DNA from: Nostoc sp. PCC 7120 = FACHB-418
GTDB lineage: Bacteria > Cyanobacteriota > Cyanobacteriia > Cyanobacteriales > Nostocaceae
Length of the DNA: 32,000 nt
Reading direction: 5' to 3'
Assembly: GCF_000009705.1 (NCBI RefSeq)
Contig: NC_003272.1
Coordinates: 1,050,001-1,082,000, forward strand
Shown: positions 1 through 32,000 of the stretch, one piece after another
Position numbering within the stretch: the stretch's first letter is position 1
Layout of the letters: each line of letters starts with the position of its first letter
Notes under the pieces: model-generated
Told to the model about the DNA's origin: nothing
What the model saw: only the letters and a program-made list of their open reading frames with translations
The model's database searches: none
Made by a program: the position numbers and the translations under genes

Positions 1-819
1 TTTTTTGGGTGTCATAATAAAAGCTGAGATTGTTGACTTTGATGACTGGAATTAGTTTACTCATAAAAAGGCTGGCAATAAATATTGACTCGACAAAGTA
101 GTAAAAATCAGTGCTGTTGTTTCACGATTTGTGAAGCCAATATTGAATGGTCATGCTTCCAGATTGGGAAGACCAGTATTCATTTATAGCTAGATAGCAG
201 TATTTATCAAACAGATATTTGCATTACAATTATTTCCCTTATCTAAAGATATGTGGTATGATTTGGTCAAGTTAAAATCAAGCAGTTAGCAACCAAAACT
301 AAACTTATACTTATTCATGAGTTTAAGATGAGGTAATTTTTTGTTTATAGTTTGAAATTATCTCATTCCTGCACCCCAATATCAGGAAGTATATTACTTT
401 TATTGCCTAAAGATTGGAAATACTAGTGTATACACTGACTAAATCTCATTTTGACGCTCTGATAAATGGTGATAATTAATTCATGAGGCAAATATCTAAT
501 ACAATACTTGTTTAATCATTTATATCTCTGTATTTTACAAAGTATATAATAATTACTATTTTATAAGATGTGTTAAAAATCTTGGTGAACTAGTGAGCGC
601 ATAAGCGATAAAGTTTACCAAGACTTCATAATATTTATTTAGACGCAAGAAATTTACCCAAGAAATTAATTGGGCATTTTCATAAACAATTTTGCTGTCA
701 TTCGGAAAAACCTTTGAGAAGTTAGCGGCTAGAGAATAATATTTTTATTTATCTGTAGATATATTTTGCATTTATACATTCTCAAGCGTACTGAATCAGA
801 TGTTATTAAATACTTTACT

Positions 820-1602
820 TTAGCCAAAGCGACCTGAAACATAGTCACGGGTGCGAGAATCGAGGGGGTTGCTAAAGATTTGAGTAGTTACACCAAATTC
901 CACCATTTGACCAATACGACTTTCATCTGTACTGAAAAAAGCTGTGAAATCAGATACACGAGTTGCTTGCTGCATATTATGCGTGACGATCGCAATGGTC
1001 AATTCTGAGCGTAAACTATGAATCAGTTCCTCCACTTTCATCGTAGCGATGGGGTCAAGTGCAGAACAAGGCTCATCCATTAACAGAACTTTTGGCTTAA
1101 TGGCTAAAGCACGGGCAATACAAAGCCGTTGCTGTTGACCTCCAGAAAGCCCTAAAGCTGATTTGTTGAGCTTATCTTTGACTTCCTGCCATAAAGCTGC
1201 ACCCTTAAGGGCAGATTCAACAATTTCATCTAAATCTGCTTGTGGTAATTTAGCAGATATTCTCACACCATAAGCCACATTTTCATAAATGCTCATGGGG
1301 AAGGGGTTGGGTCTTTGAAACACCATCCCAATTTGGCGGCGTAATCTATTGATGTTGATACGCGGGTCATAAATATTTTGACCAAAAAAATCAACAACTC
1401 CTTCTACCTTGACAGGGCCTTCCAATTCGCTAATACGATTGAGGGTTTTGATAAAAGTTGATTTACCACAACCACTAGGGCCGATAATTGCTGTGACTTT
1501 ATTTCTGTAAATATCCATTGAAATCCCTTCAATGGCTTTTGATGTATTGTAATAAAAACTTAGGTCTTTAACTTTAATTGCAGGGACTAATTGTTGATTC
1601 AT
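820..1602 (-). CDS. pstB: Phosphate ABC transporter ATP-binding protein PstB
   Basis: Walker A GPSGCGKST, ABC signature LSGGQQQRL and Walker B LLMDEPCSALD. PstB-like N-terminus (VKDLSFYYN...). Last gene in the pstS-C-A-B order on the minus strand. Confidence 0.95.
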   Translation of the reverse strand: MNQQLVPAIKVKDLSFYYNTSKAIEGISMDIYRNKVTAIIGPSGCGKSTFIKTLNRISELEGPVKVEGVVDFFGQNIYDPRININRLRRQIGMVFQRPNPFPMSIYENVAYGVRISAKLPQADLDEIVESALKGAALWQEVKDKLNKSALGLSGGQQQRLCIARALAIKPKVLLMDEPCSALDPIATMKVEELIHSLRSELTIAIVTHNMQQATRVSDFTAFFSTDESRIGQMVEFGVTTQIFSNPLDSRTRDYVSGRFG

Positions 1603-1772
1603 AGTATTGAATTAGTTTGGTGTAGATAATTGACTTTAGGTATAAGTAAAGTAAATATTATATTTTTGATGGGCATTGCCCATCATACAAATGCTTAGAT
1701 TTTTGAAAAATCAACTCAGATTTCTATATAAAGTAAAGAAAAAGCTTTTGTCTTAGTTTGGGGTATATTTTT

Positions 1773-2651
1773 TTATTTAATCTTTTTCTTACGAGTAACT
1801 AAACGGGAAAGCAAACTAACACTTAAAACTAAACCGAGTAAAACGATAGAAGTCGTCCAGACTAGTTGACTTTTCTGGGGGTCAGGGTCGTTGTAAAGGT
1901 TGTAAATTAAGACTGGTAAGGAAGCTGTGGGGCCGAGTAATCCGGCTGACCAATCTAGACTAAATAAGGCCGTAAAAATTAGGGGTGCTGTTTCACCAGC
2001 AGCACGGGCTACAGCTAGTAAAATACCTGTGGTAATTGCGGGTATAGCAGCAGTAACAACCACACGAATGGTAGTTTGAAAGCGTGTTCCTCCCAAAGCT
2101 GCTGAGGCGAGGCGTTGGTCTATGGGAATAAGTTTGAGGGCTTCTTCGGTAGTCAAGGCGATAATAGGTAACATAATTGTGGCTAAGGCAAATCCACCAG
2201 CGATCGCGCTAAATTGTTTAGTAGCCAAAACTATTAAACCATAAGCGAATATCCCAACAACAATTGAGGGAACACCAGTCAGGATACTAACGATAAAGCG
2301 TACAAAGCGAGCTAATGGACTAGTTTGTCCAAATTCTGCTAAAAATATACCTGTGAATAACCCTACAGGAATACTGAATAAAGAGCCAATAGCGACAACT
2401 GTAATAGTCCCTAAAATGGCGTTACCAAATCCGTTATCGATGACAGATTTGACGAACATTTCTGTTTTTAAACCGATGATTCCTCGTGAAATAATTTCCC
2501 AAAGAATGGAAAATAAAGGAATTAATGCCAAAGCGGAGAATGCAAAAGCGATTGCATTCATGGCATAAGTAAATAAAAGTCTTCTTGGTGGTAGAGGACT
2601 GCGTAATTCTGATGCTAAAAGTTCAGTTTCTGATGGTTGGGAATTGGTCAT
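1773..2651 (-). CDS. pstA: Phosphate ABC transporter permease PstA
   Basis: Polytopic membrane protein with a binding-protein-dependent permease loop (ASAALGGTRFQTTIRVVV). Sits between pstC and pstB. Confidence 0.9.
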   Translation of the reverse strand: MTNSQPSETELLASELRSPLPPRRLLFTYAMNAIAFAFSALALIPLFSILWEIISRGIIGLKTEMFVKSVIDNGFGNAILGTITVVAIGSLFSIPVGLFTGIFLAEFGQTSPLARFVRFIVSILTGVPSIVVGIFAYGLIVLATKQFSAIAGGFALATIMLPIIALTTEEALKLIPIDQRLASAALGGTRFQTTIRVVVTAAIPAITTGILLAVARAAGETAPLIFTALFSLDWSAGLLGPTASLPVLIYNLYNDPDPQKSQLVWTTSIVLLGLVLSVSLLSRLVTRKKKIK

Positions 2652-2656
2652 ATTTT

Positions 2657-2684
2657 TGACTGATGACTGATGACTTTTGACTAT
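2657..2684. repeat. STRR heptamer array (TGACTGA type) in the pstC-pstA junction
   Basis: TGACTGA TGACTGA TGACTTT TGACTAT fills essentially the whole 29-nt spacer and runs into the pstC stop codon. Confidence 0.8.
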
Positions 2685-3712
2685 TTATTTTTGCTACCAA
2701 CCCACTGCACCAATAACCTAGCGCCAATATTTACAGCTAGAGTGACAGCAAACAAGACTAAACCTAAATAACATAAAGCACCAATGTGCAGTCCTGGTTG
2801 AGCTTCGGCAAATTCATTAGCTAATACTGAAGGAATTGTATAAGCTGGATCGAGCAAGGAAAGACTAATTTGCGCTGAGTTGCCAATCACCATAGTTACA
2901 GCCATTGTTTCGCCTAAAGCTCTTCCTAAGGCCAGCATGGCTGCACTGACAATTCCCGAAAATCCGGCAGGTAATAATACTCGAAAAATTGTTTCCCAAC
3001 GAGTACCACCCAAGGCCATAGAAGCACTGCGTAATTCTTTAGGAATGGCTCGCAATACATCGCGGCTAATTGCTGCCATTGTTGGCAAAATCATAATGGC
3101 TAAAATAATCCCAGCCGTTAACATATTTGTGCCAACTGGGAATTCGGAATTAAATAATGGTATCCATTTAAAATTATTGGCTAACCACTGTTGTACAGGT
3201 TCTAAAACTGGAATAAAAACAAAAATTCCCCACAAACCAATAATGACGCTGGGGATAGCAGCAATTAACTCTACAACAAAAGCTAAGGTTGTTTGTATCG
3301 ATGGTGGTAGGAAGTTTTCACTAGTAACTAAGGCAACAGCTATACTCACAGGGACTGCGAAAAAAATAGCGATCGCACTACTTACCAAAGTGCCGTAAAT
3401 ATAAGGTAATGCTCCGAAAATCTCATTAGCTGTGTCCCAATCTTGACCCCAGAGAAAACCAATCCCAAAGTTATCAATGGCTGGTTTAGCTTCGAGGAAG
3501 ATAATCCAACTCATCATGAATAATACAGCAACGGCGATCGTGGCAAAGATATATACTAACCATGTGAATCCTTTGTCTAACCAAAAATTTGTGCCATCAT
3601 TAGCTGTTAATCCGAGATTTTCATTATTAGATGGAGCTAAATTTGTCATGTAAATTACGGAATTTATACTAATCAATATCTTGGGACTCATGAGGGTGGA
3701 CATATAGCCCAC
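2681..3712 (-). CDS. pstC: Phosphate ABC transporter permease PstC
   Basis: Polytopic permease with an EAA-type loop (SASMALGGTRWETIFRVLLP), directly downstream of pstS. The ORF-track start at 3712 is a GTG. ATG alternatives lie at 3703 and 3649 (MTNLAPS...), so the 5' end is uncertain. Confidence 0.88.
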   Translation of the reverse strand: MGYMSTLMSPKILISINSVIYMTNLAPSNNENLGLTANDGTNFWLDKGFTWLVYIFATIAVAVLFMMSWIIFLEAKPAIDNFGIGFLWGQDWDTANEIFGALPYIYGTLVSSAIAIFFAVPVSIAVALVTSENFLPPSIQTTLAFVVELIAAIPSVIIGLWGIFVFIPVLEPVQQWLANNFKWIPLFNSEFPVGTNMLTAGIILAIMILPTMAAISRDVLRAIPKELRSASMALGGTRWETIFRVLLPAGFSGIVSAAMLALGRALGETMAVTMVIGNSAQISLSLLDPAYTIPSVLANEFAEAQPGLHIGALCYLGLVLFAVTLAVNIGARLLVQWVGSKNK

Positions 3713-3741
3713 CCAACTTAGAAAAACATCAAAATTTCTGA

Positions 3742-4785
3742 CTATGGTTTGACGTTGCTATTGACTGTTTGCAACACACGATTAGCCACAGCATCAGGAA
3801 TTCTGGTGTAATTAAGGTCATCGTTAAATTGTTGACCCTCTTTTAAAACCCAGTTGATCCACTTTTTGATAGCTTGAGATTTAGCAGCATCAGCATACTG
3901 TCTATAAACCATCATCCAGGTGAGTCCCACAATGGGATATCCTTGTCCTGGGTCTCCTACAAAAACGCGGAAATTGTCTGGGAAACTGACAGCTGATAAA
4001 GCAGCGTTAGCAGATTGGAGAGAAGGCGCTACAAATTCTCCTCTTCTGTTTTGAATCTGGGCTGATCTAAGTCTATTTTGGGTAGCATAGGCATATTCTA
4101 CGTAGCCAATAGAGCCAGGAGTCCGGGCTATTAAAGCCGCTACACCAGGGTTTCCTCTACCTCTGAGGACGTTTGGTAAAGTCCATTTGGGTGCTGTGTT
4201 AGCACCAACTCTGCCTTTAAAATAGGGACTGATAGAACTCAGGTGGTTTGTGAAAATGAAGGTTGTACCACTACTATCCGCACGCACAGCGAATCTAATA
4301 GGCTGGTTTGGCAGATTTACACCAGGATTATCAGCTCTAATTTTGGCATCGTTCCAGTTCGTAATTTGACCAGAAAAAATTGCTGGTAATGTTGCACGGG
4401 ATAATCTGAGATTATTGACACCCGGAACATTATAAACAACGGAAACAGCCCCACCTGCGGTTGGCACTAGGATGACACCATTTTTGACTTTAGCAATTTC
4501 AGCATCCGTCATCGCAGCATCACTACCACCAAAGTCAACAGTTCCAGCAATTGTTTGCCGAATACCACCACCACTACCAATTGCTTGGTAGTTAATTCTC
4601 AGTTCTGGATGCTTCTTTCTAACTTCACGAGCATACCGTTCGTATAGTGGAGCAGGGAAAGTAGCTCCTGCTCCGTTGAGAGTTTGAGCTTGAGCTATCG
4701 CTGTAAAAATAGGAGTAACAACAACAGCAGATGTTACCACAGCAGTAGTAAATACACGCTGTAAAACGGTGGTGGAAAAATTCAT
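3742..4785 (-). CDS. pstS: Periplasmic phosphate-binding protein PstS
   Basis: N-terminal signal peptide (…TAIAQAQT) followed by PstS-type motifs (GAGATFPAPLYERY, GSGGGI, SSGTT). First gene of the operon. Confidence 0.95.
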   Translation of the reverse strand: MNFSTTVLQRVFTTAVVTSAVVVTPIFTAIAQAQTLNGAGATFPAPLYERYAREVRKKHPELRINYQAIGSGGGIRQTIAGTVDFGGSDAAMTDAEIAKVKNGVILVPTAGGAVSVVYNVPGVNNLRLSRATLPAIFSGQITNWNDAKIRADNPGVNLPNQPIRFAVRADSSGTTFIFTNHLSSISPYFKGRVGANTAPKWTLPNVLRGRGNPGVAALIARTPGSIGYVEYAYATQNRLRSAQIQNRRGEFVAPSLQSANAALSAVSFPDNFRVFVGDPGQGYPIVGLTWMMVYRQYADAAKSQAIKKWINWVLKEGQQFNDDLNYTRIPDAVANRVLQTVNSNVKP

Positions 4786-4860
4786 ATTACCTCGTAACGT
4801 AGCGATTACTTTCGACTTTCATCACAGCAATCAAAAGGTTATATTTATTACCTTTAATTC

Positions 4861-4890
4861 AAGTTAAGTCTAGGTAAACGAGAAGTTAAG
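4861..4890 (-). promoter_or_regulatory. Pho box (SphR/PhoB-type binding site) upstream of pstS
   Basis: The minus strand reads CTTAACTT-ctc-GTTTACCT-aga-CTTAACTT. These are three 8-bp direct repeats spaced by 3 bp (11-bp phase). Two match the cyanobacterial consensus PyTTAAPyPy(T/A) perfectly. The site lies 76-105 nt upstream of the pstS ATG, with an A/T-rich -10 candidate (TATAAC/TAAATA) about 17 nt downstream. Confidence 0.6.
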
Positions 4891-5743
4891 ATATATTTAA
4901 ACTATGCAATTTTATCCTCTATGTTTTTGAATAAACTTTTGACATAATTCATGGAAGCGATGATACATAAAATTTCAGTACTTACGGAAAAGGAGCGAAT
5001 CTAATTATTCAGATGTCCAAAAATAAATAAACCCAGCAGGGGCTAAAGCAGCAGACCACCTGCCAGGAAGGCACGGTATATTCTCGCCATGTTTGATCGG
5101 GGTAGAGCTTATTTATGAGAAATAATGCCTATCCGTAACTAGGATAACTGAGCTAATTATAACTAAGGGTTAAGAAAATTCAGTGATATGGTTAATTTAA
5201 AGTTAAAATATACAATTATGGAGAAAAAAGAAATAATACAAGGAAATATTACTATTTTATCAGGACTTCACCACCTATGGTTTTTCTAATCAATCGAGTA
5301 AAAATTATAATAATTTATCAATTTTTTTAAATAAAGCATGGTTTAGAAATTCAATCTTTAGAAAATGTTTGTTTATTTTATTGGGTCTTTTTAAAGATAA
5401 TTAACATCTAAGTTCAAAGACTTAATTTATAATTACAAACTATCTATATTATCGGTAGAAACAAAATTCATGTTTTAAAGTTTTCAAATTTAAAAAAAAT
5501 AGTAAAAAATTCAGCAAGCAGAAATGTTGATCATATTTTAAGTTAAGGAAATTCAGAACTAAATATACAGCAGACAAGAGCATAATAGTTAAATTAGAGC
5601 AATCCCCTAAAGGAAAGATAATTTTAGACTTTTGTATAGTCATATCTCATTTTTCGAGATTCAAGCTAAATATATTTACTAGTAGATTAAACTAAAGCAA
5701 GGCAGTTCCCCCGAAAATCCCAGGGTGAATTTATGCGGGTTAT

Positions 5744-6757
5744 GTGTCTAAAGAAAAAACTAAGTTATCCCAGCTAGAAAATATGACGGCGGAACTAAAA
5801 GTGGCTAGTATTGATAATCACATCTCCTCCTTATCAGGCGAAGTATCAATCCCCCAAGCTCCACCTGAATTTAAATCAGGCTTTATCGGCATTATCGGCC
5901 GTCCTAATGTCGGTAAATCTACTTTGATGAATCAATTAGTAGGGCAAAAAATTGCCATTACCTCACCAGTAGCGCAAACAACACGCAATCGTTTGAGAGG
6001 AATTGTCACTACACCAGAGGCGCAGTTAATCTTTGTTGATACGCCAGGAATTCACAAACCCCATCATCAATTAGGTGAAGTACTGGTGAAAAATGCCAAA
6101 CTCGCTATTGAATCAGTGGATGTAGTACTGTTTGTTGTCGATGGTGCAGTGGCTTGTGGTGCAGGCGATCGCTTTATTGCCGATTTACTAATTCATAGCA
6201 AAACCCCGGTGATTTTGGGCATCAATAAAGTAGACCAACAACCCCCCGATTCCCAAAAGATTGATGAGAGCTACCAGCAGTTAGCAAGTGCTTATCAATG
6301 GCCGACGGTAAAATTTTCGGCTAAGACCGGTGCAGAGTTGCCCCAACTACAAGAATTATTAGTAGAGCATTTAGAGCATGGGCCGTACTATTATCCCCCA
6401 GACTTGGTAACAGACCAGCCAGAACGGTTTATTATGGGGGAATTAATCCGAGAGCAGATTTTGCTGTTGACTCGTGAAGAAGTACCTCATTCAGTAGCGA
6501 TCGCCATTGATTTAGTCGAAGAAACACCAACTATTACCCGCGTCCTCGCAACCATCCACGTTGAGCGCGATTCCCAAAAAGGTATTCTCATCGGGAAAGG
6601 TGGTTCAATGCTCAAATCCATCGGTAGCGCAGCCCGCGAGCAAATTCAAAAGCTCATTGCTGGTAAAGTCTATCTAGAGCTATTCGTCAAAGTCCAACCC
6701 AAATGGCGACACTCCCGCGTCAGACTAGCAGAGTTAGGCTATCGCGTGGAAGAATAG
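5744..6757 (+). CDS. era: GTPase Era
   Basis: G1 GRPNVGKST, G3 DTPG, G4 NKVD and a C-terminal KH domain (GKGGSMLKSIG). The track start at 5744 is GTG and the first ATG is at 5783. Either start leaves 30-40 aa before the G1 motif. Confidence 0.93.
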   Translation: MSKEKTKLSQLENMTAELKVASIDNHISSLSGEVSIPQAPPEFKSGFIGIIGRPNVGKSTLMNQLVGQKIAITSPVAQTTRNRLRGIVTTPEAQLIFVDTPGIHKPHHQLGEVLVKNAKLAIESVDVVLFVVDGAVACGAGDRFIADLLIHSKTPVILGINKVDQQPPDSQKIDESYQQLASAYQWPTVKFSAKTGAELPQLQELLVEHLEHGPYYYPPDLVTDQPERFIMGELIREQILLLTREEVPHSVAIAIDLVEETPTITRVLATIHVERDSQKGILIGKGGSMLKSIGSAAREQIQKLIAGKVYLELFVKVQPKWRHSRVRLAELGYRVEE

Positions 6758-6847
6758 AAAGTTAGTCATTGGTCATCTCTTACAAAGTTCTGTTCGGAGG
6801 AAACCTCCGCTCAGACTTTGCGCTTAGTCAACATTCAAAACAGTTTT

Positions 6848-6893
6848 GGACTCTGAACTATAGACTATGGACTATGGACTATTAACTACTGAC
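6848..6893. repeat. STRR heptamer array (GGACTAT type) upstream of the response-regulator gene
   Basis: GGACTCT GAACTAT AGACTAT GGACTAT GGACTAT TAACTAC TGAC in an unbroken 7-nt phase. Confidence 0.8.
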
Positions 6894-6903
6894 GAAATAA
6901 AAA

Positions 6904-7581
6904 ATGTCTCCCAATACCGGCTATTTTCTTAATCTGCCAAGTAATGCTCCCCGGTTGCGAATTTTGATTGTGGAAGATGATCCAATGATGCAACTGGGGT
7001 TGGAACAGTCGTTAATGGCTCATCCCCAATTAGAGATTGTAGGACAAGCAGAAGACGGCTATTTAGGTGTACAAGCAGCACTAGCACTGAAACCGGATTT
7101 GGTAGTCATGGATATTGGCTTACCACGAATTGATGGGATTGCAGCGACACAGCAAATCAAAGCCGCACTACCGGAAACTCATGTGGTGATGTTGACATCC
7201 CATAAAACAGAAACAGAAATTATTGCCGCACTTTCAAGCGGTGCAGATGCTTATTGTATCAAAGGTGCAAGCATCGAGCGATTGTTGAATGCGATCGCCG
7301 CCGCCGTCGATGGTGCAACCTACCTCGATCCCCAGATTGCGCGACAAGTAATTGATCATCTCAAACCCCCCTCAGCAAAGGGAAATACCGCCAATCTATC
7401 TGGACGGGAGTTAGAAGTATTAAAACTCATGGTAGAAGGACTGAGTAACCCAGAGATAGCCGAGAAACTTTATCTCAGTCCTAATACTGTGAAAACTCAC
7501 GTCCGGGGAATTATGAATAAATTAGCGGTTGACGATCGCGTCCAAGCGGCTGTTGTGGCGCTACGTTCTGGTTTAGTATAG
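6904..7581 (+). CDS. Two-component response regulator, NarL/LuxR family (REC + LuxR-type HTH)
   Basis: REC motifs (ILIVEDD, phospho-acceptor context VVMDIGLP) plus a C-terminal LuxR HTH (LSGRELEVLKLMVEGLSNPEIAEKLYLSPNTVKTHV). No cognate kinase is adjacent. Confidence 0.92.
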   Translation: MSPNTGYFLNLPSNAPRLRILIVEDDPMMQLGLEQSLMAHPQLEIVGQAEDGYLGVQAALALKPDLVVMDIGLPRIDGIAATQQIKAALPETHVVMLTSHKTETEIIAALSSGADAYCIKGASIERLLNAIAAAVDGATYLDPQIARQVIDHLKPPSAKGNTANLSGRELEVLKLMVEGLSNPEIAEKLYLSPNTVKTHVRGIMNKLAVDDRVQAAVVALRSGLV

Positions 7582-7747
7582 TTGGCGTAGCATCAGCAAC
7601 AACGACTGCTCCTGGTTGGATCTGACCGATGGGCGCTGGCTGCATATCGCGGTAATCTAATATTTGGACAACGATTAGATAGGCGATCGCTAACAGAATC
7701 GAAATAGCCCCTGTAATAATTGCCACAATTTTTTTGCGGTTCATCAC
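7511..7747 (-). CDS. Hypothetical small single-pass membrane protein
   Basis: The N-terminus MMNRKKIVAIITGAISILLAIAYLIVVQIL looks like a basic stretch followed by a TM helix. The 3' 71 nt overlap the convergent response-regulator gene, and no family is recognised. Confidence 0.35.
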   Translation of the reverse strand: MMNRKKIVAIITGAISILLAIAYLIVVQILDYRDMQPAPIGQIQPGAVVVADATPTILNQNVAPQQPLGRDRQPLIYS

Positions 7748-7870
7748 TAGTTCCTACAATGCAAGTTATGGGTATATACCTATATTCACATTGCCAGCTC
7801 GTTATTTCATTAAACCTCTTTCAGCCTTCCTGCGCGTGAACCACCGCGCCCCTCTGAGTTTATAACATCT

Positions 7871-8884
7871 TTATCCTGTATAGCCACGATTTCTCATTTC
7901 CCAGGTTCTTGCAGAGATGAACTTTTTGACAAACAAAACAGTACAAGCAATTCGTTCGGTCTGGCGAAAGCCCAAAATATCTTGTAACAACCGATAAAAT
8001 CTTCTTTTACTATTAGCTTTAAACTCTGGAAACATCACCAAAGACTCTTCTAAGAACATTAAGTATTGCTTATAGTCAAAGAACAAAGCTTCTCTAGCTA
8101 AATCAAAATATGACTTTGCTAAAGCATGACGATACTTCATAGAAAGTTGGTTTTTCTGTAATAATTGCTGTTCAGCTTTCTTTAATACTAGATGATGGCT
8201 TTTTAACCAACGAGCTTTAGAAGAGGTAGAAACTGTGACAGAACCATATCGCCTGTATACAGCGTAGCAACCTGGTTGATAAGCAACTTTAGCTCCATTC
8301 ATGACCACAGACAGAAAAAAATCTCTATCTTGCGCGGCAGGTAAAGTTTCATCCCATCTATCACTATTTTCTACTACACTTCGTTTATACATTAAAGCAG
8401 CTAAAGCAACCCACCAATTAGCGAGTAAAGCCGCTAAAATATCTGCTTGCACCCCAGAAATTTCTATCTTATCTAGAAAACTGGAATCGTCAGGTAAATG
8501 GCGCTGATGTCTCCAATCACCATAAACAACATCTGCACCAGTTGTTTCGAGAAAATTAACTTGTTTTTCTATCTTTTCAGGTAAAATATAATCATCTGCA
8601 TCCAAGTATTGAATATATTCTCCCTGAGACAGTTCAAAACCACGATTCCTAGCATGATTTCCTCCCTGTTGGGGGTAACTCCGCCAAATAATTTCGTTTC
8701 CAAAAGTTTTGATGATTTCTAGAGAATTATCTGTAGAACCATCATCAATGACAATTATTTCAACATCAGCATAGGTTTGTGTTAAGCAACTTTCAATTGC
8801 TTCTCTTATCCATTTTTCAGCATTAAAACAAGGTATAATTACCGAAACTTTTTTGGGCATATATACTAATCCTATATAGGACAC
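7871..8884 (-). CDS. Glycosyltransferase family 2
   Basis: GT-A signature VSVIIPCFNAEKWI, DDGSTD and DxD (LDADD). The track start at 8884 is GTG. The ATG at 8860 (MPKKVSVII...) is the more likely start. Confidence 0.9.
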   Translation of the reverse strand: MSYIGLVYMPKKVSVIIPCFNAEKWIREAIESCLTQTYADVEIIVIDDGSTDNSLEIIKTFGNEIIWRSYPQQGGNHARNRGFELSQGEYIQYLDADDYILPEKIEKQVNFLETTGADVVYGDWRHQRHLPDDSSFLDKIEISGVQADILAALLANWWVALAALMYKRSVVENSDRWDETLPAAQDRDFFLSVVMNGAKVAYQPGCYAVYRRYGSVTVSTSSKARWLKSHHLVLKKAEQQLLQKNQLSMKYRHALAKSYFDLAREALFFDYKQYLMFLEESLVMFPEFKANSKRRFYRLLQDILGFRQTERIACTVLFVKKFISARTWEMRNRGYTG

Positions 8885-8946
8885 AATAGCGGTACATAAA
8901 TGCCTTGGTTAAAGCCAATATTTTCTCAATGACTAACTCAAGTTAA

Positions 8947-9852
8947 TTAATGTTTTAATTTATAACTACGAATTACAAATTTTAGTCTCGATTGATAAAC
9001 TCTAGTGACAACGCGAGGCGCTATTTGCAGAGGATCTAGTTGCATTGACCAAAATAAATTGTAAAAAGCTTCACGTTTTAGACCAATTTCATAACATTTG
9101 TTAGCGTGTTCATAGACCAACTTAGCAAACATTTGTGGATGGGCTTGGAAAAGAGATTTATGTTTATGCACTAGCCGTAAAAAGCTTTCCTGGCGAAGCA
9201 TAGGATTACGTGAAACTCTTTGTCCTCCGTGGTTATATAACTGGTAGGTAATGATGGGTAGACCGATAATTGAGCAAGCGGGGTTGAGTCGTAAAAAGAG
9301 TTCTGAGTGAACGCGCGATCGCATTTCCTCATCCCAACCACCGATTTTTTGCAGCACTTCACGCTCAACCACTAGGGTTTGCTTAGTATTGTAAGATTGA
9401 TCGGGTTCGATTTCTTCGAGAAAGAAATGGACACCACGGGGTCGGAGTGGTGGCGGTAAACGTTGACCAAGGACTTTTCCTTGAGCGTTGACTTCTTCTA
9501 AACCCGATATCACCGCTACAGGTGCGGGTAAGGATGTTTGCGATAATGCCTCTAATGATACCTCTGCCATCTGGGGAAGTAGGCGATCGTCATCATCTAA
9601 AAAGGCTACCCATCGACCAAGAGCTGCTTCTAGTCCGACGTTACGCGCTCCTGCACCACCATGAGACTGCAATAAACGAATCAATCGCAACCGGGGATGA
9701 CTAGGTAAGTCTATCGGCTGTGTAGACGCATCATCAACTACAATCACTTCCAAATCCTCCATAGTTTGCTCAAGCGCACTTTGAACAGCATGAGTCACTA
9801 AATGAGGTCGGTTATGAGTGGGAATGATAATGCTGAGTAGGGGATTGCTCAT
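8947..9852 (-). CDS. Glycosyltransferase family 2
   Basis: LSIIIPTHNRP, VVDDAST and FLDDDD motifs of GT-A fold family 2 enzymes. Confidence 0.9.
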   Translation of the reverse strand: MSNPLLSIIIPTHNRPHLVTHAVQSALEQTMEDLEVIVVDDASTQPIDLPSHPRLRLIRLLQSHGGAGARNVGLEAALGRWVAFLDDDDRLLPQMAEVSLEALSQTSLPAPVAVISGLEEVNAQGKVLGQRLPPPLRPRGVHFFLEEIEPDQSYNTKQTLVVEREVLQKIGGWDEEMRSRVHSELFLRLNPACSIIGLPIITYQLYNHGGQRVSRNPMLRQESFLRLVHKHKSLFQAHPQMFAKLVYEHANKCYEIGLKREAFYNLFWSMQLDPLQIAPRVVTRVYQSRLKFVIRSYKLKH

Positions 9853-9867
9853 TTTTCATGTTTTAAT

Positions 9868-11148
9868 TTATTGATTGATGACTTGCCATGTACGTGGTTG
9901 GTAAAATAAACATCTACTGATAGTTTTGTTACTCTTCACAGTAAATCTAAAAGATTCAACAATATCAAAAGACTCTACACCTCGTCTGATATATATTTTT
10001 GCACTGTAGACACCAGGAACAAAGGAGCAGTATGGCATATACATTTGGATTTCTGATGTTCCTGGGAGGATTGTTAAATCTTGGCGATCGCTATGAGAGG
10101 TTATGTATTGAACCAGCCCATTTTCTCCTGACAAAGCCGTTACTAGTATACCTAAGTTTGCTTGCTCGATTTTTTGGTAAGACTTGCATTCTACACACAA
10201 ATAAGCAGATTCACCGGAAAAGGGCGCTTCTAATAAATTACCCTGTTCATCCCTAAAAAAGACAGCAGTAATACTTAAACCTAGACTCTTTGCTTGTGGC
10301 TTTTCAGGTAAAATCATTTTTCCTAACGCACTTTCAGTTCCACTTAAACACAGGTCTTCTTCATATTTACGAATTACGGCTTCCGTCTCACCAGATGTAA
10401 TCAATTGACCTTTTGATAAATAAATTGATGAATCACAAACATTGAGGATACTATGGGAGTTATGAGAAACTAATATAAAAGCTGTGCCATTTTCCCGCAA
10501 TTGTGCTAACTTACGATGACATTTAATTTTAAATTTGGTATCTCCCACTGCGAGAACTTCGTCAATTAATAAAATATCTGGTTCTACATGAACTGCACAA
10601 GCAAATCCTAATCTAGCAGCCATCCCAGAGCTATAGGTTTGTACAGGTGCATCAATAGCATCCCCAATCTCAGAAAAATCTATTACCTCTTGAAATCTTT
10701 CGGCAATTTTTTTAGTAGATAGACCCAGAATTGCCATATTTGCATAAATATTTTCTCGCCCTGTCAAAATAGGATTAAATCCTGCTCCCAAGGCGATTAG
10801 TGGAGCGACTCTACCTCTCACTTTCACGGAACCAGTGTCAGGTTTAATTAGACCACTAATGATCCGTAGGAGTGTACTTTTACCAGCACCATTTGAGCCG
10901 ACTAAACCTAATGCTTCTCCCCGTCGTAACTGAAAGCTGACATCTTTGAGCGCCCAAAACTCTTTTCGACGCAACGTATCACTGTTTCTATTACCTCCGG
11001 ATAATTCGGCGGTAATATCTTGAAGACCATATAATAAGGATTTTTTTAAGTCTCTACAGAATTTTTTAGAAACATTATCAACTGAAATTAATAAATCAGT
11101 ATCTTGAGAATTTACGTAATTTTTCGGCTCTATTAACTTAATCATCAT
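9868..11148 (-). CDS. wzt: Polysaccharide/O-antigen ABC exporter ATP-binding protein (Wzt-type) with C-terminal extension
   Basis: Walker A GSNGAGKST, signature YSSGMAARLGFA and Walker B LLIDEVLAVGD. About 150 extra C-terminal residues resemble the Wzt glycan-binding beta-sandwich domain. The start overlaps the wzm stop by 1 nt. Confidence 0.9.
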   Translation of the reverse strand: MMIKLIEPKNYVNSQDTDLLISVDNVSKKFCRDLKKSLLYGLQDITAELSGGNRNSDTLRRKEFWALKDVSFQLRRGEALGLVGSNGAGKSTLLRIISGLIKPDTGSVKVRGRVAPLIALGAGFNPILTGRENIYANMAILGLSTKKIAERFQEVIDFSEIGDAIDAPVQTYSSGMAARLGFACAVHVEPDILLIDEVLAVGDTKFKIKCHRKLAQLRENGTAFILVSHNSHSILNVCDSSIYLSKGQLITSGETEAVIRKYEEDLCLSGTESALGKMILPEKPQAKSLGLSITAVFFRDEQGNLLEAPFSGESAYLCVECKSYQKIEQANLGILVTALSGENGLVQYITSHSDRQDLTILPGTSEIQMYMPYCSFVPGVYSAKIYIRRGVESFDIVESFRFTVKSNKTISRCLFYQPRTWQVINQ

Positions 11149-11993
11149 TAAGAACTAACTCTCTCAACCACAAAAGGCATAGCTAAACGAAATCCAACCC
11201 AAGTTATGAATAATGCCACAAGAGTGATTGCACTCACCACCCAAAAGCCATGAGGATGGGATACTACTCCTGTTGTAGCTAATTCTCTGATTGTCACTAA
11301 TAAAGGAGTGACCGGGTTGAAATTAACCAACCACCCAAAGATTCCCGCTTTAGGAACTGGATAAATTACAGGAGTGAGGAACAGCCAAAACCCCGTAACA
11401 AGGGATAGTGCTTTGGACACATCTTGATAGAGTACTCCTAATGGGGCTAATAAAATACCAATAAATGTTCCCAACAAAATTAAGTGAATTAGTGGAACTG
11501 GAGTTAAAATCACAGTCCAATTGGTGGGAATGCGAAACCAGATAAACAATCCCACAATTAAAATTAGCTTGATGGCAAAGTTAAAAAATACTTCGCCTAC
11601 CTTTGCTAAAATCAGTGCTTCTCGTGGAAAGTTAACTCTGGCTAACATGGGTCTGGCTGCTGATACTGCTTGTACAGGCCCGTTTAAAGCTTCAACAAAT
11701 GTCTGCCACAATGCAGTGCTGAACATGACATAAGCTGGGTAAGGTAAATCCGTGACACCAATATTAATTACTTTGGCTTCATTAGCTAGGGTAAAACTAG
11801 TAGCCATAACAATTGGTGGTAAGAAAGCCCAAGCAATTCCTAAAAACGATTGGCGATATTGAGCGCTGATATCCCTGACCATCAATCGCCAAGCTAGTTC
11901 ACGAGAAGCTAGCAAGTCTCGCCACATGAGTTTGAACAATTGTATCGGATGCCTAAGCATACTCTCAGGCTGATAAACTATCTCAGGCAGCAT
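11148..11993 (-). CDS. wzm: ABC-2 type polysaccharide exporter permease (Wzm-type)
   Basis: Six-TM-like hydrophobic profile and an ABC-2 family N-terminus (LWRDLLASRELAWRLMVRDISAQYRQSFLGIAW). Translationally coupled to the ATPase gene. Confidence 0.9.
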   Translation of the reverse strand: MLPEIVYQPESMLRHPIQLFKLMWRDLLASRELAWRLMVRDISAQYRQSFLGIAWAFLPPIVMATSFTLANEAKVINIGVTDLPYPAYVMFSTALWQTFVEALNGPVQAVSAARPMLARVNFPREALILAKVGEVFFNFAIKLILIVGLFIWFRIPTNWTVILTPVPLIHLILLGTFIGILLAPLGVLYQDVSKALSLVTGFWLFLTPVIYPVPKAGIFGWLVNFNPVTPLLVTIRELATTGVVSHPHGFWVVSAITLVALFITWVGFRLAMPFVVERVSS

Positions 11994-12148
11994 GATTGTG
12001 GAACCTCAAGATTTGTAAGGTAATGATTTAAGTAGTAATTCAGAGATCGTTTTTGACCCTTTGTTCTGAAAATACTTGTTTTGGGGTATGGGAGTTGATA
12101 AAAGTTTGATGTTGTATCCTATCGTTTATCAATCACGAAAGGATAATA

Positions 12149-13171
12149 TTATGACAAATTTTGCAAGTGTTTTTGAGCGTAACGGGTAGTAATATAACGG
12201 TTAACAACCTTGTCTATGGTTAGCAGCAGTTTACCTACTACTCGCCAGCCAAATTTGCCTATAGGTAATTTACGGACAAAAGGGCTGATAAGTGCCATTT
12301 GTCGCCGCCATCCCAAGCGTTTGTACTTATTTTTAAAGTACTCGTCTTCCGTGAGGTTCCACTTTTCACTCAAGCGTTTGAGGCTGGCTAATTCCCAAGC
12401 ATCACTCCAACGCAGCATATAGTAATTGATGTCTGTCTGCTCTAGAGGTTTGCTGGTTATGTAAGTCATGACAGACTCTGGTTCCAGATAGACTGTACCA
12501 CCAGCGTCAGCTACTAAGATACATAAATCAACGTGTTCTTTGGTGTTTAGCAGGGCTTCATCTAACAGACCAATTTGTTGAAATATTTCTGTGCGTACCA
12601 TCATGCAGTGAAACTCTGCTAGTCCGGTTTGTTGGCGTTGTAGATGGGGAAGGACATCAGCTACCTTTCGACCTTGTTTATAAATCTTCTCAATCATCTT
12701 GCGTCTGGTGATGCCGCCTTTAGTTTCTACCTTAATTCTTGATTCCCCACCTGCACAATGTACTTCTGTGTGTAGAGGAGAACCTTGGCAAATCAAGGGA
12801 CTAACTATAGTTGCGCCTGTTTCTTCGGCACAATGCACTAAAGGCTTGAGCCAGCCAGGGGTTACTACCACATCGTTATCAATGAAGACTACATATTTGG
12901 TAGTTACTTGACCCAGACCAAGGTTGCGAGCATGGTTTGGTGAGAGATAGTAATCTGTGCGAATTAGCTGAAATTGCTTTTGCTGTGCTTGTTCTGCCAA
13001 ATATTTCTGGATATGTCTGGGGGAAGCACCATCTATATAAATTAGTTGGAATGGATAATCGCTATTTTCGTAAATGCTTTCTAAGGCTTCACGGGTGCAA
13101 CTGAAACGTTCCCGTGGAGAAACAATGATTGTTACGTCGGGAGTGGCTGATGAGTTTGTCATCTCCATCAA
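12149..13171 (-). CDS. Glycosyltransferase, family 2-like (GT-A fold)
   Basis: N-terminal VTIIVSPRERF, YIDGASP and DxD-type FIDNDVVV. Same strand and cluster as the exporter. Confidence 0.8.
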   Translation of the reverse strand: MMEMTNSSATPDVTIIVSPRERFSCTREALESIYENSDYPFQLIYIDGASPRHIQKYLAEQAQQKQFQLIRTDYYLSPNHARNLGLGQVTTKYVVFIDNDVVVTPGWLKPLVHCAEETGATIVSPLICQGSPLHTEVHCAGGESRIKVETKGGITRRKMIEKIYKQGRKVADVLPHLQRQQTGLAEFHCMMVRTEIFQQIGLLDEALLNTKEHVDLCILVADAGGTVYLEPESVMTYITSKPLEQTDINYYMLRWSDAWELASLKRLSEKWNLTEDEYFKNKYKRLGWRRQMALISPFVRKLPIGKFGWRVVGKLLLTIDKVVNRYITTRYAQKHLQNLS

Positions 13172-13223
13172 TATCCTTTGGTATTATGGGGTGGAAAATC
13201 AAGGCTGATAAGTTTTGTAAGCT

Positions 13224-14513
13224 TTATTGCAAAGCCACGACTGAAGCTAAAACTGGCTCTTGAGTAGGGAAATTATTCATCATTACTTGGCGATAAATCT
13301 CTACAAGCTCATCATTAAGCTTGTTCATGTCATAGTGTGATTCTACATAAGCACGACCAGCACGACCCATTGATGACCAAATTGCTGGATGCTCTATCAA
13401 ATCAATGAGTTTTTTAGCTATAGCCTCAGCATCTCGTTCCGGTACGAGAAAACCAGAAATCCCATCTTCAACTAGTTCGGGAATACCACCGTGAGTGGTA
13501 GCTATGACTGGTAAACCCATAATCATAGCTTCTTTTAGGGTATTAACTGGAGCATCTTGATTGCCATCTTTAGCTGTCACACTGGGAGCTATAAAAATGT
13601 CTGATTGATCCAGAATTTTAATGATTTCTGGCTGTGTTTTCCAGCCTACTAATTTGACTTTATCTGTAATATCTAATGACTGGATTAGTTGTTGTAAAGT
13701 TTCTTTTAACTCTCCATCTCCAATAATTTGGTATTCGATATTGGGATAAAATTGCAAAACCTTAGCTACAGCACAAATGCCATATTCTATACCTTTTTTT
13801 TCGATGAGACGACCAGTGGTGGCAATGCGAATTTTTTGACCTGGATGTAAATATCTATCTTTAAAAGGAAAGCGACTGCAATCTATTCCTGAACCATGTA
13901 CGACAATTTTTTTTGGGTCGCAACCTAATTGGATAGCCCTGCTTTTAAAATATTCACAATTTGTTAAGAAAAAATCTCCTTTAGCAAATAGTTGGTCGTA
14001 AACATTATTACCATATTGTTGCACAAACCAACTGATATCATAGCCACGAAACGACGTAATCAACTTACCTTTGATCGCACCAATATCACGCAGTATCATG
14101 CCATCAATTGCGAGTGTGCCAAACTGACAGTGAATAATGTCATAGGCTGGAGCTTTTATCAAATTGAGCGCTAGGTATAGTAAACGTAAGGAGACTGCTC
14201 GTCTACCATACTGGAAAAAATTTAGCGATCGCAGAATTACTAAAGGTGATCTATGAAAATTAATAGCTATTAATCTTATAGCTTGTAAAACACGCAAAAA
14301 ATAATTTTTAGGAATTTGTGGATGATTGCGTGTGATATCAAGTAAATGATAATTTTCTACATCTGGATGTATTTTGTGGGAATCATTTGGGCTGATATTA
14401 TTACTACTATAAATATCAACTTTATGTCCACGTACCATCAGCCCAACAATTTGATTGACAACGAACGTTTCTGAAATAACTGGAAATTTGTCAACTAAAA
14501 CAGCAATCTTCAT
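13224..14513 (-). CDS. Glycosyltransferase family 4 (GT-B fold, GT1 clan)
   Basis: N-terminus MKIAVLVDKFPVISETFV and a C-terminal E-x7-E region (EAMIMGLPVIATTHGGIPELVEDGISGFLV). Confidence 0.9.
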   Translation of the reverse strand: MKIAVLVDKFPVISETFVVNQIVGLMVRGHKVDIYSSNNISPNDSHKIHPDVENYHLLDITRNHPQIPKNYFLRVLQAIRLIAINFHRSPLVILRSLNFFQYGRRAVSLRLLYLALNLIKAPAYDIIHCQFGTLAIDGMILRDIGAIKGKLITSFRGYDISWFVQQYGNNVYDQLFAKGDFFLTNCEYFKSRAIQLGCDPKKIVVHGSGIDCSRFPFKDRYLHPGQKIRIATTGRLIEKKGIEYGICAVAKVLQFYPNIEYQIIGDGELKETLQQLIQSLDITDKVKLVGWKTQPEIIKILDQSDIFIAPSVTAKDGNQDAPVNTLKEAMIMGLPVIATTHGGIPELVEDGISGFLVPERDAEAIAKKLIDLIEHPAIWSSMGRAGRAYVESHYDMNKLNDELVEIYRQVMMNNFPTQEPVLASVVALQ

Positions 14514-14917
14514 GTTTTTATCTCAACTCTTCATCACCATAAGCTTGCAATAATTTACCTAAGTAAACCTGAAAAGTTGCACCCAATTTAAAATATTTAA
14601 TTGCTCTTATTCGACACGAATGAGTATATATCATGATTTATGATTGTTCAATAGAAAAACAGAGAATCTCTCTGGAGATAGATTTTTAAATATCAGTAGA
14701 AAAATCATATAATGTAGTTTTTTTGATGAACATTAATTACTAGCGTATTACGTAGATATTCAGTGTTAGCTAAACTTGCTGATTTATTGGTAAGATATCT
14801 ATAATCTTTTTTTAACCAAAATGTATTAATTTCATAATGTATTCTTAACTGCACTGTATTGGTTTATATTGCATAGATAAGAACTTCTGGAAGAAAGATA
14901 AACTTGATAATATTTAT

Positions 14918-16459
14918 ATGTCTCTAACCGAAGAAATTCTCTCCCAACTACCAGGGGATGTTTTAGGAAATTTACGCCATGCTGATGATGTACTCAAATC
15001 TATTCGAGAAAATACTGCACTGACACCCTCAGTAGTTAAAGAAAGCCCAGCAACCTTAGGTACTGTAGACTGGGACGCAATTATTTGTGGTGGTACATTA
15101 GGCATTTTAATTGGTTGTGCCTTAGCGGTGCGGGGGTTGCGGGTGGCGTTACTGGAGAGAGGTACTTTGCGGGGTAGGGAACAAGAGTGGAATATCTCCC
15201 GTAAAGAGTTAGAAGTCTTTGTGGAGTTGAATCTGCTGACACAAGAGGAGTTAAAGAAAGCGATCGCCACTGAATATAATCCAGCCAGAGTCCAATTTAA
15301 GGATGGTGCAGAGGTTTGGGTCAAGGATGTCTTAAATATTGGTGTAGATCCAGTTTATTTACTAGCTACCTTAAAACAAAAATTTTTAGATGCTGGTGGT
15401 CAGTTATTTGAACATACACCTTTTACAGAAGTAGTCGTTCATTCTGATGGGGTGATAGTCAATCAGCAATTCACCGCTAAATTATTGATAGATGCAATGG
15501 GACACCTTTCCCCCATCACCAAACAAGCACGCCAAGGCAAAAAACCAGATGCACTTTGCTTAGTGGTGGGTAGTTGCGCTCAAGGTTTTAGTGAAAATCC
15601 TGCTGGAGATTTAATTTTATCTTTTACATCTTTGCAGAACCAATGTCAGTATTTTTGGGAAGCCTTCCCCGCTAGAGATGGTAGGACAACATATCTATTC
15701 ACTTACATGGATGCTCATCCCCAACGCTTGAGCTTAGAAGACTTGTTTGGAGAATATTTGCGCCTATTACCAGAATACCAAGGTGTAGAATTACAGCAGT
15801 TAAAATTTCAAAGAGCCTTGTTTGGATTTTTTCCTAGCGATCGCCAAAGTCCACTAAAAACACCCTGGAACCGTATCCTACCAGTAGGAGACAGTAGCGG
15901 TAATCAATCACCCCTAAGTTTTGGCGGTTTTGGTGCAATGGTACGCCACCTGAAGCGTTTAACATTAGGTACACAGGAAGCCTTGCAAACTGAGCAATTA
16001 TCAGCCACAGCACTAGCACTATTGCAACCATATCAACCAAGCCTTAGTGTTACTTGGTTATTTCAAAAAGCTATGAGCGTTGGTGTCAATCAAAATATTG
16101 CTCCAGAGCAAATTAACCAACTGCTATCAACGGTGTTTCAAGAAATGGAACAACTAGGAACACCCGTATTAAAACCTTTTTTACAAGATATAGTCCAATT
16201 TTCGGCATTGACACAAACACTAGCAAAGACTGGCTTATCTCATCCAGCATTGGTTGCCAAAATAATTCCTCAAGTAGGTTTAGTCAATCTATTAGATTGG
16301 CTAGTGCATTACACCAACTTAGGCATTTATACTGCGTTGTTCGCACTAAGTCCAACCTTAGAAACCTGGATCAAAAATTTTCCACCTACGCAACAATACT
16401 ATTGGCATCGTTTAATGGATGCTTGGAAATTCGGTTCTGGCGCTGATTATAACGTTTAA
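14918..16459 (+). CDS. FAD/NAD(P)-binding oxidoreductase, lycopene-cyclase-family-like (possibly CruP-like)
   Basis: Rossmann dinucleotide-binding motif DAIICGGTLGILIGCALAVRGLRVALLERG and a second GD motif (PVGDSSG). The CruP assignment is from memory only. Confidence 0.8.
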   Translation: MSLTEEILSQLPGDVLGNLRHADDVLKSIRENTALTPSVVKESPATLGTVDWDAIICGGTLGILIGCALAVRGLRVALLERGTLRGREQEWNISRKELEVFVELNLLTQEELKKAIATEYNPARVQFKDGAEVWVKDVLNIGVDPVYLLATLKQKFLDAGGQLFEHTPFTEVVVHSDGVIVNQQFTAKLLIDAMGHLSPITKQARQGKKPDALCLVVGSCAQGFSENPAGDLILSFTSLQNQCQYFWEAFPARDGRTTYLFTYMDAHPQRLSLEDLFGEYLRLLPEYQGVELQQLKFQRALFGFFPSDRQSPLKTPWNRILPVGDSSGNQSPLSFGGFGAMVRHLKRLTLGTQEALQTEQLSATALALLQPYQPSLSVTWLFQKAMSVGVNQNIAPEQINQLLSTVFQEMEQLGTPVLKPFLQDIVQFSALTQTLAKTGLSHPALVAKIIPQVGLVNLLDWLVHYTNLGIYTALFALSPTLETWIKNFPPTQQYYWHRLMDAWKFGSGADYNV

Positions 16460-16487
16460 ATCCCCACTCCTTTATGGGTGGGGATTT
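16458..16487. terminator. Bidirectional intrinsic terminator hairpin between convergent genes
   Basis: AAATCCCCAC (16458-16467) pairs perfectly with GTGGGGATTT (16478-16487) around a 10-nt loop. A/T runs on both sides give a U-tract on either strand. Confidence 0.6.
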
Positions 16488-16515
16488 GGTAATGGGTAAT
16501 AGGCTAATTACCCAT
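16488..16515. repeat. STRR heptamers (GGTAATG type) arranged as a hairpin
   Basis: GGTAATG GGTAATA is followed by the inverted ATTACCCAT. ATGGGTAAT (16492-16500) pairs with ATTACCCAT (16507-16515). Confidence 0.75.
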
Positions 16516-16559
16516 GATTGATTCTTTGATGGAGTATGGCGATCGCTAGTTTGCTAGAC

Positions 16560-16910
16560 TTACACACCTACCCAAATACTGCCTTCTTCCACACGGGTAG
16601 GAAAGACAGATAATCCCTTTTCTTTAGAAATCATACCCATCACTTTCCCAATACCGGGAGGAAAGGGAGTCCACTCAGTAGGATTACCACTAGTCAGGTC
16701 AAAGGCGCTCCGGTGAAAAGGACAAACAATCGCTCCATCATCTGTAATTTTGCCCTTTTGTAAAGGTAGCTTCAAGTGGGGACAGGAATTTTCCACCGCA
16801 AACACTTGGTTGTTATGGTTCAGTAGCAAGATGTTCCGTTGTTCAACCTTGACCACTTTACGCCCATTGGGTGGTAATTCATCCTGGCCAATAACTTTAA
16901 TCCAGTTCAT
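16560..16910 (-). CDS. Rieske [2Fe-2S] domain protein
   Basis: CPHLKLPL ... CPFHRSAF matches the CxH...CxxH Rieske cluster ligands. The 116-aa size is typical of stand-alone Rieske ferredoxins. Confidence 0.9.
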   Translation of the reverse strand: MNWIKVIGQDELPPNGRKVVKVEQRNILLLNHNNQVFAVENSCPHLKLPLQKGKITDDGAIVCPFHRSAFDLTSGNPTEWTPFPPGIGKVMGMISKEKGLSVFPTRVEEGSIWVGV

Positions 16911-17405
16911 TGATACCTCTCTTATCGATCAGCCTGTTAAGTACATCATTTCACAAGTTTGTGACTGTATATAGTAATGAGGGGTAGATAAGAGCAACTA
17001 AGGTTAAGTCTTTAACGATTGATACAGCTATAATTTTCATGAAATCTTATCAATAAATCGAGTAAATTTAATAGTTTTTTATGTATTTATGATGTATTTA
17101 AATTTGCACATTCTTTATTTAACACAAGTAAAACAAAGAATACGTAAAGATTTTCCTTATACAATAAATTGCTTTATAAAACTCTTTTAATAAGAAGCTG
17201 AATTAAAGCTTATATCTTACAGTAACTTTAAATAACCTCTATATCTATAGAATAATTTACATCATATTTTATTGAAACCCAATCGGATAAATCATTAGTG
17301 AGATTCACACAAAAAATAAACTCACTTTCAGGATATTTACGGGTCACTGTCAGTATTTTCATGGAACATAATAGATGACATAGCAAGTAAACCAAAGTAA
17401 AAACC

Positions 17406-18212
17406 ATGAAAACTAAAAACTTATATATAACTGTTGGATTGCTTTTCAGTACAATACTAGCTACAGCTAATTCTGCTCAAGCGGCTAGTTTCACCAGTAA
17501 TGTCAGTCAGAACACTAATCCCAAGGCTAATGTTTTCTTGAATTCTATTACTCAAAATGGCAAAACCTTCAGCAATTTCTCTTATGTAAACAGCGCCAAT
17601 ATATTGTTCAATACTGACAGAAGTGTCACCATTGCACCACTTAATGAGGGCGGTGCTAGTACTGATAAAGGAGATAATGCCAATGCTCCCTTAGCAACTA
17701 ACGAAGAGCCAACAGGTGCTGAGATTGCTGCATACTTAGGTAACAATAACCTGAACAATATTATTGATACTGAAGATACAGGTTCTTTTGAGATTGATAT
17801 CTTCTTTGAGCATAAAATAATCAAAGATAACACCGGACTGGATAATATCTTTTATTGGGAACGTGGACAGAATAGCTCCATCGGTATTCAGGCCATTGAT
17901 CATTTGGGAAATACCATCGGTAATTTCATCACTATTACTAAAAATGATCTCACTTACGCTAACTTCGACATTAACACTAGAGAAATTGCTAGCGCTCAAC
18001 CTGTTGGTTCTGTAGGTATCAGTCTCGACTTATTGGGAGTAACTAGCTTGAGTGGTTTAAAACTCACAGCACATAGTGGCCATCATGGCCCTGACTTCAA
18101 ATTCATTGCCAGAAAAACAACACCAGAACCAACAACTGTTCTGGGTTTAGGCGCAGTAGCAACCCTTGCTTTCTTACGCCGTCGCCAATTCAAGCTTAAT
18201 TCTGTTAAATAA
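17406..18212 (+). CDS. Secreted PEP-CTERM sorting-domain protein
   Basis: Signal peptide (…TANSAQA/AS). The C-terminus has PEP, a hydrophobic helix (TTVLGLGAVATLAFL) and a basic cluster (RRRQFK). Confidence 0.85.
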   Translation: MKTKNLYITVGLLFSTILATANSAQAASFTSNVSQNTNPKANVFLNSITQNGKTFSNFSYVNSANILFNTDRSVTIAPLNEGGASTDKGDNANAPLATNEEPTGAEIAAYLGNNNLNNIIDTEDTGSFEIDIFFEHKIIKDNTGLDNIFYWERGQNSSIGIQAIDHLGNTIGNFITITKNDLTYANFDINTREIASAQPVGSVGISLDLLGVTSLSGLKLTAHSGHHGPDFKFIARKTTPEPTTVLGLGAVATLAFLRRRQFKLNSVK

Positions 18213-18243
18213 TCATGATGAGCTACCTATAGCAAGACGGATG

Positions 18244-18287
18244 AAACAGTGAGCGAAGAAATTAGTTATCAGCTCACTGTTTTTTTA
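18244..18287 (+). terminator. Intrinsic terminator downstream of the PEP-CTERM gene
   Basis: AAACAGTGAGC (18244-18254) pairs with GCTCACTGTTT (18272-18282) and is followed by a T-run to about 18286. Confidence 0.7.
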
Positions 18288-18475
18288 TATGCCCCTGAAC
18301 CCATACAATTGAGATATATTTTTAAACATTCTTCCTTCATCTCATTACTGTAAGTTCTTGAAGGTTAGCAGTTATCAATAAACTTGCGACCACAACTAAC
18401 ACATATGTAATTCTATTTACCACTTTTTCTCCCGTTATTACGGATATGGATTGAATCACAACTGGGACAATTCAT
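18285..18475 (-). pseudogene. IS1-family-like transposase N-terminal fragment (zinc ribbon + start of HTH), disrupted
   Basis: The minus strand reads MNCPSCDSIHIRNNGRKSGK*NYICVSCGRKFIDNC*PSRTYSNEMKEECLKIYLNCMGSGAYKK. This is a CxxC...CxxC InsA-type zinc ribbon with two in-frame stops. No downstream transposase body is present. Confidence 0.55.
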
Positions 18476-18679
18476 ATTCAAGTACCTACTAATTGATACT
18501 CCATTATGCAACGCCGAAAAATAGCTGTACTGAGCGGTTAATTTTAGTTTCAGACCATCAAACAGCAAAAACGCTGGTTTGAACTGTAAAATATTAATCA
18601 TTACTCATACAGTCGCCATTATTCATGTACTTTGCCATAATTAATAACTAAATTGCTAATGAGGCATAGCAGCTGAATA

Positions 18680-18883
18680 ATGACAGATAACCAAGTCCAA
18701 ATTCACCTACTTGTTGGTATCAGGGGGTTGACTTTATTGGTTTTCTACACCGAAACTGATTGCTGGCAGTTCCGGTTTCTCAGTTTGGGTGGTGCTGTAT
18801 TTGGAGAACGCAAAATATATTTCACAGCCCAAGCAGCTGAACAAGCCGGACGTGAATGGATTAATAAAGATTTTGAGGATTGA
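18680..18883 (+). CDS. Hypothetical small protein (67 aa)
   Basis: Intact ORF with non-repetitive composition in the variable islet. No family recognised. Confidence 0.4.
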   Translation: MTDNQVQIHLLVGIRGLTLLVFYTETDCWQFRFLSLGGAVFGERKIYFTAQAAEQAGREWINKDFED

Positions 18884-19137
18884 GTCAGCAGTATGTAAAC
18901 CTAAGAAATAGTTAGTTCCCCTGGCTTTTGCAAGCGACGTTTACGTGCATAAAATTGAATAATTACTGCAAATAGTAGAGAATTTAGAGTGGACAGAAGT
19001 CAAACTGACGGCTCCTGAATGATTTGAGATGGAAAGTGCTTGGTTAGTGGTAGCCAAAAATCATCGGGTGAATCGGGATTGGAAAGCTTTAATACAGCGT
19101 CATCCAGAAAACACTCTTCGCAAACCTTTATGCTGAG

Positions 19138-19575
19138 TTATCCAGAAATACCAGCATCTATAAAGCAATTATCTTTATCCATTGTGATAAGAATACAGTG
19201 TCCAAAAAATAGATTTCCATCGTTATAGTAGAACGCCACTTCACCATCTGGAGAAAAGACTAATCCTTCAAGCATCATTCGGTTTTTGAAATCTTCAGGT
19301 GTTAAAAATATCTCGTCTTCATCGAGCCATGTTTCATTCTTAAGTTCTAACAATTTTTTTACAGCATATTCTTCTGCATTTTTAGCATAATGCTTCAGAT
19401 GTCTTACAAAACTACTAGCTCTAGTCAATATTGATTCGAGTTTATTGTTATCTTCTATTGAAATGCTAATTGAAAGTTGTGTTTCATAAAAAACGACTTG
19501 ACCTTCATAACAATCAAATTTGGTGTCATACCTTAGCTCTCCTAAAATTTCGTGCTTGATATTGGATAAATTCAT
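19138..19575 (-). CDS. DUF2262-like hypothetical protein
   Basis: The C-terminal half (LELKNETWLDEDE..LTPEDF...LEGLVFSPDGEVAFYYNDGNLFFGHCILI....DAGISG) matches my recollection of the DUF2262 pattern. The gene is visibly more AT-rich than its neighbours. Confidence 0.65.
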   Translation of the reverse strand: MNLSNIKHEILGELRYDTKFDCYEGQVVFYETQLSISISIEDNNKLESILTRASSFVRHLKHYAKNAEEYAVKKLLELKNETWLDEDEIFLTPEDFKNRMMLEGLVFSPDGEVAFYYNDGNLFFGHCILITMDKDNCFIDAGISG

Positions 19576-20027
19576 GTGTTGAGCAATGATGAAATAAATA
19601 TACGAAATTAATTGAGAAAGATTGTCTAATTATTAATTAATTTGGCATTTACTACTAATTTGAGTTTAAGTTACAACCAGTTATAGCTGAATTTTGTTGT
19701 GATTAAAGCTTAAAATATATTGATTCTTTTATCAACCAATCAATCTTATGGGTACACAACCAGAAAACATGAGGTTATGCTCTTAATGCTTGTTACAGCA
19801 GATAGTAGAAAATGACATCTGTAGCTCAACGTCAGATGAGAAGCGCACAAAATTTCTTACTTTATTCACCAAAAGCAAGCCATAGGAATGATTTTAAGAG
19901 CCAATGCGGTGCATTTCTATTGCTCGGCCGCACTAATGATACTGGTGTTTGTTCTGGAACTGACAAAGCAAAACCTGTATCAACCAGTATGTTTAGCTAT
20001 GATTCGCATACATAAACGGAAGGTAAT

Positions 20028-20315
20028 ATGGCAAATCCTCTTTCTTCATTGTTGAGAAAGATAATGAAGCATAGTCCACTGCAATCATCAGCAAATAGGG
20101 TGATCTTGACGCTCGTGCTTATTTTTGCTTTTATCATCGTTTTATTTGTGTACGGTGGTTACCGAGATAACGCTCTCATCACAGCTTGTAAAGAACAAGG
20201 TGGTACTCTCGTTTACCGTACACAAGTTCAAGAATTTTTAGACGACGGACGAGGTAGTGGGGGTATTAGCCAAGAATTTCAGGTTTTTGATTATTGTAAA
20301 TTTGATTCTAAATAA
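20028..20315 (+). CDS. Hypothetical small membrane-anchored protein (95 aa)
   Basis: GGAAGG Shine-Dalgarno 6 nt upstream of the ATG, one TM helix (VILTLVLIFAFIIVLFVYGG) and a short soluble tail with two Cys. Confidence 0.5.
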   Translation: MANPLSSLLRKIMKHSPLQSSANRVILTLVLIFAFIIVLFVYGGYRDNALITACKEQGGTLVYRTQVQEFLDDGRGSGGISQEFQVFDYCKFDSK

Positions 20316-20457
20316 TCTACCCGATACTCACACCTGTTTAGGAGAAACAGCCATTGTCGAGCAAGGAGATTGCACAGTTGGGGCGGCTGAAAGCCTTATA
20401 AATGAAGATTTTGAGGTAAGTAATTTGATTTTTTTTGAATTAGCTTTCTTACTTACA

Positions 20458-20490
20458 GATGGGGTATAGGAAATTTTTCCCTACCCCATC
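20458..20490. terminator. Hairpin between the convergent small ORF and the CheA gene (possible terminator)
   Basis: GATGGGGTA (20458-20466) pairs with TACCCCATC (20482-20490). There is no clean U-tract on either strand. Confidence 0.35.
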
Positions 20491-20497
20491 CCCAAAT

Positions 20498-23400
20498 TTA
20501 AGCGTTACCGTGACTGACTAACTTTTCCCCTTTCAACATCCGCACTGCGGCTTCTAGTAAAGCCTCTTCTAGGTAAGGTTTGGTGAAGTATCCACTAGCA
20601 CCGAGTTGAATTGCCATTTGTCTGTGTTTATCTGCACCTCTTGAGGTGAGCATAGCAATGGGTAAATGGTTAAGGGTGGAGTCTTTTTGAATACGTGAGA
20701 GCAACTCTAGACCGTCGCAACGAGGCATTTCAATATCGCAGAAGACGATATCACAAGGTAGACCAGAACGCAGCTTGTCCCAGGCTTCCTGACCATCACG
20801 AGCTTGTTCAACGCGATAACCCGCTTTATTAAAGGTGAGGGATAGCAATTCTCGGACGGTGATGGAGTCATCAACAATCAGCACAGTCGGATCAATCTTC
20901 ACAGCCGGAACTTCGATCGCAATTGGTGGTGTCTGTTGCCAAGGTGCGCCACCAGCGTGTTTAGACATTCTTCCTTGGAAGATATCGATAATTTCCAGTA
21001 CATCAGCAATGGGCATAATGCGACCATCACCCAAAACTGTAGCCCCTGCTACACCTATTGGCTTAGGTGCTGGGCCTTCAAATTGTTTAATAACAATTTC
21101 TTGCTCACTCAATACTTGGTCAATCTGGAGAGCGATTAAAGTATTACCCGATCGCACGACGACGACAGAAATCATATCATCATCCCTGGTTCCTCCGTAG
21201 ACGTTACCGCGACCGAGTTGGCGATTGAAAGTTAACAGGTCTTTCAACGGTCGGAAGGGTAAGACTGTATCCCGCCAAGAAATGAATGATTGTCCATCAG
21301 GATTATGTTGGACGTTTTTGCTTGGTATATCTAAGGTATCTTCCACACCATCCATCGAGAAGGCGATCCGTGCTTTATCGGATACACAGCACAGAGCCTT
21401 ACAAATACTCAAGGTTAATGGTAGACGAATTGTGAAGGTGGTTCCTTTGCCAACAGTAGAATCTGTATTTACCGCCCCGCGAATTTCGCTAATTTCGGAA
21501 CGCACCACATCCATTCCCACACCACGACCAGCAATTTCATCAGCTTCATCTTTGGTACTAAAACCAGACTGGAACAGTAGGTCATAAATTTCCAGGCGGG
21601 AAATAGTTCTAGCCTGTTCTAGTGTCATGATTCCCAACTTCACTGCTTTGGCCTTGATCCGTTCTGGATCAATTCCTGCGCCGTCATCCCCTACAGAAAT
21701 TACAGTTTGGTTTCCTTGGTGAAAGGCGCGGATGGTAATAGTTCCCACGGGTGGTTTACCTGCGGCTTCCCTGATTTCCGGGGTTTCTATACCATGAGCG
21801 ATCGCATTGTTGAGCATATGGGTCAGTGGGTCATTGAGATGATCCAAAATCATCTTGTCAATGAGGGTATCGCCACCTTCAATCAATAATTCCACCTGTT
21901 TACCAAACTTGATCGCATTGTCGCGCACTCCTCGCCGCAAACGGTCAATTGTCTGAGAAAATGGCACCATCCGGGCGCGTGTCAGCCCTTCTTGCAGTTG
22001 AGTTGTAACTTGGCGGAATTGTCTGGCTACTCGTTCGGTTTCTTCGGTGACGAAATCAATGTCACTCGCTGACTCCCTCACCCTGACAATCAATTCAATC
22101 ATTTCCTGAGACAGTGTGTGGAAGGGAGTAAAGCGATCCATTTCTAATTCACTAAAACCGCGATCGCTATTTGCATCCGGTACTTCGTAGACAGGCTCTC
22201 TAGTTTTGCGACTAGCTAATAAAGATGCTTCTAAAAGCGATCGCTCATACAACTCCTGCATCCTTGCACCTACGTCTGAGAGCTGTTGCACCTGGACTAG
22301 CAAGTTATCTAATGATTGTCTCAGTCGTTCATGATCCTGCTCTAAGGTGTTGCGATTGACTACTAATTCACCGACCAAATTGCTCATTTCATCCAACTGC
22401 TTGACCGGCACTTTCATCGTTTCTTCAAATCTCGCCGTCCGTCGATTAGAAGTACGCGGAGTTTTGCCTACTGTTGGTTTGACTGGTGATGAGTGGGAGA
22501 TAGTTTGGTCTGCTTCTGCTAACAGTTTCTCCAGATCACTAAATTCATCTCCTAATGGCGCTGGTGTTACAGAAACAGGAGGAGGTGTTTTGATGATTTT
22601 AGCTACAGCAGGTGGTTCATCCAGTACTGTTTCCGGACTGTCTTCACCCAGAAGTGCTTCTAAAGCTGCAAAATCATCTCCTGCTATGGAGTCGTTATCA
22701 GCACTGGATGTAGCTTCTTCTATTTCTAACAATGCTTCTAAATCAGCAAAATCATCTTGAATATAAGTATCTGACTTGACTGATTCTGGGATATCTACTT
22801 CAGTAGAAGCCACATTTTCCACTTCAAACTCGGCTACGTCCTTCGTGGCTGGAGTTATATCTACTAAAAGCCCTGATGAATCTGCAATGTCTTCTGGATT
22901 TTCATCATTGGTCAGAGCTAGCTCCAATTCGCTAGATTCTGAAGTAGATAAAGTAATATCCTCAACCGGAATATCTGTGAAGTTGTGAGTTTCCGCGATT
23001 AACTCATCTAAGGTTAATTCCGATAAATCATCATCTAACTCCAGTTCACTAGTTTCTGCAACTGTTTCTAAACGAGAGGAATCATCAGTCTCATCAAAAG
23101 TGATATCTGTCAAATCACTAGTTGCGGCTGATAAATCATCACCTAACTCCAGTTCACTAGTTTCTGCAACTATTTCTAAACGAGAGGAATCATCAGTCTC
23201 ATCAAAAGTGATATCTGTCAAATCACTAGTTGCGGCTGATAAATCATCACCTAACTCCAGTTCACTAGTTTCTGCAACTGTTTCTAAACGAGAGGAATCA
23301 TCAGGCTCATCAAAAGTGATATCTGTCAAATCACTAGTTAAGGCTGATAAATCATCATCTAAATCCAGTTCACTAGTTTCTGCAACTGTTTCTAAACGAG

Positions 23401-26400
23401 AGGAATCATCAGTCTCATCAAAAGTGATATCTGTCAAATCACTAGTTAAGACTGATAAATCATCATCTAAATCCAGTTCACTAGTTTCTGCAACTGTTTC
23501 TAAACGAGAGGAATCATCAGGCTCATCAAAAGTGATATCTGTCAAATCACTAGTTAAGGCTGATAAATCATCATCTAAATCCAGTTCACTAGTTTCTGCA
23601 ACTGTTTCTAAACGAGAGGAATCATCAGGCTCATCAAAAGTGATATCTGTCAAATCACTAGTTAAGGCTGATAAATCATCACCTAACTCCAGTTCATTAG
23701 TTTCTGCAACTGTTTCTAAACGAGAGGAATCATCAGTCTCATCAAAAGTGATATCTGTCAAATCACTAGTTGCGGCTGATAAATCATCACCTAACTCCAG
23801 TTCACTAGTTTCTGCAACTGTTTCTAAACGAGAGGAATCATCAGTCTCATCAAAAGTGATATCTGTCAAATCACTAGTTAAGGCTGATAAATCATCATCT
23901 AAATCCAGTTCATTAGTTTCTGCAACTGCTGGTGCTGAAAAATCAATACCTGTTTCTAAACCAGAGGAATCGTTTGTTTTTTCAACTGATTGCTGTACAT
24001 CTAAAACGCTTGCAGTTGTGAATAAATCATTATTATCTGAAGTTTCTCTACTTTCTATAACCAGAGAATGGTTATTCTCATTTATTTCACTAAATAAATC
24101 AACTTCCGATTCGTCAACAGGAGATAATTCTTGAATTTGGGTGGTAAATTCGGGGATAAAATCTAAAACTTCTGGTTGTTGTGAAAAATCATGAATTTCT
24201 GGTGAGGAAACTTCACTACTTTCTCTTAAGAATTGGATGTCATCACTAATAATATTAATCCCATGAGTATCATGCGTATTTGCGGTTAATTCCTCAAATA
24301 AATCATCACCTGTATCTGATGCAAATAGCAAATCTAACTGCTGCTCGTCCTGCAAGAAAGTGATATTTAAATCATCTGGATCTAAACTTTCATTCAATGG
24401 TGATGTAAATTGTCGGTTTTCAACAAAAATATCTCCAGAAGCCGCAGCCTCAAACAAACTCTCTTCTAAAGCCTGAGCTATATCTTCCTCTATTGCAGAC
24501 TCTAATATTTGCTCCGGTTCTACTTCAGTTTCCGAGTTCCATAAATCCGCTAAGTTATCTACTGTTGGTGCAAATTCTAATGTTGTTGCTGGTGGTAAAT
24601 CAAATAAATCACTAATTTCTGATTTATCGGTTGATAATTCCGTATTTTCTTCTAAATCATTAAATAAGTTATTTAATGATAAATCTTCTGACAATGTTAT
24701 TAGCTGCGGCTCGGAATTAGTAGGTAGCTTAGTGTCTTCTAAACCCACCACATTTATATCTGTATCTAAAAACAAATCATCAAAATTACTTGAAACTTTT
24801 GTCTGCTCTAATTCATTGCCAGCCTGTATTTTATCATTGATCTTCAATGCCAATAAATCGTCTATGACATCATTGGAATCTGGTAACTGGTTAGTATTAT
24901 CTCTAGCTTCTTGTATTATTTCACCGGCAGTAACTGGGGCTTTAAATAAATCAAGTGATTCTAAATTATTTTTTTCTAAGAAGTTTTCCCCAAACAATAA
25001 GCTTAAGTCTTCTGTATTATTTATAGTGTTCTCAGTCTCTTCTTTATCTTCTTCCAGTGATAGAAAATCGGCGATATCACTATCAACTTCTTCACCTGTA
25101 CTTTCGCTGGCATCCACACCTAAATTACTAGTATTGTTAATATCAATAATTTCTTCTTGTTGCCATGTTTCATCGAATTCTGGTGTCTCACCCTCAAACA
25201 AGTCAGCAAGAGTATTTAACTCAGCTAATCCTACTTCTGGCCCGTGGGTGTGAGTTTTGTTAGTAGTATAGGTTGTTTGGTCGTGATGATCAAATGGAAT
25301 ATCCTTGTGTGCAATATTTTCTGCTATTACACTTTGCGGCGCAAGTTGCTCAGAGATTTCGGTGAGACTAGTTACACTGTCTTTTGGTGACTCAATTAAA
25401 GGCGCCCTAATTTCCTTATTAGTAATTGTAGGTTCAGGTGTGGGGGTTATTGGTGTTATGAATGATTGACTAATAGCAGTGGGAACATCACCAAGTAAAT
25501 TTTGTGCTACTTCTAACAAGGGCATTTCTGGAAAACCCCAGAGTGCTTCTAGTCGGTGACTAATTGTGATCTCAGATTCCCTACTTCGCAGAACTAATTC
25601 TTGAGCCTGTTTAATTTCTGTAATGACAATTTTAGCTAAAGTCAGATAAGTATTTTCTTGATTAGCGATCGCATTAGCTGCGGCTTTGCATAAATTACAC
25701 CAGTTAGGCAAATTCCACGTTTTTCCCAGTTTGACTAGCTGATTGCAGCAGTCCTGTAACTTCTGCCGAGATGCTGATGTTGCTGGTTGCTTAAATATTT
25801 GCAACATCTCCCTGAGTGTTTGTAAAACCTGGGATTGAAACTCACTCCACTGATCGCTATCTGTAGCAACAACGGGAGAATAGGTTGGTAAAACTGGAGA
25901 GGTTTTGGGGGTTACTTCTGCTGGAGTTGCAACATCTTGGCCAAAGAATATTCCTGTGAATGTAACCACACTATCTGCTGTGTTTGGCTTACTTACTGTA
26001 TGGTCACCAATTTCAGCAGTGCCACCTTTTTGTACCAGTTGTTCCAAATGCTCATGTAGCCATTGAAAAACTGGCTCAGTTTCCGACATCAAAGTATTAG
26101 CAACTTCTTCTGATAAACCAAACGGCCCACTTAGCTGTTCTAATAGCGCTTTCAGGGTATCAGACACACCAAGAAATAACGACTCTAGTTTTTGGTCAAC
26201 CTGAATTGGATTGTCTTTAAGAATTTTGAAACAATCTTCTAAACGATGGGAAGTGTGCTGAATGCTAGTTAAACCAAGCATTGCTGCTCCCCCTTTAATG
26301 GAGTGAGCCGCCCGGAAAACTTCGTTGATCATTTCCGGGTCGTTTAAGGTACTTTCAAGATTGAGCAACCCCTGTTCGATTGTATTCAGGTGGTCTCTCG

Positions 26401-26449
26401 CCTCTTCGATAAAGTAACCCAAAATCCTCTGTTGTTGTTCCGGCAGCAT
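20498..26449 (-). CDS. hmpE: Hybrid CheA-like histidine kinase of the Hmp/Pil motility chemosensory system (Hpt, ~1200-aa acidic linker, kinase core, CheW domain, REC)
   Basis: Hpt motif FRAAHSIKGGAAMLGL, N-box HMLNNAIAHGIE, G1 DDGAGID, G2 GRGVGMDVV, a CheW-like domain and a C-terminal REC (LIVDDS...CDIEMPRCDG...KP). Equivalent to Synechocystis PilL and Nostoc punctiforme HmpE. Confidence 0.95.
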   Translation of the reverse strand: MLPEQQQRILGYFIEEARDHLNTIEQGLLNLESTLNDPEMINEVFRAAHSIKGGAAMLGLTSIQHTSHRLEDCFKILKDNPIQVDQKLESLFLGVSDTLKALLEQLSGPFGLSEEVANTLMSETEPVFQWLHEHLEQLVQKGGTAEIGDHTVSKPNTADSVVTFTGIFFGQDVATPAEVTPKTSPVLPTYSPVVATDSDQWSEFQSQVLQTLREMLQIFKQPATSASRQKLQDCCNQLVKLGKTWNLPNWCNLCKAAANAIANQENTYLTLAKIVITEIKQAQELVLRSRESEITISHRLEALWGFPEMPLLEVAQNLLGDVPTAISQSFITPITPTPEPTITNKEIRAPLIESPKDSVTSLTEISEQLAPQSVIAENIAHKDIPFDHHDQTTYTTNKTHTHGPEVGLAELNTLADLFEGETPEFDETWQQEEIIDINNTSNLGVDASESTGEEVDSDIADFLSLEEDKEETENTINNTEDLSLLFGENFLEKNNLESLDLFKAPVTAGEIIQEARDNTNQLPDSNDVIDDLLALKINDKIQAGNELEQTKVSSNFDDLFLDTDINVVGLEDTKLPTNSEPQLITLSEDLSLNNLFNDLEENTELSTDKSEISDLFDLPPATTLEFAPTVDNLADLWNSETEVEPEQILESAIEEDIAQALEESLFEAAASGDIFVENRQFTSPLNESLDPDDLNITFLQDEQQLDLLFASDTGDDLFEELTANTHDTHGINIISDDIQFLRESSEVSSPEIHDFSQQPEVLDFIPEFTTQIQELSPVDESEVDLFSEINENNHSLVIESRETSDNNDLFTTASVLDVQQSVEKTNDSSGLETGIDFSAPAVAETNELDLDDDLSALTSDLTDITFDETDDSSRLETVAETSELELGDDLSAATSDLTDITFDETDDSSRLETVAETNELELGDDLSALTSDLTDITFDEPDDSSRLETVAETSELDLDDDLSALTSDLTDITFDEPDDSSRLETVAETSELDLDDDLSVLTSDLTDITFDETDDSSRLETVAETSELDLDDDLSALTSDLTDITFDEPDDSSRLETVAETSELELGDDLSAATSDLTDITFDETDDSSRLEIVAETSELELGDDLSAATSDLTDITFDETDDSSRLETVAETSELELDDDLSELTLDELIAETHNFTDIPVEDITLSTSESSELELALTNDENPEDIADSSGLLVDITPATKDVAEFEVENVASTEVDIPESVKSDTYIQDDFADLEALLEIEEATSSADNDSIAGDDFAALEALLGEDSPETVLDEPPAVAKIIKTPPPVSVTPAPLGDEFSDLEKLLAEADQTISHSSPVKPTVGKTPRTSNRRTARFEETMKVPVKQLDEMSNLVGELVVNRNTLEQDHERLRQSLDNLLVQVQQLSDVGARMQELYERSLLEASLLASRKTREPVYEVPDANSDRGFSELEMDRFTPFHTLSQEMIELIVRVRESASDIDFVTEETERVARQFRQVTTQLQEGLTRARMVPFSQTIDRLRRGVRDNAIKFGKQVELLIEGGDTLIDKMILDHLNDPLTHMLNNAIAHGIETPEIREAAGKPPVGTITIRAFHQGNQTVISVGDDGAGIDPERIKAKAVKLGIMTLEQARTISRLEIYDLLFQSGFSTKDEADEIAGRGVGMDVVRSEISEIRGAVNTDSTVGKGTTFTIRLPLTLSICKALCCVSDKARIAFSMDGVEDTLDIPSKNVQHNPDGQSFISWRDTVLPFRPLKDLLTFNRQLGRGNVYGGTRDDDMISVVVVRSGNTLIALQIDQVLSEQEIVIKQFEGPAPKPIGVAGATVLGDGRIMPIADVLEIIDIFQGRMSKHAGGAPWQQTPPIAIEVPAVKIDPTVLIVDDSITVRELLSLTFNKAGYRVEQARDGQEAWDKLRSGLPCDIVFCDIEMPRCDGLELLSRIQKDSTLNHLPIAMLTSRGADKHRQMAIQLGASGYFTKPYLEEALLEAAVRMLKGEKLVSHGNA
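23022..23929. repeat. In-frame 108-bp tandem repeat array (about 8.4 copies) inside the CheA-like gene
   Basis: The phase marker CCAGTTCA(C/T)T occurs at 23041, 23149, 23257, 23365, 23473, 23581, 23689, 23797 and 23905, an exact 108-nt spacing. Units encode DDSSRLETVAETSELELGDDLSAATSDLTDITFDET and differ at only a few positions. Confidence 0.95.
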
Positions 26450-26456
26450 AGTTTTT

Positions 26457-26556
26457 TAGTCAATAGTCAATAGTCAATAGTCAACAGTCAACAGTCAACA
26501 GTCATTAGTCATTAGTCAATTAAGTAAACTTTGGACTTTGGACTTTGGACTAATGA
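26457..26556. repeat. STRR heptamer arrays filling the MCP-CheA intergenic spacer
   Basis: Nine contiguous heptamers (TAGTCAA x4, CAGTCAA x2, CAGTCAT, TAGTCAT, TAGTCAA) run from 26457 to 26519. The CAGTCAA units are a permutation of STRR3 CAACAGT. They are followed by ACTTTGG x3 plus two degenerate units at 26528-26562. Confidence 0.9.
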
Positions 26557-26560
26557 CTAA

Positions 26561-29512
26561 TTACCTTGTTTCCATTGTTTCTACACGGAAACGTTCCACG
26601 GAAGAAATCAAATCGCGGGACACACCCACTAGGTTTTGCAGTGCGCCGGAAACTCTTTGTGCTTCTTGAGAAGTTTCTTGAGCTGTTAATTCCACCGATT
26701 GCATTACCTGAGCTACAGCACGGGATGTTTCCGTTTGTTCCACAGTATCGCTGGTGATTGAGCGCACCAAAATATCGATGCGATTCGCTACTTGAATAAT
26801 ATTTTCGAGCGATCGCTTGGCTTCTTCTGCCAATTTTGTGCCTTTAATTACCTGTTGTGTGCCTTCTTCCATCGCAGTCATAACTGAGCCTGTTTCGCTC
26901 TGGATTTGCATCACAATTTGCTCAATTTCTTTGAGGGATTTGGCTGATTTATCCGCTAATTGGCGAACTTCATCGGCTACGATCGCAAATCCGCGCCCGG
27001 CTTCTCCCGCCCGCGCCGCCTCAATACTGGCATTGAGTGCTAGTAAGTTAGTTCTGGAAGCAATTTGCGAAATCAAGGCGACAATCTTAGAAATTTCTTG
27101 GGAAGATTCTGCCAAGCGTTTTACCTTCCGGGTAGTTTCCGCGACAGTTTCCCGAATTTCCAAAATCCCCGCCACCGTATTTTCTACTGCTTCTCCACCC
27201 TTGAGAGCGATCGTACTAGCATCACGCGCCACTTTCTCGGCTTCTCGCGCTGCTTCCGCTACCCGTTGAATCGAGTCAGTCATCACCTGTACAGAATTTA
27301 AGGTGACTCCCAACTCTTCGGCTTGGCGCAAAGCATCACTTGATAAGGCTCTAGCAAAGGTTTCCGAATTGGTTGCACCTTTGGTTACTTCCTTAGCCGC
27401 GACTTTTACCTGCTGCACAATGTCCCGCAAGTTTTGAATTGTCAGGTTAAAGGCATCAGCGACGGCTCCAAGTACGTCGGCTGTCACTTCCGCTTGCACT
27501 GTCAAATCACCTCTAGCCGCCCCTTCCACATCATCCAGCAAGCGAATTACTTGACGTTGGAGGTTTTCTTTCGCTTCCTCTTGTTCATCGGCTTTGCGTT
27601 GGGCTTCATTGGTAGTGGTAAAAATTACCCGTGCCATTTCGTTGAAGCCGGCTGATAACTGTCCTAGTTCATCGTTGGAATATACTGTGGCTTGAACATT
27701 TAAGCTGCCTTGACGGACAGCATCAAATTGCGCTTGCAAATCCTTAGTGGTGCGGCGGACTTGTTTGATAGTGACACTCCCCATAAAGGCGGCTGCGGCA
27801 AAACCTGTCATCCCGGCTGCCAAAGACATCGCCCAACTTGTGTACCGCAATGATTCCCGTTGTTGGGGAGGAGCAATGTTAGTAGCGGTAAAGCTAACTG
27901 TTGCCACAACTAAGGCGGAGAACACACCCACAACCCCACCAACCAACCAAGGTTTTGTGTCTAGGGAAGCGTTTTCTAATGGTGCTAACCAACCTTGCTC
28001 GACATTGACATTAGCTTCTACCTTGGGGACATCTGCTTGGCTAAAGATTGGTACAGCTTCTTGGGAACCGGTGATGCTAAATAGCTCCTCATCGCGTTCT
28101 GTAGCATTATTTGCAGTTTCTGCAACTTTACCTCTTGGGATACTATTAATTTCCGTAGAACTGGAAAGCATCACATCACTAAAGCTGGAATCTGCTTCTG
28201 CCAGATCAAACCCAGGAATATTACCTAAATCATCAAATTCATCAAAATCGTCTAAAAATTCGATATTACTTTTAGAGTTTTCTTTATTGAAGATAATGCT
28301 TGTATCTTCGTCATTTGTTATACTTTCTGTTCCGAAAGCCGATTCAAATGCTTCAAAATCAAAACTCTCATCAGCATCAAAGTTATTCATCTCCTCTTTG
28401 AGCATATCTGGAGATGGTGATTTCATAGTAAAACCACTATTAACAGATGCTGGTGACTCTAATATCTCTTCTTGAGAAGCTATTTCCTGTAACCAATTAT
28501 TTGATTCAGGATGAGCAATATCACCTAGACTATCATTAGGCAAATTCTCTAGGGGCATGAAGCCATTCATGACTTCTTCTTTACCCGGTGAGAAATTTTC
28601 CGGTTCTGGCTTGCTTTTATCTATCTCTAATTCGTCTGTGGTATCTTCTTGATTGTTTTCTATTAAGAATTCAGCTACAGAAGCTTGCCCAATAAAACTG
28701 TTTGTTGTGTCGAATTCGGCAAAAGGTGAATCAATATTGCTTTGGTGATAGCCGGCGACCGAATTTAGGTCATCGGTTGGCGGTTCTGTGCCACTATCCA
28801 ATAAATTATCGGTCTGTGGTTCTTCTAGGCTCTCTTCCTGCCAGAACATCGGTAACTCTAATTCCGCTTGTTCTTGATTTGAGTCTGTCTTTTGCTCTTC
28901 TTCTCGCTCAAGGTTCAACGCAAAAGGATCATCACTAAAATCTGGTATAGACTCTATAGATTCTGGGTTTTCATTAAAAGAAATACTATCTGTAGGTGTT
29001 TCAAAAGGATTATCTAAAGATAAATCTTCTGTGTTTACTACTGATTCTTGTGTTTCTAAAGCATTTAAATCGAAGTTGTTGCTGTCAAAATCTCCAATTG
29101 AACCCAAATCTTCTAATTCTAATTCCTCTGATTCTTTAAAGGCAAATACACCCAGATCTATGGATTCATTGCTGTTAAGATTAGCAGACTGTTCAGCAAT
29201 TGATTGTTGATAATGGCTAATATTTTCCAGACCACTTTGAGCAAATCCAATAAGTTCAAAGTCATCAGTTAACTGTATGACCTGTTCATATTCTGCTGTT
29301 GCCACATCGTACTGCTGCAAAACATAGTAAATGTGACCCCGCAACAAATGAAAATTAGGGTCATCTGGTACATTCTGCACAACCTGATCAACTAAACTGG
29401 CGGCAACTTCATATTTTTGTTCCGCGTAGGCTGTACAAGCCTGCTGATACTTTTCGAGGTATTCTTCTATACTTGCTGCCATTTGCTCCCCTCCCAATTT
29501 CATCCTGCCCAC
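26561..29512 (-). CDS. hmpD: Methyl-accepting chemotaxis protein (TPR-like N-terminus, acidic region, TM hairpin, HAMP, MA domain)
   Basis: C-terminal MCP signalling domain ([31 protein letters not shown]), a HAMP region and two TM helices 16 aa apart. The track start at 29512 is GTG and overlaps cheW by 13 nt. The ATG at 29482 follows GGGAGGGGAG and is the more likely start. Confidence 0.93.
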
Positions 29513-30030
29513 CTCGCACTCCGCAAAATTGCCATCTGGTCGAGTAGTCTTAGAGATTGGTTGTTTTTAGGCTCTAATAACCACTCTCCCCGCAAAAATG
29601 GAGCCATAGTATCCGGTATGCTTGTAGGTGGCATGAGATTTTGTACATCCAGCCAGTCCATACCGCCGATTTCATCCACAGCTAAACCCACAGTTGTGTC
29701 TTGCTCCTGAACTGCAATCACCGGAATTTCTGCTCGGTCTGTGTTTAACGGAGTTGCTTCCCCTAGAAATTGACCCAAATCTGCCACCCAAATTACTCGA
29801 CCTCGTAAATTTAGAGTACCCAAAAGTAAAGGAGAAGCATTAGGAATCGGGGTAATTCTATCAGGACTTAGTTCCATCACCTCTCGGATACCAGTTGCGG
29901 GTAGTGCAAACTCCTGATGCGAGGGAATATAAAACCGTAGATGTAACTCACCTTCAGGACTTTCTACTTGTAATTCTGGGCGGAAATGATCTTGACCACC
30001 GCCATTTAAAAAGTCCGGTTTGCTGACCAT
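29500..30030 (-). CDS. hmpC: CheW-like coupling protein
   Basis: Single CheW domain (…[23 protein letters not shown]…) between the CheY and MCP genes. Equivalent to PilI. Confidence 0.92.
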
Positions 30031-30043
30031 ATTGTTTTCATCC

Positions 30044-30409
30044 TTATCCTCGCAGTAGTTGTTTGACTGTTCCCACCAATTCGGTTGGTTGAAACGGTTT
30101 TGCTATGTAAGCATCCGCACCTTGTTTCATACCCCAGTAGCGGTCAAATTCTTCTCCTTTAGAAGAACACATCACTACCGGGACATTTTGGGTTTTTGGA
30201 TCTGACTTTAATCGACGGCAAACTTCGTAGCCATTCATTTTGGGCATGACAATATCTAGGACTACGAGATCGGGAGGTTCTTCTTTGATTGCCTCTAATG
30301 CTTCTAATCCGTCAGTTGCATGGGTAACTGTTAAGCCACTAGCTTTCAGGAGGTCTGTAATCATCTCCCTCTGTGCAAGACTGTCTTCCACAATCAGAAC
30401 TGTACTCAT
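30044..30409 (-). CDS. hmpB: CheY-like single-domain response regulator
   Basis: 121-aa REC domain with VLIVEDS, phospho-acceptor context VVLDIVMPKMNG and conserved K (YIAKPF). Equivalent to PilH. Confidence 0.93.
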   Translation of the reverse strand: MSTVLIVEDSLAQREMITDLLKASGLTVTHATDGLEALEAIKEEPPDLVVLDIVMPKMNGYEVCRRLKSDPKTQNVPVVMCSSKGEEFDRYWGMKQGADAYIAKPFQPTELVGTVKQLLRG

Positions 30410-30633
30410 AAATGGCTATCTACCTCCTGATGTAGACGTTCCTGTTTGGAACATTCCCTGATCTCCCCACAATAATTACTGTATAAATTAATTCTATTGT
30501 TTGGTTAATTGTCTTGATAATACTTTGTCTCGGAGTAGGTTGATTCTGTGATAACATCTTTTACCCCATATTTTACGGAATCAACAAGTCTAAATAGGGG
30601 CTAGGGATGAGAGAAAAGGTGTCCCGCCACTTT

Positions 30634-30693
30634 GGTAATAGATAATTACGAATGGGTAATAGGCCTATTACCTATTACCCATTACCCATTACC
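30634..30693. repeat. STRR heptamers (GGTAAT / ATTACC) in inverted orientation, overlapping the 3' end of the PatA-type RR gene
   Basis: GGTAAT-type units on the left and TTACCTA TTACCCA TTACCCA TTACCAA on the right. An 18-bp palindrome GGTAATAGG|CCTATTACC sits at 30655-30672. Confidence 0.8.
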
Positions 30694-31920
30694 AAATTCC
30701 CATCCCTTGGTGGGCGAGGATTTTAAGTATTTTTCTACAAGCATGAGTAATTCATCATCATTAAAAGGTTTTATGAGGTAATCTGTTGCCCCGGCCATCC
30801 TAGCTCTGATTTGATCTATAAATTTATCTTTACTACTCAACATAATCATCGGTATATACCGAAATACTTGAGATTGACGCAGCATGGCACAAATCTCATA
30901 ACCATTTAGTTCGGGTGAGGAAATGTCACAGAAAACTAAATTTGGTCGGAGTTGAAAAATTAGACCTAAAGCTTCTAGGGGATTAGTTAACACGATTACT
31001 TCCGGTATAGTGTAGCCCGTCGTTTCATATCCTCGCGCTTGCAGAATAGACTCTACAGTTTCACAAATACTTTTTGTATCGTCAATACAGAGGATTTTTG
31101 CTTTCTTGTGGTTCCCTGGTATGTGGATGTTGATCTGACAATTATTTGGTTCTGGATAGGTTAGTTTTAACCAACCTTGTTGTACATACGGGTAGATAAC
31201 CTTGGCAACTGTCAAAATGTCCCGGTTGAGATAACGTGCTAGTTGACGTAAAGTAGTTTTTCCATCAGCCCATTGTTCGAGTTTATTCATTGTGGCTTCT
31301 GGAAGTGATGAGTTTATGTGAACTCTTTCAGCTAATATTGGCAATTGTTCTGGAGAATGAATATAGGGATATAGCTCGTGCCATTCTTGTAATTGTTGGG
31401 TGGCTTGAGTGACTAATGGCGAAATCTCCCAGGTAGTTAATCGGGGAGCGATCGCTGTATCCTGACAAAAAATAAACCTCCCTTGGTGTAAACTCAACAA
31501 GTCAAATAATGTCTCACCAACCAAACGGTAGATAATATTTTCAGCTATTTGAGGATTAATAATATTCCGCTCTAATAACAGCCAAAGATAGTCATATTCT
31601 GAAGAATTAAGTTTACCTAAACTAGTCAGATATTGTTCGTTTAGGCCTATTTCTACGCGATAGTAACGCAAATAGCCATCAATCCGCGAAAAATTACTAT
31701 CTCCTTCTTGGCAATAAATTATTTGCCCATTCAGAAAAAATATCAGCCAATATTTTTGCTGGTAGTTCCTAAAATAATCTGCTCCCTCTGCATCTTCTTT
31801 AGCATTTTGATTACCTTTGTACAAGCTAGGTGCTTCAATCAAAAGTTGCCCAGTTCGCTGTCCCAGTTCAATCAATTGCAGGATACTGCGAATATCGATT
31901 TCATGTAAACTTCCCTGCAT
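30682..31920 (-). CDS. hmpA: PatA-type response regulator (N-terminal PATAN/DUF4388 domain + C-terminal REC)
   Basis: N-terminal MQGSLHEIDIRSILQLIELGQRTGQL is typical of the PATAN domain. C-terminal REC (ILCIDD...CDISSPELNGYE...IKPF). Equivalent to PilG. Confidence 0.9.
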   Translation of the reverse strand: MQGSLHEIDIRSILQLIELGQRTGQLLIEAPSLYKGNQNAKEDAEGADYFRNYQQKYWLIFFLNGQIIYCQEGDSNFSRIDGYLRYYRVEIGLNEQYLTSLGKLNSSEYDYLWLLLERNIINPQIAENIIYRLVGETLFDLLSLHQGRFIFCQDTAIAPRLTTWEISPLVTQATQQLQEWHELYPYIHSPEQLPILAERVHINSSLPEATMNKLEQWADGKTTLRQLARYLNRDILTVAKVIYPYVQQGWLKLTYPEPNNCQINIHIPGNHKKAKILCIDDTKSICETVESILQARGYETTGYTIPEVIVLTNPLEALGLIFQLRPNLVFCDISSPELNGYEICAMLRQSQVFRYIPMIMLSSKDKFIDQIRARMAGATDYLIKPFNDDELLMLVEKYLKSSPTKGWEFGNG

Positions 31921-31943
31921 TTAGTTTAGTCCAGAGTCATTAG

Positions 31944-31971
31944 TCAGTTGTCAGTTGTCAGTTGTCAGTTG
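31944..31971. repeat. STRR heptamer array (TCAGTTG x4) in the 5' leader region of the PatA-type RR gene
   Basis: Four perfect contiguous TCAGTTG units 24-51 nt upstream of the ATG at 31920. Confidence 0.85.
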
Positions 31972-32000
31972 TCATTCACCATTAGTATTCCGCTTTTCTC

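Follow-up and report, generated by a model that had tools for sequence, protein, structure and literature searches.

An hmpA-E-type operon ending in a hybrid CheA kinase

The window analyzed here, a 32,000-nt stretch of Nostoc sp. PCC 7120 (contig NC_003272.1, positions 1,050,001 to 1,082,000), contains equivalents of hmpA to hmpE, all on the minus strand and with hmpE last, while the slot of hmpF falls past the window end (>32000). Based on domains and synteny, the first four genes encode an HmpA-like PatA-type response regulator (30682..31920, 412 aa, DUF4388/PATAN and REC domains), an HmpB-like single-domain CheY (30044..30409, 121 aa), an HmpC-like CheW (29500..30030, 176 aa), and an HmpD-like MCP (26561..29512, 983 aa, with TPR, HAMP, and MCPsignal domains). 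They are followed by a hybrid CheA kinase of the HmpE/PilL/ChpA type (20498..26449, 1983 aa), which includes an N-terminal Hpt domain (P1; PF01627, aa 9–107, E 2.2e-18) and, across aa 1343–1967, H-kinase_dim (PF02895, aa 1343–1399), HATPase_c (PF02518, aa 1540–1679), CheW (PF01584, aa 1685–1822), and REC (PF00072, aa 1856–1967) domains, i.e., a P3, P4, P5 core with a receiver domain at the C-terminus. An initial sequence-only reading had described this gene as a CheA-like motility kinase, and both this domain content and the synteny with the hmp locus, in which the kinase comes after the PatA-type, CheY, CheW, and MCP genes, bear that out. The N. punctiforme NIES-2108 locus displays the same gene order, with a divergent 586-aa ORF at the expected place of hmpF; its HmpA to HmpE proteins measure 392, 121, 176, 988, and 1999 aa (412, 121, 176, 983, and 1983 aa here), and its HmpE is 55% identical to the window protein over the full length.

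The closest known systems are the hybrid CheA kinases that serve chemosensory pathways of type IV pili, namely HmpE of N. punctiforme (Npun_F5964), PilL of the Synechocystis tax3 locus, and ChpA of the Pseudomonas Pil-Chp system. These share with the window kinase the order Hpt, long linker, P3, P4, P5, REC, as well as an operon composed of a PatA-type regulator, CheY, CheW, MCP, and the kinase. In ChpA, the N-terminal half is extended by additional Hpt-like domains and not by acidic repeats. In classical CheA proteins, such as those of E. coli and Thermotoga, the P1-P2 and P2-P3 tethers span tens of residues and let P1 reach the ATP-binding and receiver domains. The corresponding linker of HmpE differs markedly: it covers ~1230 aa (~aa 111–1340), is strongly acidic, bears repeats, and lacks a recognizable P2, with no Pfam match to this CheY-binding domain in aa 111–420 or in the repeat array, even at E-values up to 1. 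As judged by the title of Yoshihara et al. 2002 (cited in PMC12288463), two separate genes make up pilL in Synechocystis. The genetic evidence for a role of hmp in hormogonium motility and pilus function comes from N. punctiforme only (cited in PMC8461463 and PMC12288463).

A 108-bp coding minisatellite within the acidic linker

Tandem Repeats Finder identified a single array within this linker, at 23022..23928 (minus strand, aa 842–1143 of HmpE), with a period of 108 bp, 8.4 copies, 96% matches, 0% indels, and a score of 1667. Such an array cannot arise by chance. The consensus unit reads DDSSRLETVAETSELxLxDDLSALTSDLTDITFDE[T/P]. Nine phase markers had been noted from the sequence, and CCAGTTCA is indeed found nine times between 23041 and 23905, with all steps exactly 108 nt; the alternative blocks GTTGCGGCTG / GTTAAGGCTG, CACCTAACTCC / CATCTAAATCC, and ATCAGTCTC / ATCAGGCTC likewise occur where they had been placed. 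The estimate of about eight full units plus diverged flanks was right as to the tandem array and slightly generous as to the count, since seven full 36-aa units (23087..23842, minus strand, aa 870–1121) are bordered by two partial edge units. At the 5′ edge (23843..23950, minus strand, aa 834–869), the last 27 residues of the unit are kept while GIDFSAPAV replaces its start. This segment is a remnant of a longer 44-aa unit type, which A. subtropica still employs and N. parmelioides employs partly. At the 3′ edge (22979..23086, minus strand, aa 1122–1157), the first ~22 residues are unit-like and then run into the unique linker DDLSELTLDELIAETHNF, a border that N. parmelioides and A. subtropica share.

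The full units are 94.4–100% identical to each other, with one pair at 100%. All eight variable nucleotide sites among them are nonsynonymous, a pattern compatible with relaxed constraint or small numbers and which does not amount to proof of purifying selection within the array. Since 108 is 3 × 36 and the array is in frame with the minus-strand ORF, changes in copy number preserve the reading frame, as proposed from the sequence. With head-to-tail units, a period multiple of 3, high unit identity, and concerted evolution (see below), the array is a coding minisatellite. An antisense ORF across it (23100..24134, plus strand, 344 aa) was not retained as a gene: it has no Pfam match and is the stop-free by-product expected from such a repeat.

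The composition of the array is strongly biased, with 34% D+E, 2.5% K+R, and 27% S+T, a net charge of −0.32 per residue, and a mean hydropathy of 0.445, below the charge-hydropathy boundary of 0.527. When provided with the single sequence, AlphaFold2 produced a regular beta meander with two strands per unit (pLDDT 60–72 within the array, mean 57 for the sequence that covers the whole array), while the mean pLDDT was 45 when four units were modeled from an alignment of 6 rows. Foldseek yielded no significant PDB fold match for the array model, the best being beta-helix matches with an E-value of 0.73 and TM ≤0.19. A folded beta-repeat domain is thus unsupported, and the strands are likely an artefact of the repeat. 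Instead, composition and low AlphaFold confidence suggest that this part of the linker is probably unstructured. For the structure prediction that had been proposed for the unit, the outcome is an acidic segment of low hydropathy for which no confident fold was obtained. Going by the single-sequence beta meander, a cation-dependent folded state may also exist. Finally, the array scored 73 bits against DUF5335 (PF17269), above the cut-off, but through four repeated matches to profile positions 26–57 of 110, so that this is a local similarity and not family membership.

Copy number and turnover across assemblies and species

Next, we compared the array between five assemblies of the same strain. 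These contained 7, 5, 4, 1, and 0 full units, with a different unit order in one of them, and the four other assemblies (one Logan contig, two MEGAHIT k127 contigs from two runs of one ENA project, and one NCBI draft) encode HmpE variants of 1911, 1875, 1767, and 1731 aa. All flanks were identical (833/833 N-terminal and 844/844 C-terminal residues). Outside of the array, no k-mer in the four assemblies differed from the window, while inside, novel junction k-mers appeared only at k ≥91, as expected from alternative paths through one collapsed graph. The two MEGAHIT contigs disagree with each other on unit number, and both of them, like the Logan contig, were built from short reads. Both the k-mer test and this provenance favor assembly collapse, and we therefore do not regard the four length variants as substrain polymorphism; the spread fits short-read collapse. 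The array had been flagged as a likely collapse site, which is supported by these five copy numbers between 100% identical flanks, together with a 1098-nt T. variabilis FSR contig ending within the array.

The same observations raise the question of whether the array itself, or at least the copy number and unit order seen in the window, could be an assembly artefact, with the mosaic of unit variants reflecting a chimeric path. We consider this possible but rather unlikely: the unit is present in all independent assemblies, homologous arrays with the same borders exist in sister species, and arrays also occur in complete genomes on contigs ≥5 Mb. Moreover, the window version is the longest and most internally differentiated, which collapse cannot create. 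Doubt attaches only to how many units there are and how they are ordered. Because contigs break or collapse at the array, comparisons between strains and any “mutation” called at this position need long reads; hmpE length in short-read Nostocales assemblies is untrustworthy.

Among Nostocales, arrays at this location are the rule. An in-frame array was found at the same position (median start aa 839) in 75 of 116 orthologous proteins, with lineage-specific units, and HmpE length correlates with array span (r = 0.85); the 41 array-free orthologues have a median length of 1759 aa. At the DNA level, arrays were detected at 56 of 80 orthologous loci, with a period multiple of 3 in 111 of 112 Tandem Repeats Finder rows, and they were also present in 27 of 147 more distant representatives. 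A search with the array alone against a set of 5.8 billion proteins returned one match, the T. variabilis FSR fragment, other matches having probably been removed by composition correction. In the N. punctiforme clade, units are 48–61 aa long and of another sequence (PDDLFGSFDENPQLLFEDV), as opposed to 36 aa here. The array is not peculiar to the present genome, and the presence of repeats in hmpE was already known: a 2021 paper reports that the size of this gene varies because of them (PMC8461463). The literature on PCC 7120 substrain resequencing and on hmpE by name yielded nothing on the array of the window.

True differences in copy number were found within the family. Two complete Nostoc genomes (P0096 and P0117, contigs >8 Mb) differ by exactly one 56-aa unit, with only 11 other differences. 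The suggestion of a strain-variable array hence stands for the family (PMC8461463), but differences between PCC 7120-type assemblies are unreadable as real.

The comparison of orthologues, which had been suggested as a check on unit number and sequence, also revealed that units are homogenized within species. Within arrays, unit DNA identity was 96.8% in the window, 95.9% in A. subtropica, and 93.8% among the 36-aa units of N. parmelioides. Between species, it was only 84.8% (against N. parmelioides) and 82.2%, and never >89.8%, while the unique flanks were 90–92% (N. parmelioides) and 80–87% identical. Array borders are conserved across species, while the interior unit types differ (36, 44, and 51 aa), and four-gamete violations were observed between variant sites within the array. 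The sequence-only reading of a mosaic with recent homogenization is upheld by these patterns, and the comparative data support recent turnover, presumably by recombination.

This turnover could in principle make the array a contingency locus, in which copy switching in culture would generate motility or hormogonium variants, and the array had indeed been described as potentially phase-variable. Long near-perfect direct repeats are recombination-prone, and genomes of close relatives differ by whole units. However, classical phase variation involves units of 1–9 nt, whereas gain or loss of a 108-nt in-frame unit cannot turn hmpE off and provides no ON/OFF switch. In addition, a scan of the array, which is internal to the ORF, identified no promoter-like site and no terminator, within-strain differences are accounted for by assembly, and the 1960-aa HmpE of a lichen Nostoc is found in 4 of 4 independent assemblies, which argues against very high switching rates. 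Phase variation is thus unsupported, and we regard it as highly improbable.

A probable length-tolerant tether and its conserved motif

We favor a reading, with a probability of about 70%, in which the array is a coding minisatellite located in an acidic, probably disordered tether that links Hpt to the kinase core, where recombination drives turnover and copy number has a modest effect on tether length. Because the 108-bp units are near-identical (94–100%), they would be amply similar for replication to slip, or for gene conversion or unequal recombination to occur, and units may in this way be gained, lost, and homogenized, i.e., evolve in concert. With a period divisible by three, each product would still be a complete kinase, only with more or less tether. 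Apart from the reading frame, selection would apparently preserve no more than the acidity and, in the ..ETSELxLDDDLSALTSDLTDITF.. segment, the hydrophobic positions. Copy number may modestly alter the length of the tether, and with it how far P1 reaches, or how concentrated it is locally, with respect to the kinase core and receiver domains, and would also set the number of motif copies. The array most likely serves as a spacer that tolerates changes in length and multiplies a conserved acidic-amphipathic motif.

This motif is recognizable well beyond the window. The hydrophobic positions L, L, L, I, F, L, V, L, and L are invariant across units of three species, xETxEL[DN]L..DD[LF] comes back in many lineages whose units differ in other respects, and repeat-free orthologues carry single-copy ELELNLFDDL and DLSLLDELL at the same place. 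A motif regular expression matched 32 times, compared to 5.1 ± 2.2 in shuffles, although this expression was written post hoc and the sequences are mutually related. A similar motif, [DE][DE]F[AS]xLE[AK]LL, is found three times between the array and the dimerization domain (22520..22753, minus strand, at aa 1233, 1259, and 1302). These copies belong to the same acidic linker and look similar to DDLSALTSDL, the core of the unit, and nearly all family members have 1–3 conserved copies of [DE][DE]F[AS]xLExLL.

Such conservation could also indicate that the unit is an acidic amphipathic docking motif that folds on binding, with HmpB, HmpA, the receiver domain of HmpE itself, and HmpF as candidate partners, in which case the array would act as a multivalent stand-in for the P2 domain that was not found in the linker, and its copy number would tune gain. 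The L-x-x-L-x-x-x-L-x-x-I spacing in DDLSALTSDLTDI, as read from the sequence, fits one helix face, and the unit is reminiscent of the peptides, likewise acidic and amphipathic, by which FliM and CheZ bind CheY, a resemblance which is a lead and not a test. Conversely, more than a third of orthologues (41/116) lack an array, N. punctiforme-type units differ in sequence, AlphaFold gives strands and not helices, at low confidence, and the conservation spans a short evolutionary distance, the compared species being ~80–92% identical in flanking DNA. Docking is hence an improbable alternative to the tether reading; if true, recombination-driven changes in copy number would tune the gain of pilus or motility signaling between strains. 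If array length is neutral instead, the locus would simply be a textbook example of repeats evolving in concert within a disordered linker.

Similar arrays are known as bacterial coding minisatellites or VNTRs, for instance those underlying the length of surface proteins, including the tandem repeats of M. tuberculosis (PMC12817950), with which the hmpE array shares head-to-tail in-frame units of tens of bp or more, high unit identity, copy differences between close strains (for the family as a whole), concerted evolution, and frequent mis-assembly from short reads. Unlike surface-protein VNTRs, the HmpE array is located in a cytoplasmic signaling kinase, without an antigenic or adhesive link. 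In filamentous cyanobacteria, the tether that joins Hpt to the kinase in their main chemosensory kinase for type IV pili is a conserved hot spot of in-frame repeat turnover.

Two further observations pertain to the role of the array as a spacer. Its loss is tolerated, as seen in the array-free orthologues, in line with a spacer; on the other hand, the strict conservation of hydrophobic positions exceeds what a purely entropic spacer would need.

A probable coding minisatellite in the linker of a hybrid chemotaxis kinase

Tandem Repeats Finder (TRF) detected a single array at window positions 23022..23928, with a period of 108 nt, 8.4 copies as assembled, 96% matches, no indels, and a score of 1667. 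The marker CCAGTTCA occurs nine times from 23041 to 23905 at a constant spacing of 108 nt, confirming the repeat noticed in the sequence-only reading. The array is encoded on the minus strand, in frame within ORF 20498..26449 (1983 aa), and its 36-aa unit is represented by the peptide ETSELDLDDDLSALTSDLTDITFDE. In coding orientation, seven full units (aa 870–1121) are bordered by a 5′ edge unit (aa 834–869), which retains the last 27 residues with GIDFSAPAV in place of the unit start, and by a 3′ edge unit (from aa 1122) that is unit-like over its first ~22 residues. Pairwise identity among full units is 94.4–100%. Variation between them amounts to eight nucleotide sites in seven codons, all eight nonsynonymous; with events this few, the absence of synonymous differences does not by itself reach significance. 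All four combinations are present among full units for sites 48/106 and 53/106, and likewise for further pairs once edge units are counted. The alternative blocks described in the sequence-only reading were found where it had placed them, and this mosaic is consistent with exchange between units, provided that the window assembly is correct.

The protein encoded by this ORF comprises Pfam domains Hpt (aa 9–107) and H-kinase_dim (aa 1343–1399), followed by HATPase_c and CheW domains, with a receiver domain at the C-terminus. Four genes precede it on that strand, identified via Pfam as an MCP gene (TPR, HAMP, and MCPsignal domains), a CheW gene, a single-domain CheY gene, and a PatA-type gene (DUF4388 and REC). 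At the orthologous N. punctiforme NIES-2108 locus, gene order and sizes are the same, HmpE is 55% identical over its full length, and a divergent 586-aa ORF sits at the position occupied by hmpF in N. punctiforme (hmp locus tags in PMC10581220). Given these domains and the shared gene order and sizes, we assigned the cluster to the hmpA–E/pilG–L type and the gene to hmpE. Published work places the localisation of HmpF and the activity of type IV pili under Hmp control (PMC12288463). In the related Tax1 system, PatA-type and CheY-type regulators are both substrates of the kinase PixL for phosphorylation, and the REC domain of PixL itself acts as a sink (PMC11181946). The array itself belongs to an ordinary class, being a VNTR within a probably disordered linker; the gene that carries it is of interest. 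The surroundings (window 820..4785 and 7871..11993, minus strand) are ordinary as well: one set of genes encodes a phosphate-type ABC transporter, comprising its PBP_like_2 binding protein, two permeases, and the ATPase, and another encodes two family-2 glycosyltransferases together with the ATPase of a Wzt-type ABC exporter. Genes for an Era-like GTPase and a LuxR-type response regulator lie between the two sets.

Two annotations overlapping the array were rejected. An antisense ORF (23100..24134, plus strand; 344 aa, GTG start) had no match in a Pfam search and is the stop-free by-product expected from a GAT/GAA-codon-rich repeat. Pfam DUF5335 (PF17269) scored 73 bits, above its cut-off, at 22979..23950 on the minus strand, and is also precomputed for longer same-strain HmpE variants; this score is made up of four repeated matches to profile positions 26–57 of 110 only. 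The match likely reflects local similarity between acidic segments, and could mislead automatic annotation.

Array distribution and unit turnover across orthologues

TRF detected arrays in the same relative place in 56 of 80 orthologous loci, with spans of 227–2617 bp and internal identities of 77–99%. Periods ranged from 90 to 486 bp, and 111 of the 112 TRF rows were divisible by 3, as the 108-bp period is. At the protein level, 75 of 116 orthologues include an array, starting at a median of aa 839 (IQR 824–880) compared to aa 834 in the window, and protein length correlates with array span (r = 0.85). In the 41 orthologues lacking an array, the median length is 1759 aa. Among 147 more distant representatives (core 55–89% identical), all display an acidic linker and 27 an array. 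A 554-kb record, plasmid1 of Nostoc carneum NIES-2107, encodes a full-length homologue (54% identity) with its own array of eight 147-bp copies (12701..13868 of locus L061). Separately, two loci, L063 (Nostoc calcicola FACHB-3891) and L040 (Nostoc sp. B(2019)), gave tblastn matches of ~7.4 kb instead of the usual ~6 kb, with best-segment identities of 46–50%, and the L063 tandem array is located where the match as reported stops, or past that point; a partial duplication or insertion adjoining hmpE could account for these long matches.

Homologous arrays with the same borders as in the window were found in N. parmelioides (86% identical) and A. subtropica (75% identical). Units in A. subtropica are 44 or 51 aa long and include VIDFSDxTV, N. 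parmelioides presents a mix of 36- and 44-aa units, and the window array is entirely of the 36-aa type but for its 5′ edge, a remnant of the 44-aa type. Unit DNA identity within an array reaches 96.8% in the window and 95.9% in A. subtropica, compared to 84.8% (maximum 89.8%) between window and N. parmelioides units and 82.2% between window and A. subtropica units, while unique flanks are 90–92% (N. parmelioides) and 80–87% (A. subtropica) identical to the window. Since identity within the array exceeds the between-species maximum, each window unit is closer to its neighbours than to any sister-species unit. The array therefore displays concerted evolution with conservative edges, in line with the recent recombinational turnover originally proposed.

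Variation in unit number was observed between related strains. Nostoc DSM 114167 and DSM 114159, both assembled in contigs >8 Mb, differ by 11 substitutions and one 56-aa gap corresponding to exactly one unit, and among orthologue pairs whose cores are 100% identical, several show whole-unit differences, though some of these are alternative assemblies of one organism. Rates of copy-number change are not extreme, as all four assemblies of one lichen Nostoc agree at 1960 aa. Size variation of hmpE due to repeats is already in the literature: among the literature found, it is mentioned in a single sentence of PMC8461463, a study whose strain set includes N. variabilis-like strains with 92% ANI to PCC 7120.

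Taken together, we estimate at roughly 70% the probability that the array is a coding minisatellite within a disordered acidic tether, recombining between units and able to take any multiple of the unit, since the reading frame is always preserved. Such an array would expand, contract, and homogenise as its 108-bp units undergo unequal recombination, gene conversion, or slippage.

Copy number in PCC 7120-type assemblies

Among the closest proteins, flanks show 100% identity to one named from Nostoc sp. PCC 7120 = FACHB-418, and so the window derives from this strain or a near-identical one. Four other assemblies encode flanks identical to the window (833/833 and 844/844 residues) with different numbers of full units: five, in a different order, in an NCBI draft (GCA_003990585.1; L084, P0001), four and one in MEGAHIT k127 contigs from ENA runs ERR1254308 (L083, P0002) and ERR1254310 (L082, P0003), two runs of one ENA project, and none in a Logan contig (L081, P0004). 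Outside the array, none of the hmpE k-mers in these assemblies was absent from the window. Inside, no novel k-mer was found at k ≤61, and novel junction k-mers appeared only at k ≥91 (≥127 for one assembly). This pattern is the signature of differing paths through one collapsed repeat graph, hence we did not count these differences as real polymorphism: the within-strain variation is probably an artefact, although some real deletions may have occurred. The 1098-nt contig of Trichormus variabilis FSR, encoding a partial HmpE (P0121), likewise terminates within its array, after 2.7 units of a species-specific 36-aa repeat. This array starts right after ..TTQIQELSAI, and the ~70 residues preceding the window array are absent there.

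The sequence-only reading also raised phase variability as a possibility. Gain or loss of a unit yields no frameshift, the array includes no promoter element, and there was no sign of within-culture switching; the findings thus lend no support to phase variation as usually understood. The other components of that interpretation, i.e., turnover, frame preservation, strain variability (at the family level), and the risk of assembly collapse, were upheld.

Linker composition, structure, and motifs

A Pfam search of the ~1230 residues between the Hpt and dimerisation domains identified no domain, including no P2 (the CheY-binding domain of classical CheA). The linker is strongly acidic from ~aa 400 to 1300, and the array is its most extreme part (34% D+E, 2.5% K+R, 27% S+T, net charge −0.32 per residue). 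Structure and disorder prediction, as proposed from the sequence alone, placed its mean hydropathy (0.445) below the charge-hydropathy boundary (0.527), on the disordered side. AlphaFold2 on aa 800–1200 as a single sequence produced a regular meander with two strands per unit at a mean pLDDT of 57, for which Foldseek returned no PDB match (best E 0.73, maximum TM 0.19), and four units with a small alignment yielded a pLDDT of 45. We read these models as indicating no confident fold. AlphaFold tends to produce regular beta models for near-perfect repeats, and a beta sheet in which 12 of every 36 residues are acidic would require counter-ions for stability; a cation-dependent fold is conceivable. 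Under a crude polymer scaling (Rg about 0.25 N^0.55 nm), the 1230-aa linker would have an Rg of 12.5 nm, falling to 10.7 nm once the array is removed, suggesting that copy number would shift the reach and local concentration of the Hpt (P1) domain only modestly.

This spacer is not featureless, as its sequence retains hydrophobic positions and motifs. In a comparison of three species, every hydrophobic position of the unit is invariant, xETxEL[DN]L..DD[LF] is common to units of many lineages, and single-copy ELELNLFDDL and DLSLLDELL occur at the equivalent site in repeat-free orthologues. The motif expression matched 32 times in the latter compared to 5.1 ± 2.2 in shuffles, although it was defined post hoc and these sequences are related. 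Just upstream of the dimerisation domain (P3), three copies of [DE][DE]F[AS]xLE[AK]LL (DDFADLEALL, DDFAALEALL, and DEFSDLEKLL as variants) lie on the minus strand at 22520..22546, 22649..22675, and 22727..22753 (HmpE aa 1302, 1259, and 1233). One to three copies are found in 121 of 121 close orthologues and 115 of 141 distant representatives, the median distance to the C-terminus being 729 aa, and this looks like a conserved short linear motif related to that of the array. Such features leave room for a role of the array units in docking receiver proteins or HmpF, within a kinase that lacks P2, although we consider this role unlikely.

Finally, HmpE aa ~227–305 (~25535..25770, minus strand) form a basic, Cys-containing stretch in the otherwise acidic linker. 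This stretch had no Pfam match, and aligns weakly with the protein's own Hpt (aa 17–74; BLASTP E 0.047 in a single comparison), the position of the phospho-accepting His not being conserved. It may represent a degenerate second Hpt-like domain; PixL has been described with two Hpt domains (PMC11181946).

Follow-up and report, generated by a model that had tools for sequence, protein, structure and literature searches.

The locus and the folded domains

The window (the whole stretch of 32,000 nucleotides that was analysed) carries a gene cluster that, like every other feature described here, lies on the (-) strand. Pfam searches identified, within 26561..31920 and in the order of the cluster, a PatA-type regulator with DUF4388/PATAN and REC domains (30682-31920), a CheY-like protein (30044-30409), CheW (29500-30030) and an MCP with TPR and HAMP domains (26561-29512), followed by the CheA protein that is the subject of this study. 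The same order is that of hmpA-E in N. punctiforme (PMC10581220), and the cluster is of the hmp/pilGHIJL type. The products of the four upstream genes are candidate partners of the linker motifs described below.

As indicated by the ORF list, translation and Pfam, the CDS at 20498..26449 encodes a predicted HmpE/PilL-type CheA-REC hybrid kinase of 1983 aa. The Hpt domain (P1) was detected at aa 9-107 (26129..26425; Pfam PF01627, E 2e-18); it is near-invariant among orthologues on the conservation map, and the sequence AAHSIKGGA includes the phospho-acceptor His49 in its HxxKGG context. The kinase core and receiver together occupy 20498..22429, as judged from Pfam, AF2 and Foldseek. By Pfam, this part consists of P3 (H-kinase_dim, aa 1343-1399, 22253-22423), P4 (HATPase_c, aa 1540-1679, 21413-21832), P5 (CheW-like, aa 1685-1822, 20984-21397) and REC (Response_reg, E 4e-27, aa 1856-1967, 20549-20884), in which the equivalents of D12/D13/D57/T87/K109 are D/D/D/T/K, the phospho-acceptor residues thus being kept. 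The AF2 model of the core (mean pLDDT 79) matched the CheA P3-P4-P5 structures 1b3q, 6s1k and 3ja6 and the CheA structure 2ch4 in Foldseek with E of 1e-30 to 1e-34. As judged from domain set, domain order and cluster, the protein is a Tfp-class CheA with a C-terminal receiver (HmpE/PilL type); by orthology, it would be active as a kinase and control type IV pilus motility.

A sequence-only reading of the window had described 22432-26032 as one acidic linker of about 1200 aa with few basic residues throughout, taking the place of P2. The coordinates correspond to aa 140-1340, and the absence of P2 was borne out, since Pfam detected no P2 between P1 and P3 at E <= 0.1. Neither Pfam nor NCBIfam gave a match within aa 140-1340 besides one to DUF5335 with a score summed over repeats, which was judged spurious. 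The acidic character, however, is limited to aa ~401-1340, and so is the scarcity of basic residues (K+R 3.4%), whereas aa 141-400 contain 7.7% K+R and 11% D+E. Within the latter part, the conservation map and composition revealed a second domain, strongly conserved and non-acidic, herein designated D2 (aa ~201-305, 25535..25849; net charge +3), which was found by BLAST in most of 150 family representatives. The fold of D2 is probably helical. It has no His at the position equivalent to that of Hpt, and comparison of D2 with Hpt by hhalign gave no significant match. The description as a single linker was thus wrong in detail, because D2 and a tandem-repeat array had been overlooked.

The acidic tether and its tandem-repeat array

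The acidic stretch of 940 aa (aa ~401-1340) makes up 47% of the CheA protein, with 28.1% D+E and a net charge of about -232. In the charge-hydropathy analysis it was the only region on the disordered side of the boundary, and the whole ~940-aa tether is predicted to be disordered. The design is common to every cyanobacterial relative examined and was found in Nostocales, Leptolyngbyales, Elainellales, Oscillatoriales, Chroococcidiopsis, Thermosynechococcus and Chroococcales. Across the family, the linker varies about three-fold in length (~550 to 1740 aa) with a steady composition (D+E 18-35%, K+R 0.6-9%).

Between its two groups of motifs, the tether includes an acidic repeat zone (aa 827-1182) with a net charge of -112. 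TRF detected there an in-frame tandem repeat of 108 bp in 8.4 copies with 96% identity (23022..23928), supplying about 300 aa of the linker as 36-aa units in register (DSSRLETVAETSELxLxDDLSAxTSDLTDITFDExD). Repeats were present in the equivalent zone of 94 proteins in a Nostocales set of 121 (the protein under study and the 120 matches listed), with different periods and unit sequences. The zone is unconserved in sequence (mean identity 0.11), and the repeat units appear to have been re-invented lineage by lineage. Their character is nevertheless recurrent: 91 of 93 units across lineages contain F or W, 65 of 93 contain L[FW], and D+E amount to about 27%.

The closest protein, that of Nostoc sp. 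PCC 7120, is identical except in the repeat array, and the identical full protein is also encoded on the complete 6.41-Mb chromosome CP183817.1. Assemblies of the same strain hold 8, 6, 5, 2 and 1 copies of the repeat; such disagreement shows how difficult the array is to assemble, and the exact repeat number is the sole remaining uncertainty of assembly. The same variation could be taken as a sign that the gene is mis-assembled or degenerate, or that the motifs arose by chance in sequence of low complexity. We give this explanation practically no credence, and for the motifs it is refuted: the ORF is intact and lies on a complete chromosome, and both architecture and motifs are common to hundreds of species.

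The variation in length and the unconserved repeat zone fit equally well a pure entropic or electrostatic spacer, for which only length, charge and disorder matter, the motifs being by-products of composition bias and internal duplication. Such a spacer might serve mobility of Hpt, reach to distant kinase or pilus sites, or repulsion of membranes or nucleic acid. The steady composition despite three-fold variation in length and the tolerance of many different repeat units are in its favour. The aromatic residue held by nearly every new repeat unit is opposed to it, as are the counts and conservation of motifs given below, and altogether we regard a pure spacer as rather unlikely.

Conserved motifs within the tether

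The acidic zone upstream of the repeats (aa 401-826, 23972..25249, net charge -95), delimited by composition and conservation, is rich in motifs of the LxDLF type. All ten D-L-F/W strings listed in the sequence-only reading are present exactly as given, and their enrichment is beyond chance. In aa 401-835, L[FW] was observed 12 times and [DE]L[FW] 8 times, against 3.2 +/- 1.6 and 0.8, respectively, expected from composition-preserving shuffles; in 5000 shuffles, neither count was ever reached, which argues against by-products of composition. The median identity of this zone in Nostocales is 0.24, in contrast to 0.9-1.0 for a series of islands at aa 402-432, 480-495, 556-561, 590-596, 611-617, 660-676, 714-720 and 750-770. 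The top-conserved island of the linker, GPEVGLAELNTLADLFEGETPEFDETWQQEE (aa 402-432, 25154..25246), showed identity of 0.9-1.0 in Nostocales, and its consensus, GPEVGxAELNSLADLFEGE...W..EE, is kept across 118 diverse representatives. Among 58 Nostocales orthologues, L and F were conserved at 0.91-1.00 for the motifs at aa 414, 482, 556, 592, 612 and 714, and W was kept at aa 633, while the motifs at aa 705, 783 and 807 showed no conservation; the same alignment added a conserved motif, ESLF (aa 663-666), absent from the original list. The logo derived from 1199 sites in 121 representatives is L(-3) D D L F [G/D/E] E E. Such a pattern, with islands of conservation set in disordered sequence that otherwise varies, is typical of docking motifs.

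Upstream L-F motifs number 10-25 per protein in the family, and their count rises with linker length (r = 0.60). This increase in multivalency, together with the tandem amplification of motif-bearing units and the very high net charge, is what would be expected if aromatic and leucine residues act as stickers between spacers and drive condensation, or polar or septal clustering of Hmp arrays near pilus rings, perhaps with the help of a basic partner or of divalent cations. We consider such a scaffold very unlikely: with a net charge of about -0.25 per residue, the chain should tend not to self-associate unless a counter-ion partner is present, and the precision with which the three motifs next to the core are conserved speaks for stereospecific binding and not for generic stickers.

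These three pre-core motifs were identified by sequence, conservation and AF2: M1, QDDFADLEALL (aa 1231-1241, 22727..22759); M2, GDDFAALEALL (aa 1257-1267, 22649..22681); and M3, GDEFSDLEKLLAEADQT (aa 1300-1316, 22502..22552), with the core string GDEFSDLEKLL at 22520-22552. The DDF(A/S)xLExLL strings noticed earlier were thereby all recovered. Among 53 Nostocales, M1 is nearly invariant, residues D, F, A, L, E, L and L of M2 and D/F/D/L/E/L/L/A of M3 are invariant, and all three motifs remain consensus in 118 diverse family members, M2 with the family consensus DFxDLEALL. The pre-core motifs, with the core DLEALL, stand about 110, 85 and 39 aa ahead of P3 at distances fixed across the phylum; in 150 representatives, 110 motif instances lie at the position of M3, 30-48 aa before P3. 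Copies number 2-6, and the family core hexamer is DLEALL or DLDALL. The pattern [DE][ILVM][DE]ALL was found 162 times against 2.8 expected in the 150 representatives, with a concentration in the stretch from 140 to 60 aa ahead of P3. By itself, D[DE]F shows no enrichment (3 observed against 1.4 expected), and what is significant is the full DDFxxLExLL motif and its conservation rather than D[DE]F.

A single-chain AF2 run predicted helices at aa 1235-1242 for M1, with a local rise in pLDDT, aa 1261-1267 for M2 and aa 1304-1316 for M3 (pLDDT about 66-74); the pLDDT of these helices was 63-74, and that of the spacers between them below 50. The tether thus has the features of an IDR with short linear motifs of the MoRF type, that is, disorder-type composition, islands in a fast-evolving background, and helical propensity, the last as modelled for M1-M3. 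A pure spacer is difficult to reconcile with islands that are 90-100% identical in Nostocales, several of them phylum-wide at fixed distance from P3. Conservation among orthologues, whose absence had been named beforehand as refuting the docking idea, was found in position for M1-M3 and for six of the ten D-L-F motifs, so that the motifs withstood this test.

Proposed docking function and comparison with known systems

Two-hybrid data on Synechocystis bear on the role of this region. Without its C-terminal 614 aa, PilL-C (Hik43) remains able to bind both PilL-N (Hik36) and PilG (Rre6), and deletion of its N-terminal 360 aa abolishes both interactions, so that PilG and PilL-N binding maps to the N-terminal part of PilL-C through the dimerisation domain (PMC7656254). 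Since the binding fragment includes the dimerisation domain, the site could be P3 and not the linker tail. In the split PilL-C ORFs of Chroococcales related to Synechocystis, the dimerisation domain follows directly on an acidic tail, in which motifs of the L-F and EFKDLEALL kinds occur; in naturally split genes, the motifs stay on the kinase half.

From the conserved islands and these two-hybrid data (PMC7656254), the docking-scaffold idea of the sequence-only reading is supported in part, although its single 1200-aa linker is not; a role of HmpF or PilB/PilT and polar clustering would be conjectural. We consider the chance to be about even that the region is a polyanionic tether carrying docking motifs in place of P2. 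The region would then be composite, with D2, about eight LxDLF-type motifs (aa 402-770), the repeat array (aa 827-1182) and three pre-core helices, standing in for P2 and the short linkers of classical CheA. We infer motif binding, its partners and its consequence for signalling as follows. M1-M3, of the form D-F-x-D-L-E-A-L-L, would be amphipathic docking helices that fold upon binding and hold by the core a receiver protein (PatA-type HmpA/PilG, CheY-like HmpB or the REC of the kinase itself), the N-terminal half with its Hpt, or both. Docking near the kinase core would raise the local concentration for phosphotransfer, and the LxDLF motifs and repeat units would add many weak, chemically similar sites, giving multivalency. 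We propose that the charge keeps the tether expanded, so that Hpt could reach points tens of nanometres away from it.

Alternatively, the helices might bind the protein's own REC, P4 or Hpt/D2 in cis instead of separate partners, either gating phosphotransfer (by autoinhibition or a phosphate-sink switch) or holding the Hpt half on the core. The C-terminal REC, always present in the family, the retention of motifs with the kinase half in split genes, the interaction of PilL-N with the N-terminal part of PilL-C (PMC7656254) and the control of PixL kinase output by its REC (PMC11181946) all agree with such regulation. PilG, however, was bound by the same two-hybrid fragment (PMC7656254), and the 10-25 upstream L-F motifs and the amplification of motif-bearing repeats are left unexplained; we therefore hold purely intramolecular regulation to be fairly improbable.

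The pre-core helices of the docking reading have a possible counterpart in the flagellar system. There, the alpha4-beta5-alpha5 face of CheY-P is the binding site of acidic helices from disordered sequence, namely the N-terminal peptides of FliM/FliY (LSQxEIDALL) and the C-terminal peptide of CheZ. For the disordered N-terminus of FliM, the core of CheY-P binding is EIDALL (PMC6700473, PMC9126983). The pre-core motifs are likewise predicted to form short acidic amphipathic helices within disorder, with an acid-aliphatic-acid-A-L-L core (DLEALL/DLDALL against EIDALL). Unlike the FliM peptide, which is N-terminal and single, they are internal and present in 2-6 copies, and instead of the LSQ prefix they carry D-[DE]-F, the F of which, three residues upstream, is invariant. 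As this F has no counterpart in the FliM consensus, the likeness is no more than a lead. With a profile built from 111 M1/M2 instances, no FliM, FliY or CheY-binding protein was retrieved from PDB sequences. Against what we take to be the E. coli CheY sequence and its FliM-contact residues (A103, Y106, I95, K119 and K122), the three local REC domains keep Y106 and A103 but not uniformly I95, K119 and K122. Cyanobacteria are not known to possess a flagellar switch.

HmpE (Npun_F5964) of Nostoc punctiforme and PilL, or PilL-N plus PilL-C (Hik36/Hik43, Tax3), of Synechocystis have the same Hpt...P3-P4-P5-REC set without P2 and the same cluster order of PatA-type regulator, CheY, CheW, MCP and CheA. 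The CheA protein described here is their orthologue and does not differ in kind; the anatomy of the middle region (motifs, D2 and repeat zone) appears to be undescribed, and we found no published account of it. In classical CheA of E. coli and T. maritima, the same slot between Hpt and the dimerisation domain holds a folded P2 flanked by flexible linkers (PMC10782961), and the task of bringing a response regulator close to P1 is presumably shared. In place of P2, there are here ~940 aa of polyanionic disorder, 5-10 times longer, with helical motifs and a repeat array. According to a survey of CheA architectures, CheAs carrying REC are usually without P2 (PMC10782961). ChpA of Pseudomonas aeruginosa is likewise a Tfp-class CheA of giant size that has REC at its C-terminus, lacks P2 and is expanded from the first Hpt to the core. 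Its expansion consists of folded Hpt-like domains (about nine Hpt/Xpt), of which the non-phosphorylatable Xpt domains have been proposed as scaffolds (PMC12632253), whereas the expansion described here is made up of one extra domain and disordered motif arrays.

The kinase gene and its cluster

The kinase is encoded by a minus-strand ORF at 20498-26449 (1983 aa), in which Pfam identified the Hpt (P1; aa 9-107), H-kinase_dim (dimerisation domain P3; aa 1343-1399), HATPase_c (P4; aa 1540-1679), CheW-like (P5; aa 1685-1822) and receiver (aa 1856-1967) domains, and gave no match to a P2 domain. Directly upstream on the same strand are four genes, predicted by Pfam to encode an MCP (26561-29512, minus strand, 983 aa) with an N-terminal TPR region (aa 22-83) followed by HAMP and the signalling domain, a CheW, a 121-aa CheY, and a PatA-type regulator of DUF4388(PATAN)+REC composition. 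The order of this cluster is that of hmpA-E in Nostoc punctiforme (PMC10581220). AlphaFold2 modelling of kinase aa 1221-1983 gave a mean pLDDT of 49.9 with 53 Nostocales sequences, and this model was discarded; with 66 diverse representatives the mean pLDDT was 79.3, and the latter model matched CheA P3-P4-P5 structures at E values of 1e-30 to 1e-34. As judged from the domains, the gene order and the core model together, the gene is an ordinary member of the HmpE/PilL-type, pilus-class CheA-REC hybrids, as had been assumed from the sequence alone. In the databases, the kinase is matched best by a protein of Nostoc sp. PCC 7120, and its exact sequence is also encoded on a complete 6.41-Mb chromosome.

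In the intergenic segment between the MCP stop (26561) and the kinase start (26449), minus-strand heptanucleotide tandem repeats were observed at 26457-26560, immediately 5' of the kinase start codon (AGTCCAA x3, TGACTAA x~3, TTGACTG x3 and TTGACTA x4). These are similar to the STRR repeats of heterocystous cyanobacteria. On the downstream side of the kinase gene, at a distance of about 900 bp, a 145-aa DUF2262 protein is encoded (19138-19575, minus strand), which has no evident link to the cluster.

The region between Hpt and the kinase core

The sequence-only reading had proposed that an acidic linker of about 1200 aa, rich in D-L-F/W motifs, extends over aa 140-1340. Acidity was confirmed for aa 401-1340 (D+E 28.1%, K+R 3.4%, net charge about -232), but the region is not uniform, since aa 141-400 contain only 11% D+E together with 7.7% K+R. 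A stretch following Hpt, herein called D2 (25535-25849, aa ~201-305), is among the best-conserved parts of the whole kinase and is non-acidic, and is therefore considered to be a second domain and not linker. D2 contains Cys and Trp (W..F...V..LREMLQ.FKQ ... C..L..LG..W.LP.W..L ... EIKQAQELVL), and showed neither a Pfam match nor detectable profile similarity to Hpt. The possibility of a degenerate Hpt was not supported, as hhalign of the D1 and D2 profiles gave a probability of <1% and Pfam gave noise only.

All the motif strings quoted in the initial reading were present at the places described. Within aa 401-835, 12 L[FW] and 8 [DE]L[FW] were counted, compared with expected numbers of 3.2 and 0.8, respectively; neither count was reached in any of 5000 composition-preserving shuffles, indicating that the proposed recurrence is beyond chance. 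The 120 homologues among the matches listed were all from Nostocales (1643-2265 aa), and in these the stretch from Hpt to P3 was 870-1487 aa long, with D+E of 20-24.5% and K+R of 2.1-4.7%, 9-24 L[FW] per protein and a pre-core motif of the DDF(A/S)xLExLL type that is present two or three times. The latter motif did not occur elsewhere in the ORFs of the window.

Conservation was mapped over 58 orthologues after near-identical ones were left out. Against a background with median identity of 0.24, islands of 0.9-1.0 identity were found in the linker at aa 402-432 (GPEVGLAELNTLADLFEGETPEFDETWQQEE), 480-495, 556-561, 590-596, 611-617, 660-676, 714-720 and 750-770, while past aa ~780 the conservation fell to 0.11. 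Six of the ten D-L-F motifs listed from sequence alone were conserved at both L and F (at least 0.91) and one at W only, but the other three were not conserved; a conserved motif missing from that list is ESLF at aa 663-666. In 53 Nostocales, the three pre-core motifs M1 (aa 1231-1241), M2 (aa 1257-1267) and M3 (aa 1300-1316) showed little or no variation.

For the wider family, exhaustive HMMER search with aa 1221-1983 yielded 150 representatives of 50%-identity clusters, and many of the alignments began exactly at M1. The linker of these representatives was 550-1740 aa in length, with D+E of 18-35% and K+R of 0.6-9%, and most of them contained D2. Motifs matching [DEN]F..[LIMV][DEAQ].[LIMF][LIM] were located about 39, 85 and 110 aa before P3, with the consensus DEFxDLExLLExAD, DFxDLEALL and DxFxDLEALL, respectively. 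The consensus of 118 diverse sequences retained GPEVGxAELNSLADLFEGE, DDLxxLFG and LxDLF in addition to the three pre-core motifs. By scanning one genome per species, the family was detected in Nostocales, Leptolyngbyales, Elainellales, Oscillatoriales, Chroococcidiopsis, Thermosynechococcus, Spirulinaceae and Chroococcales. The strict pattern fails in some members such as Thermosynechococcus, in which 4-6 repeats of x-[DE]-L-[DE]-x-L-L are found in the last 170 aa before P3.

In unicellular Chroococcales (loci L057, L060, L063, L070, L071, L077, L078 and L079), the kinase ORF lacks Hpt and starts 250-450 aa ahead of P3, inside the acidic linker; this kinase half keeps the L-F motifs and EFKDLEALLEQADRTMGGPP. 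The gene is thus naturally split within the disordered region, as in Synechocystis, leaving the putative docking motifs on the kinase half. Cyanobacterial-type kinases of 60-64% identity were also observed on an 8.4-kb contig of a 'Candidatus Sericytochromatia' bin (L028), with all three pre-core motifs, and on a 2.7-kb contig of a 'Tatlockia sp.' bin (L061), with one; both are most likely mis-binned cyanobacterial contigs.

Tandem repeats within the acidic region

The linker as originally described took no account of a 108-bp tandem repeat at 23022-23928 (8.4 copies, 96% identity), which makes up about 300 aa of it and encodes eight 36-aa units, each ending in DLTDITFDETD. Besides DUF5335 (22904-23971, aa 827-1182; Pfam, E 4e-16), no Pfam or NCBIfam match was obtained in the linker. 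We judged the DUF5335 match to be likely compositional, because it results only from summing the weak alignments of the individual 36-aa units with profile positions 28-57; it is also precomputed for the PCC 7120 protein and absent from versions with few repeats.

Near-exact tandem repeats between the L-F islands and M1 were found in 94 of the 121 proteins of the Nostocales set (the window protein plus the 120 listed matches), with a period of 27-65 aa, both period and unit sequence varying by lineage. When both protein sets were pooled, 93 proteins carried at least 100 aa of such repeats; their units contained F or W in 91 cases and L[FW] in 65, with means per unit of 27% D+E and 0.3 K+R. Longer linkers carried more L-F motifs (r = 0.60). 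The lineage specificity of the units, nearly all of which are acidic-aromatic, points to recurrent refilling of this zone by duplication of acidic-aromatic modules. Such a fixed zone in a cytoplasmic signalling kinase, filled by different tandem repeats in different lineages, is uncommon among bacteria.

Four proteins (P0001-P0004) carried 6, 5, 2 and 1 units against 8 in the window, and were 100% identical to the window protein elsewhere. The differences (8/6/5/2/1) were at one stage read as true strain-level polymorphism in copy number. This reading was withdrawn because the shorter versions are identical outside the array and derive mostly from draft or automated assemblies, whereas the window version is in a complete chromosome; collapse of the array during assembly is no less likely. 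Since several assemblies of this one strain probably show such a collapse, short-read gene models probably understate the length of this kinase, and those from draft genomes may be too short in many cases.

Putative docking function and comparison with FliM

The favoured reading of the middle region of the kinase is a polyanionic disordered tether that takes the place of P2 and carries putative docking helices. This reading is supported by the location of the region between P1 and P3, the absence of P2 and the constant presence of REC in the family, and by a conservation pattern as expected of short linear motifs. In the AlphaFold2 model, short helices were predicted at aa 1235-1242 (M1), 1261-1267 (M2) and 1304-1316 (M3) with pLDDT of about 63-74, separated by spacers of pLDDT <50. 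Short helices amid low-pLDDT spacers are the usual mark of motifs that fold on binding, and M1-M3 fit this type as judged from the predicted helices and disordered spacers. The linker might instead act purely as a spacer, in cis-regulation, or as a scaffold for clustering; each of these roles is compatible with docking.

The docking-tether reading also draws on interaction data for Synechocystis, together with the FliM resemblance of the motif core. To bind PilG and PilL-N, PilL-C needs no more than its N-terminal part, through the dimerisation domain; both interactions are lost upon removal of its first 360 aa, and PilH is not bound (PMC7656254). The stretch preceding this domain in related split proteins is composed of the acidic linker tail. 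Candidate partners of the motifs are HmpA/PilG, HmpB, the kinase's own REC and the Hpt/D2 half. The TPR region of the MCP is a further putative partner, because short acidic peptides are frequent ligands of TPR domains.

It is possible, albeit less likely than not, that cyanobacterial pilus-type CheA has exchanged a folded P2 for an array of acidic amphipathic docking helices that is both multivalent and evolvable. Next to the kinase core, a fixed EIDALL-like trio would then bind receivers, and lineages would repeatedly rebuild the LxDLF-type field upstream of it through tandem duplication. If so, the array would adjust the number of response-regulator or pilus-motor-associated molecules held near the phosphodonor, and the distance from the receptor array at which Hpt can deliver phosphate.

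The anatomy of this region appears to be undescribed, the gene family itself being known. The papers on cyanobacteria that were examined describe the kinase as Hpt, core and REC, and no description of the region was found in the literature on HmpE, the PilL linker, disorder and acidic regions, the original hmp paper being outside this scope. A survey of 13,673 CheA architectures covers Hpt multiplicity, extended dimerisation domains (in cyanobacterial Tfp CheAs) and REC fusions, with no mention of disordered linkers or motifs (PMC10782961). The region is relevant to how P2-less, REC-fused CheA kinases locate and choose their two response regulators in type IV pilus steering systems, including cyanobacterial Hmp, Tax1 and Tax3 and, by analogy, those of Pseudomonas and Myxococcus. 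Conserved putative docking helices would offer a handle on the choice of regulator, on phosphate-sink control and on spatial reach, and the lineage-varying repeat zone is a natural experiment on the importance of valency and length in a disordered tether. The motif conservation, family-wide distribution and recurrent repeat zone merit experiment on the proposed function, for which three 9-residue core-adjacent motifs, one 30-residue island (aa 402-432) and about seven further LxDLF sites are mutable targets.

The disordered N-terminus of FliM, with EIDALL as its core, binds CheY-P between helices alpha4 and alpha5 (PMC6700473, PMC9126983). Profile search of PDB sequences with M1/M2 did not retrieve FliM and gave one irrelevant match (E 4.1), and homology of M1/M2 to FliM_N was dropped for this reason. 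In the three local REC domains, conservation of the CheY residues that we take to be FliM contacts was only partial. The invariant F of the kinase motifs has no counterpart in the FliM N-terminus, whereas their core, DLEALL or DLDALL, is like EIDALL of FliM; this hexamer class is 58-fold enriched in the linkers of the family, and the likeness may serve as no more than a lead.
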